Program-made: the position numbers and the translations under genes | Source: a virus | Lineage: Duplodnaviria > Caudoviricetes | Virus record (IMG/VR): IMGVR_UViG_3300027986_000017 | Location: 1-41,962 of that record | Direction: 5' to 3' (one strand) | Length of the DNA stretch: 41,962 nt | The notes under the pieces: generated by a model | The model's input: only the letters and a program-made list of their open reading frames with translations | Database searches by the model: none | Told to the model about the DNA's origin: nothing | Part shown: piece by piece, positions 1 to 41,962 of the stretch | Numbering within the stretch: position 1 is the stretch's first letter | How the letters are laid out: the number at the start of each line of letters is the position of its first letter

Positions 1-15
1 AAATAGCGCTCAGGT

Positions 16-50
16 TGCGGGGTGCTCGCATGGGGCGCCCCGCACATTTT
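16..50 (+). terminator. GC hairpin plus short T-run just before the adaptor ATG
   Basis: TGCGGGGTGCTC-GCATG-GGGCGCCCCGCA followed by CATTTT. Confidence 0.5.
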
Positions 51-51
51 C

Positions 52-837
52 ATGGACAAGACGGTCCAACAGTACGCGCGCGACACGATGCGGATCTGCG
101 GGCAGATGCAGAGGCCCGGCCGCGGAGTCTCGCCCGAGCAGCTCGAAGAAGTCACGTTCTTTTTGAACCAGCTGCTCGATTCCTGGAACACCATGCGAAA
201 CAAGATTTTCCAGGTGGCGGCCGCCATCTACACGCTGAGCCCGAACCTGCAGTACTACCTGATCGGCCCGAGCGCAGTGCCGGCGACGATCAACGGCATT
301 TCCTACGGCGCATTCAACGCGCCGCGGCCGCTAAAGATCAGCTTCGCGCAGCTGATCTACCAGACGGCGCCCCAGGAGCTCAACCTCGACCTCCAGATCA
401 TCGACACCAACCAGCAGGCCAACATCCGCGTGCCTGGCATTTTTTCGATTCCGCTCGAGCTCTACTACGACAACGGCTATTCGCAGGCCGTCCCGACGGG
501 CGTCGCGTCGATTTTCCTGTACCCAGGCCCGCAGCTTGGCTACCAGCTGAGGCTCTACACCTGGCAGGCCCTCAATTCCGCGCTGAGCTCGTCGGACACG
601 CTTTTCGTGCCGCCTGGCTACGCTCGCGCGCTGACCTACAACCTGGCTCTCGAGCTGCCGGCGGATTACCGCAAAGAGCTCAGCGATCGCGAATTCGAAA
701 AGATCGAGCGCACGGCTCAGGAAAGCCGCAACTCGATCGAGAGTCTAAACGCGCCATGCGAGGAAGCCGTCGTCGACGTGCCCACCTCTCAGCGCACCGG
801 CCGCAGCCGGTTCAACTGGCTGTCGCCCCTGGGGTGA
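52..837 (+). CDS. Head-tail adaptor, P22 gp4-like (copy 1, 261 aa)
   Basis: N-terminal helix pair (LNQLLDSWN) and C-terminal PPGYARALTYNLALEL typical of gp4-like adaptors; ATG at 52 matches the 40987 copy. Confidence 0.75.
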   Translation: MDKTVQQYARDTMRICGQMQRPGRGVSPEQLEEVTFFLNQLLDSWNTMRNKIFQVAAAIYTLSPNLQYYLIGPSAVPATINGISYGAFNAPRPLKISFAQLIYQTAPQELNLDLQIIDTNQQANIRVPGIFSIPLELYYDNGYSQAVPTGVASIFLYPGPQLGYQLRLYTWQALNSALSSSDTLFVPPGYARALTYNLALELPADYRKELSDREFEKIERTAQESRNSIESLNAPCEEAVVDVPTSQRTGRSRFNWLSPLG

Positions 838-859
838 CCCCCCGGGATAAGGAGATTTT

Positions 860-1033
860 ATGGCCGACCTCGAACCCAAAGAAGTACACGAAGCACGGAT
901 CAACGAGAAGAAGGCGCGCAACATCGAGCGCGCGAAAGCTCACTCCGGGCACCAGATCCACAACCAGCCGGGCATGCCGCACGAAAAGCTCCAGCATCGC
1001 CTGACGAACGTCGACCACAAGGAAGAGGAGTAA
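860..1033 (+). CDS. 57-aa charged hypothetical protein (MADLEPKEVHEAR...DHKEEE), absent from ORF track
   Basis: AAGGAG RBS, ATG 860, TAA 1031-1033; same protein encoded at 41785-41958. Confidence 0.8.
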   Translation: MADLEPKEVHEARINEKKARNIERAKAHSGHQIHNQPGMPHEKLQHRLTNVDHKEEE

Positions 1034-1038
1034 CTCCC

Positions 1039-1503
1039 ATGAACGCGGTCGAAAAAGAGATCCCCGAAATGAAGCTCGCGAAGTTCGCCCGGCACCGCGC
1101 CGAGAGCTTCGCCGAGTCGCAGAAACAGCCCGGCGAAAAGATCGAGCACCGACTCACGAACAACCCGCCGCATGCGGACTCCGTTTATCCGAAGGCGAAG
1201 TACCACCCGCACAAGGCGCACATCGTCGTCCGGAACGCAGAGGACGAGAAGAAGCGATCGCCCGCCGAGGATGGCTGGGTCGACACGCCGGCAAAGCTCC
1301 CGCCTTCCGCGGTTCGCGACTTCTCGACCGAGGAAAAGCTCGCCATGCTCGACCAGATCTGCCAGCTCGTCGGCGTCGAGCCTGGCCAGAGTCCCGTCGA
1401 GATCCTCGAAGGCCTGCTCGCCGAGTACACGGATTTCGCGCACCAGCTCGCCGCGCTGAATAAGCCGGAGGACGCCGCGAAGAAAAAGGGGCGCCAGGGA
1501 TGA
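1039..1503 (+). CDS. Hypothetical phage protein (YPKAKYHP...GWVDTPA)
   Basis: GAGGAG RBS; tightly packed in the late operon. Confidence 0.75.
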   Translation: MNAVEKEIPEMKLAKFARHRAESFAESQKQPGEKIEHRLTNNPPHADSVYPKAKYHPHKAHIVVRNAEDEKKRSPAEDGWVDTPAKLPPSAVRDFSTEEKLAMLDQICQLVGVEPGQSPVEILEGLLAEYTDFAHQLAALNKPEDAAKKKGRQG

Positions 1504-2012
1504 AGGCCAAGCAATTCTTTCTCTGGCCCATGCTGGTGACCCTCGCCTGGTGCGCGGGTCTGCGGGCCCAAGGCACGGTCGTGCCTGGCACGCCCGACCG
1601 TGAGCAACGCTACCAGGCGATTCGCACCGATAGCAGCGCTACGTCCGAGGCGATTACGATCCAGCAGCCGGCGAGCCCCTCGGCCTCGATCCAGTTCGAG
1701 CTGGCGAGCCTGTGGTGCTCAGTCGCCTGCACGGCGACGCTCTCATGGAACGGAACCGCGGCGACGTCGACGTCGCTCGCTGTGACCTCGCTCAATGGCG
1801 CCGCAGCTCCAACTGCGACCGCGTGGCGTTCCTCAAACGTGGGCTCCGGAACCACCGGCAACGTATTCAACATCGCGGCCGGCACTCTCACCACGCTCGA
1901 CCTGTCGAAGTTCTATCTCGGCAAGGGCGGCGGAACGGGCCAGAATTTCACCATCTCCATCGCCTCGGCTTCTGGCAACTACCAGGTGATGGTCCAGTGG
2001 GTCGAAAAGTAA
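1500..2012 (+). CDS. Signal-peptide, Ser/Thr-rich beta-sandwich protein; putative virion decoration
   Basis: MKAKQFFLWPMLVTLAWCAGLRA-Q; ATGA overlap with upstream gene. Confidence 0.7.
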   Translation: MKAKQFFLWPMLVTLAWCAGLRAQGTVVPGTPDREQRYQAIRTDSSATSEAITIQQPASPSASIQFELASLWCSVACTATLSWNGTAATSTSLAVTSLNGAAAPTATAWRSSNVGSGTTGNVFNIAAGTLTTLDLSKFYLGKGGGTGQNFTISIASASGNYQVMVQWVEK

Positions 2013-2016
2013 CGCG

Positions 2017-3678
2017 ATGAAGTGGCTCGCCGGCATCGTCTTCGGCGCGATCGCGCTGGCGCAGCCGGCGACGGTCACGGTCACCGACACCCTGCGCCTG
2101 GCTAACGGCTCATTCTGCGGCGGCCAGATCACGGTGAGCTGGATCACGTTCACGTCGATGGACGGCGTCCGGATCCAGGGCGGCTCGCTCCCTGTGGCTG
2201 TGAATCCGGCGACGGGAGTCTTTACGGTCAACCTGGTGCCGACGAACACGGTATCGACGCCGGCGCAAGGGTTTTACACCATCCGCTACGACCTGCGGCC
2301 GACGATCTGCGCCGCGGCGACGTCGACCTGGAAGATCCCAGCAAGCGGCCCGGTCGGGCTTTCGGGAGTCGAGACGGTCTCCATTCCGCCGCCTCCGCAG
2401 ATCCCCGTGAATTCGCTCGCGAACCCGCCTGTACCTGGGACTTACGAGCTGTGCTTTGTGGGAGGCATCGTCCAGTGGGGCACCTGCGGCGGCGCGACGG
2501 TGATCGCGGGCACCACTCGCCAGATCAAAGCCGTGAGCGCCTCGGGTGTCGTCACGCTGTCGCTCCAGCCAGACCTACTGCTCGCCGGCCAGAGCGCGAA
2601 CGGCACCGACATGGTGAGTGGATCCAGATTCACCGACACGTCGCCCACTGGCAATTTCATGAACTTCAAGTCGCTCGCCGGCGCCTCGCTGTGGCAGGTC
2701 GACATCACCGGCACCTTACAGGCCGGGACAGTTCCCTTTGCGCGCTTCAGCGTCACGGCAGCCAACATCGTGAGCCTGTTTAGCGGGTGCTCGGGGACGC
2801 TGTTCATGGCAGCCGACGGAGCATGCCACTCCTCGGGAACCGGAACCGTAACGAGCTTCAGCGCGGGAACCGGCGCCCCATTCTTCACGACGAGCGTCGC
2901 GACCGCGACGTCGACGCCGGCTCTCAGCTTCAACATCACGAGTCAAAGTGCGAATTGCGTGTTCGCTGGTCCGACCACCGGCGCGGCCGCGGCTCCGACA
3001 TGCCGAGCGCTCGTCGGCGCCGATATGCCGAATCCGTCGTCGTCGACGCTGGGCGGAATCGAGTCTTTCGCGGCTGCCACCCATCAGTGGATCAACTCCA
3101 TCAGCACGCTGGGCGTGCCAGGATCTACGCAGCCGGCGTGCGCCGATCTCTCGGACTTCGCGAGCGGCTGCAATCACGTCGCGCCGGCGAATACGAGCTC
3201 GGTCTCACACCAGTGGTTCAACTCCTACACCCAGTCGACCGGCGTGTTCGGGCAGACGCAGCCGGCTTTCACGGATATCTCGGGAACCGCGACGGCCGCG
3301 CAGATTCCCTCGAACGTCAGGATCCGGGCGATCGGCGCCGGCTTCGACGGATCCGGATCCGCGCTTACTTCAGGCGCCACGGCGACGAGCTATTTCACGG
3401 TGCCCTTCGCCTGCACGATCTCGGCCTGGAACATCACGGTCGACACCGGGACCATCACCTTCGACGTCTGGAAGGTGGCCACCGGGACGGCGATCCCGAC
3501 CTCGGGTAACTCGATCACGGCCTCGGCGCTGCCGGCGATCTCCTCGGGCACGGCCGTGCATTCGACCACCTTAACCGGCTGGACGACAAGCGTCGCGGCC
3601 AACGATATTTTCGCGGTCAACATCAACACCGTGGCCAGCGCCACGAAAGCGAGCCTCATCGTCGAATGCGATCAGTAG
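2017..3678 (+). CDS. Tail/head fibre-like protein with Sec signal peptide
   Basis: MKWLAGIVFGAIALA-Q; Gly/Ser/Thr-rich; internal HQWxNS...QPA repeats; beta-rich C-terminal tip-like domain; many Cys. Confidence 0.7.
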   Translation: MKWLAGIVFGAIALAQPATVTVTDTLRLANGSFCGGQITVSWITFTSMDGVRIQGGSLPVAVNPATGVFTVNLVPTNTVSTPAQGFYTIRYDLRPTICAAATSTWKIPASGPVGLSGVETVSIPPPPQIPVNSLANPPVPGTYELCFVGGIVQWGTCGGATVIAGTTRQIKAVSASGVVTLSLQPDLLLAGQSANGTDMVSGSRFTDTSPTGNFMNFKSLAGASLWQVDITGTLQAGTVPFARFSVTAANIVSLFSGCSGTLFMAADGACHSSGTGTVTSFSAGTGAPFFTTSVATATSTPALSFNITSQSANCVFAGPTTGAAAAPTCRALVGADMPNPSSSTLGGIESFAAATHQWINSISTLGVPGSTQPACADLSDFASGCNHVAPANTSSVSHQWFNSYTQSTGVFGQTQPAFTDISGTATAAQIPSNVRIRAIGAGFDGSGSALTSGATATSYFTVPFACTISAWNITVDTGTITFDVWKVATGTAIPTSGNSITASALPAISSGTAVHSTTLTGWTTSVAANDIFAVNINTVASATKASLIVECDQ

Positions 3679-5087
3679 CCCTACTTCTCCTCCTCGCGAT
3701 CCGCTCGTTTGCGGCGATCGCCGCCGCCGGCGTCTTCGAAGTCCGGCCGACGAACGGCAGCGATTCGAACGGCGGCGGCTTCGTCACCGGCGCATCCGGG
3801 ACCGATTTCAGCCAGCAGAATTCCGCCCAGTACACCTTCACCGATCTCGCCTCCACCGTCGGAACGACTAACCCCTGCGTAGTTTCAAGCGCTTCGCACA
3901 ACTTCGTCGCGGCCGACGTCGGCAACGTAATGCAGATTTCCGCCGGCACGAACTGGACGACGGGTTTCTATCAGATCGTTTCCGTGGCGTCGAACAACGC
4001 CACGCTCGATCGAGCCTGCGGATCCACCGCTTCGCTTTCGAGTGGCACCTATGCCGTGGGCGGCGCGCTCAAGACCATCGGCAAAGCGAATGGCGGGATG
4101 GCGGCCGGAAACATCATGTGGGTGAAAGCCGAGTCGACAATTTCGATTTCGACGCTCATCACCATCAACTACCCGGCGTCGAGCTCGTCGCAGATGCCCG
4201 CGGTCAACGGATACACCTCGTCGCGCGGCGACAACGGCCAGGTCACGATCCAGGCCTCGGCCACGCTCTCAAACAATCCGATCATCGACTTCCAGACCAA
4301 TGGCGCCACTTTCGCGAATTTCATCCTCGACTGCAACAGCCAGGCCAACACGCGAGGAATCAACCTCGACGGCGGCAACATTCGAGGCTTCAACCTCTCG
4401 GTGAAAAACTGTCCGGCGGTCTATGGCGTGCAGTTCAACGGGACCGGGACGGCCTGCGAGCTGTGCTTCGTCACGACCCAGAGCGGCGGCCAGGCCTTCC
4501 TGTTCAATAACGGCTCTAACGACGTCTGCATTTTCTGCGTCGCCTACTCGAACAGCGTGCCGGGATTCGTGGCTTCGATCGGTGGCGTGACTTTTATCCA
4601 CTCGATCGCGGCGAACAACACCGGCGCGAGCTCGGACGGGTTTCAGCTGAACGGCTCGCAGAACGAGGCCGTGCTGTTCGGAATCATCAGCTACAAAAAC
4701 GGCCGCGATGGAGTGCGCTTCACCCAGGCCCAGCAGTACCCGATGACCTTCGTGAACTCGATCTTTTACGGCAACACCGGCAAGGACATCAACATGACCA
4801 CCGCGCAGATCCCGGCGGGGACGCAGTGGTTCGACTACAACGCCTACGAGAGCGGATCGACGACGAACGTCAACGCCGGCACTCACGACGTCACCTTGAC
4901 CGCGGATCCCTTCGTGAACGGGGCCTCGAACAACTTCGCGCTGAATGGCACCTCCGGCGGCGGCGCCGCGCTCAAAGCGGCCGGCTTCCCCGGCACGCTC
5001 TCGATCGGTGGAACCGGATCCGCTGCGATCGGCGTGCTCCAGCCAGCCGGAAGCGGCGGCCAGAAAGGGTTTCCCATCGTGCAGTGA
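3666..5087 (+). CDS. Parallel beta-helix (pectin-lyase-like) tailspike-like protein with signal peptide
   Basis: MRSVALLLLLAIRSFA-A; Asn-ladder repeats (NNTGASSDGF, KNGRDGV, NSIFYGN). Confidence 0.65.
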   Translation: MRSVALLLLLAIRSFAAIAAAGVFEVRPTNGSDSNGGGFVTGASGTDFSQQNSAQYTFTDLASTVGTTNPCVVSSASHNFVAADVGNVMQISAGTNWTTGFYQIVSVASNNATLDRACGSTASLSSGTYAVGGALKTIGKANGGMAAGNIMWVKAESTISISTLITINYPASSSSQMPAVNGYTSSRGDNGQVTIQASATLSNNPIIDFQTNGATFANFILDCNSQANTRGINLDGGNIRGFNLSVKNCPAVYGVQFNGTGTACELCFVTTQSGGQAFLFNNGSNDVCIFCVAYSNSVPGFVASIGGVTFIHSIAANNTGASSDGFQLNGSQNEAVLFGIISYKNGRDGVRFTQAQQYPMTFVNSIFYGNTGKDINMTTAQIPAGTQWFDYNAYESGSTTNVNAGTHDVTLTADPFVNGASNNFALNGTSGGGAALKAAGFPGTLSIGGTGSAAIGVLQPAGSGGQKGFPIVQ

Positions 5088-5100
5088 GTGGCGGCGACTA
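5086..5100 (+). promoter_or_regulatory. GGCGACTA late-promoter-like motif (tail module)
   Basis: GAGTGGCGGCGACTA in the intergenic gap; member of a family of nine sites. Confidence 0.6.
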
Positions 5101-5119
5101 CTCTCATGCGGACTGATTT

Positions 5120-5860
5120 ATGTCACTCACCGGCGGCGCACTCCTCAACGCAGCAGTCGAACGGCTCGGCCGGCTCTATCCTGGCGAGTCTCTGAACTCC
5201 ACCGAACAGACCGATTTCCTCGCCGTCGCGAATTCGATGATCGACAACTGGTCGCTCGAGCGGCTCAACATCCCCGTGATCGTCGTCGCGAGCGCTGCGC
5301 TCTCGAACGGCGTGGCAGCCTACACCTTCGGCGCCGGCGGGACGTTCGGAACCACGCGGTTTCTGCGGCTCGATTCGTGCGGGATCCTGGTCCCGAGCGC
5401 GGCGATCGCCGGGACCTTCATCCGCGTGCCCTGCGAAATCGTCTCCCAGCAGAAATTCCAGTCGTATCCGGAAAAGAGCGCTGCGGTTCAGATCCCGCAG
5501 ATGTTCTATTACGACTTCCAGTTCCCTGTCGCGACCGGGAACCTCGCGCCGACGCCGGCATTCACTGGAACCGCGACGAAGCTCGAGCTCGGCGGCTGGC
5601 AGGCCCTGGCCAACTTCCCCGACCTGGTCACCACGGTAAACACGCCGCAGGGCTACGACGAGGCCCTCATCACCAACCTGGCGATCCGCCTGGCGCCGCT
5701 GCTCACCGTGCAGGCCTCGGCCGAGCTGGTCGAGGCAGCCAAGGAATCGAAGGCCGCGCTGCGCGCGATGAACGCGTCGAACTTCGGCAACCCGGCGACA
5801 CCGCCGCCCTCCGGACCGACCGACGCGATCCCGCCGCCCCAGGCGCCGCCGGCCAGGTAA
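5120..5860 (+). CDS. Second gp4-like head-tail adaptor paralog
   Basis: LGRLYPGESL..ANSMIDNWS and PQGYDEALITNLAIRLAP parallel the motifs of 52..837. Confidence 0.75.
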   Translation: MSLTGGALLNAAVERLGRLYPGESLNSTEQTDFLAVANSMIDNWSLERLNIPVIVVASAALSNGVAAYTFGAGGTFGTTRFLRLDSCGILVPSAAIAGTFIRVPCEIVSQQKFQSYPEKSAAVQIPQMFYYDFQFPVATGNLAPTPAFTGTATKLELGGWQALANFPDLVTTVNTPQGYDEALITNLAIRLAPLLTVQASAELVEAAKESKAALRAMNASNFGNPATPPPSGPTDAIPPPQAPPAR

Positions 5861-5866
5861 TGACAA

Positions 5867-6463
5867 ATGCGTACGATCGGCGATCTCGTCAACTCCCGGA
5901 AGGAAGCCGTCCAGCGGAAGATTATCGATACTCCGCGCGACGGAGACGGGCTGTTCATCCAGCCTAAGGAAACCGGACCGGACCGCGAGATCGTCGAGAA
6001 TCACAACCGCCAGAATTTCGCACACCTTTTCTCGTTCGCCGATCCCTACACCGGGAACACGCGAACTTACGACGAAGAGGGGCGCTACAACTGCGGCCGC
6101 TGCAACAAAGCGGACAAGAGCGATTGCCTGGTGATCCCCGTCAAGATCGACACCGAGGCGGGCAGCTGCCGGCATTGGGAAAACCTCTGCGCCGGAGATC
6201 CGGAACTGCGGTTGACGGGTGTGGAAACCGCTGAAATGGCGTCCTACGGCGTGGCCAAGAACGGCGTCGGTTTCGGATGCAAGCGATGCCCCTTTTCCGA
6301 AAAGGCCGTCGCGCCCGACAGCCGCGGCCGACCCTCCTACTGCCGAAAAGGCGACTTTCGCACTTTCCCGAACGCATGCTGCCAGATCAACGGCGCCGAA
6401 GTCGTGGCCGAGTACGAAGGCAACGAGCCATCGAAAGAGGATGAGCGGGAAGGCGAGTACTGA
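5867..6463 (+). CDS. Cys-rich protein with two CxxC...C...C clusters (HiPIP-like spacing)
   Basis: CGRC-x7-C...GSCRHW and CKRC...YC...ACC. Confidence 0.7.
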   Translation: MRTIGDLVNSRKEAVQRKIIDTPRDGDGLFIQPKETGPDREIVENHNRQNFAHLFSFADPYTGNTRTYDEEGRYNCGRCNKADKSDCLVIPVKIDTEAGSCRHWENLCAGDPELRLTGVETAEMASYGVAKNGVGFGCKRCPFSEKAVAPDSRGRPSYCRKGDFRTFPNACCQINGAEVVAEYEGNEPSKEDEREGEY

Positions 6464-6711
6464 TGCAGCGAGTCGAAGTCAGCCCCGATCGCCTCGGCAG
6501 CCAATTCTTCAAGGCCTACCAGTACGACGAGCTGGGCCAGACTCTCGAGATCGAATTCGCCGACGGCCGGAGATGCGTTCACTCCCGCGTGCCGGCCGAC
6601 CTCTATCGGGATTTCCACGAATCGCGCGAGCCTGGCCGCTTCTGGGCCGCCGCGATCCGGGACGCCTCTAAAGACGGCCAACCCAGCTACCCGATGCGGA
6701 TGGTGAGCTGA
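6463..6711 (+). CDS. KTSC domain protein
   Basis: YD..QTLEIEF.DG....RVP..LY..F....PGRF pattern of KTSC. Confidence 0.8.
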   Translation: MQRVEVSPDRLGSQFFKAYQYDELGQTLEIEFADGRRCVHSRVPADLYRDFHESREPGRFWAAAIRDASKDGQPSYPMRMVS

Positions 6712-8243
6712 TGCCAGGCCTCTCGTCGTTCGGATTCGTCGGGCCGGCCTACACGACGCAAAACCCCTCGGTCGATCCCGAGGACCTCTGCAACCTCTAC
6801 CCGGAGCTCGTCGAGTCCGGCAACGGCGTTTCCAAGGGCACCAAGTACGCGCTGTTCAACCGGCCGGGCCTGACCCTGGTCGGGAACCTGGGTGCCTCAG
6901 GGCGCGCGCTGTGGGGCGGAAACAACCGGCTTTTCGCTGTGGTGGGCGGCAACCTGGTGGAAGTCAACTCGAGCGGGACGATCATCCACACCTACACCAT
7001 CGCCGGCTCCGGACCCGCACAGATCGTTTTCGTTCCCTCCGGACCTGGTCTTTCCGGCGCGACGTCGGGCGCGCTGCTCGTCTGGGACGGCTCAAACGGC
7101 GCCTCGGCAAATATCTGGTACGTCGACGGATCCACGTCGACGCCGCCGGCCGTCATCTCGGGCGTGGGTGTCGGGTGCATCGACGGGTACGGCGTGGTGC
7201 TCCGGCCGCCGATCCCGCCTGGCTCGAACTCCGACCCGATCCCGATCTTCACGATCGACGGCACGCAGTTCAACCTGTCCAAGATTTTCGACGGCTCGAC
7301 CTGGGACCCGCTGCAGTTCGCGATCAAGACTGGGGCGCCCGACCAGCTGCAGATGGTTCACACGCCTGGCTCGAACACCGGACCAGGTCCAGAGGAGCTC
7401 TGGTTACTCGCGAAGCGCTCAATCGAGGTGTGGTACGACACCGGCGGAAGCGCGCTGAATCCATTCCCCTTCCAGCGCGTGCCCGGCGCCTTCATCTCGC
7501 AAGGCTGTTACGCCGCGCTGAGCGTGGTCGCGATCAAGGGGTCGCTCTACTGGCTCGGCGGCGACGATCGCGGCGTGGGCGTCGTCTACAGGGCCGAGGG
7601 ATACATCCCGAAGCGCATCTCGACTCACGCGATCGAGAACATCCTCCGCTCCTGGGCGATTTCGGGCTCGGATATCTCGGACGCGATCGGCTACAGCTAC
7701 CAGGAAAACGGGCACGACTTTTACGTGCTCACCTCCCCGACTGCGAACCAGACCGTCGTCTACGACGCCACAGAAAACCTGTGGCACCGGCGGGCCTCGG
7801 GAGGAACCACGGCAGCGCAGTTGGGCCTGTACCACGCCTGGGCTTTCGGAAAGCACTACCTGCTCGACAGCGCGGGGAACCTCTACACGTCGAGCATCAA
7901 CGTCTTCCAGGATGCCGGCGCCGCGATCACGTTCTCGCGCACGACGCCGATCATCTCGGAAGAGAACCGCTTCACGACGCACATCGAGCTCGAGCTCCAC
8001 TACGGCGGCCCGTACAACCAGACGCGCAACTGGTCGCTCGCGATCTCAAACGACGGCGGCCAGAACTTCGGGACTCCGCTCACTCTTCAGACCGGGCCAG
8101 GCGGCAGCTCGCCCGATCGCGCGGTTTTCCGCCGCATGGGAATGTCACGCAAGCGGGCTTACAAGCTCAGCACCACCGACAATCTGGCTCAGTGCTGGAT
8201 CGACGGCTACGCGCGGTACAAGAACGCAACGGCGGGGATCTAA
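6711..8243 (+). CDS. Tail nozzle / DNA stabilization protein, P22 gp10-like
   Basis: NLYPE start, SIEVWYDTG, PFPFQR, RISTHAIE, YQENGHDFYVL, VYDA..LWH, SNDGGQNFG, FRRMG motifs. Confidence 0.85.
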   Translation: MPGLSSFGFVGPAYTTQNPSVDPEDLCNLYPELVESGNGVSKGTKYALFNRPGLTLVGNLGASGRALWGGNNRLFAVVGGNLVEVNSSGTIIHTYTIAGSGPAQIVFVPSGPGLSGATSGALLVWDGSNGASANIWYVDGSTSTPPAVISGVGVGCIDGYGVVLRPPIPPGSNSDPIPIFTIDGTQFNLSKIFDGSTWDPLQFAIKTGAPDQLQMVHTPGSNTGPGPEELWLLAKRSIEVWYDTGGSALNPFPFQRVPGAFISQGCYAALSVVAIKGSLYWLGGDDRGVGVVYRAEGYIPKRISTHAIENILRSWAISGSDISDAIGYSYQENGHDFYVLTSPTANQTVVYDATENLWHRRASGGTTAAQLGLYHAWAFGKHYLLDSAGNLYTSSINVFQDAGAAITFSRTTPIISEENRFTTHIELELHYGGPYNQTRNWSLAISNDGGQNFGTPLTLQTGPGGSSPDRAVFRRMGMSRKRAYKLSTTDNLAQCWIDGYARYKNATAGI

Positions 8244-8450
8244 ATGCTCCGGCGCATGTTTCTGCTCGCGCTGGGCGGATCCGCCGCGGCCGCCGACGTC
8301 GACCAGCTGGCAGACCTGATGAACGCCTTCGCGCGCGTCTACAACCAATTTGCCGAGCAGGAACGTCGCGGAATCTTCGACGTGAAGCTCGCCCGCGAGC
8401 TTTCGCGGCGCTGGCGTGACGTCGAACGCTCGGGAGACTGGCCGCGATGA
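8244..8450 (+). CDS. Small protein with twin-arginine-like leader
   Basis: MLRRMFLLALGGSAAAA; abuts both neighbours. Confidence 0.6.
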   Translation: MLRRMFLLALGGSAAAADVDQLADLMNAFARVYNQFAEQERRGIFDVKLARELSRRWRDVERSGDWPR

Positions 8451-10003
8451 GCACCACGCCGCAGCTGATCTTTCAGATCCGGCCGGAAGGCTACGCGACG
8501 CTCACGATCGAGGCGCTGCAGTCGCTCACGCCGCAGGCCTCCGGCGGACCGACCGTTCAGCTCATCGATCCACCGATCCCGCAGCCGATCCTGGATGCCC
8601 AGCAGCTCGGGGATCCGCAGCAGCCGCCGCCCGACATAGTGACGTTGCTCAAGAACGCGCAAGCCACGCGTTTTTCAAAGCCGTGGATTCAGTGGTTCTG
8701 GCTGCTGAAGCGCTTTCTGTCTCAATCGCCTGGCGCATCGAACCAGCTCACGATCCTGGCGCCCTCGATTGACGAGACCGACGTCGCCTGGTACGCCACC
8801 GGCACCACCGACAATCACACGGATCCCATCACCTTCAACGCGACCCTCACCGGCCTGTCACGCTTCGGCGTACAAGTTACGGGGGGATCCGCCTACACCA
8901 ACGGCGACACGCTCACGATCTCGAGCTCGAACGGGCAAGGGCGGCCGGCGAAGGGGACCGCGGTCGTCACCGCCGGCGTGGTCACCGGCTTTACTCTCAC
9001 CGTCCAGGGCTACAACCTGCGCGCCCCTCTGACCGTCACCGGCGGCACGGGAACGGGCGCCGCGGCGACCCTCGGCCGGCAGTGGGCAGTCGGGGACTTC
9101 GTCGTCTGGAACGATCCGACGATCGTAAGCGGCGCCTACAGCTACGAAATCGACCAGATCACCAAGATTGTGCCCACCGACGACACGCACTTTTCCGTGA
9201 CTCTTGCAAGGCACGCGAGCGGCGGCGCGTCGGGCTTTGCCCAGTACGGCTCGAAGCTCAACGCGCACACAGCGCAGAACTTCTACCGGCTCATCAACAA
9301 AGAATTTCTCGCGAACCTGGACGTCTCCGCGGGCCCGCAGCTGCTGAAGTTTCTCTGGGATAACATGGCCGTCGCGGCGCTCTCGATCAACGGCGCCGGC
9401 GTCTCGCTGCTGCAGAACCTGGCGCCGCCTATCAACGCGACGCGATCGACCCCGCCTGCGCCTGGCCTCCGGACGATGAGCGGCGCCGCCTACATTTCGC
9501 TCAACATCTCGGGGTCGCTCGTCCCTGGCGGCCAGACCAACAAGGCCGACGCGTCGCAGGCCTGGGAAACGATCCGCACGGCTTACGCCAAGGTCGACAC
9601 GGCGCCGACGGGCGCGACGTCCTACACCGGGCCGAACGGAACCGTCGACGCCAACGCCGCAATTGTGGTGTACCTGTGCTGGGTGAGCCTCGCAAATGTG
9701 GTGCGGCTGATCGACATCCTGGTGATCGACGCCGGCAACTTCGCGAGCTTCTCGGCGGCGAATGCGCCCGATGGCCGGCAGATGCCGTTCCTCACGTTTT
9801 CGAACAAGGCGATCCAGTGGCCGCCCAACATGCTGCCGCTGTGCACCACAGCACTCGACGCCAACGGAAATCTGCTGCCGACGATGGGCTTCACCTGGAC
9901 CGACCTCCAGCCGTTCTCGCCGGACGGCTACATCCAGGCCGTCGTCGTCCAGGTGGGCGCGACGATCGAGGGGTCTAATTTGCGCGTGGTGCTTCAGACC
10001 TGA
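8447..10003 (+). CDS. Tail needle/fibre-like protein, no signal peptide
   Basis: Follows the nozzle gene; FSKPWIQWF motif; GGSAYT/QGYN..P..TGGTGTGAAAT beta repeats. Confidence 0.6.
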   Translation: MSTTPQLIFQIRPEGYATLTIEALQSLTPQASGGPTVQLIDPPIPQPILDAQQLGDPQQPPPDIVTLLKNAQATRFSKPWIQWFWLLKRFLSQSPGASNQLTILAPSIDETDVAWYATGTTDNHTDPITFNATLTGLSRFGVQVTGGSAYTNGDTLTISSSNGQGRPAKGTAVVTAGVVTGFTLTVQGYNLRAPLTVTGGTGTGAAATLGRQWAVGDFVVWNDPTIVSGAYSYEIDQITKIVPTDDTHFSVTLARHASGGASGFAQYGSKLNAHTAQNFYRLINKEFLANLDVSAGPQLLKFLWDNMAVAALSINGAGVSLLQNLAPPINATRSTPPAPGLRTMSGAAYISLNISGSLVPGGQTNKADASQAWETIRTAYAKVDTAPTGATSYTGPNGTVDANAAIVVYLCWVSLANVVRLIDILVIDAGNFASFSAANAPDGRQMPFLTFSNKAIQWPPNMLPLCTTALDANGNLLPTMGFTWTDLQPFSPDGYIQAVVVQVGATIEGSNLRVVLQT

Positions 10004-10012
10004 GGTGACTCT

Positions 10013-11134
10013 ATGGCTTTAAGATACGCGGAATCCTTCGGGCGATACGGCCCGGTCGGAAACGAAGCATTTCTCACGGACTACTGGACCGCGGCCGGCG
10101 GCGTGGTCCACCTGGTCACCGGCGACACCACCAGGGGAAATTTCCTGGGCCTCGGAGTCGAGCTGGTAGCGGGCGGATTGAACAGCGGCGCGCTCAGCAA
10201 GACGCTCACACACAAAGGCGGCTGGACGATGGGAGCGCGGATCTATTTCGGCCAGGCCGGCGGCTCGATCCAGGCGGCCTCGCTCATCAACGGGTTCCAC
10301 GCCGGGACGCTACTGGTGACCTGCCAGCTCAACGCCGACGGAACATTCTCGATCGCGTGCGGGTCAAACGTCGCGCCCGGCAGCGGATCGAGCGGAGGCA
10401 CGTCGAGCTTTTCGGCCCATGCTGGGCGAAAGTACTACGTCGAGCTGCAGGTCACCGGGATCGCGCTCGGTTCAAACGTGGCAGTCACCGCGACGATCCG
10501 CGTCAACGGCGTGCAGGTCGCACAGGGAACCACCAACACCGGCGTGAGCACGACGCAGCTGCTTCTTCAGACCGCGACGATCAACCGATGGGAGATCGCC
10601 GGACCGGCCGCCACGTCGTCGCATGTGTTTTCGGATATTTACATTGTCGACAGCGACGGGACCGTGCTCGTCAACGGCGTAGCGAAGGCAACTCCGCTCA
10701 GCACCTGGATGGGCGACATCAAGATTCAGCCGATCTTCCCCGCCAGCGACACGGCCACGATCCAGTGGACGCCGAGCCCGGGCGCGGCGCACTGGAACAT
10801 GTTGAACGAAGTGCCGCCCGACGAAGATACGACCTACGTGAAAAGCTCGACCGTGGGCCAGCAGGACATCTACAACTGGCAATCGATTCCGGGATTCACG
10901 GGCACCATCCAGGGCGTCGTGCTGAGCTTCCGCGCGCGCAAAGATGACGAAGGCACCAAGCAGTTCAAGCAAGTCGTCGGCGCCGGCGGCGCGTCGCAGT
11001 CGAGCGACACGTTTTCGGTGGGCGACGAGTACATCTACTACCACTTCGCCTATGACCTGGATCCCGCCACGTTCGCGCTGTGGACCCAGGCCGGGTTTAA
11101 CGGGACGCCCTTCGGCGTGAACCTGGTCGCCTGA
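10013..11134 (+). CDS. Tail-associated beta-sandwich (lectin-like) protein
   Basis: GAGG RBS; Gly/Thr-rich; YYVEL and SDIYI..D motifs; located in tail module. Confidence 0.6.
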   Translation: MALRYAESFGRYGPVGNEAFLTDYWTAAGGVVHLVTGDTTRGNFLGLGVELVAGGLNSGALSKTLTHKGGWTMGARIYFGQAGGSIQAASLINGFHAGTLLVTCQLNADGTFSIACGSNVAPGSGSSGGTSSFSAHAGRKYYVELQVTGIALGSNVAVTATIRVNGVQVAQGTTNTGVSTTQLLLQTATINRWEIAGPAATSSHVFSDIYIVDSDGTVLVNGVAKATPLSTWMGDIKIQPIFPASDTATIQWTPSPGAAHWNMLNEVPPDEDTTYVKSSTVGQQDIYNWQSIPGFTGTIQGVVLSFRARKDDEGTKQFKQVVGAGGASQSSDTFSVGDEYIYYHFAYDLDPATFALWTQAGFNGTPFGVNLVA

Positions 11135-12075
11135 TGGCCATCGTCTACCAGAATTTCGACGCCCTGACTGTCGGGGCGACCTCGGTGCCCGGCTTCATCG
11201 TCGGAGGCAGCGGATCCGTCGTCACGCCTGGCGTCCATCTGGGCATCAACGGAAACGCCGGCAACGCCTGGCAGATGCGCGAAGGCTCGATTCTGTTCGA
11301 CGGTTTCTCGGCGCCGATCCCCGCGGTGAATGCGTGGTTTTCCTGGAAGCACACGGCCTCGATTGCCTGCGGCCGCATGGTCGCCTTCGGTCAGTGGGAC
11401 GCGGTCGACCAAAACGCCTTCGTGATCTTCGGCTGGCTCCAGCAGGAATCCGATTACAGCTTCTCGATCTATGCGTCGGGCACCCGCGGCAGCTTCGGGA
11501 CGGGTTTGATTGACAACACCGGCTTGCACGCTCCTGGGGATGGCGGCGTACTGCAGCAGCGCGCCGATCAGCGCTTCGGAATCTTTTTCGAGGTGGATGT
11601 CTCGCTCGGCGCATCCGTCATCGGCGGCATCAACTTCGTCACGATCGGGTTCAGTGTGTACGCCGACGGCGAGCTGATTCTCTCGGGCTCGCTCGCAACG
11701 GACCAGGTGGTCGGTGCCACTTTGGGAACTCACGGCGGCACGATCGCGAGCGATTGCAACTGGGTGCGCTGGGAAGCCGGCGGCGCGCTGAACTCGGCCG
11801 AAATCGACGAGGTGACGATCGACATTCCTCCGATGACGTCCCCGACCTATCCCAACCCCGGAAGCCCGAAAGCCCGCGTGACTCAGGGCGTCATCGAAGC
11901 CAACATCCTGCCCTCCACCGCGAACGTGCGGGCGACGCAGGGCGTGATCGAGGCGAACATTCTGCCGTCGACGGCCAGCATCCGGATTACGCAAGCCGTG
12001 ATCGAGCTGCTGCTCGGAAGCCGGCCAGGCGCGGGGCCTGAGTACATCAAGCGCCGGCTCCCCGGCAGTTCCTGA
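11134..12075 (+). CDS. Tail-associated protein with C-terminal 18-aa repeats
   Basis: TGATG coupling to upstream gene; RxTQGVIEANILPSTA repeated about 2.5 times. Confidence 0.65.
   Translation: MAIVYQNFDALTVGATSVPGFIVGGSGSVVTPGVHLGINGNAGNAWQMREGSILFDGFSAPIPAVNAWFSWKHTASIACGRMVAFGQWDAVDQNAFVIFGWLQQESDYSFSIYASGTRGSFGTGLIDNTGLHAPGDGGVLQQRADQRFGIFFEVDVSLGASVIGGINFVTIGFSVYADGELILSGSLATDQVVGATLGTHGGTIASDCNWVRWEAGGALNSAEIDEVTIDIPPMTSPTYPNPGSPKARVTQGVIEANILPSTANVRATQGVIEANILPSTASIRITQAVIELLLGSRPGAGPEYIKRRLPGSS
11875..12006 (+). repeat. 54-nt coding tandem repeat, about 2.5 units
   Basis: RVTQGVIEANILPSTANV / RATQGVIEANILPSTASI / RITQAVIE, with synonymous divergence. Confidence 0.9.
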
Positions 12076-12089
12076 CGAGTGGCGACTAT
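12076..12089 (+). promoter_or_regulatory. CGAGTGGCGACTAT late-promoter-like motif (ejection module)
   Basis: Intergenic; core identical to sites at 26382, 27391 and 37363. Confidence 0.7.
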
Positions 12090-12146
12090 ACCAGTGGGTT
12101 CGGTTCCTGCGCACTTCCCTAGAAAGCGCTGTTCAGCGAGAACGGC

Positions 12147-13376
12147 GTGGCAGGATTCATTGCACCCATCATCGGGGGGATCGGCTCCCTCATCGGCGGA
12201 ATCTTCGGCGGCTCTGCGGCCAACAAAGCAGGGCGCGCGATCCAGGCCGCGGGAAACAACAGCGGCAATCAGATTTCAAAGGACGCCTGGGGCGGAAACC
12301 AGGCGATCAGCGGTGCCGTCGCCGGCGGCGCCCAGGATTACGACTGGGCCAAGGGCGGCGTCGACCAGGCGGTGCAGGCCGGGCAATACGGCGTAAACCA
12401 GGCCGGCCAGCAGGCGATCTCCGGCATCTACGGCGCCCGCGACGACGCCAACCAGAACAACTACTCGCTTTACAACCAGCAGATGCAGGGTCTCAATCCC
12501 TACCTGCAGGCTGGCCAGGGCGGGATCAACGCGGCCGGGCAGCTGGTCGGCCAGGGGTTCCACGCTCCCACCGCGGCCGAGGCCGAGGCGACGCCCGGCT
12601 TCCAATTCCAGATGCAGCAGGGCCTCAACGGCCTTACGCAGCAGTTCGGGGCGAGCGGCGGCGCAGCCACCGGCGGGGCATTGAAGGCGCTCACGCAGTA
12701 CGGCCAGGGGGTCGCCTCGACCTACTACCAGAACGCTTTCAACAATTCGCTCAACGCGTACAACACGAATCTCGGCGGCGCGCTCGCGCTCGGCCAGCAG
12801 GGCCTGCAGGCCTCCGGACTCGCGGACCAGGCGACGCAGAACTACGGCAATCTCTACAACTCTAACACCATGGGCGCGGCGCAATATGCCGGCAACATGG
12901 GCGTCGGAACCGCGGAGTACGGCTCCAACCTCGGAATGCAGGGCGCCGGCATCGACGCGAATCTGCTGACTGGCAAAGCAGGCTTTCAGCTCGGAGGCAC
13001 CGAAGCCGCGCAGAACTACCAGATGCAGGGCGACGTCAACGCCGGCAACTTCTACATGCAGGGCGCGCAGGGCTACGCGGCCGGCAAGATGGGCCAGGCG
13101 AACGCCTGGAGCGGAGCGGCCTCGGGAATCGGCAACGCGTTCAGCGCGATGCCGTTCGGCGGAAATACTTCGGGCGGAAACGGCGGATGGGGCGGAGTCG
13201 GAATCGGCGGCATGATGACCGGGCCGGGCAACCCGTGGGGCATGCCGTATGGTCCGCCTGCGCCGAGTGGGGATGCTCTCCACCTGCAGGGCAGTGTGGC
13301 CTATGATCCGTCGACCGGAATCAACGGGCTCGCGACTGCGATGCAGGGTCTCAATCCTTGGGGGGTGCCGGCATAA
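12147..13376 (+). CDS. DNA transfer (ejection) protein, P22 gp7-like
   Basis: Gly-rich hydrophobic N-terminus; LNPYLQAG, TPGFQFQMQQG and GGALKALTQYGQGVAS motifs. Confidence 0.8.
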   Translation: MAGFIAPIIGGIGSLIGGIFGGSAANKAGRAIQAAGNNSGNQISKDAWGGNQAISGAVAGGAQDYDWAKGGVDQAVQAGQYGVNQAGQQAISGIYGARDDANQNNYSLYNQQMQGLNPYLQAGQGGINAAGQLVGQGFHAPTAAEAEATPGFQFQMQQGLNGLTQQFGASGGAATGGALKALTQYGQGVASTYYQNAFNNSLNAYNTNLGGALALGQQGLQASGLADQATQNYGNLYNSNTMGAAQYAGNMGVGTAEYGSNLGMQGAGIDANLLTGKAGFQLGGTEAAQNYQMQGDVNAGNFYMQGAQGYAAGKMGQANAWSGAASGIGNAFSAMPFGGNTSGGNGGWGGVGIGGMMTGPGNPWGMPYGPPAPSGDALHLQGSVAYDPSTGINGLATAMQGLNPWGVPA

Positions 13377-14957
13377 ATGGGCGGCTTACTTTCACAGATC
13401 GCAGCAGGGCCCCGGCCCGTCGAGATCGATCCGACGCTTGCACTGAAGCGGCGCATCATGCTGGCCGACATGCAGGCCCAGCAGGCCGAGCGCATGGCGC
13501 AGGCTCAGACGCTCCAGCAAAAAGCCCAGGAGCAGCAGGCCGCGTTCCAGGACCAGACCGCGCTGCGGCGCGCATTCACCGAATCAAACGGCGATTTCGA
13601 CAAGCTGCCCGAGCTCGCGATCTCCTACGGCGCGCGTGTGCCCGCGGTTCAGGCCGCGCAACAGTCGCACGAAACACTGGTTACCGGGTTACTCGGAAAC
13701 GCCAAAACCCAGAACGAGCTCGCGATGTCGCACCACGAGCAGCTTAGCCGCGCCGTCGACGGGATCTCGCAGCTTCCTCCTGAACAACGCGACGCCGCGA
13801 TGTCGGGATTCTGGCAAAAAGCTCAGCAGTGGCTTCCTCCTCAGGAGCTCCAGACCGCGCAACAGACCTTCGGATCGACCGACGACAAGACGCTACAGGC
13901 CTTTAAGGCGACGCTCGACTACGGCGGAAATCTCGCAAAGGAAGCGATCGAGCGGCAAACGGCGCAGGCGAAAACTACCGAAGCCGCCACCGGCGTCGCC
14001 AAAGAAAACCGGGAAGCCGTCACGTCCGCGGCCGCCCTCCCTGGAGTCCAGGCCGAAGCCGAGAAAAAGCAGATGATCACTGACCTGATGAAACAGTCTC
14101 AGACTGATCCATCGAAGGGTTTGGCCGCGATCGATCTGGCGCTCGATCCCAAGCTCGACCCGCAGACCAATACGGCTCTGAAGGCCGCCTATCAAGCGAT
14201 GATCCAGTCCGGAAATGTGGAAGGCGCGGCGGGGATCGTGAAAACGGCCGCCGAACATACCGCGTCTCTCAGTGACGCTGCCCGCCAGAAGAAAGTCGCG
14301 GACGCGATCTCTGTCGAAAAGGCTACTACGCCGTTGAAGATTCAGCAGGCGGTCGCCACGGCGCGCGCCATGAATGGAACCGGAGCGGTCGCAAACGTTC
14401 CGCCTCACCTCGCACCGACAGCCATCGCTGACTACCAGAAGTCAGGCACGACTTTCGCCAATGCGCTCACGCACGCAGAGGAGGTCCAGAAAGTGCTCGA
14501 CATGGCTTCCTCGGGCAACAAAGCAGCTGGTGCCAATGTTCCCCTCGTAGGCGTCGGCGCTCTGAACGCGATCAACGGCATCAAGCGAATCAACTCGGCC
14601 GAAATCGCGCAGTACGGAACCGCGGGAAGCCTGCTCGACAAAATCCAGGGCAAGTTGAAGGGATGGACGGAAGGCCAACCCATTCCGAACGACGTCCTCA
14701 ACGACATGAAGGCCCTGCACGCGCAGCTCGCCCAGGGCGCTTCGATGCAGCACACGCGCGAGGTCCAGTCGATCAATCAGGCCTATGGATCGAACTTCGC
14801 TCCGATGAAGTTCGATGCAGCCAACAATGGCCCGGCTACCGTTCCGGACCCGGTGAAGAAGCTGCTGAGCTCCGCAACCGTGAACCCCGGCATCCACACC
14901 CTGACCGACGGGTCGAAGTGGATGAAGGCCGCGGACGGAACGATCTCGAAGCAATAA
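13377..14957 (+). CDS. Putative ejection/internal virion protein (gp20 position)
   Basis: Ala/Gln/Lys-rich helical protein directly after the gp7-like gene. Confidence 0.6.
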   Translation: MGGLLSQIAAGPRPVEIDPTLALKRRIMLADMQAQQAERMAQAQTLQQKAQEQQAAFQDQTALRRAFTESNGDFDKLPELAISYGARVPAVQAAQQSHETLVTGLLGNAKTQNELAMSHHEQLSRAVDGISQLPPEQRDAAMSGFWQKAQQWLPPQELQTAQQTFGSTDDKTLQAFKATLDYGGNLAKEAIERQTAQAKTTEAATGVAKENREAVTSAAALPGVQAEAEKKQMITDLMKQSQTDPSKGLAAIDLALDPKLDPQTNTALKAAYQAMIQSGNVEGAAGIVKTAAEHTASLSDAARQKKVADAISVEKATTPLKIQQAVATARAMNGTGAVANVPPHLAPTAIADYQKSGTTFANALTHAEEVQKVLDMASSGNKAAGANVPLVGVGALNAINGIKRINSAEIAQYGTAGSLLDKIQGKLKGWTEGQPIPNDVLNDMKALHAQLAQGASMQHTREVQSINQAYGSNFAPMKFDAANNGPATVPDPVKKLLSSATVNPGIHTLTDGSKWMKAADGTISKQ

Positions 14958-14958
14958 G

Positions 14959-16152
14959 ATGGCTGACCAGCAGCTCAGTATTTCGGATTCCCAGCCTCTT
15001 CCAGCGGCAGGTCTCGGCATTGCGAACAGCGAGCCGCTGCCCGAACAAACACCCAGCGCGTTCTGGAATGGCGTCAAAGAAGCCGCGCGCAACCTGCCCT
15101 CTTCGGCTCTCCGCGCGATCCAGAACATTCCGCGGCCCGGACTTGGGGCGCCGAACCTCCGCGTCGATCCGCAAAACAAACAACTCATCGACGGCGACAC
15201 CGGAAAGCCCTGGGCTCCGGATCCAGTCGAGGAAGTCAAAGGCTGGTGGAACAACATCAAGCAGCGCTACGGCAGCTACGACCAGGCCCTGGAAACCGCG
15301 AAGAAAGACCCAGCTGGGGTCGCGCTCGATCTGGCGTTACTGACCCGCGGCGCCGTGGGAGCTGGGGAAGCTGGACTCGCAACGCCACCAGGCCAGGCTG
15401 TCGCCCGCGCGGCGGATGCCGCGGCAACGGGAGTGACGGCCGCAGCTCCGGACGTCTTGAAGGGCGCGGCAAAAACCGCAGGTGGAGCGGCGGCGACCGT
15501 AGCGGCTGAGCATTTCGGTGGTCCAGCGGTCGGCATTGCGACGGCGCTGGGGACGAAAACGCTGGTGAAGAACGGCCTGCGGCAAATGGGAGCCGGACTT
15601 GTAAGCGGCAGAGATGCCGTGATCGCCCGCCTGCAGGCGCTCAAGGAACAGGCCGCCGCGGCCGAGGCTCCTCCGATGGCCGGAGTGGTCGACATGCCTC
15701 ATCCCGCCGCGGCGGATTTCAGCTGGCCCACCGAGATGGGCGGCCCCGAGCTGCCGACGGGCGTGATGAGCCGCAGGCTGCCGAAGGCCCTCCCGGAAGC
15801 ATCCGGCCAGCCGATCACGCCCGACACCAGCGCGATCGCGGCGGCGAAAGCTCTTTCCGACGAGCTGGGCGTCGACACCTCGAAAGTCGCGGCGAAACCT
15901 GCGAGTCCGGACTTCGAAGCGATCGCCCGTCAAAAGAAAGCTACGGCTCTCGCTCACGTGCTCGACGAAGCGGGGATTTCACACCAGGACCTGGCTATGC
16001 TGCCGCTCAAGGAACAGCAGCAGCACCTCGGGGCGCTGGTGAAAGAGCTCAAGCTGAACCAAACCGGTCAGATCTCGCCTGAATCGATCGATCAAACGCT
16101 GTTCGAGCTGCGGAAGCTGCAGAAAGCCGCGCAGCCCGCGGCGGCGCAGTAA
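14959..16152 (+). CDS. Putative ejection/internal virion protein
   Basis: Ala-rich with hydrophobic Gly/Ala stretches; last gene of the late operon. Confidence 0.5.
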   Translation: MADQQLSISDSQPLPAAGLGIANSEPLPEQTPSAFWNGVKEAARNLPSSALRAIQNIPRPGLGAPNLRVDPQNKQLIDGDTGKPWAPDPVEEVKGWWNNIKQRYGSYDQALETAKKDPAGVALDLALLTRGAVGAGEAGLATPPGQAVARAADAAATGVTAAAPDVLKGAAKTAGGAAATVAAEHFGGPAVGIATALGTKTLVKNGLRQMGAGLVSGRDAVIARLQALKEQAAAAEAPPMAGVVDMPHPAAADFSWPTEMGGPELPTGVMSRRLPKALPEASGQPITPDTSAIAAAKALSDELGVDTSKVAAKPASPDFEAIARQKKATALAHVLDEAGISHQDLAMLPLKEQQQHLGALVKELKLNQTGQISPESIDQTLFELRKLQKAAQPAAAQ

Positions 16153-16578
16153 CTATAGGCGGGGATTGCGAAACAGCAGGCCTTCCAGCGCCCGCTTCCT
16201 GAATTGCCAAAATTCGCGTTCCTGTCCGTCGATGAGCAAGCGGCACTCGCCGTCGTCGTTCAGGGTCAGCGTGGCCTGGAAGAGCACCTTGTCGTCGGCG
16301 TCAGCCACGACGATGGCGTTGTCGGCCAGCGCGAATTTGACGATCTTGCCTGAGATCCGATTGCCCGCCGCAGCGACGGCGAAACTAGAGCCGTTGCCGA
16401 TGTAGGTGTAGGAATAGTCCGCTTGGCCTTGGAGCTGTTCCTTCCGCGCCTTGACATCTTCCTGGATCTGCATCCGGAGAGTTTCAAAAACGGTCGAAAG
16501 TTGGCAGGATGATAGCGCCGCGACCCAATCGATGTTCTTCACCGTTTTAGTGTACTCGCCGCTGCCAGCGCGGGTCAC
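16153..16578 (-). CDS. Hypothetical protein of the leftward (probably lysogenic) operon
   Basis: GTGA overlap with upstream gene; stop codon abuts 16152 tail-to-tail. Confidence 0.7.
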   Translation of the reverse strand: MTRAGSGEYTKTVKNIDWVAALSSCQLSTVFETLRMQIQEDVKARKEQLQGQADYSYTYIGNGSSFAVAAAGNRISGKIVKFALADNAIVVADADDKVLFQATLTLNDDGECRLLIDGQEREFWQFRKRALEGLLFRNPRL

Positions 16579-16949
16579 TGGGGCGGGTTGTATATCGCTC
16601 GGATTTTACGCAGAAACTCCGCTACCTCGGCCTCGGACTTGCCGATCAGTCGCATGTTGAAGGCGGCCAGGGCGACTGCGATGGGAAGCTGCCCGTTTTC
16701 GGGCGCTTCATACACCTTGTCGATTCCCGTGGTCAATTCGCCCATTGTGGCGCGCGGCTTGGAGCTTGTCGTCGTTGCGTTTTCTGACCAGCCCCAGTGC
16801 TCCATGTAGCCGATCACAAAATGAAGCCTCTCGTTGTGATCGAGAGCCCGCCAAAAACGACCGTTTAGATACCCCTCCGTCTGCTGGCTTGCTGGAATCT
16901 GCGCTGTGCAGCATCCGGCAGCAAACACCGCGAGTATCACAGTCTTCAT
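16575..16949 (-). CDS. Exported small helical protein; candidate superinfection exclusion
   Basis: MKTVILAVFAAGCCTA-Q leader (possible weak lipobox); position next to ejection genes. Confidence 0.65.
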   Translation of the reverse strand: MKTVILAVFAAGCCTAQIPASQQTEGYLNGRFWRALDHNERLHFVIGYMEHWGWSENATTTSSKPRATMGELTTGIDKVYEAPENGQLPIAVALAAFNMRLIGKSEAEVAEFLRKIRAIYNPPQ

Positions 16950-17119
16950 GCCTTCGTCTTCACCTTCGACTTGCGTCTCGCTTCGCGCGCCGCCACGGCC
17001 TGGTGCGCAATTTCCAGGCGGCGCTCGGGAGACAGCAGAGCGAATCCTTTCGCTATGCCGCGAACTTGGCCGCCCTTTCGGCCGAGAGCGACAGCCGCAG
17101 GGTTTTTTCGTTTCGCCAT
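16946..17119 (-). CDS. 57-aa basic KGG-type protein (MAKRKNPAAVALGRKGG...LSPERRLEIAHQA); candidate repressor; absent from ORF track
   Basis: Manual translation; ATGA coupling to the 16949 gene; ATG lies 6 nt after a TAGAAT -10 (leaderless). Confidence 0.8.
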   Translation of the reverse strand: MAKRKNPAAVALGRKGGQVRGIAKGFALLSPERRLEIAHQAVAAREARRKSKVKTKA

Positions 17120-17125
17120 GGCGAG

Positions 17126-17155
17126 ATTCTACCGTAAGCGATTATGGACAGGCAA
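17126..17155 (-). promoter_or_regulatory. Leftward sigma70 promoter TTGCCT-N18-TAGAAT with operator in the spacer
   Basis: Spacer contains CCGTAAGCGATTATGG (17132-17147). Confidence 0.7.
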
Positions 17156-17177
17156 GGTACTAAGGCAAAAATGCATC

Positions 17178-17207
17178 TTGCGATCCATAAGCGCTCATGG
17201 TTATAAT
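17178..17207 (+). promoter_or_regulatory. Rightward sigma70 promoter TTGCGA-N18-TATAAT with operator in the spacer
   Basis: Spacer contains CCATAAGCGCTCATGG (17185-17200). Confidence 0.75.
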
Positions 17208-17225
17208 GGGATCGTAAGTTGAAGC

Positions 17226-17259
17226 GGATCTGGAGACGGTTGCAGCCGCCTCCAGGTCC
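17226..17259 (+). other. Leader RNA hairpin
   Basis: GGATCTGGAGACGGT-TGCA-GCCGCCTCCAGGTCC. Confidence 0.55.
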
Positions 17260-17289
17260 TAAACACCGAGAAAGGGTTGGGCTCTCACG

Positions 17290-17700
17290 ATGTCTGAAAC
17301 TCAGACTAGCACCTTAAGCGCTTACGACGGAGAATGCGAATGCCGCCCGTGTGCAAAATGCGACGGGGAAGGCGAGTTTTCCCGCTACGTTCCAGGCGGC
17401 TACTTCACCACGCGCGGCCTCCAGCGCGAATATCAACGCGTTGAAACCTGCCTGGCCTGCCACGGCACGGGCAAAGACTCTGACGACTGCGCGGTCCACG
17501 ATCGCCGCGAAGATCCGGCGCCGCTGGGCGCCTTCGATCCGCGCTGGGGAATCACGGCCGCCCAGCTCGGTTTAAACGAGACGGGGATCGACGACTCGGG
17601 CGAGGCCTGCGACGCCTGCAACGCGGGCTATCACGACGAGCTGCTGATCGGCCCGAAAAAGTGCGCCTGCGCCTGCCACGCGGAACGGAGCGCGGCATGA
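17290..17700 (+). CDS. Cys-rich zinc-finger protein (DnaJ-type CxxCxGxG)
   Basis: CAKCDGEG, CLACHGTG, CDAC, CACACH. Confidence 0.7.
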   Translation: MSETQTSTLSAYDGECECRPCAKCDGEGEFSRYVPGGYFTTRGLQREYQRVETCLACHGTGKDSDDCAVHDRREDPAPLGAFDPRWGITAAQLGLNETGIDDSGEACDACNAGYHDELLIGPKKCACACHAERSAA

Positions 17701-17789
17701 TCGCCACATTCCAGGCCGCCTGCTTTGCGATCGGCGTCGCGTTTTTCGCCGCCGCCGTCCTGATGATGATCACCCGGAGGAAGGTATGA
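17697..17789 (+). CDS. 30-aa single-TM peptide (MIATFQAACFAIGVAFFAAAVLMMITRRKV)
   Basis: ATGA overlaps at both ends; GGAG RBS. Confidence 0.6.
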   Translation: MIATFQAACFAIGVAFFAAAVLMMITRRKV

Positions 17790-18385
17790 GAATGCTCGCC
17801 GGCAACTACCCGCAACCCAACGGCAGGACCACGCCGCCGCCCGAACGGTTCACGCTGGTCAACGGCCAGCCGCAGACGATCGCGCTCAAGTACTCAAGCG
17901 GCAAGCGCGTGACGTCGCGCATCCCCGGAGCCCCGGATCAGATCATGTACACGCTCGCCGACGGGCGCCGCGCCTACTTCGACCTGGCAGTCGCCCAGGA
18001 GATCGACTCGCTGCGCCTGGCGCCTGGCCAGCCGTTCACGATCGTCAAATACGGCCCCGGCCAGTGGGATGTACAATACGCTCATTCCTGCGAAGGAGCG
18101 GCCGCGCCGCCGAGTCCGCGAGCCCAGGCGCCGCGGCCGCAAGCTGAACCGGATTTACCTCCCCATCCCTGGCCGGCCGCCCCAGCGCCGGCGCCGCAGC
18201 GCATGAACGGCGCAGGCGAGGACGTGGCTCAGGTGATGGCGCGCTGCTACCAGAGCGCGATCGACATCGCCGCCGCCGCGCAGGAGGCCGCCAGGGGCAG
18301 GGGACTACACATCACCGCGAGCTTCGAGGACGTGCGCTGCATCGCCGCGACTTTGTGCATCAACGAGACGGGAGGCCGCAAGTGA
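17786..18385 (+). CDS. Hypothetical protein: beta N-domain, Pro-rich linker, helical C-domain
   Basis: GGAGG RBS; coupled operon. Confidence 0.7.
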   Translation: MRMLAGNYPQPNGRTTPPPERFTLVNGQPQTIALKYSSGKRVTSRIPGAPDQIMYTLADGRRAYFDLAVAQEIDSLRLAPGQPFTIVKYGPGQWDVQYAHSCEGAAAPPSPRAQAPRPQAEPDLPPHPWPAAPAPAPQRMNGAGEDVAQVMARCYQSAIDIAAAAQEAARGRGLHITASFEDVRCIAATLCINETGGRK

Positions 18386-18476
18386 AGAAGGTCCGCAAGG
18401 TCCCAGCTCGCGCGCTCGTCCTGATCTGCCGCGTCATCGCCGCGCGCGAAGCCGCGAAGAAACCGGAGCCGCGCAA

Positions 18477-18803
18477 ATGACTCCCGAAGTCCGCGCGATC
18501 GCCCAGGCGCTCGCCGACGCGATCGCGGACCACAAGGCTTCCACGCATAGCGTGGGCGGATGCGTGGAAAGGCGTGGAAACGCCGGTTTGCATCTGGCCG
18601 AAACCGTGGTAGACTCCTCTGGTGCGAGTGCGGAGCCGAGGCAGTTCGGCTCCGTACTTTGTACAAAATCCCCCCTTGAGAGGCGCCCTCTCAACCGCGC
18701 CGAGCTTGAATTCTCTCGAGAGATCACGCGCCGCCTGCGAGACTTCAACGCGTCGCGCTACTACGCGCGCCTCCGCATCGCCGAGCGCAGAGCCAAGCCG
18801 TGA
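18477..18803 (+). CDS. Hypothetical protein
   Basis: Coupled operon; a 32-aa ORF 18382-18480 (VKKVRKVPAR...) bridges the gap. Confidence 0.5.
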   Translation: MTPEVRAIAQALADAIADHKASTHSVGGCVERRGNAGLHLAETVVDSSGASAEPRQFGSVLCTKSPLERRPLNRAELEFSREITRRLRDFNASRYYARLRIAERRAKP

Positions 18804-19465
18804 AACCGGCGACTAAAAGAGCAGTGACACCTTCGAAGCCGATCACGGCCGCCATCTACGCGCGCGTTTCAACCGAGGACCAGAACAACGAGATGCAGCT
18901 CTCAGAGCTCCGCGCCTACGCGAAGCGCATGGGTTGGAGCTCGATCGAGTACACCGAGCAGGCCTCGAGCGTGAAGAAGCGCGCGCAGTTCGATCGACTG
19001 ATGGCCGACGCCAGGCTGAGGAAGGTCGACGTCGTCCTGGTGTGGAAGCTCGACCGCTTCGCGCGATCGATGCAGCAGCTCACCGCGAACATCCAGGCGC
19101 TCGACACCTTCGGCGTGCGTTTCATCGCGATCACGCAGAACATCGACACCGACCAGCGCAATCCGATGTCGCGCCTTGTGCTGCACATCATGGGCGCTTT
19201 CGCCGAATTCGAGCGCGCGCTGATCGTCGAGCGCGTGACCGCCGGCGTCAACCAGTACAGGAAGGATTTCGACGCCGGCAAGGTCGGGGAAGGGAAGCCG
19301 CGGCAGTCGCGATCGGGAAAGAACCTGCCGCCTCACCGGCCGCGCCGCGTGTTCGACCGCGATCGCGCCCGCAAGCTACGAGCCAAGGGCCTCACGTTCC
19401 GCGCGATCGCGAAGCAGCTGGGCGTCCCGCTCAACACCGTCGTGCGCGCGATTAAGCGAGGATAG
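18800..19465 (+). CDS. Small serine recombinase (resolvase/invertase family) with C-terminal HTH; start may be GTG 18824
   Basis: AAIYARVST catalytic motif, VWKLDRFARS, AFAEFERALIVER; HTH LTFRAIAKQLGVPLNTV. Confidence 0.93.
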   Translation: MKPATKRAVTPSKPITAAIYARVSTEDQNNEMQLSELRAYAKRMGWSSIEYTEQASSVKKRAQFDRLMADARLRKVDVVLVWKLDRFARSMQQLTANIQALDTFGVRFIAITQNIDTDQRNPMSRLVLHIMGAFAEFERALIVERVTAGVNQYRKDFDAGKVGEGKPRQSRSGKNLPPHRPRRVFDRDRARKLRAKGLTFRAIAKQLGVPLNTVVRAIKRG

Positions 19466-19764
19466 AGCGATGCCGGCCTCGTTCATTCGATACGAGCCCC
19501 GCAAAGGCGACATCGTGCTCGCTCAGCAGCGGCCGGGCTTCAACGTGTGGGGCGTCTACTGCGCGTATTGTGGCCTGCCGCGCAGCATCTCACAGACGGT
19601 CGGCTGGGGTTATCCGGTGCTCGATCGCGAGGGTTCCGCGCTGTTTCAGCGCCATCGGTGCGCTGGGTGCGGCTCTCCGATTTTTCGCCGCGTCGGTCAG
19701 TAGCGGCCGTTGTGAGTGATCGCGGGGTTGCAACCGTCGTGCGCGCGATTAAGCGAGGATAGAG
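19436..19764 (+). repeat. Perfect 32-bp direct repeat (19436-19467 and 19733-19764) duplicating the recombinase 3' end
   Basis: ACCGTCGTGCGCGCGATTAAGCGAGGATAGAG twice, each followed by (AGG)CGATGC. Confidence 0.95.
19470..19703 (+). CDS. 77-aa zinc-ribbon protein
   Basis: CAYCG...CAGCG; GAGG RBS supplied by the repeat. Confidence 0.65.
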   Translation: MPASFIRYEPRKGDIVLAQQRPGFNVWGVYCAYCGLPRSISQTVGWGYPVLDREGSALFQRHRCAGCGSPIFRRVGQ

Positions 19765-19769
19765 AGGCG

Positions 19770-19880
19770 ATGCGCGATGTGGTGAGGCTGTGGTGGCACT
19801 TCCTGAAGTTCCAAGCGAGGATGCTCTACCTGGACGTTTGGGGACTGCTCGCTGGGTATCCGAATCGGTTCTGGCCCTGA
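19770..19880 (+). CDS. 36-aa Trp-rich peptide (MRDVVRLWWHFLKFQARMLYLDVWGLLAGYPNRFWP)
   Basis: Manual translation; ATG follows the second repeat copy with GAGG RBS. Confidence 0.45.
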   Translation: MRDVVRLWWHFLKFQARMLYLDVWGLLAGYPNRFWP

Positions 19881-20009
19881 TCGTGGGCCTGTGCCGAAAG
19901 CCCTTTTCCAGCCCCTCTACGGACTCACGCAAATAAAGGACTTAGCCAGGCCCGTTTCCTAGCACCACATCCTGAAGGTATCGGCACAAAACCAGGGGGG
20001 AAAAGCACG

Positions 20010-20059
20010 AAAAAAGGGCAGAAACGGCCGGATTTTCGCGTTTTCGGCCATTCCTGCCC
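20010..20059 (-). terminator. Probable terminator of the leftward early operon
   Basis: GGGCAGAAACGGCCG...CGGCCATTCCTGCCC stem preceded by A6 (U-tract on the minus strand). Confidence 0.5.
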
Positions 20060-20146
20060 CGAGCCGTGCCTGTGCGAGGCCGGCCCTAAAAATCGCCCAC
20101 CCCGCGACGCAAGTCCACGCCAAACAGGGGGGGCGGAAACTTCACA

Positions 20147-20374
20147 TCACTCGTCGGGCACCCTCCCGTGGTGCGCAACGACTACCGCTCTGTTGAGTGC
20201 CTTGATGTCGTCGTCGGTGGCTTTGCGGAGCGTTACCCATTGGCCGTCGCCGGGATTTCGATAGAGGATCCAGCCGGCGGTCCAGTGCGCGGTATCGGGA
20301 TAGACATATTTCATCTGGCGCTTGCTCGCCTGGTCGTAAAACTCGAATCCTGGAACGTCGAAGTTGCCCATCAA
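20147..20374 (-). CDS. Hypothetical protein
   Basis: GAGGTG RBS; last gene of the packed minus-strand operon. Confidence 0.65.
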   Translation of the reverse strand: MMGNFDVPGFEFYDQASKRQMKYVYPDTAHWTAGWILYRNPGDGQWVTLRKATDDDIKALNRAVVVAHHGRVPDE

Positions 20375-20380
20375 TGCACC

Positions 20381-20665
20381 TCACTCAGCCTTCGCGCGCA
20401 CGTAGTAGGGATAGCGCGCCGTGCTGGGATAATCGCTCACGACCTTGAGCTGTTCGATCCAGTCTTGTTCATCTGTTTGCCCGATCACGGCAACCGTGCA
20501 GTCGACGCGGTCGCCGGTGGGATGCATGAGACCGCAGAAGACGTAGCCGATCGGAATCGGCGCGTAACTGCCGATCACGATGTAGCCGCGCGTATCCTGG
20601 ATGAGCTGCGCGATCTCGCAGATGTCTTCAGGGTTTCCTCCAGAATGAATGTGGGCGGAAGTCAA
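20381..20665 (-). CDS. Hypothetical protein
   Basis: TTGA overlap; GGAGG RBS. Confidence 0.6.
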   Translation of the reverse strand: MTSAHIHSGGNPEDICEIAQLIQDTRGYIVIGSYAPIPIGYVFCGLMHPTGDRVDCTVAVIGQTDEQDWIEQLKVVSDYPSTARYPYYVRAKAE

Positions 20666-20958
20666 TGCGCCGCCTCCCCGTTCGCGCGCGCCGCGATCGC
20701 TTTCGCCGGCGCCGCCGCGGGCGCGAGCTTCGGCAGGTCGCGCGATTCCGCCGGCACGTTGAAGAACGCGCCCTCAACGCCGCGGCCGTCGACCGCACGC
20801 ACCATGTCGACCTCAACCTTTGCGAGCTCGATCATCGTGCGAGCGACCTCGCTAACCGTGCGAGCGCGCGCCAGGTCCATCGGTTTGTCGGGATCCTTCA
20901 GCTGCTCGATCGTCTCGAACAGGTGATCCTTCAGATCTGCCAGCTTGTTCCTTGCCAT
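20662..20958 (-). CDS. Phage protein (NKLADLKDHLFETIEQL...ARTMIELAKVE), usually found next to HNH genes
   Basis: GAGGAGG RBS; recognisable N-terminal motif. Confidence 0.75.
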   Translation of the reverse strand: MARNKLADLKDHLFETIEQLKDPDKPMDLARARTVSEVARTMIELAKVEVDMVRAVDGRGVEGAFFNVPAESRDLPKLAPAAAPAKAIAARANGEAAH

Positions 20959-21637
20959 TCGTGAGCCTCCTCAGTTTGCGTTTTAAGACACCGTTCAGTT
21001 GGATTACCTCGGCGAGCTCGCGCGGCAGCCGGCCCCACATCCGGTTTCTACGCGCGTTTTCCGCCATTGTGATGAGCTCGAGATTTTCGATCGAGCAGTC
21101 GGAGCGATCGCGGCTTTTGAACACGACAATGTGACCGGCCGGGATCGGGCCGTGGTGGTGTTCCCAAATGCAGCGATGGAGTTGTGGCCATGCGTCTGTG
21201 TTCCCGTATCCGCAGGGTTCACCAGGCCGAGCCTCGCGGACTTTGATCCGCAGATAGCTGTCCGCGTCCGGCATGATCGTCCCGATTGGAACCCAGTTGC
21301 GAGCTGCGATCCCCTGCCGCACGCCTGGCTTGAACTGCGTCTCTTTCATCCGGCCAGCGTGCCAGCCGGGACGCCGCAGGCCCTTGTTTGCCGGGACGTG
21401 ACCCTTCGGAAATCGACCGACTTCCGTACCTGGTGCGGGATGCTGACCTTTGCGCAGCCAGCAGTAGGCACCGCGATCTTTTTCGAGACCCGATTTCTGA
21501 GCGGCATTGTAAATCGCAGCGACTGTTCGACCGAGCCGCGCGGCGACTTCCGGATTCGGGCGCGACGGGTAGATCTCTGCAAGCAGCTTCCAGTCGGCCT
21601 CGGTCCAGAAACGACGTGGCATTTTCGGCTTGCTCAC
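20852..21637 (-). CDS. HNH endonuclease (HNH_3-like) with N-terminal Myb/HTH-like region
   Basis: FPKGHVPANKG, HRCIWEHHHGPIPAGHIVVF...ENLELIT..EN..RN. Confidence 0.85.
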   Translation of the reverse strand: MSKPKMPRRFWTEADWKLLAEIYPSRPNPEVAARLGRTVAAIYNAAQKSGLEKDRGAYCWLRKGQHPAPGTEVGRFPKGHVPANKGLRRPGWHAGRMKETQFKPGVRQGIAARNWVPIGTIMPDADSYLRIKVREARPGEPCGYGNTDAWPQLHRCIWEHHHGPIPAGHIVVFKSRDRSDCSIENLELITMAENARRNRMWGRLPRELAEVIQLNGVLKRKLRRLTNGKEQAGRSEGSPVRDDRAAEGSRQTDGPGARSHG

Positions 21638-21813
21638 CCCTTACCTCCCGCGCGCTCGGCCGAGCGCTGCAGCTCGCGCTGTTCGCGGATCCGCGAGGCA
21701 CGCGCGGCGCGCTCGGCCCACCAGAGCAGCAGCGCGCAGGCGAGCGCGGCGCCGCAGACGACTACGAACGCGGCCGAGAATCCGAGGAGTCCAGCGACGA
21801 TGCGGTTTATCAT
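21634..21813 (-). CDS. Small membrane protein (MINRIVAGLLGF...)
   Basis: Hydrophobic N-terminus, Arg-rich tail, coupled overlaps. Confidence 0.55.
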   Translation of the reverse strand: MINRIVAGLLGFSAAFVVVCGAALACALLLWWAERAARASRIREQRELQRSAERAGGKG

Positions 21814-21977
21814 GACGCGGCCGCCTTTACCTTCGCCTGGGGAGGCGTCTTGACCACGCCGGAGGCCTCGCGCTCGATCCGCCAGTCCCGCCCGCACGCC
21901 GCGCAGGTGCCTTCAGCGGCGTGCGATTGGATCTGCACGCCGCAGACGCATTCGAATTTGTAGTGGCTCTCGTTCAT
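21810..21977 (-). CDS. 55-aa zinc-ribbon protein (MNESHYKFECVCG...CAACG)
   Basis: ATGA overlaps; paired Cys motifs. Confidence 0.6.
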   Translation of the reverse strand: MNESHYKFECVCGVQIQSHAAEGTCAACGRDWRIEREASGVVKTPPQAKVKAAAS

Positions 21978-22222
21978 ACCGAATCTCCAAGCCGCGGCGC
22001 CACGATCGCGGCGATGCAGTTGTCGACGTTCTCGCGCAGCGGGACGACGCCGCGCTCTTTGCCTTTGGCGAGCAGGTACTCGCAGCGGTGGACGTTCACG
22101 ACGGGCCCGCCGCGGACCAGACCGTATTTCGTCGCGCTGTCGAACAGCAGATAGGCCTCGGCCGCGTCGACCGCGGCCTGCCACTCAATCGGATTTTGCG
22201 GATCCTTGAAATCAACCGGCAT
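21974..22222 (-). CDS. Hypothetical protein (MPVDFKDPQ...)
   Basis: GGAGG RBS; coupled. Confidence 0.65.
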   Translation of the reverse strand: MPVDFKDPQNPIEWQAAVDAAEAYLLFDSATKYGLVRGGPVVNVHRCEYLLAKGKERGVVPLRENVDNCIAAIVAPRLGDSV

Positions 22223-22736
22223 GGTTCCCTCCAAACACTTTTTTGTAGGCAGACTTCATGGCGTCGAGCGCTTCGAGCTGAGGCTGAAGCTCAGCCATCG
22301 CATCGGCCAAAAGCGGGCGGCTCGCATCCTTACGCGTCGCGCGCGTTTCGTGGTGATGGAGCTTGTCGTAGTTCAGGTGGCACCACTGGCAGAGTGCCTT
22401 CAGGTTCTCGTCGCGATCGTCGCCGGAGACGTGGTTCAGGTGGGCGACGGTGAGCAGCACGAAGACGTCATGCGCGCGCCCCTCTTTCCAGTAGGCGCGT
22501 TCGAAGGGTTTCGCGGGGAACGTCGCGCGATCGGAACAGCGGATCCAAAGCCGCGGCGAGGAGCGCCAGAACTGGACGAGCCGGCCGCCGACCGAGAGGC
22601 TCATCACGGTGACAGTCTTCTGGTGTGGTTTGCCGCACTGCTCGCACTTGTCGCCGGCGCGCGCGAGGATCCGCGGCCGCGTGACGTAGCGCCACTCTTT
22701 TCCGTACAGGTAGCGGAGCTCAGGCTTTATGGGCAT
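22212..22736 (-). CDS. HNH-family nuclease with zinc cysteines
   Basis: RAGDKCEQCG...LTVAHLNH...ENLKALCQWCHLNYD. Confidence 0.85.
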   Translation of the reverse strand: MPIKPELRYLYGKEWRYVTRPRILARAGDKCEQCGKPHQKTVTVMSLSVGGRLVQFWRSSPRLWIRCSDRATFPAKPFERAYWKEGRAHDVFVLLTVAHLNHVSGDDRDENLKALCQWCHLNYDKLHHHETRATRKDASRPLLADAMAELQPQLEALDAMKSAYKKVFGGNHAG

Positions 22737-22987
22737 GGCTGCTCCTCGATGCCGGCGATCTGGTGCCAGAACGCGCTTACGGGTCGCCATTCGCCCGGCT
22801 CTTTAACCTGCCAGCCGATGACGCCCCACAGCTTTACCTCGCCGACGCGAAAGGTGCCGCCGCGGGCCCAGTCCGCGATCGACTCGGCGTCTTTGAGCCG
22901 GACGACGTCGCCGGGCGCGACTTTGATCAGGTTGCCTTCGCCGCCGGCAGCCGGCTCTATCGCCGGACGGAGGGTTGCTTCGCTCAT
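22727..22987 (-). CDS. Hypothetical protein (MSEATLRP...)
   Basis: GGAGG RBS; coupled. Confidence 0.55.
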   Translation of the reverse strand: MSEATLRPAIEPAAGGEGNLIKVAPGDVVRLKDAESIADWARGGTFRVGEVKLWGVIGWQVKEPGEWRPVSAFWHQIAGIEEQPCP

Positions 22988-23217
22988 ACGCCCTCCGACT
23001 GCGCGCCAGCTGAATGCGCGGCAGACGCCAGCTGCTGGCCTTCGCGGGCGAGCCACAGGTCGGTGCGCGCTCGGAGCTCCATCGCCGTCTCGCGATCGTG
23101 GATCATGAAGTCCGCGACTTCCTGAGGAGTGCGGCCCGTGCGCTCACAGGTGCGCGCCATCGTCTGCAGGGCGCGGATGAAGGTGCGCTCGACCAGGCGC
23201 CATTCGCGGTTCGTCAT
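22984..23217 (-). CDS. Hypothetical protein (MTNREWRLVER...)
   Basis: ATGA overlaps. Confidence 0.55.
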   Translation of the reverse strand: MTNREWRLVERTFIRALQTMARTCERTGRTPQEVADFMIHDRETAMELRARTDLWLAREGQQLASAAHSAGAQSEGV

Positions 23218-23582
23218 ACGCCGGCTCCCTTCGCGAGCGCGGCCTTGATCCCTCGCTCGCCCATGGTGAAGTGCGGCTTCTGGCCGAAGGGCTCGCGCGC
23301 CACGGTTCGGGTGTGCCGATCGGGCCCGACAACGTGCCAGCGCTTCTTGAAGCCGATCTCCGGTAGCTCGATCAGCGAGCCGTCGTCGCAGGCCTCGAAC
23401 TGGAGCAGCCGCGGCGGCGCGTCCGGATCGAGATCGATGGTCTCGAAGCAACACAGCCGCGTCGTGTGGAAGCGGAACACCGCGGGCTTACCCTTCCATC
23501 CGCCTTCCAGATTTTCGGTTTGATCGTCGCGCCCGCGAACGAGCGTGACGAGCTCCCCTGGTTTCAGGTCCCAATGTTTCAT
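23214..23582 (-). CDS. Hypothetical protein (MKHWDLKPG...)
   Basis: AAGGA RBS; ATGA overlap. Confidence 0.6.
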   Translation of the reverse strand: MKHWDLKPGELVTLVRGRDDQTENLEGGWKGKPAVFRFHTTRLCCFETIDLDPDAPPRLLQFEACDDGSLIELPEIGFKKRWHVVGPDRHTRTVAREPFGQKPHFTMGERGIKAALAKGAGV

Positions 23583-24781
23583 GCGTGTTGTCCTTTCGTG
23601 AGTGAGTGGCCACATTCGGAGGCGAGCCGTGCGAGTGTGGCTCTCGCGTCGGCCTGAGACTTTTCGAGCACCGGAATCGCATCGGCCCAGTCGCGCGGGT
23701 CCGCGTCAAGCCAGGTCTGCGCCGCGCGGCGTTCCTTCTCGATTTCCTCGGCCGCGGCTTTTCGAGCAGCTGCCAGCGTTCCGCCTGTCGCAGCTTTCGG
23801 CAGCGCGGCAAGAAGGAGACCCACCGGGTTTTTCACTTGCCTCCGGTCGATCTGAGAAAGTTTTGCGATCGCCAGGTGCACCAGCTCGCGGGGTGTGATT
23901 GATCTTTCGACTTCCCGTGTCCGATCGAGAAGGCGGCGAGCGGCGTCGTCGTCGAGCTGCAGCCTGAGAGCTACGAGAGCAGAGTCGGCGTGTAGCTGTG
24001 ACGACGACGTCGCGTGTCTCTTGGTTGAGTCTAAGGTTGGGGCTGAAGGCAATAAGGATGCGCTGGTGTGTACACCATTCTGGACAGAGGCGGCGGCCAC
24101 TTTGTGCGAAGTGCCGTTGCCATTTTGTACAGACTTCGGCCCCTGCACGTGCCCGGTACCGTGTACAAAGTTCGGCTCGGTCGCGAGCTCGAGCTGGACC
24201 CACTGAAGATCCTGCCGGCGTTTTGGCAGATGCTTTTTTTCCTTGCATCCCACCTGGGCAAGCGTGGTATCCTGGACCCGCTCATCTATGGCTCTGAGAG
24301 CAGCAAGACCTTCGGCAAAGAACTTCGGGCGCCACTCGACGTATGCGTCGACGACGGCCTTCTTTTCCGGAGGGAGGCTCTTAATGAAGTCAAGCAGATA
24401 GGACGGAAAAATACCGTGTACAGAGTATTTTTCGTCCTCGCCGTCGACTGAGCCCGCGTTCGATTCGGGCACGTCTGCCCGGTACCACAGCCGCCCCTTC
24501 TGCGTTCGGATCCGGCCTTCCTCGACCAGCAGCGAGCAGACGTTCTTCGCGGTCTGCATGCTCCAGCCGAGATCCGCGGCCATGCTGTCGATCGTGAGAG
24601 CGCGGCCGGCCTCGTCGATCGCGCAGGGCGAATTGTTGCCGATCGACTTAAGCTTCACCCAGGCGAGCGCGCGCTCTGGCCCCTCGCCGTTGCGAAGCAG
24701 CCACAGCCAGTGGTCGCGTGACTCAGGCTCCCAGGATCCACTCTTCGATCCGCATGCCTTCATGAGCTCGGTCGGCTTCAT
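23579..24781 (-). CDS. Replication initiator (lambda O/DnaD-like), 400 aa from MKPTELMK
   Basis: wHTH (TIDSMAADLGWSMQTAKNVCSLLVEEGRI), central VHG/VQG/VQNG repeats, C-terminal VKNPVGLL. Confidence 0.7.
   Translation of the reverse strand: MKPTELMKACGSKSGSWEPESRDHWLWLLRNGEGPERALAWVKLKSIGNNSPCAIDEAGRALTIDSMAADLGWSMQTAKNVCSLLVEEGRIRTQKGRLWYRADVPESNAGSVDGEDEKYSVHGIFPSYLLDFIKSLPPEKKAVVDAYVEWRPKFFAEGLAALRAIDERVQDTTLAQVGCKEKKHLPKRRQDLQWVQLELATEPNFVHGTGHVQGPKSVQNGNGTSHKVAAASVQNGVHTSASLLPSAPTLDSTKRHATSSSQLHADSALVALRLQLDDDAARRLLDRTREVERSITPRELVHLAIAKLSQIDRRQVKNPVGLLLAALPKAATGGTLAAARKAAAEEIEKERRAAQTWLDADPRDWADAIPVLEKSQADARATLARLASECGHSLTKGQHA
24067..24425. repeat. Iteron-like TG(T/G)AC(A) repeats inside the initiator gene; putative origin
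   Basis: GTGTGTACAC, CATTCTGGACAGA, CATTTTGTACAGA, CCGTGTACAAA, CCGTGTACAGA. Confidence 0.6.
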
Positions 24782-24996
24782 CGCGCACCTCCATTCGCCG
24801 CCTGAAGGCGACGCTTGGCGAGCTCGCGCTGGGGATACTTCACCAGGTCGCGATCTTGGGTGGCGCCGCGCCAGACCGCCGGGCGGCGCTGCTGCTTCTC
24901 GTGCCGCGGGATCCGCAAGCGGTTGATCGCCGCGAGCAGGTTGCGCAGGTTGCGGAGTCTCATCCGAGCGGCGTGGATCTCGTGACCGTCTCTCAT
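24778..24996 (-). CDS. 72-aa Arg-rich hypothetical protein
   Basis: GGAGG RBS; ATGA overlap with the initiator. Confidence 0.6.
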   Translation of the reverse strand: MRDGHEIHAARMRLRNLRNLLAAINRLRIPRHEKQQRRPAVWRGATQDRDLVKYPQRELAKRRLQAANGGAR

Positions 24997-25035
24997 CGAT
25001 GCCACCTCCGAGCGGACACACGTCGGGCATTGGGT

Positions 25036-25191
25036 CTAGTACTCATGGGTTTTAGGCTCTTTCTGCGCGCGGAAACGCGCGGCTTTTCTTAGGGTTGGGG
25101 GAGGAATCGAAGCATCATCTGCTTCCGATAACGTATAGCGTGTCGCCTTTGCGCGCCAGCGTGCACCATCGTCGATGCTTTGAATTTTCAT
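25036..25191 (-). CDS. 51-aa basic peptide (MKIQSIDDGARWRAK...), first gene of the early operon
   Basis: Manual translation; GGAG RBS. Confidence 0.45.
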   Translation of the reverse strand: MKIQSIDDGARWRAKATRYTLSEADDASIPPPTLRKAARFRAQKEPKTHEY

Positions 25192-25283
25192 ACCGCTCCC
25201 GTCCTGCGGCCAGAAAGGTGGAGCAAACGGGATGCCCCACCCGCGTCTGGATTGGCGCGCCGGTTAATTACGCCGGCCACGGC

Positions 25284-25313
25284 AGAATACATCCGCTTTA
25301 GGCGAAAATGCAA
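25284..25313 (-). promoter_or_regulatory. sigma70 promoter TTGCAT-N18-TATTCT for the early/replication operon
   Basis: Close consensus match upstream of the minus-strand operon. Confidence 0.55.
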
Positions 25314-25517
25314 GCGAATTTTCGAGAGAGAGAGTACTACCACTGCACGCGATGAGGCCTTATGCTGCGCGCGTTGCGGCGCTGGTCGATGGTGATCTAA
25401 GCTGGTTCTGTCCGACACACCGATCGCCTTTCGTGAGCCGTGGGGCGCCGACATGTGACAGCGGCGCTCCACTCAAAAAACCTCTCCAGCATAATCGCGG
25501 ATTTTGCCGGCAGCAAC

Positions 25518-26057
25518 TCAGCGCAGGAGCTTCGTCGCCAGCTGATCGTGCAGCATGGCGAGCACGCGCACGCGATCGCCGGCCTCGAGAGGCTTCAGCT
25601 CGGCATCGAGAAACTGCGCGATGCGGCGCTCGATCGCGGGGAAGTCCGGCTGCAGCTCGAGCGCATGCTTGGAGCGCGCTTCCTTCAGCGCACGCACGGC
25701 CAGCGGCCGCAGGTCGTTCGCCCAGTGCCACGATTCAGACACCGCGCGGCCGAGCTCGCGCCATTCGTGTGTGGACCAATCGAGCCGCCAGAGGATGTAG
25801 AGCTGCTCGCGCCGGCGCCCGTTCTTCGTGCCTGGCAGATACTCGAGCACGATCGGAATCTCGGGGAAGTGATCGGCGGGCCGGAGCTGCGCGGGAGTCA
25901 GAAGCGAGCCGGGACGCAGCAGCTTTCCCTCGAAGCCGAAGCCGTGCTCCGCTTCCGGATCGACGAAGGAGAGGAGCTTGACGAAGGTGTCGCGCTCAGT
26001 GCGCGATGCGCTGCGCGGAAGCCGGATGCCGCCCCTGAGGATCTCCGATTGAGCCAC
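25518..26057 (-). CDS. Hypothetical protein
   Basis: Globular-looking 179-aa ORF; TACAAT -10 at 26079-26084 on the minus strand. Confidence 0.7.
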   Translation of the reverse strand: MAQSEILRGGIRLPRSASRTERDTFVKLLSFVDPEAEHGFGFEGKLLRPGSLLTPAQLRPADHFPEIPIVLEYLPGTKNGRRREQLYILWRLDWSTHEWRELGRAVSESWHWANDLRPLAVRALKEARSKHALELQPDFPAIERRIAQFLDAELKPLEAGDRVRVLAMLHDQLATKLLR

Positions 26058-26087
26058 GTCTGCAATCCTGGCTCATCGATTGTACGA

Positions 26088-26116
26088 TTGACAAGAAATT
26101 CCGGAAAGTACACACT
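26088..26116 (+). promoter_or_regulatory. sigma70 promoter TTGACA-N17-CACACT upstream of the sigma-factor operon
   Basis: Perfect -35 hexamer in an AT-rich divergent gap. Confidence 0.6.
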
Positions 26117-26146
26117 TGATTTCAACCGGGCAGTCGTAGCTTTTTT

Positions 26147-26374
26147 GTGGAGAAGACCCTTCGTTTGGTACCTCCGCGCACAGAGTACCCCTCTGTGTCT
26201 GACCCATTTCCGCGCTACCCGCACGCCGTTCTGGTCGGGCTTCTCGCGATCCGCAAGGTGCAGGAGGAGGCCGCGAAGATGCCTCCCGAGATGCGCCGCG
26301 AGCTGGCTAAGGCGCTCCATCTAACCGCGACCTACATCGAGCTGCAGACTCAGATCGACGCCGTCCAGGAGTGA
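26147..26374 (+). CDS. Hypothetical protein
   Basis: ORF between the promoter and the sigma gene; start uncertain. Confidence 0.55.
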   Translation: MEKTLRLVPPRTEYPSVSDPFPRYPHAVLVGLLAIRKVQEEAAKMPPEMRRELAKALHLTATYIELQTQIDAVQE

Positions 26375-26380
26375 CTCTTC

Positions 26381-26395
26381 GCGAGTGGCGACTAT
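26381..26395 (+). promoter_or_regulatory. GCGAGTGGCGACTAT motif upstream of the sigma gene (possible autoregulation)
   Basis: GGCGACTA core ends 11 nt before ATG 26406; no SD sequence. Confidence 0.7.
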
Positions 26396-26405
26396 CTGGT
26401 CACAC

Positions 26406-27035
26406 ATGGCACGCAGTCGGAAGCGTTCCGTTGTTTCGATCGATCAAGCCGGCCGCCGCGCGCGCGTTCTCGCCAGACGCGACCGCCTGGTCGAACAGCA
26501 CCTCGACCTGGTACCTCCGATCGCAAAGCGCGTCTTCCGGTGCCTGCCTCCCTCGTTTGACCTCGAAGACCTGATCGCGACCGGCAACCTTGCGCTTACG
26601 CGCGCAGCCACCGTTTACAAGCCGGAGCGGCACGGAGGATGCCCCTTCTCGGCGTTTGCGCGCCACAGGATCCGCGGCGCGATGCTCGACTCGATCCGGC
26701 GCCGGCACTATACCGAAAACACGCGGCCGTCGATCGACGAGCCCGCCGTAGGACTCTTCGGGCATCACGACGAGCTCGAAGGGATTCGGACCAATACCCG
26801 GTCGCCCGGCCTGATATCGGAGCCCACGATCGAATCGGACCTCGATCGCGCAGACCTGTTAAAACGCCTGGAAACGGCCGTCCGGCAGCTCACAGACGAA
26901 CAGAAATCCATCCTGGACCATTACTATGCCGAGGATTGCGATCGCTTAAAACGCGCGCATTGGCGGCGCCGCAAGGAAGTCATCCAGACGCACCTGGACA
27001 TCCTGGCCATCCTCAGAGCGGAGCTGGCATCGTGA
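26406..27035 (+). CDS. Phage-encoded sigma-70-family factor, FliA/WhiG-like region 2, degenerate region 4
   Basis: RDRLVEQHLDLV..IA, DLEDLIATGNLAL, FSAFARHRIRGAMLDSIRR. Confidence 0.88.
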   Translation: MARSRKRSVVSIDQAGRRARVLARRDRLVEQHLDLVPPIAKRVFRCLPPSFDLEDLIATGNLALTRAATVYKPERHGGCPFSAFARHRIRGAMLDSIRRRHYTENTRPSIDEPAVGLFGHHDELEGIRTNTRSPGLISEPTIESDLDRADLLKRLETAVRQLTDEQKSILDHYYAEDCDRLKRAHWRRRKEVIQTHLDILAILRAELAS

Positions 27036-27385
27036 ACGTGATCCGCGTCGGGAGCGTCGAGCTCGCAGCAAACGCGAACCTGTTCAAGTGCGTCGACCTG
27101 GCGATCGATCTGAGCGAGGCCTCGGCCGAGGAAGTCGAAGTACTGGCCGACGGCGTGAAGGTGCGGGGATTCACCCGCGGCAAGAGCAGCTACCCGCCGC
27201 GGCGCGAGCCGCTGCACTCGCTGCGGCTGGCCGAGCTCGAAGCCGCGGCGATCGATCGAGCGCTCGAAGAAACCAGCGGCAACATCGACCAGGCGGCCAG
27301 AATCCTCGGGATCGGAAAGACCACCCTCTACCAGCGCCTCAAGCAGCGCGGAAAATCCGTCCTGGTCCTACAGCACGCGGCCTGA
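27032..27385 (+). CDS. Fis-family HTH protein
   Basis: LAELEAAAIDRALEETSGNIDQAARILGIGKTTLYQRLK; GTGA overlap with the sigma gene. Confidence 0.85.
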   Translation: MNVIRVGSVELAANANLFKCVDLAIDLSEASAEEVEVLADGVKVRGFTRGKSSYPPRREPLHSLRLAELEAAAIDRALEETSGNIDQAARILGIGKTTLYQRLKQRGKSVLVLQHAA

Positions 27386-27388
27386 ATT

Positions 27389-27404
27389 CGCGAGTGGCGA
27401 CTAT
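27389..27404 (+). promoter_or_regulatory. CGCGAGTGGCGACTAT motif
   Basis: Core ends 10 nt before ATG 27414; no SD sequence. Confidence 0.7.
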
Positions 27405-27413
27405 CCCGGTGTA

Positions 27414-27827
27414 ATGGCTTCCACGCCAAAGACCGCGCCGCTCCCGTCTCTCGCAGACATGGCCGACGAGCTCGGCCTGATCGAGAAGGAATACGCGATC
27501 GCGATCGCTCCGCTCAAACAGAAGCTCGAGCGCGCCAAAGTCCTCGAAGGCCTGTTGCTCAAGCTGTGCCCCGCCCGGCGCGACGAGGAGTGGAACGTCG
27601 AAGGCAAACGGTTTTCGGTGAATTTCGGACTGTGCGCCAACGAGCGGACCATCGACTACGCGAAGCTCATCAAGAAAATCGGCGCCGCTGTGTTCGCGAA
27701 GTTCGCCACGTGCACGCTCGCCAAGCTCGAAAAGCACGTCGCGCCCGAGATCGTCGACGAAGTCGTATCGACCGGCCGGACCGGGCCGCGGAAGATGAAG
27801 ACGTTCGAGAAGGGCCTCGCGGCGTGA
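27414..27827 (+). CDS. Hypothetical basic protein
   Basis: 137-aa ORF directly after the motif. Confidence 0.7.
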   Translation: MASTPKTAPLPSLADMADELGLIEKEYAIAIAPLKQKLERAKVLEGLLLKLCPARRDEEWNVEGKRFSVNFGLCANERTIDYAKLIKKIGAAVFAKFATCTLAKLEKHVAPEIVDEVVSTGRTGPRKMKTFEKGLAA

Positions 27828-27835
27828 ACGCTGAG

Positions 27836-28012
27836 ATGGCACTGCACGACGATGGAGCGCTGGGAACCGAGTCACGGCTCACGCGACTGGAAACCAAGAT
27901 GGACTCCGTCATGGAAATGCGCCGCTGGATGATCTGGAGCGTAATTCTGAGCGCGCTCGCGCTCGGGACGCGCGCGTTCGACCTGGCGCAGGCCTGGATC
28001 GGCAAGCACTAA
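27836..28012 (+). CDS. XhlA/holin-like coiled-coil plus single-TM protein
   Basis: RLTRLETKMD followed by RWMIWSVILSALAL. Confidence 0.55.
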   Translation: MALHDDGALGTESRLTRLETKMDSVMEMRRWMIWSVILSALALGTRAFDLAQAWIGKH

Positions 28013-28026
28013 AGGAGAAAACGAAA

Positions 28027-28293
28027 ATGTTCGACAACTACAAACGCGCCTTCGAGGAAGAACTCGCGAAGCAGCGCGCGGAAATGAACGCGCGGACGCA
28101 AGGCCTGTGCGGCTCCCGGGGCGAGACCACGGATCCGGCCCAAAGCACCCTTCGCGATCGCATCATGCAACAGCGCTATGACTGCGAGAAGCGCGCGGAC
28201 CGTTACGCAGGCCTGGCCGAGCTCACGAACCTTCTCGAGAAGAATCCCGAAGTCGCGCGGATCCTCGAGCTGATGGACCAGCTCCAGCCGTAA
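28027..28293 (+). CDS. Hypothetical helical protein
   Basis: Strong AAGGAG RBS. Confidence 0.7.
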   Translation: MFDNYKRAFEEELAKQRAEMNARTQGLCGSRGETTDPAQSTLRDRIMQQRYDCEKRADRYAGLAELTNLLEKNPEVARILELMDQLQP

Positions 28294-28383
28294 AGCTATA
28301 CCCCAAACGGCGTCGCGAGCTGCGCGCTCCACGTACTGGGTGCGAGGGCCCTCCGGGTAAGTCCCTCGGCGACGCCTCAGTTT

Positions 28384-28392
28384 TGGCGACTA
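28384..28392 (+). promoter_or_regulatory. TGGCGACTA motif (lysis module)
   Basis: Intergenic, upstream of the structured lysin leader. Confidence 0.6.
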
Positions 28393-28408
28393 GAACAGTA
28401 GCTACGCA

Positions 28409-28488
28409 GCGGGCCGCGTCTTGTGCTCCAAGGCTGTTTCTCTTCTCCTGACGCAGCTTCATGGGACCGGCCCCGCGGGCAAGAGAGG
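28409..28488 (+). ncRNA. Structured 5' leader of the lysin gene, with anti-SD loop
   Basis: Three stacked stems with G-U pairs; loop TTTCTCTT complementary to AAGAGAGG at 28481-28488. Confidence 0.45.
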
Positions 28489-28492
28489 CCGG

Positions 28493-28891
28493 ATGATTCT
28501 CACCGCGGATCAGATTTACGCGCTCGCCTGCCAGGCGGGCTTTCCGCCACACGTCGCCGTGACCATGACCGCGATCGCGCTGCGCGAAAGCGCGGGCGAC
28601 CCCGCGGCCTTCAACGGCAACGAAAAAACCGGCGATCGCTCCTATGGCCTCTGGCAGATCAACATGTTCGGGTCGCTCGCCGAGCCGCGCAAGAAGATCT
28701 TCGACATCACCTCGGAAAACGAGCTGCTCGATCCCATGGTGAACGCGCGCGCCGCGTTCCGGCTGTGGGGCGGGAAAAACAAGAATCTTTCGATCGCCTG
28801 GTACATCGACGTCGACCACGGCGACTACCAAGCCAGATACGAGAAACACCTGCCGGCGGCGCAGGCCGCGGCACTCGCAGCAAAAACGTAA
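28493..28891 (+). CDS. Endolysin, lytic transglycosylase (SLT/lysozyme-like)
   Basis: AIALRESAG (catalytic Glu), SYGLWQIN, LLDPMVNARAA. Confidence 0.85.
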   Translation: MILTADQIYALACQAGFPPHVAVTMTAIALRESAGDPAAFNGNEKTGDRSYGLWQINMFGSLAEPRKKIFDITSENELLDPMVNARAAFRLWGGKNKNLSIAWYIDVDHGDYQARYEKHLPAAQAAALAAKT

Positions 28892-28903
28892 GGAGACAAC
28901 AAA

Positions 28904-29458
28904 ATGATTCCAGCTTCAGGATCCGTCCAAGGCCCGCAGCTCGAAGCCACGGCCGCGGCCGCCCTCCAGGCAGCCTCAACCCTCGCAGGCCTCGCCAACG
29001 CGGCGCCGGCGCCGACCGGCCCCAACCCGATGCTCGTCGTCCCGTCGACGCCTCTGCGGCCGCCCGTGGGCGTGCAGGAAATCGGCAACATGGGCAACGG
29101 CAACTATCTGACGCTCGTCTCGCAGCTCGACTGGCGCCTGTTCAGCTCGAAGGCCGACGCCGACGCTCTGCTCGCCGTGCTTGCGTCGCAGCTCGGGATC
29201 TCGGCGACCGTGATCGAGGACGGCGAGGAAGGGTCGCGCTTTGAATTCGCCGACGCGCAGTCTGGTCCGCGCGTTTACGCGATCATCGGCACCGACTCGC
29301 AGGGGAATTTCTTCTACGAAGTGGCCGGCGACATTCTCGCGCGGCGCCAGCGGCCCGACTTAGGCGTCGACCAGGGCGCACCCTACAAGCCCGGCGACGT
29401 TCTCACCATGTCGCTCGAAGTCGGCTACGGCTACGCCGAATTCTTCTGGAAGAAGTGA
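28904..29458 (+). CDS. Hypothetical protein
   Basis: AAGGAG RBS. Confidence 0.7.
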   Translation: MIPASGSVQGPQLEATAAAALQAASTLAGLANAAPAPTGPNPMLVVPSTPLRPPVGVQEIGNMGNGNYLTLVSQLDWRLFSSKADADALLAVLASQLGISATVIEDGEEGSRFEFADAQSGPRVYAIIGTDSQGNFFYEVAGDILARRQRPDLGVDQGAPYKPGDVLTMSLEVGYGYAEFFWKK

Positions 29459-29904
29459 TGCGCGCCGCGGTGCTGTTCCTTGCGATCGCGGTCTCGGCGA
29501 TCGCGCAGAAATGCGACGCCTCGCTGTGGCAGCACGTCTACCACCCCGAGCGCCTTCAGGTGCTGAAAAAGTGCGTCGTCGTGACGGGCGTCATCGTTCA
29601 CTCGAAGGAAGAGAAAGACGGCGACCGTCACATCCAACTGAAGCTCGATCCGCAGTTCTCAGACATGCTCAACGCGCGCAACAAGGCCGCGCAGGGCGGG
29701 AACCTGGTGATCGAGCCGATCTGCGTCGGCGCCGTCACGCAGTCCGACGCGGTCACCGCGTGCAAGGGCTTCCATAGCAAAATTGTGATACCCAAGCCTG
29801 GCCAGCGCGTGCGCGTGACCGGCTCTTTCGTGCTCGACATCGAGAACCCTGGACACGGTTGGCAGGAAATTCATCCGGTAACATCGATCGAGGTGATCCC
29901 ATGA
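29455..29904 (+). CDS. Secreted OB-fold-like protein
   Basis: Signal peptide AIA-Q; DGDRHIQL, VRVTGSFVLD, WQEIHPV; four Cys. Confidence 0.7.
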   Translation: MMRAAVLFLAIAVSAIAQKCDASLWQHVYHPERLQVLKKCVVVTGVIVHSKEEKDGDRHIQLKLDPQFSDMLNARNKAAQGGNLVIEPICVGAVTQSDAVTACKGFHSKIVIPKPGQRVRVTGSFVLDIENPGHGWQEIHPVTSIEVIP

Positions 29905-30371
29905 AACTCATCCTGCTTGCAGCTTTCGCGGCGCTCGGGGTCGCGCAGACGCGTCTCGAAGTCGCGCCTCAATGCCCTGGCACGAATCAGATCATCGTAA
30001 TCATCGCTTTCCAGGCGGGCGGAATCACGGTTCCTCTGCCGATCTGCGTCGCACTCGACCCGGCCAGTTTTTCGCTCCAGACTCAGGTCAGCGCCAACGT
30101 CGCGACCGGGACGCTGTCCGTCAAGCCGACAGCCGGCGCGACGACGCCGGCGTTTGTAGACGGAGAGATTCCGTCGGGTGCGATCGATGGCACGAATGTG
30201 GCCTTCACTCTTGCCGCGGCTCCGAATCCGGCGGGTTCACTGCACTTCTTTCGCAACGGGTTAAGGCTCAGTCCTGGTTCTGATTTCACCCTCGCGGGCG
30301 CCGCCGTGACGTTCCTTCCTGGTGCGGCTCCACAGCCAGGCGACATCCTGCGAGTCGACTACCGCAAATGA
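29901..30371 (+). CDS. Signal-peptide protein with fibre-associated beta domain
   Basis: MKLILLAAFAALGVA-Q; EIPSGAIDGTN..FTL...FRNGLRL..GSDFT....VTF...APQPGD motif familiar from phage fibre proteins. Confidence 0.7.
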   Translation: MKLILLAAFAALGVAQTRLEVAPQCPGTNQIIVIIAFQAGGITVPLPICVALDPASFSLQTQVSANVATGTLSVKPTAGATTPAFVDGEIPSGAIDGTNVAFTLAAAPNPAGSLHFFRNGLRLSPGSDFTLAGAAVTFLPGAAPQPGDILRVDYRK

Positions 30372-30811
30372 TCGCGCGCGCCATCTTGTGGCTCTGCCTC
30401 GCGGCGAGCTCCGGCTACGCGCAGACCCAGGTCCGGCCGGATCAGATCCGCAACACCAGCCAGGTGTCGCTGCGCGTGCTCTACCTGCAAAACCAGACCG
30501 ACCTGACTTCCTCGCCCTGGATCGCTTTCGGGCCTCCCGGAACGCAGACGCGCGTCTCCGGCTCGCAGCTGAACCTGGTCCCGGTGCTGACCCCGGATGG
30601 AACGCTGGGCGCCATCTTCACGGCCGCGATCACGAATCGCCTCGGGTGCGACGCGGCCTGGTGCTCGCACCAACCCGCCGAGCCGCTGCTCTACTGGCCC
30701 AACGACCCGACGCAACCGCCTCCCGATTCGACTTTCGGAAACTGCTGGCACATCACCCAGCTCTGGCGCGGCTCCTGGTTCCCGACCGATTACTGGGCCT
30801 GCGATTGGTAG
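30368..30811 (+). CDS. Signal-peptide protein with Cys/Trp-rich C-terminus
   Basis: MIARAILWLCLAASSGYA-Q; ATGA overlap. Confidence 0.65.
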   Translation: MIARAILWLCLAASSGYAQTQVRPDQIRNTSQVSLRVLYLQNQTDLTSSPWIAFGPPGTQTRVSGSQLNLVPVLTPDGTLGAIFTAAITNRLGCDAAWCSHQPAEPLLYWPNDPTQPPPDSTFGNCWHITQLWRGSWFPTDYWACDW

Positions 30812-30901
30812 GATTGATACTGGTCGCGCGAGCTGCCAGCTGGAGCGAATTGGGTTGCCCCCCGATAAATTCGGCAGCAGCTCGCGGACTTTCCCCTGCG
30901 A

Positions 30902-30912
30902 CGTGGCGACTA
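30902..30912 (+). promoter_or_regulatory. CGTGGCGACTA motif (packaging module)
   Basis: Ends 7 nt before ATG 30920; preceded by a GCGAGCTGC...GCAGCTCGC hairpin. Confidence 0.65.
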
Positions 30913-30919
30913 CCTGAGC

Positions 30920-31162
30920 ATGGGCCTCGTCCGCAACCTGAAGCTCTTCCGCGCTGTTGAGCGTTTCAAACACGACGCCCGCATCGACAAGGGAGATATG
31001 AAAAAACTGATCCCGTCCTTCGTCACGCTTTCGCTGACCGCGATCTCGCTGTTCAGCCCGGCAATCCAGGGAGCCGTCTCGACGCACCCGACGCTCGCTC
31101 TCATCCTCGGCGGCGTCTACGCGATCGCGAAGGGCCTGGCGCCCTCGCCTCTCACCAAGTAA
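30920..31162 (+). CDS. Holin-like two-TM protein; second in-frame start at 30998
   Basis: Two hydrophobic segments; GGGAG RBS before the internal MKKLIP. Confidence 0.55.
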   Translation: MGLVRNLKLFRAVERFKHDARIDKGDMKKLIPSFVTLSLTAISLFSPAIQGAVSTHPTLALILGGVYAIAKGLAPSPLTK

Positions 31163-31165
31163 GCA

Positions 31166-31615
31166 ATGCCGCGCAAGCAGGCGCACGCGAACGCCGACGC
31201 GTTCCTCGCCGCGTATCGGCTCACAGGCTCAATCACCGAGGCGGCCGCGGCCGCGCAGATTGATCGACGTCTGCATTACCGGTGGCTCAAGATCTCGGCG
31301 GCCTACAAGACGCGATTCGACCAGGCCAAGAGAGAGGCCGGCGAGATGTTGAAGGACATCGCGGTCAGGCGCTGCCGCGAGGGCACGCTAAAGCCGGTGT
31401 ACTACCAGGGCGTGCAGGTCGGCTGGGAAACGGTCTACGACAGCGGCCTGATGCAGTTTTTGCTTCGCGGCATGCTGCCCGAGGAATTTGGCCGCAAAGT
31501 CGAATTGACCGGAAAGGATGGCGGCCCGGTCGAACTGTCGATCGCCGAAACCATCCGCCGGCGCAGAGCCGAGCGCATCGGCGCCAAGGAGAATGAAAGT
31601 GCGAAAACTGACTGA
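31166..31615 (+). CDS. terS: Terminase small subunit
   Basis: HTH (GSITEAAAAAQIDRRLHYRW), YDSGLMQFLLRG, KVELTGKDGGPV; upstream of TerL. Confidence 0.8.
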   Translation: MPRKQAHANADAFLAAYRLTGSITEAAAAAQIDRRLHYRWLKISAAYKTRFDQAKREAGEMLKDIAVRRCREGTLKPVYYQGVQVGWETVYDSGLMQFLLRGMLPEEFGRKVELTGKDGGPVELSIAETIRRRRAERIGAKENESAKTD

Positions 31616-32009
31616 CCACATCGTCGAAGGCGACTCGGCGAACCATCAGATCGCTATCGAAGTCTTGGATGAGCCCGGCGCCGGCGGTGCCTGCCATCTT
31701 TACGATCTCCGCGGGTTCGACACTGCGAGCAATCTATCGGACCCGTTCAAGCGGCGCTATGGCACATCCGCCGATCACAGCACGGTACTCTTTCAAAACG
31801 GTCCGATCCGCGAAGTGGGCGTCAATGGCGTCACGCACGAAGCGCTTCTCGCGATCCTGATCGATCGGATGCGATCGTTCCTGGCAGGCCCGTATTCGTG
31901 CCGCGACAACGCGATCGCGCTGACCCACCTCGAAGAGGCCCTGATGTGGCTGCAACGCAGGACGCGTGAGCGCATCAAGCGCGGCGTCGAAGGCACACAC
32001 CAAAAGTAA
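31599..32009 (+). CDS. tad1: Tad1-family anti-defence sponge protein (anti-Thoeris/CBASS)
   Basis: GAGGACHLY...FQNG...GV...LLAILIDRMRSFLAGPYSCRDNAIALTHLEEALMWLQRRT.ER..RGVEGT matches the Tad1 pattern as I recall it; GTG 7 nt after AAGGAG. Confidence 0.85.
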   Translation: MRKLTDHIVEGDSANHQIAIEVLDEPGAGGACHLYDLRGFDTASNLSDPFKRRYGTSADHSTVLFQNGPIREVGVNGVTHEALLAILIDRMRSFLAGPYSCRDNAIALTHLEEALMWLQRRTRERIKRGVEGTHQK

Positions 32010-32013
32010 GGCA

Positions 32014-33483
32014 ATGCCCTCGCCCGTGGCCGACGAGATGGCCGAGTACTACGAGGATCCGCTCGGTTTCGTGCGCGACTGCTTCCCGTGGGGATCCGGC
32101 CCACTCGACGGCGAGACCGGGCCCGACGCCCACCAGACGGAGTTTCTGGAATCGCTCGCCGAGGAAGTCCGAAAGCGCAAATTCAACGGCCGCGATCCGG
32201 TGATGCCGATCCTGATGACCGAGGCCTCCGGCCACGGCACGGGCAAGAGCGCGATGGGCGCCTGGCTCGCCTGGTGGATACTCTCGACCAGGCCCGGCTC
32301 GATCGGCACGGTGACCGCCGGCACCTACACGCAGCTCGAGTCGCGCACCTGGGCCGCGATCCAGTGGTGGGGACGGCTCTGCTGCACGGCGCACTGGTTC
32401 GACATCCAGCAGCACGGCATCTACTCGAAAGAGGATCCCGAAAACTGGAAGCTCGTCGCGCAGTCGTGCAAGGAAGAGAACGCGCAATCGTTTGCCGGCC
32501 AGCACGCCCGCACCTCCACCAGCTGGTACCTGTTCGACGAGGCGTCGGAAGTCCCGAACAAGATTTACGAGACGGCCTATGGCGGCTTGACCGACGGCGA
32601 GCCGATGATGTTCGCCTGGGGCCAGTGCGTCCGCAACACAGGCGAATTCTACGAGATCAACTTCGGCGCGAAAGCCGCGCGCTGGAACCATCGCCGCGTC
32701 GACTCCCGCAACTCGCGTTTCACCAACAAAGAGCTGATCGCGCAGTGGGAAAACGACTACGGCGTCGACTCGGACTATTACCGCGTGCGCGTGCTCGGGT
32801 ATCCTCCGAGCGCGAGCGAGCTCCAGTACATCGACCGCGAGCGCGTCGACGCCGCGCGCAAGCGAAAGATCACCGACTCGCTGATCGACCCGCTGATCGC
32901 GGGCTTTGACGTCTCAGGCGGCGGCCGCAGCTGGAACGTGATCCGGTTCCGGCGAGGCCTCAACATGGCGACGCGGCCGGCGATCCGGATCCCCGGCGAA
33001 AAGGATCCCGACAGGAGCCAGCGCGTCGCGATCTGCGCCGAGCTGCTGCGCGACCACCGGCCAGGCCATCGGATCACCGCGATGTTCGTCGATACGGCGT
33101 TCGGCGCCCCGATCGTCGCGACGCTGCGCTCGATGGGCTTCACCAACGTCTACGAAGTGGCGTTCGGTGGGAAGTCCTACGACGCGCACTTCGCCAACCT
33201 CCGCGCCCACATGTACTCGCAGCTGAAGGACGCCCTGCTGCTGGGAGCGATCCCCGACGAAGAGGAGCTCGCGCAGCAGCTGTGCCTGCCCGGCTACCAC
33301 ATCCGGCCAGGCGGCTCGAAGCTGGTCATCGAGTCGAAGCAGGACATCCAGGAGCGCGGCGAGAAGTCGCCGGACGATGCCGATGCCCTGGCTTTGACGT
33401 TTGCGCGGCCCGTGCCGCCTCAGATCGACTACGGCGACGACGACGACCGCGGATCCGGCTCGGAATACGGGTTCATGCGCTGA
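32014..33483 (+). CDS. terL: Terminase large subunit
   Basis: Walker A SGHGTGKS, Walker B YLFDEAS, nuclease motifs GFDVS and SPDDADALAL. Confidence 0.95.
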   Translation: MPSPVADEMAEYYEDPLGFVRDCFPWGSGPLDGETGPDAHQTEFLESLAEEVRKRKFNGRDPVMPILMTEASGHGTGKSAMGAWLAWWILSTRPGSIGTVTAGTYTQLESRTWAAIQWWGRLCCTAHWFDIQQHGIYSKEDPENWKLVAQSCKEENAQSFAGQHARTSTSWYLFDEASEVPNKIYETAYGGLTDGEPMMFAWGQCVRNTGEFYEINFGAKAARWNHRRVDSRNSRFTNKELIAQWENDYGVDSDYYRVRVLGYPPSASELQYIDRERVDAARKRKITDSLIDPLIAGFDVSGGGRSWNVIRFRRGLNMATRPAIRIPGEKDPDRSQRVAICAELLRDHRPGHRITAMFVDTAFGAPIVATLRSMGFTNVYEVAFGGKSYDAHFANLRAHMYSQLKDALLLGAIPDEEELAQQLCLPGYHIRPGGSKLVIESKQDIQERGEKSPDDADALALTFARPVPPQIDYGDDDDRGSGSEYGFMR

Positions 33484-33484
33484 C

Positions 33485-33493
33485 TGGCGACTC
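33485..33493 (+). promoter_or_regulatory. TGGCGACTC variant motif (portal module)
   Basis: Ends 7 nt before ATG 33501. Confidence 0.5.
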
Positions 33494-33500
33494 CAAGGGT

Positions 33501-33782
33501 ATGAGCGGACTCGCTAATTTCCTGTTCGGCCGAGGGGCACTGAAAAAGGCCGCCGGATCCACCCCGGAGCCGGCGCCGGCACAGCCCGCCGGCATCGACA
33601 TCGCGGCCGAGGCTCAGAAGATGGCGGATCGCGCCAAGGGCAACGATGGCGGAATCGGCGCCCGCAGTACGGCCCAGCCGACGCACCCGAACGACGTAGC
33701 GCTCAAGGCGCGGACTTCGAAGCTGCCGGCGCAGGCCACGCAGCCGAACGACGTCGGGATGAAGGGAAAGGACGACGACTGA
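33501..33782 (+). CDS. Low-complexity protein with two PNDV repeats
   Basis: MSGLANFLFGRG...HPNDVALKAR...QPNDVGMKGK. Confidence 0.6.
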   Translation: MSGLANFLFGRGALKKAAGSTPEPAPAQPAGIDIAAEAQKMADRAKGNDGGIGARSTAQPTHPNDVALKARTSKLPAQATQPNDVGMKGKDDD

Positions 33783-34066
33783 TGCCACTCACCCCAGGTA
33801 GCTCCCCCGGCGTCATCTCCTCGAACATCAGCGAGATGGTCAACGCCGGCCATCCGAAACGCGTCGCCGTCGCCGCGGCGCTCCATACCGCCGACGTCCA
33901 CCCGAACGATGTCGGCCTCACCGCGCGCGTCAAAGGCGCTCCGCTGCAGCCGATGCAGCCGAACGACGTCGGCCTCAAGAAAATGGCAGGTCCGAATCTG
34001 CGAGGGATGACTCGCACCGAGCTGCACTCGCAGCGGCAGATGCGCGGGAGGATGCCGCGGGCGTGA
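33782..34066 (+). CDS. Small phage protein (MPLTPGSS..VISSNISEMV.AG...AVAAAL) with two PNDVG repeats
   Basis: Recognisable N-terminal small phage domain; TGATG coupling. Confidence 0.7.
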   Translation: MPLTPGSSPGVISSNISEMVNAGHPKRVAVAAALHTADVHPNDVGLTARVKGAPLQPMQPNDVGLKKMAGPNLRGMTRTELHSQRQMRGRMPRA

Positions 34067-34200
34067 AGCCGATCTGCAAAACGCGCGGGCACTATTGGAT
34101 CTCCGTCGCCAAGCGCGACGACGGACTGATCGCCCAGCAGTGCATGAACTGCACGAAAGGCCGCGTGATCGATCCGCGCAGGCCTGCCGGCCACGGCTAA
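34063..34200 (+). CDS. 45-aa Cys/His peptide (VKPICKTRGHYW...CMNC)
   Basis: Manual translation; GTGA overlap; C-x4-H...CxxC. Confidence 0.5.
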   Translation: MKPICKTRGHYWISVAKRDDGLIAQQCMNCTKGRVIDPRRPAGHG

Positions 34201-34212
34201 GGGGAAGTACTG

Positions 34213-34413
34213 ATGAAAACCAAAAAGCTGAAGCTCTTCCGCGCCTGGTTCGCCGAGATCGGCGGCGACGGAAACCAGCGCAATCACGAAATCGTGAGCG
34301 TCGCGGCCGAGCACCTGGCCGGCGCTACCGCGATCGCCTACGCCGAGTCGAGCGAGACCCGCAAAGTCCTCCGCGTCGAAGCGCAGGGCGGGGAAGTGAT
34401 CGTCGCGGAGTAA
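34213..34413 (+). CDS. Hypothetical protein
   Basis: AAGGGG RBS. Confidence 0.55.
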   Translation: MKTKKLKLFRAWFAEIGGDGNQRNHEIVSVAAEHLAGATAIAYAESSETRKVLRVEAQGGEVIVAE

Positions 34414-34416
34414 CCG

Positions 34417-34644
34417 ATGAGCCTGCAGATCTGCCTCGGCCGAAGTCTCGCCATCCTGCAGCTGTGGCACTACGACGCCGCGGTGGACTCTCGGGTGATT
34501 TTCAAGCTCGCTTTGTGTCGCGAGCCAAAGTGGTGGGGCTTCAACTTCGAACATCCCTACGGCGGCGGCCTCATGTGGCACTTCCGATTCGGCAAACACC
34601 GGTGGGCTTATGTCTGCCGCGGGCCGCTCGAGAGGGTTTACTAG
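34417..34644 (+). CDS. Hypothetical Trp-rich protein
   Basis: GGAG RBS; fills the gap before the portal gene. Confidence 0.5.
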   Translation: MSLQICLGRSLAILQLWHYDAAVDSRVIFKLALCREPKWWGFNFEHPYGGGLMWHFRFGKHRWAYVCRGPLERVY

Positions 34645-34647
34645 CCG

Positions 34648-36720
34648 ATGCCCTACGACGTCGACAAGCTCGTCGCAACCGCTCGGGCGCGCCTGGCATC
34701 TGCGCGCGCGGCCGAACAGGAGATCCGCGACGAAGCGGCGATCGACAAACGCTTCCTGATCGGCAAGCAGTGGGACGAGAAGGTCAGAAACGAGCGCATC
34801 GCCGGCGGCAAAGCCGCGCTGACCATCAACCGGCTCGGCGCCTTCCGCAACCAGGTCGTAAACGACATCCGCCAGAACAACCCGCAGGCGCGCGTCTCAC
34901 CGCGGCGCGACGGGACCAAGGAAACCGCGGAAGTCTATGAAGGCCTGATCCGCGCGATCCAGTACGACTCCGACTCGCAGATCGCTTTCACCGAGGCCGC
35001 GAAATACGCGATCGGATCGAGCTACGGCGTGTTCCAGCTCGTCGCCGAGCTGGTCGACGAGGAAACCGGCGAGCACGATCTCAAAATCGAACCGGTCTAC
35101 GATCCGGACACCGTGTTTTTCGATAACCACGCGATGAAGCCCGACCGGAGCGATTCGCGCTGGGCGATGAAGCTCGTCCCGATGAGCCGGATCGAATTCA
35201 TGGAGCGGTGGCCCAACGCGGAGGCGACCGGCCAGAACTTCGCAAGCGGCGAAACCGAGTGGATGGATCCGCGCGGCGATGGCGCTCACGTTCTCGTCGC
35301 GGAGTACTTCTGCATCGAAGAGGCCGGCAGCTCGAACGTCGCGCTCGGCGCCGATCTCGAAGGCGAGGACGCCAAACCGGCGCGCAAGCGCAAGGAAAAG
35401 GGCAAAGAGCTCGTCAAGCACATCATCAATGGCGTCGAGGAGCTCGAGCCGCCCACGCTGCTGCCTGGCACGCGCGTGCCGCTGTTCCCGGTCTACGGCG
35501 ATGAAATGTGGGTCGACGGCAAGCGCAACATCGGCTCGCTGATCCGCGACTCGCGCGACCTGAACGTTCTCTACAACTGGGAATCGACCAACGAAGCCGA
35601 AACGCTGGCGATGAACAGCAAAAACCCGTATCTCGCGACGCCGGCGATGATCCAGGGCCACGAAAAAGAGTGGAAGCAGATGAACACGACGAACCGCAAC
35701 TACGTCCTATTCAATCCGGATCCGCTCATTCAGGGCGGCAAGCCCTTCCGCGACTGGGCCGAGCCGCCGATCGCGGCCATCTCCCAGGCTAAGGCGCAGA
35801 CCGCCAACGAAATGCGCGACGTGATCGGCCTGCACGATCCGTCGCTCGGAAAGCAGCAGTACGCGGGCCAAAGCGGCCGCGCGATCGCGCAGCTTCGAAG
35901 TGAAGGCGACCTCGCCACCTACCACTACACCGACAACCTGTCGCGGGCGATTCGCTCCATGTGTCACTGCCTGCTCGAGTGGATCCCGTGGTACTACGAC
36001 ACCGAGCGCGAAATCGTGATCCTCGGCGAGGATCTGGCCGAGAAGATCGTGCGCGTGAACACCGAGCAGCCGCACACAGACGAAGAGACCGGCAAGACCT
36101 ATCACCACCAGCTGGGCGTCGGGAAGTATTCCGTGGTGGTCAAGATCGGGCCGAGCTACGACACCGAGCGCGAAGAAGAAGACGCCTTCTGGGAAGCGAC
36201 GGTCAAGGCGGCGCCCGAGCTGATGATGGTTTTCGGCGATCAGTATTTCGCGCACAAGGACGTCGCCGGCGCCGACATCGCGGCCGACCGGATGAAGCGG
36301 TTCATCGCGATGAAGACGCCAGGCCTGATCGAGGACGACAAGGGTGCGAGCGTTCCGCCCCAGGTCCAGGCGCAGATGGCCCAGATGCAGCAGCAGCTGC
36401 AGCAGCTGCAGCAGCAACTTCAGCAGGCGATGCTGGTCATCAAAACGAAGCAGATCGAGTCGCAGGGCCGCGTCCAGGTCGAGCAGATCAAGCAGCACGG
36501 CACGCTGATGAAGGCCGCGCTCGAAACGCAGACTGCGGCGCATTCCGACGTCCTGGCGCATAAGCGCGACATGGTCAAGATGCTCCTCTCCGAGCTGATG
36601 GACGCGGCCGAGCACATGGGCCAGATGGATCACGAACACGCCCTCATCGACCACCAGGCGGCCGTGGCGCCGCCGCCGATGGCGCCGGCAGCCGGCGACC
36701 AGGGAGCACCTCAGCAATGA
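34648..36720 (+). CDS. Portal protein, P22 gp1-like
   Basis: GKQW...LTINRL, SGRAI, DTEREIVILGED, GKYSVVV..GPSY.T.REE; Gln-rich barrel coiled coil. Confidence 0.92.
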   Translation: MPYDVDKLVATARARLASARAAEQEIRDEAAIDKRFLIGKQWDEKVRNERIAGGKAALTINRLGAFRNQVVNDIRQNNPQARVSPRRDGTKETAEVYEGLIRAIQYDSDSQIAFTEAAKYAIGSSYGVFQLVAELVDEETGEHDLKIEPVYDPDTVFFDNHAMKPDRSDSRWAMKLVPMSRIEFMERWPNAEATGQNFASGETEWMDPRGDGAHVLVAEYFCIEEAGSSNVALGADLEGEDAKPARKRKEKGKELVKHIINGVEELEPPTLLPGTRVPLFPVYGDEMWVDGKRNIGSLIRDSRDLNVLYNWESTNEAETLAMNSKNPYLATPAMIQGHEKEWKQMNTTNRNYVLFNPDPLIQGGKPFRDWAEPPIAAISQAKAQTANEMRDVIGLHDPSLGKQQYAGQSGRAIAQLRSEGDLATYHYTDNLSRAIRSMCHCLLEWIPWYYDTEREIVILGEDLAEKIVRVNTEQPHTDEETGKTYHHQLGVGKYSVVVKIGPSYDTEREEEDAFWEATVKAAPELMMVFGDQYFAHKDVAGADIAADRMKRFIAMKTPGLIEDDKGASVPPQVQAQMAQMQQQLQQLQQQLQQAMLVIKTKQIESQGRVQVEQIKQHGTLMKAALETQTAAHSDVLAHKRDMVKMLLSELMDAAEHMGQMDHEHALIDHQAAVAPPPMAPAAGDQGAPQQ

Positions 36721-36968
36721 AACGCCTGATTCCTCTCGCCCTACTCGCGCTGGTCGCTTTCGCGCCGGCTCGCGACAAGAAAGACGTCGAGCGCATCGCC
36801 CAGCTCGAGCACCAGGTCGCCGAGCTCAAGCAGGGCCAGGACGCGATCGACGCCGGCGCGCGCGATGCGTTCGAGCGGGTCCAGACGATCATCCTCCACC
36901 TGATCGAGGCCGCCCAGGACGCCGACGAGCGGATTTCACGGCTCGAGCACATGAACAAGGCCGAGTAG
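36717..36968 (+). CDS. Signal/anchor plus coiled-coil protein
   Basis: MKRLIPLALLALVAFA; heptad pattern. Confidence 0.6.
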   Translation: MKRLIPLALLALVAFAPARDKKDVERIAQLEHQVAELKQGQDAIDAGARDAFERVQTIILHLIEAAQDADERISRLEHMNKAE

Positions 36969-36979
36969 TCGGGCATAAT

Positions 36980-37348
36980 ATGCGTGTGAACCGGCGCGGC
37001 TTTCTCGGGATCCTCGGCGGCGCGATCGCCGGCGCCGCGATCGCGACTCCAGCCGTCCGAACACTCCACCAGTTCGGGGTGCAGTTCGAGATCGAGACCT
37101 TTGCGGAATTTCAGCGGCTCTACATCCAGCCGGCCGTGGAGAAGCTCGCGGCGCAGATCGATCGCGCGCTTCTGGATGGCTACGCGACTTACTTCCGCCT
37201 CGGACCATCGGACGAGTTTGAATCCGAGGTGATGGATCGCAACCTTCACGCAGCCCTGGCTCCGTTCCCCGAAGCTCGCTATCGGCAGGAATGGGATCCA
37301 ACACGCCGCACGCATGTCGGCATGATCGACATCGGAATCGCAGCCTAA
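36980..37348 (+). CDS. Tat-signal protein resembling a truncated coat-protein paralog
   Basis: NRRGFLG Tat motif; QFGVQF...YIQPAVEKLAAQID parallels coat QSGVHF...YIKPAAERLANKLD. Confidence 0.65.
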   Translation: MRVNRRGFLGILGGAIAGAAIATPAVRTLHQFGVQFEIETFAEFQRLYIQPAVEKLAAQIDRALLDGYATYFRLGPSDEFESEVMDRNLHAALAPFPEARYRQEWDPTRRTHVGMIDIGIAA

Positions 37349-37360
37349 ACAGCATCATCC

Positions 37361-37376
37361 CGCGAGTGGCGACTAT
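37361..37376 (+). promoter_or_regulatory. CGCGAGTGGCGACTAT motif (head module)
   Basis: Intergenic; identical to the 27389 site. Confidence 0.7.
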
Positions 37377-37383
37377 CTGAGTG

Positions 37384-37509
37384 CCAGCACGCCGGGAAGC
37401 GGCTTTCTAGAAAGGGCCGTCCGGATTGCCTGGTGCCGGGAGGCGATTTTGCCTCTACTTCGAAACGGCATCCGGTGATCCCGACGGCCTTTTCGTTTCC
37501 CGGGCCTGG
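37384..37509 (+). ncRNA. Long (~125 nt) hairpin leader of the scaffold gene
   Basis: Nested stems CCGGGAAGCG/CGTTTCCCGG, GAAAGGGCCGTC/GACGGCCTTTTC, GGATTGCC/GGTGATCC, GGTGCCG/CGGCATC, GAGGC/GCCTC. Confidence 0.55.
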
Positions 37510-37539
37510 TGATTTTCTTGGAGGCCCTTTCGGGAAACC

Positions 37540-38553
37540 ATGCCTGAACCCGCTGTCGCTGAACCGCAAGCACCAAAGACTGAGACGTATGCCGATTTCA
37601 AAACCGGATTCGACAAACCCGCGTCGGCCGCTGCCGATGTCCAGCCCAATGCTCACGGAGTAAACGATCCGCAGGGCTCTGACCCTTCCGCGCCCGCCGG
37701 CGATCCGGCTGCGGCACAACCTGGCGACGGTTCGGACCCGTCTTTGAAGCAGGACAAAGTTGAGAAGCGCAAGCAGCAGATCCAGCGGGATATCGATCAA
37801 CAGGTCGCCCGCAGGGAAGCCGCCAAGCGCGAAGCGGATGCGGAAGAGGAGCGTCTGCGAAAACTCAAAGGCGGAAGCCCGTCGCCCAAAGAATCTGCGC
37901 CGGAAGGCGCTGCCCCGAAACCCTTCGACGGAACCGACCCGAGCGATCCCGAGCCCACACAAGACCAATTCACGGACTACCAGCAGTGGCTGGATGCCCG
38001 CGCCGGCTGGATCGGACGCAAAGAGTTTCGCAAGCTCGAACACAGAAAAACGCAGAAGGCCGCCGAGGAAGCTCAGGCGCGCTCTCGCGAGGAAGCACAG
38101 CGCGGCTATAAGGCCGCCGTGACCGACTTCGAGACGCGCAGCAGCGAGTACGCGGCCGAGCACGATGATTATCCCGACCTGGTCGCCAAGTTCAAGGAGA
38201 CGAAAATCTCTCCCGAAACCCAGGCGTTCCTGCTGTGGGGATGCCAAGGTGAGGAAGGCCCGGCGATGCTCCACCGGCTTATGAAAGAGCCGGACAAGCT
38301 GAAGGAGATCGACGGCCAGAAAACGCCGATTCTGCGGTTCGACGCGCTCTACAAGTTTAAGTACGAATCCCGCATCGCTGAGCTCGAAGCAGAGCTCGCG
38401 CAAGCTCGACAGACGCCTGCTGCACCGAAAAAAAGTTCAGCCCCGCCAGCGGGGACGAATTTACGCGGTGGAGGCAACCCTCCGGTGATCGATGAATCTG
38501 CCGGCTATACAGCCTGGAAGAAGAAATCCTTCGACCCGAAGCACGCAGCGTAA
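37540..38553 (+). CDS. Capsid scaffolding protein
   Basis: Acidic, Pro-rich coiled coil between portal and coat; P..DQF.DY..W motif; C-terminal SAPP.G..L.G. Confidence 0.8.
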   Translation: MPEPAVAEPQAPKTETYADFKTGFDKPASAAADVQPNAHGVNDPQGSDPSAPAGDPAAAQPGDGSDPSLKQDKVEKRKQQIQRDIDQQVARREAAKREADAEEERLRKLKGGSPSPKESAPEGAAPKPFDGTDPSDPEPTQDQFTDYQQWLDARAGWIGRKEFRKLEHRKTQKAAEEAQARSREEAQRGYKAAVTDFETRSSEYAAEHDDYPDLVAKFKETKISPETQAFLLWGCQGEEGPAMLHRLMKEPDKLKEIDGQKTPILRFDALYKFKYESRIAELEAELAQARQTPAAPKKSSAPPAGTNLRGGGNPPVIDESAGYTAWKKKSFDPKHAA

Positions 38554-38595
38554 AGGACTCTCTGATCGAGCGGGCTCGCTATAGGAGCGGGCTCG

Positions 38596-39846
38596 ATGCC
38601 CAACAATTTACTCTCAACGCAAAAGATCCTCTACCGGGGTCTGGCGCGGCTTTCCAACATGCTCGAGATCTGGCCGAACCTGTACGACGGGTACAGCAAG
38701 GAATTCGGGCAGCCTGGCGCGAAAGTCGGCCGCACGGTCGAAGTGAAAAAACCGCAGCGTTTCGTCGGCGTCGACGGCGCGCTGTTTCAACCGGAACCCC
38801 TCGACAATCTGGTCACGCCCGTGAGCGTCACGCAGCAGTCGGGCGTCCACTTCCAGGCCGACACGATGGAAGACTACATGTCCATCGAGGACTGGGACGA
38901 GAACTATATCAAGCCCGCGGCCGAGCGCCTCGCCAACAAGCTCGATTTCGCGGCAGCGCAGTACATGGCGCAGCGGACCTGGAACCTGGTCGGCACCTAC
39001 GGCACCACGCCCACGGGAACGACCGCCTTCAAGCAGTACCTGCTCGCGGCGAAGAAGCTGAAGCAGAATCTGGCGCCGAAGGAAGGCCGCTGCATGGTCA
39101 TCAACTCCGACGCGTCGACTGAAGTCGTCGACGCCTTGAAGGGGCAGTTCAATCCGCAGGCGACCATCTCGAAGATGTTCCAGCGGAACCGCATCGGCAA
39201 AGACACCGGCGGCATGGACTGGTACGAGACGGAAAACCTGGCCTCGCTCACTGCGGGCGCCCAGGCCGGAACTCCTGTGATCAACGGAGCCAATCAGACC
39301 GGCACCGGCGGAAACAACGGCACGATGCAGCTGATCCTCAACGGCTTCACCGCGGCCACCACCGTGAAGCAGGGCGACGTCTTCACCATCGGATCTGGCG
39401 CGACCCTCGTCACGATGACGAACGCCGGCAACTACCAGTCGACTCCGGTAGCCCAGCAGTTCGTGGTCGAAGCCGACGGCACCGCCGACGGAGCGGGCAA
39501 TCTGACGCTGACCATCTCGCCGGCGATCACGCCGAGCGGCCAGTATCAGAACGTCAACCAGGTCGGTGCGAACGGCGCCTCGATTAACTTCCAGTCGCTT
39601 GCCTCGACCGCCTCGACGCAGTACCTGTGCTTCCACGAGACCGCCTACACCGTCGTTTCGGTGCCTGGAAAGGTCCCCGGCGGAACCGACATGGCGTACC
39701 AGGAGCGGGATCCCGAGACCGGGATTTATCTGCGCTTCATTCGTGACTTCGACACCGACACCGACATCTGGAAGTGTCGCTTCGACGTCTACTGGGGAAT
39801 TTCACCGCTGTATCGCGAGCACGCGTGCCGCGTGGCGGGAGCTTAA
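38596..39846 (+). CDS. Major capsid protein, P22 coat (gp5) family
   Basis: KVGRTVEVKKPQRF, YIKPAAERLANKLD, GDVFTI, FHETAY, RFDVYWG. Confidence 0.93.
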   Translation: MPNNLLSTQKILYRGLARLSNMLEIWPNLYDGYSKEFGQPGAKVGRTVEVKKPQRFVGVDGALFQPEPLDNLVTPVSVTQQSGVHFQADTMEDYMSIEDWDENYIKPAAERLANKLDFAAAQYMAQRTWNLVGTYGTTPTGTTAFKQYLLAAKKLKQNLAPKEGRCMVINSDASTEVVDALKGQFNPQATISKMFQRNRIGKDTGGMDWYETENLASLTAGAQAGTPVINGANQTGTGGNNGTMQLILNGFTAATTVKQGDVFTIGSGATLVTMTNAGNYQSTPVAQQFVVEADGTADGAGNLTLTISPAITPSGQYQNVNQVGANGASINFQSLASTASTQYLCFHETAYTVVSVPGKVPGGTDMAYQERDPETGIYLRFIRDFDTDTDIWKCRFDVYWGISPLYREHACRVAGA

Positions 39847-39859
39847 CAAACCCGGTCGA

Positions 39860-39881
39860 GGCCCGGTTCTCGGACCGGGCC
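39860..39881 (+). terminator. Hairpin after the coat gene (no clear U-tract)
   Basis: GGCCCGGT-TCTCGG-ACCGGGCC. Confidence 0.45.
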
Positions 39882-39908
39882 ACTTCCGAGAAAAGGAAAC
39901 AAACGAAA

Positions 39909-40937
39909 ATGACCAAACTTCGCTCGATTCTCTTCTTGCTGGGCCTGCCCATCGTGGCTCTCGCCCAGTCCAACACGCTCACGACCACCACGCTGAGCGC
40001 CGCGATCGCGCAGCCCACCGCGTCGACGCCTCCGGCGCAGTACATCACCGTGGCCTCGGCCACCGGCATCAACGTGCCTTCCATCACCAACGGAACGCAG
40101 GGGACGATGCTGTTTGTCGACCGCGAAGCGATCCGCGTGATCGCCCAGGTCGGATCGACGACCACCTTCCAGGTGCTCCGAGGCCAGAACGGCACTCGAG
40201 CCGTGGGCCACATCTCCGGCGCCTCCGTGCTGATCGGAAACCCGCAATGGTTCAAGCAGTCGGATCCGCTCGGCACGTGCGCGATCGGGACCGAGTACAG
40301 CTCGCCGTGGATCAACACACTCACCGGCGGCATCTGGGTCTGCTCGAACAACCAATACGTGCTCGCCAACCAGTCGGTTTTCATCCCGCCTTCGGCGTGC
40401 TGGATGACCCCGACCACCACGGCATTCACGACCGGCCCGGCTCTCACGCGGACCGGAGCTGGCTCTCAGGTGCTCTCGGGAACGACCAACACCACGGCCG
40501 GCACGATCGCTGTTAACTGCTCGCTCGCCGACATTCAGCTCGGCTTTGCGCCGTCCTTCGGCGTGATGCTCCAGGCTGTCTCGCTTCTCTATGGCGTGCA
40601 GACCACGGCGCTTTCCTCGATCGCGACTGCGATCGTCGACGGCATTACCTACCCCGCCTCCACCGCGGCCGGCGCGGCGGCTGGAGCGACCGTGGCGGCG
40701 ATCGGCGGCACGCTCACGGTGACCCCGACCACGCTGCAGCTGGCGACCACGACGGCGGGCCAGTGCTACGACGAGAAGGTCTCCTTCGGTACTCCGTTCT
40801 ACCTGAACTCGGACACCTTCCAGCCGACGCTTGAGCAGGTGTTCACCACCGCGGGCACCAGCGCGACCACCCTGCAGGTGTGCGGCGTGATTCTTTACTT
40901 CGGTTTGAATCCGCCCGAAATTCTCCCGGTTCCTTAA
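39909..40937 (+). CDS. Signal-peptide, Thr-rich protein in the capsid-decoration position
   Basis: MTKLRSILFLLGLPIVALA-Q; TTTLSAAI...VDRE...V.RGQNGTRAVGH.SGA domain; six Cys. Confidence 0.75.
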   Translation: MTKLRSILFLLGLPIVALAQSNTLTTTTLSAAIAQPTASTPPAQYITVASATGINVPSITNGTQGTMLFVDREAIRVIAQVGSTTTFQVLRGQNGTRAVGHISGASVLIGNPQWFKQSDPLGTCAIGTEYSSPWINTLTGGIWVCSNNQYVLANQSVFIPPSACWMTPTTTAFTTGPALTRTGAGSQVLSGTTNTTAGTIAVNCSLADIQLGFAPSFGVMLQAVSLLYGVQTTALSSIATAIVDGITYPASTAAGAAAGATVAAIGGTLTVTPTTLQLATTTAGQCYDEKVSFGTPFYLNSDTFQPTLEQVFTTAGTSATTLQVCGVILYFGLNPPEILPVP

Positions 40938-40943
40938 CCCTCA

Positions 40944-40984
40944 GGCGGCCCTCAGCTCACCAAGCTGGGGACCGCCCACTTTTC
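40944..40984 (+). terminator. Hairpin plus T-run before adaptor copy 2
   Basis: GGCGGCCCTCAGCT-CACCA-AGCTGGGGACCGCC-CACTTTT. Confidence 0.55.
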
Positions 40985-40986
40985 GC

Positions 40987-41772
40987 ATGGACAAGACGGT
41001 CCAACAGTACGCGCGCGACACGATGCGGATCTGCGGGCAGATGCAGAGGCCCGGCCGCGGAGTCTCGCCCGAGCAGCTCGAAGAGGTGACGTTCTTTTTG
41101 AACCAGCTGCTCGACTCCTGGAACACCATGCGAAACAAGATTTTCCAGGTGGCAGCCGCCATCTACACGCTGAGCCCGAACCTGCAGTACTACCTCATCG
41201 GCCCGAGCGCAGCGCCGACGGTGATCGGCGGCATTTCCTACGGCGCATTCAACGCCGCGCGGCCGCTGAAGATCAGCTTCGCGCAGCTGATCTACCAGAC
41301 GGCGCCGCAAGAGCTCAACCTCGACCTCGAGATCATCGACACCAACCAGCAGGCGAACATCCGCGTCCCTGGCATTTTCTCGATCCCGCTCGAGCTCTAC
41401 TACGACAACGGCTACTCGCAGGCCGTCCCGACGGGCGTCGCGTCGATCTTCCTGTACCCAGGCCCGCAGCTCGGCTACCAGCTGAGGCTCTACACCTGGC
41501 AGGCTCTCAATTCCGCGCTGAACTCGTCCGACACGCTTTTCGTGCCGCCTGGCTACGCTCGCGCGCTGACCTACAACCTGGCTCTCGAGCTGCCGGCGGA
41601 TTACCGCAAAGAGCTCACCGATCGCGAATTCGAAAAGATCGAGCGCACGGCTCAGGAAAGCCGCAACTCGATCGAGAGTCTAAACGCGCCCTGCGAGGAA
41701 GCCGTCGTCGACGTGCCCACCTCTCAGCGCACCGGCCGCAGCCGGTTCAACTGGCTGTCGCCACTCGGATAA
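40987..41772 (+). CDS. Head-tail adaptor, gp4-like (copy 2)
   Basis: Eight aa differences from 52..837. Confidence 0.75.
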   Translation: MDKTVQQYARDTMRICGQMQRPGRGVSPEQLEEVTFFLNQLLDSWNTMRNKIFQVAAAIYTLSPNLQYYLIGPSAAPTVIGGISYGAFNAARPLKISFAQLIYQTAPQELNLDLEIIDTNQQANIRVPGIFSIPLELYYDNGYSQAVPTGVASIFLYPGPQLGYQLRLYTWQALNSALNSSDTLFVPPGYARALTYNLALELPADYRKELTDREFEKIERTAQESRNSIESLNAPCEEAVVDVPTSQRTGRSRFNWLSPLG

Positions 41773-41784
41773 GGAGATTTGTTT

Positions 41785-41958
41785 ATGGCCGACCTCGAAC
41801 CCAAGGAAGTACACGAAGCACGGATCAACGAGAAAAAGGCGCGCAACATCGAGCGCGCGAAAGCTCACTCCGGGCACCAGATCCACAACCAGCCGGGCAT
41901 GCCGCACGAAAAGCTCCAGCATCGCCTGACGAACGTCGACCACAAGGAAGAGGAGTAA
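41785..41958 (+). CDS. 57-aa hypothetical protein (copy 2)
   Basis: Same protein as 860..1033. Confidence 0.8.
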   Translation: MADLEPKEVHEARINEKKARNIERAKAHSGHQIHNQPGMPHEKLQHRLTNVDHKEEE

Positions 41959-41962
41959 CTCC

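What the first reader, a model, noticed from the sequence alone, without database searches (positions are those of the whole stretch)
1500..5087. Fibre, spike and decoration genes carry Sec signal peptides: possible periplasm-matured virion appendages
Seen: late-operon proteins at 1500, 2017, 3666, 29455, 29901, 30368 and 39909 all start with a basic-hydrophobic-AxA leader, six of seven followed by Gln, and are Cys-rich. Portal, coat, adaptors, nozzle and the 8447-12075 proteins lack leaders. Known: tailed-phage virions assemble in the cytoplasm and their fibres normally lack signal peptides; disulfides form in the periplasm. Inference: this phage exports fibre, beta-helix spike and capsid-decoration subunits for oxidative folding and attaches them during or after lysis, or uses them as lysogen surface proteins. 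This is my best candidate for an undescribed system.
Basis: partly seen in the sequence, partly recalled or inferred. Interest (0 to 1): 0.88.

Follow-up and report, generated by a model that had tools for sequence, protein, structure and literature searches.

The report
Phage fibres carrying host export signals
This uncultured short-tailed soil phage starts its fibre-, spike- and capsid-accessory-type proteins with predicted bacterial secretion signals that its core particle proteins lack, so these outer parts likely fold with disulfide bonds outside the cytoplasm and would join the particle when the cell bursts, an unusual route for a tailed phage.

Summary
Observation confirmed. The window is a whole ~41-kb P22-like podophage genome. 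All seven named late genes start with Sec/SPI-type leaders, six with Gln at +1. Portal, coat, adaptors, nozzle and ejection proteins have none.

The leaders are conserved as a property, not as a sequence (87 of 100 homologues of the post-coat protein). All seven mature chains have even Cys counts, and Cys pairs co-vary.

Three related phages carry the post-coat gene without a leader. Theirs begins at the predicted mature N-terminus and lacks the otherwise invariant Cys pair.

The mature domains resemble virion parts: a tail/capsid beta-barrel, a fibre-attachment-like sandwich and a beta-helix.

Export is very likely (~0.9). Attachment to particles at lysis is inferred (~0.6), because the phage also has leaderless tail-region genes and a recombinase. 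Support from cultured phages: Cellulophaga phi18:3 has three MS-annotated structural proteins with such leaders, and the acidobacterial podophage Tunturi 2 has five leader-bearing tail-module genes.

My paper searches found no description of this route. This scan has reported the same pattern many times on other phage DNA. The host, probably Acidobacteria, is not established.

The parts
39909..40937 (+). Post-coat accessory protein, 342 aa: 19-aa leader, +1 Gln, virion-type beta-barrel (22-114), Cys124/Cys145 linker, CBM-like jelly roll (153-337)
1500..2012 (+). 170-aa leader-bearing protein (23-aa leader, +1 Gln, Cys73/Cys77); homologue with a leader in L008
2017..3678 (+). Tail-fibre-like protein, 553 aa: 15-aa leader, +1 Gln, N-terminal transthyretin-like sandwich, mosaic shaft, C-terminal phrog_35197 domain, 12 Cys
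3666..5087 (+). Right-handed beta-helix spike-like protein, 473 aa, ~16-aa leader without Gln, 8 Cys; leaderless homologues occur in other phages' tail modules
29455..29904 (+). 149-aa leader-bearing protein in the lysis module, +1 Gln, 4 Cys, no family hit
29901..30371 (+). 156-aa leader-bearing protein, +1 Gln, 2 Cys, no family hit; no related locus found in viral contigs
30368..30811 (+). 147-aa leader-bearing protein, +1 Gln, 4 mature Cys, no family hit
34648..36720 (+). P22-like portal, leaderless (context)
   Evidence: PF16510 E 3e-135
38596..39846 (+). P22-like coat protein, leaderless (context)
   Evidence: PF11651 E 8e-32
40987..41772 (+). Adaptor-like protein 1, leaderless; second copy at 22-837 in the terminal overlap (context)
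5120..5860 (+). Head-tail adaptor 2 (phrog_637 Ad3), leaderless (context)
6711..8243 (+). Nozzle / head closure (phrog_578 Hc3), leaderless (context)
8447..12075 (+). Three leaderless tail-region proteins (518, 373, 313 aa); candidate cytoplasmically assembled tail or receptor-binding parts
28493..28891 (+). SLT-type endolysin, leaderless; holin-like ORF at 30998-31162 (context for release at lysis)

Best explanation
The phage likely sends its outer accessory proteins (the post-coat protein, the fibre, the beta-helix spike and small partners) through the host Sec pathway, where they are predicted to lose their leaders and form disulfides in the periplasm, and they would then clip onto heads and tails built in the cytoplasm when lysis mixes the two compartments. 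Shown in the sequence: leaders on these genes and not on core virion genes, +1 Gln, even and co-varying cysteines, and leaderless orthologues that start at the mature end. Inferred with high confidence (~0.9): Sec export, signal peptidase I cleavage and disulfide formation. Inferred more weakly: pyroglutamate capping of the +1 Gln (by analogy with Bacteroidetes) and binding to the particle at or after lysis through the N-terminal barrel or sandwich domains, with the variable distal domains binding or cutting host surface glycans.
For: (1) Leaders: 87 of 100 homologues of 39909 (75 with Gln, query included). Also 116 of 133 further hits of a profile search, though that profile includes leader columns and so favours them. 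The family is large: 2874 clusters at 50% identity with E<=0.001. Fibre homologues: 76 of 120, and 19 of 28 among those sharing the N-terminal domain. Leader length and sequence vary while Gln20 is nearly invariant. (2) Disulfide pattern: 7 of 7 mature chains have even Cys counts. 82 of 87 leader-bearing 39909 homologues are even. Among fibre homologues 69 of 76 leader-bearing are even, against 20 of 44 leaderless (Fisher p 1e-7, overstated because the sequences are related). In 33 aligned homologues, Cys124/145 are invariant, and 164/204, 286/325 and 45/86 occur only together (27, 21 and 5 rows). (3) Natural control: the post-coat gene has a leader in 9 of 12 distinct loci. The 3 leaderless copies (L057, L070, L071) start at the mature N-terminus and lack Cys124/145, which the 8 leader-bearing copies checked all have. 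(4) Virion-type folds. The 39909 barrel matches the VP1 capsid (Z 10.4, rmsd 2.6, 79 residues), the JBD30 baseplate (Z 9.7), the Chi tail tip (Z 9.1; sequence profile E 1.7e-5) and the GP4 portal-tail complex (Z 9.0). The fibre N-domain matches the A-1(L) neck fibre (Z 9.4, rmsd 2.4, 88 residues), the Bxb1 and Ur-lambda tail tips and the DEV collar; its C-domain matches phage 7-7-1 tail fibres (Z 8.4). The spike family occurs leaderless in other phages' tail modules (8 of 14 loci). (5) The genes lie between coat, adaptors and nozzle with gaps of -13 to 62 nt, and the order is kept in L002 and L009. (6) Cultured phages: phi18:3 gp085-087, annotated as structural from MS/MS, have leaders with +1 Gln (3 of 12 such proteins in the fetched part). 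Tunturi 2, a plaque-forming acidobacterial podophage with no annotated integrase, has leaders on gp12, 13, 14, 16 and 17. GP4 (13 genes) and KPP25 (18 genes) gave none. (7) No alternative ATG/GTG/TTG start preserves the first strand of 39909 or 2017; the first in-frame GTG is at Val48 and Val40 (sequence). (8) None of the seven except 29901 (19-residue mean 2.1) has a second hydrophobic stretch suggesting a membrane anchor.
Against: No proteomics, structure or expression data exist for this phage, and leaders were called by my own rule, not SignalP. The phage has three leaderless tail-region genes (8447, 10013, 11134) that could supply host recognition without any export, and Tunturi 2 has a leaderless 124-aa gene annotated as tail fibre. 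It encodes a serine recombinase, and the close relative's proteins lie on a 319-kb contig, so a lysogenic role is possible. The fibre's N-domain fold is equally shared with secreted non-phage proteins (carboxypeptidase D Z 9.3, pilins), and that model is poor overall (mean pLDDT 47.7). In the spike family, leaderless copies are also Cys-rich (5-17) and some leader-bearing copies are odd, so the Cys argument does not hold there. Leaderless crAss001 tail proteins form disulfides (PMC10172136, passages), so disulfides alone do not need export. The phi18:3 proteins showed no similarity to the window's proteins, are Cys-poor (0, 1, 3), and could have co-purified. 29455, 29901 and 30368 lie beside the lysis genes and may have another role.
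Confidence: 0.62

Rival explanations
1. The proteins are exported but act from the cell or as free proteins, not on the particle: receptor masking or superinfection exclusion, a lysogen adhesin, or a soluble glycan-cutting enzyme that frees progeny from capsule or biofilm.
For: Serine recombinase and a probable prophage relative; leaderless tail-region candidates exist; the spike is most like secreted Pel9A-type lyases by structure; three of the seven genes are in the lysis module; P. gingivalis prophage Q-rule proteins were interpreted as outer-membrane modifiers (PMC10367356, passages).
Against: The genes occupy fixed slots among virion genes that leaderless orthologues fill in other phages. 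They keep N-terminal virion-type domains while the distal domains are swapped. No promoter-like site above chance was found in the late region. Tunturi 2 has the pattern without an annotated integrase. No membrane anchor is evident.
Confidence: 0.24
2. The leaders do not cause full export. They tether nascent fibres to the inner membrane or act as cytoplasmic propeptides, and the particle picks the proteins up at the inner face before lysis.
For: It avoids the dilution problem of post-lysis binding. N-terminal trimming of a virion fibre protein without a signal peptide is reported for A1002 gp41 (PMC13730344 section 11; its KPP25 counterpart has no leader).
Against: The leaders have the canonical tripartite shape and +1 Gln typical of periplasmic signal peptidase I products (PMC10653852, passages). 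Gain of the leader goes with gain of a Cys pair, which points to an oxidising compartment.
Confidence: 0.1
3. The leaders are an artefact of wrong start calls or chance hydrophobic N-termini.
For: The leader call is heuristic; several genes lack a strong Shine-Dalgarno sequence.
Against: False-positive rate about 4%; conservation in hundreds of homologues; starts overlap upstream stop codons; no suitable downstream start.
Confidence: 0.03

Closest known systems
Cellulophaga phage phi18:3 gp085-gp087 (KC821620; Pachyviridae)
   Same: Tailed-phage proteins annotated as structural from MS/MS that begin with Sec-type leaders and +1 Gln.
   Different: Bacteroidota host, no detected similarity to the window's proteins, few cysteines. 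The record does not remark on the leaders; I did not read the source paper.
Tunturiibacter phage Tunturi 2 (PP885685; PMC11924767, section 18 and passages read)
   Same: Cultured acidobacterial podophage with five consecutive or near-consecutive tail-module genes carrying leaders, four with even Cys counts (20, 10, 20, 34). A few homologues of the window's fibre hit its gp13 and gp12.
   Different: Different head lineage (not among the 40 coat hits). The paper's main text does not mention signal peptides or virion mass spectrometry; supplements not seen.
Q-rule proteins of Porphyromonas gingivalis prophages (PMC10367356; PMC10653852; passages read)
   Same: Phage genes with host-style SPI leaders and +1 Gln.
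   Different: Described as five genes of unknown function that may modify the outer membrane, not as fibres, spikes or decoration proteins.
Bcep22/GP4-, A1002- and P22-type podophage accessory parts (fibres, collars, cement)
   Same: P22-like portal and coat, two adaptor-like genes, nozzle; the 39909 barrel matches a GP4 portal-tail chain. Late, spontaneous binding of P22 tailspike and of Dec/Hoc/Soc to finished particles is recalled knowledge, not checked here.
   Different: Their fibres are leaderless and nearly Cys-free (GP4: 0 and 1 Cys) and are made in the cytoplasm.
Filamentous (Ff) phage pIII and pVIII (recalled)
   Same: Virion proteins that use Sec leaders; pIII has periplasmic disulfides.
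   Different: They stay membrane-anchored and assemble during non-lytic extrusion. Here the particle is a P22-like tailed virion and the exported proteins appear soluble.

Membership tests
P22-like short-tailed dsDNA phage | P22-type portal, coat and scaffold | tested here: met
   PF16510 E 3e-135, PF11651 E 8e-32, phrog_8865
P22-like short-tailed dsDNA phage | Adaptor, nozzle and ejection proteins; no tube or tape-measure gene | tested here: met
   phrog_637, phrog_578, phrog_598; no tube or tape-measure hit among 32 late ORFs
Sec/SPI substrate | Basic n-region, hydrophobic h-region, small residues at -3/-1 | tested here: met
   Own rule, 7 of 7, false positives about 4%; SignalP not run
Sec/SPI substrate | Actual export and cleavage | not testable with these tools
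   Needs fractionation or N-terminal proteomics
Q-rule (pyroglutamate) substrates | Gln at +1 | tested here: met
   6 of 7 here; 75 of 87 leader-bearing homologues of 39909
Q-rule (pyroglutamate) substrates | Host has a periplasmic glutaminyl cyclase | not testable with these tools
   Host unknown; the rule is described for Bacteroidetes only; no paper found for Acidobacteria
Phage tail fibre | N-terminal particle-attachment domain, mosaic shaft, distal domain (2017) | tested here: inconclusive
   Fold ties between phage neck/tip fibres and secreted proteins; mosaic homology; low-confidence model
Phage tail fibre | Trimer bound to the tail | not tested
   No oligomer model was run for 2017
Tailspike | Right-handed beta-helix (3666) | tested here: met
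   ESM Atlas feature score 0.98; TM 0.53-0.65 to beta-helix clusters
Tailspike | Virion-bound trimer with glycanase activity | not testable with these tools
   Needs virion structure and enzyme assay
Capsid decoration/cement protein | Gene directly after coat; virion-surface fold (39909) | tested here: met
   Post-coat position in 12 distinct loci; barrel matches
Capsid decoration/cement protein | Binds the capsid | not testable with these tools
   Needs a virion structure or binding assay
Filamentous-phage-type Sec virion proteins | Membrane-anchored subunits assembled during extrusion of an ssDNA filament | tested here: not met
   Genome encodes terminase, portal, HK97-type coat and endolysin; no clear C-terminal anchor

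The most novel reading that the evidence does not exclude
A two-compartment assembly pathway for tailed phages: head and tail core are built in the cytoplasm, while all host-recognition and capsid-surface appendages are exported, disulfide-bonded and pyroglutamate-capped in the periplasm and are loaded only at lysis. The switch is made gene by gene by adding a host leader and a Cys pair to an ordinary cytoplasmic virion gene. Free appendages released from one cell could then equip particles from another cell, allowing host-range mixing without recombination.
Probability: 0.4. Interest if true: 0.92.

Novelty: new variant of a known kind. Interest (0 to 1): 0.77.

Why it matters
Tailed-phage assembly is taken to be wholly cytoplasmic (established knowledge). 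Export of fibres and spikes would add a second compartment and make lysis an assembly step. It would make infectivity depend on host Sec, signal peptidase and disulfide machinery, and it would explain disulfide-rich appendages suited to acidic, protease-rich soils. It would also mean annotation pipelines misfile such receptor-binding proteins as morons or host genes. It is directly testable in cultured phages (Tunturi 2, phi18:3). This window adds a clean natural control: the same post-coat gene exists with leader plus Cys pair and without either.

Tried and rejected
1. Complex prediction of coat (A1) with the 39909 barrel (residues 20-152) gave no answer, score 0.00 against a mark of 0.32; it is not counted either way.
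2. A1002 gp41, reported to lack about 30 N-terminal residues in virions, looked like a published precedent. The same-length gene of KPP25 has no leader, so I rejected it; the A1002 sequence itself was not seen.
3. Host identification failed. Two other named fibre hits are Steroidobacteraceae and Pseudomonadota. The Acidobacteria guess rests on this, on Tunturi 2 and on earlier scan notes.
4. tblastn of 39909, 2017 and 3666 against 50,697 phage records found nothing. Pfam and NCBIfam gave no hit for any of the seven.
5. Foldseek on 39909 gave only generic jelly-roll matches. The ESM Atlas gave no named family for it.
6. The coat tree (quick method, 67 rows) puts 6 of 7 leader-bearing rows in one set with long branches. 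It cannot tell single from repeated gain. Loci with under 1.5 kb downstream, duplicates and loci without an intact coat ORF (L008, L066 and others) were left out.
7. No lipobox was found by a regex in 27400-37500, so no outer spanin was recognised.
8. No RNA holder listed.
9. Promoter and terminator scans were at chance level.
10. Paper searches listed no title or abstract start describing Sec-exported fibres, spikes or decoration proteins of tailed phages. The library lacks most subscription journals, most hits were seen as listings only, and no supplements were read.
Full report
What the window is. The 41,962 bases are one whole phage contig. Its ends overlap by about 974 nt at 96.6% identity, and it is rated 100% complete. 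It encodes terminase subunits, a P22-like portal, scaffold and coat, two adaptor-like proteins, a nozzle and an ejection protein, plus an SLT endolysin, a serine recombinase and a sigma-like protein. The best cultured coat match is 36% identical (Xanthomonas phage PBR31). The best run holding it is a soil metagenome, which may be its source, and two mine-metagenome runs of another study also hold it. The host is not established.

Checking the observation. The seven ORFs are present and start with tripartite leaders, six with Gln at +1. With a fixed rule of my own, 11 of 36 window genes score positive and no core virion gene does. The rule fires on 3 of 81 antisense ORFs and 5 of 120 coat homologues. 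Cysteine content is only moderately high (1.3-3.4%), but every mature chain has an even number.

Conservation. For the post-coat gene 39909, 87 of 100 homologues have a leader, 75 with Gln, and 82 of the 87 have even Cys counts. The leaders differ in length and sequence while the Gln is nearly invariant. A profile search found 2874 clusters; 116 of 133 newly listed hits have leaders, but the profile favours these. In 33 aligned homologues the cysteines come and go strictly in pairs. For the fibre 2017, 76 of 120 hits have leaders, and even Cys counts are found in 69 of 76 with a leader against 20 of 44 without. These sequences are related, so the p-values overstate the case. Relatives L002 and L009 (coat 85% and 62% identical) keep the order coat, leader gene, adaptor, leader fibre, leader spike, adaptor, nozzle. 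Among 66 loci with an intact coat and at least 1.5 kb downstream, 57 have no homologue of 39909 after the coat. Of those 57 only L076 has convincing large leader-bearing genes; a hit in L043 looks like a mis-start. The trait is therefore confined to some lineages.

Natural control. In 12 distinct loci the gene after the coat is a 39909 homologue. Nine have a leader (window, L002, L007, L008, L009, L013, L021, L066, L086). Three do not (L057, L070, L071); these begin at the predicted mature N-terminus and lack Cys124 and Cys145, which the eight leader-bearing copies checked all have (L066 was not aligned there). The spike 3666 shows the same split: a leader in the window, L002, L097 (=L009), L099, L101 and L108, and none in L008, L098, L100, L102, L103, L104, L107 and L109, some of which lie just after a tape-measure-like gene (L105 and L106 were cut by contig ends). 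In that family the cysteine count does not follow the leader. So these are ordinary cytoplasmic virion-module genes in some phages and export-tagged genes in others.

What the mature parts look like. The AlphaFold model of 39909 (mean pLDDT 80) has a barrel at residues 22-114 whose best matches are all virion proteins (VP1 capsid, JBD30 baseplate, Chi tail tip, GP4 portal-tail, Mystique tail tube; Z 8.5-10.4). It also has a carbohydrate-binding-module-like jelly roll at 153-337 (Z 10.0) that is replaced in many homologues. The fibre model is poor overall (47.7). Its N-domain matches phage neck and tail-tip fibre domains and, equally well, secreted proteins; its C-domain matches phage 7-7-1 tail fibres. 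3666 is a right-handed beta-helix whose nearest clusters are viral. The three genes beside the lysis module have no family hit, and their role is the least certain.

Cultured comparisons, taken as leads from earlier scan notes and checked here. Tunturi 2 is a podovirus plaquing on Tunturiibacter (PMC11924767 section 18) with no annotated integrase. It has leaders on gp12, gp13 (fibre), gp14 (pectin lyase), gp16 and gp17, and none on portal or capsid (33 CDS tested). Cellulophaga phi18:3 has leaders with +1 Gln on 3 of 12 proteins annotated as structural from MS/MS in the part fetched. GP4 and KPP25, proteobacterial podophages, gave no leader call in 13 and 18 late genes. P. gingivalis prophages encode Q-rule proteins of unknown function, and +1 Gln cyclisation stabilises exported proteins in Bacteroidetes.

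Mechanism. The best reading is Sec export, signal peptidase I cleavage, disulfide formation and probable pyroglutamate capping in the periplasm, followed by binding to finished particles when holin and endolysin open the cell. That accessory proteins can bind finished particles spontaneously is recalled from P22 tailspike and T4 Hoc/Soc work and was not checked here. I put export at about 0.9 and the whole route at 0.62. The main rival is export for a non-virion role (0.24): this phage has a recombinase and three leaderless tail-region genes, and the spike resembles secreted lyases. Disulfides alone do not prove export, since leaderless crAss001 tail proteins have them.

Novelty. My nine topic searches of the paper library did not list a description of this route in tailed phages; coverage is limited to open-licence papers and I read no supplements. 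This scan has noted the same pattern on other DNA: 48 findings held my search words, with more. These are unchecked AI notes and are not counted as evidence. The parts are known kinds (virion domains, Sec leaders), so I class it as a new variant. If virion attachment at lysis is shown, it would be a new assembly route. What this window adds is the paired leader-plus-cysteine gain in the post-coat gene.

Noticed in passing
window 50-1037 and about 40990-41962: The terminal overlap is only 96.6% identical (941 of 974), with amino-acid differences in the adaptor gene: two strain variants were probably merged in the assembly.
   Followed up: partly
window 11134-12075: The leaderless 313-aa protein ends in three ~18-aa repeats with an R-x-T-Q-x-V-I-E core. 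They could be docking strands like the 'rope' on which A1002/GP4 fibre dimers bind by beta-augmentation, and so a candidate dock for exported subunits. Untested.
   Followed up: no
window 31596-32009: Acb2/Tad1 hairpin domain (PF24729, E 1.2e-7) between the terminase genes: likely an anti-defence nucleotide sponge.
   Followed up: no
window 36717-36968: Leader-bearing 83-aa coiled-coil protein after the portal with weak FtsB/Lpp-like hits below cut-off; possible spanin-like part. No lipobox found in the region.
   Followed up: partly
window 8244-8450, 36980-37348 and 16575-16949 (-): Further probable exported proteins: two with twin-arginine-like N-termini and one minus-strand ORF with a leader ending in Ala-Gln.
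   Followed up: no
window 5867-6711: A leaderless 198-aa protein with 10 Cys (likely metal-binding) and a KTSC-domain protein (PF13619, E 9e-13) are inserted between adaptor 2 and nozzle; L002 lacks both.
   Followed up: no
window 18800-19465 and 26385-27385: Resolvase-type serine recombinase, phage sigma-70 region 2 protein and Fis-type HTH; no tyrosine integrase or clear repressor among the 19 early ORFs scanned.
   Followed up: partly
L076 12944-17739; L071 15687-16907: Distant relatives (coat 32%) with other leader-bearing tail-region genes: 1213 and 388 aa in L076; 406 aa with +1 Gln in L071, whose post-coat gene is leaderless.
   Followed up: partly
L094 10168-10683 (-), KPP25: The 171-aa fibre-dimer gene, whose A1002 counterpart lacks about 30 N-terminal residues in virions, has no signal peptide; its trimming must have another cause.
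   Followed up: yes

Follow-up and report, generated by a model that had tools for sequence, protein, structure and literature searches.

A small gene in the head module of a P22-like phage joins a Tat-type leader to a predicted minimal P-domain of the coat protein

Introduction

Why would a phage that encodes a complete P22-type coat protein also carry, ahead of it in the head module, a small gene whose product begins like a Tat substrate and continues like a fragment of that coat? A sequence-only reading of this locus had described the gene as a Tat-signal miniature paralog of the major capsid protein, made of the spine helix and the terminal P-domain strands of the HK97 fold with the rest deleted. 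It had offered three possible roles, namely a decoy for capsid-sensing immunity, a membrane tether for procapsids, or a periplasmic mimic that chaperones exported decoration proteins. Here, we examine the homology, predicted fold, relatives and origin of the gene and weigh what it may do.

Genomic context of the gene

The window, that is, the whole stretch of 41,962 nt that was analysed, is an entire phage record, and its two ends share an overlap of about 1 kb at 94.6% identity. This overlap (40-1037 and 40972-41962) holds two strain versions of an adaptor gene; with an identity of only 94.6%, the record may combine closely related strains. The head module, with terminase, portal, scaffold and coat, is P22-like, and the gap between portal and scaffold holds two small genes, an 83-aa ORF and the mini-coat gene (Table 1). 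In the relative L003, whose coat is 85% identical, the portal stop lies 112 bp ahead of the scaffold and both small genes are missing. No gene of the leader family was found in 21 kb of the L003 contig (L009), and the mini-coat gene was not found in 15 coat-centred loci scanned. Because it is missing at the same site in so close a relative, the mini-coat gene appears to be optional.

Table 1. Features of the portal-to-coat region, in window coordinates.
Feature	Position	Strand	Basis or remark
P22-like portal	34648..36720	+	PF16510 E 3e-135
83-aa protein, hydrophobic signal-peptide-like N-terminus, coiled-coil-like body	36717..36968	+	start overlaps portal stop
Sigma-70-type promoter-like site (TGAACA, 16 nt, CATAAT)	36952..36979	+	2 sites in region, shuffle mean 0.2
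Mini-coat gene: Tat-type leader and predicted minimal P22-type coat P-domain	36980..37348	+	profiles, model, codon score
Twin-arginine leader, aa 3-22	36986..37045	+	N-R-R-G-F-L, 20-residue uncharged run, AxA at 20-22
Beta-strand, aa 29-37	37064..37090	+	homologous to coat ~79-87
Long helix, aa 41-65	37100..37174	+	homologous to coat spine helix (~97-121)
Diverged linker, aa 72-88	37193..37243	+	pLDDT under 50
Beta-hairpin, aa 96-121	37265..37342	+	homologous to coat C-terminal P-domain strands (~376-401)
Long stem-loop, then U-rich run, terminator-like, between mini-coat gene and scaffold	37410..37494	+	folding z -6.0
Head scaffolding protein	37540..38553	+	phrog_8865 E 2e-19
P22-type major coat protein	38596..39846	+	PF11651 E 8e-32; Sf6 gp5 E 7e-9
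Coat segments represented in the miniature	~38809-38970 and ~39643-39801	+	subfamily profile matches

Several other features of the window were recorded. An Acb2/Tad1-like protein is encoded between TerS and TerL (31518-32009, plus strand; PF24729 E 1.5e-7, over the cut-off), likely a sponge for nucleotide signals in the head region. The ORFs 33282-33782 and 33782-34066, between TerL and portal, share a peptide motif of the type QPxxPNDVGL, whose repeats at 33677-33757 and 33890-33972 are 75% identical in DNA and occur in L003 too. A 68-aa ORF with a twin-arginine-like start (8244-8450, plus strand) lies between a head-closure gene and the next virion gene and matched neither the family leader HMM nor any PHROG. 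By eye, many ORFs, probable virion proteins included, have hydrophobic signal-peptide-like starts (near 1500, 2017, 3666, 16575-16949, 29455, 29859, 30368 and 39909). A 77-aa ORF is flanked by a direct repeat of about 40 bp (93%; 19436-19473 and 19733-19773) that copies the end of a serine recombinase gene (18800-19465). A PHROGs comparison of 46 proteins turned up no repressor; it did show a single serine recombinase of 221 aa, with a DNA invertase as its best match.

Reading frame and transcription signals

The ORF, its leader and both segments that had been set against the coat lie where the sequence-only reading placed them; what changes is the start. From the ATG at 36980 the product has 122 aa, and from the GTG at 36986 it has 120 aa. 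The GTG, which yields M-N-R-R, the usual start in the family, is likely the real one. The codon score is positive in the frame of the gene only (0.135, against -0.05 to -0.73 in the other five frames), and two overlapping minus-strand ORFs (36644-37315 and 36936-37358) were ruled out by this score. Contigs from three other runs, belonging to two other studies, cover 37025-37501, 37217-37416 and 37187-37337 with zero differences, and no variants were found in the parts of 36980..37348 that they cover. A close homologue for dN/dS was sought by single-sequence searches, which returned the protein itself only or three distant proteins.

The -10 box of the promoter-like site ends 6 nt upstream of the GTG at 36986. 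Across the family, a -10-like hexamer ending exactly 6 nt before the start was present in 12 of 111 genes, whereas other positions average 1.3 (corrected Poisson probability about 7e-7, with the other positions in the same genes as background). Because the -10 box sits at this distance from the GTG, the arrangement suggests that the mini-coat gene has its own leaderless transcript. Downstream, the region 37349-37542, which contains the 85-nt stem-loop, has a folding z of -6.0, reached by 0 of 200 shuffles. In L003, a short UUCG hairpin was seen by eye at the matching place. From these signals in the DNA we infer that the mini-coat gene is probably an independently transcribed, leaderless, moron-like gene.

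Homology to the coat protein

The first of the two aligned segments, strand plus spine helix, proved significant in direct comparison. Residues 21-63 match residues 72-119 of the phage's own coat by BLASTP (E 6e-6, 35% identity) and by Smith-Waterman (score 65, shuffle maximum 58, 0 of 5000 shuffles), and they match at 13.1 bits (again 0 of 5000) a coat HMM built without this phage's coat and its near twin. The second segment failed pairwise: 3685 of 5000 shuffles scored as well against the own coat, and 2034 of 5000 against a 16-coat HMM. Its homology is accepted because the profiles of relatives support the match transitively, in the same register as originally proposed. A profile of 11 two-part relatives, with this protein excluded, aligns over its full length (32 bits; best shuffle 11), the C-terminal part being reached by 26 of 5000 shuffles for aa 65-122 and by 21 of 5000 for aa 86-122. 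A mild circularity attaches to this result, since the query that retrieved the 11 members was made of four proteins, this one among them. An HMM of the C-terminal part of the relatives' profile alone gave 85 of 5000.

The same profile matches all 16 coats tested in two colinear segments, ~78-137 and ~350-400, skipping coat ~138-349. Consistent with this, HHalign of the subfamily against the coats, the comparison that had been suggested for this locus, aligned both segments, the first at probability 81 and aa 72-122 on coat 353-402 at probability 90.5 (E 1.3e-6). Searches of Pfam, PHROGs and PDB sequences returned no coat match for the protein or its subfamily (with PF11651, neither this protein nor any of 14 relatives reached E<=1), and the coat segment HMMs match only strand and spine in this protein. 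Within the hairpin, R100, D106 and D117 are invariant in 15 of 15 aligned members. A coat-like linker motif, L-x-L-P-x-G, is kept in relatives and lost in this diverged copy, as is the Arg before the last Asp. By these profile comparisons, the strand, spine helix and C-terminal hairpin of the miniature are homologous to P22-type coat, and the N-arm, E-loop, A-domain and I-domain have been lost.

Predicted fold

AlphaFold2, run on a 15-row alignment, gave for this protein a strand (29-37), a helix (41-65) and a hairpin (96-121) at pLDDT 66, and for the relative P0129 the same order of elements at pLDDT 85. When the P0129 model was compared with 48,161 chains by VIA-align, the CUS-3 coat ranked first (Z 9.9, 2.4 A over 95 residues, chain 76-402), followed by Douge (8.7), P22 (8.5) and Sf6 (8.5); the top seven rows were HK97-fold shells, and three of the first four P22-type. 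The model of this protein gave a weaker result of the same kind, its top four rows being HK97-fold capsids at Z 6.5-5.5, below the tool's caution level of 8 (P22 coat Z 6.2, rmsd 6.1, 105 aligned; CUS-3 coat Z 6.0). Foldseek returned no match at E<=0.001 for this protein's model in PDB or BFVD, and none at that threshold for the P0129 model, whose top four rows were nevertheless capsids. In the ESM Atlas, this protein, with a poor model, fell on unnamed clusters only (0.90-0.92 by features), and P0129, with no feature match, reached the P22 coat cluster at TM 0.60.

The protein is thus predicted to fold as a stand-alone minimal P-domain. Because the models rank HK97-fold capsids first, and in agreement with the profiles and HHalign, the anatomy originally proposed appears right, that is, a P-domain core without N-arm, E-loop, A-domain or I-domain. 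Compared with the P22, Sf6 and CUS-3 coats (PF11651; PDB 5uu5, 7sp4/5l35, 8skg), the miniature shares the P-domain strand, spine helix and C-terminal hairpin in the same order, in about 100 aa instead of about 420, and adds a Tat-type leader. Because it lacks the four other parts, it would not be expected to build capsomers.

The leader and a wider family of leader-plus-fragment genes

The leader carries the Tat motif Z-R-R-x-phi-phi, as NRRGFL, at the boundary of its short n-region and its h-region, the latter with 20 uncharged residues (mean hydropathy 1.73), and then an AxA cleavage site. In these elements it resembles curated Tat signal peptides (TIGR01409, PF10518); unlike them, it stays below the cut-offs (TIGR01409 15.5 bits, just under 16.7; PF10518 E 0.13) and is joined, in a phage gene, to a virion fragment. 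Among 15 subfamily members, TIGR01409 matches nine at E<=1, and five leaders lack a strict AxA. Most relatives have in addition a conserved DPERLLW-type linker, which is absent in this copy. In four of five MAGs that hold leader-family loci, tatC was found.

A search of 1.84 billion representatives yielded three distant proteins, and a profile of these with the present one reached 174 proteins (120 among the matches listed). A second profile, scored against 7997 candidates, gave 861 matches, most of them owed to the leader (120 among the matches listed); the 11 members of the subfamily profile described above come from this second search. The family set comprises 170 distinct proteins among the matches listed. 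Fourteen two-part members chosen by eye, together with two from the loci L027 and L047 and the present protein, form a subfamily of 17. Four of the 14 (P0123, P0124, P0129 and P0134) score at least 8 bits with each of the two coat segment HMMs, P0014 reaches 5.2 and 10.9 bits, and the 14 aligned mini-coats are 23-34% identical to this protein. No convincing mini-coat match was found among GenBank cultured phages, and a host search gave weak coat matches only (5 of 401 genomes of one phylum). In a spring-water phage (MW202674.1:16569-18078, hit H5) the match to P22-type coat is split in two, with another ORF annotated between the parts.

In the wider family, the Tat motif is present in 170 of 170 proteins and an uncharged run of exactly 15 residues in 147 (among the matches listed), with RR in 122 of 125 distinct locus ORFs, counts that are inflated because the family was gathered by its leader. 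The cargo matches a coat segment in 45 of 120 proteins among the matches listed, against 2 of 2400 shuffles, the spine class being enriched by the query; in loci found by leader patterns, it is a coat piece in 30 of 124. The cargos span N-arm, E-loop, spine, I-domain and C-terminus, often with two or three genes per phage. The remaining 75 of the 120 among the matches listed match no coat segment, and some cargos are very short; certain cargos resemble, by eye, pieces of head-tail adaptors. Tandem arrays of Tat-leader genes were seen at L149:1469-2527, L068:7995-9284 and L048:2122-2924, with a coat piece that differs from gene to gene (N-arm, I-domain, C-terminal strands or mini-coat), and the L068 array comes after a terminase of another family. 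Among loci of at least 8 kb, 24 of 59 carry a head or neck gene related to one of the window. All 12 loci on genome contigs belong to MAGs, including Bryobacteraceae, Pyrinomonadaceae and other Acidobacteria, and ordinary cellular Tat proteins account for some of the MAG rows.

Paralog of the own coat or an older gene

Whether the gene is a paralog of this phage's own coat depends on how the comparison is made. In free local alignment the own coat ranks first of 21 (63, against 51), as the sequence-only reading would have it. When three fixed segments are summed, the coat of L057 scores 93 and the own coat 74. In fixed register among 22 coats, the own coat is joint third for the strand, first by one point for the helix and joint eleventh for the hairpin. 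In a tree of 39 rows and 112 columns, built after removal of four coats that were near-duplicates or broken and of four duplicate loci, the 17 mini-coats all fall on one side of the 22 coats (92/87, not starred, with long branches, 1.58 for this copy); grouping with the own coat was not rejected by the AU test (p-AU 0.20).

Recent copying of the coat gene at the DNA level was considered and is rejected, because there is no nucleotide match (blastn at word size 7 finds a word of 11-12 nt at most) and synonymous sites are randomised. Overall, 39 of 104 identical residues use the same codon as the own coat, against 50 expected if randomised; for this gene alone the figure is 7 of 15, against 8.4. 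For this copy, paralogy in the strict sense is not established by these comparisons, and an older, mobile gene of the P22-coat family appears no less probable than duplication within this lineage. Across the family, 13 pairs of cargo and coat from a single contig were compared; in 6 of them the own coat outranks the rest of the 22 coats, and with this phage excluded the count is 5 of 12 (binomial 1e-5, or 9e-4 if chance is set at 1 in 10). Together with the randomised synonymous sites, this points to selection that keeps the protein similar to coat, in many cases to the coat of the same phage.

Possible functions

Among the three roles first proposed, the decoy has circumstantial support; evidence was also sought for the tether and the periplasmic chaperone, and nothing specific to either was found. 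We tentatively propose that the protein is a membrane-targeted decoy for capsid-sensing host immunity, with sensors of the P-domain as its presumed targets. Its own leaderless promoter would drive its expression in advance of the true coat, TatC would recognise the leader, and the mini P-domain would bind a capsid-sensing immune protein without triggering it. The bound sensor would then be held at the Tat translocase or carried through it, by sequestration or co-export. Export of a bound partner by Tat is known as hitchhiking.

We favour this decoy role because the miniature keeps the P-domain surface, beta-sheet plus spine helix, that CapRel-SJ46 is modelled to contact and where escape mutations fall (PMC9712102), and which is thus a documented trigger. 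It is also favoured because the cargo is kept at the protein level while codons are randomised, because cargos of the wider family are repeatedly coat pieces and often best match the coat encoded beside them on their contig, which a self-mimic would require, because the leader is constrained in motif and run length, because the gene has its own promoter-like site, and because a Tad1/Acb2-like gene shares the head region. The proposed mini-coat would resemble Tad1/Acb2 and Ocr in being a small optional gene that soaks up an immunity component; those proteins bind signalling nucleotides or mimic DNA.

What speaks against a decoy is that the targets of other sensors are absent from the miniature: Avs7, Avs8 and Avs10 bind mainly the A-domain (10.64898/2026.01.04.697583), and Sau-Thoeris senses the capsid hexamer (10.1101/2024.07.29.605636). 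CapRel, too, is modelled to touch A-domain loops in addition (PMC9712102). A mimic that binds a sensor could also activate it instead of blocking it. In this copy, moreover, the self-match is weak compared with the L057 coat, the sequence is diverged and modelled less confidently than P0129, and the Tat HMM falls just under its cut-off.

A rather unlikely alternative is that the miniature poisons or regulates assembly, its P-domain capturing an E-loop and donating none, so that it caps shells or takes coat monomers to the membrane and would restrict related co-infecting or superinfecting phage. In P22, a pocket in the P-domain of one subunit takes up the tip of its neighbour's E-loop (10.1101/626804), and the cargos of the family are all interface pieces. 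SaPIbov5 offers a precedent in Ccm, a capsid homologue that redirects helper assembly (PMC8569155). Like the mini-coat, Ccm is a second HK97-fold gene derived from a capsid; unlike it, Ccm is built into the satellite's procapsid, to go by the title of PDB 7rwz. The better fit of this copy to a foreign coat lineage (L057), and the promoter-like site, would also suit such an inhibitor; against it, cargos that track the own coat would harm their carrier, and PHROGs found no repressor, so a temperate lifestyle is unsupported. To our knowledge, Ccm neither carries an export leader nor is trimmed to a P-domain.

We also consider it unlikely that the leader is the working part, occupying or jamming TatC or stressing the membrane, with the cargo as passenger, or that this copy is decaying. 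The leader is far more conserved than the cargos, most of the 120 cargos among the matches listed resemble no coat segment and some are very short, and this copy combines a long branch with a degraded linker. Yet the two-part fold is kept across 17 sequences with R, D and D invariant, residues persist although synonymous sites are randomised, and the frame is intact and identical in contigs of other studies.

A truly exported periplasmic or surface protein, with a capsid-like fold that acts outside the cytoplasm, for example as a chaperone for exported virion proteins, is quite improbable. We know of no periplasmic stage of the coat in P22-like phages, a strict AxA is missing in a third of the subfamily leaders, and the gene is missing at the same site in a relative with a similar downstream gene. 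These points stand against an AxA and a foldable domain that suit a class I Tat substrate (PMC13673990), and against the hydrophobic N-termini seen by eye on several other genes of this phage. A membrane tether that nucleates or holds the phage's own procapsids would fit the head-module position, the hydrophobic leader and a P-domain surface available to coat, but it is very improbable given an imperfect match to the own coat and the absence of the gene from L003 and the 15 coat-centred loci. That the protein is not coat-derived and is instead a small cellular beta-alpha-beta-beta fold of the YbjQ or dodecin type resembling a P-domain (for the P0129 model, 3qkb, DUF74, Z 7.2, and a YbjQ cluster at TM 0.58) is scarcely credible, as the profile matches coats in two colinear segments, HHalign also disfavours it, the structural ranking is led by HK97-fold shells, mostly P22-type at the very top, and no such Pfam match occurs in 15 members.

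Significance

As in the first reading of the locus, which knew of no equivalent, we found no described counterpart of the leader plus capsid-fragment architecture. Its decoy form is absent from the accessible part of a 2026 anti-defence review (PMC13728456), Tat-leader capsid fragments are absent from that of a 2026 Tat review (PMC13673990), and a literature search whose coverage excluded most subscription papers and supplements found no publication on them. The present analysis adds a two-part subfamily with a predicted P-domain fold, the ranking of the own coat, the codon test and the signal of a leaderless promoter. The miniature is a natural deletion suggesting that a P-domain core of about 100 residues of the HK97 fold can persist independently. 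It is one member of a widespread family in which an export leader is joined to a virion fragment, and we found no paper on that family.

In a wider and more doubtful extension of the decoy proposal, P22-like phages of soil and freshwater would carry a modular counter-defence toolkit in which a Tat leader is joined to epitopes of the own capsid, in this phage a minimal HK97 P-domain that folds by itself, capturing sensors and removing them through the host Tat system. If the proteins are decoys, they would represent a new form of immune evasion, by relocation of the sensor; their cargos would map the capsid surfaces that soil bacteria detect and would be ready baits for fishing out unknown sensors. 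If they are assembly poisons, they would be compact phage-against-phage inhibitors.
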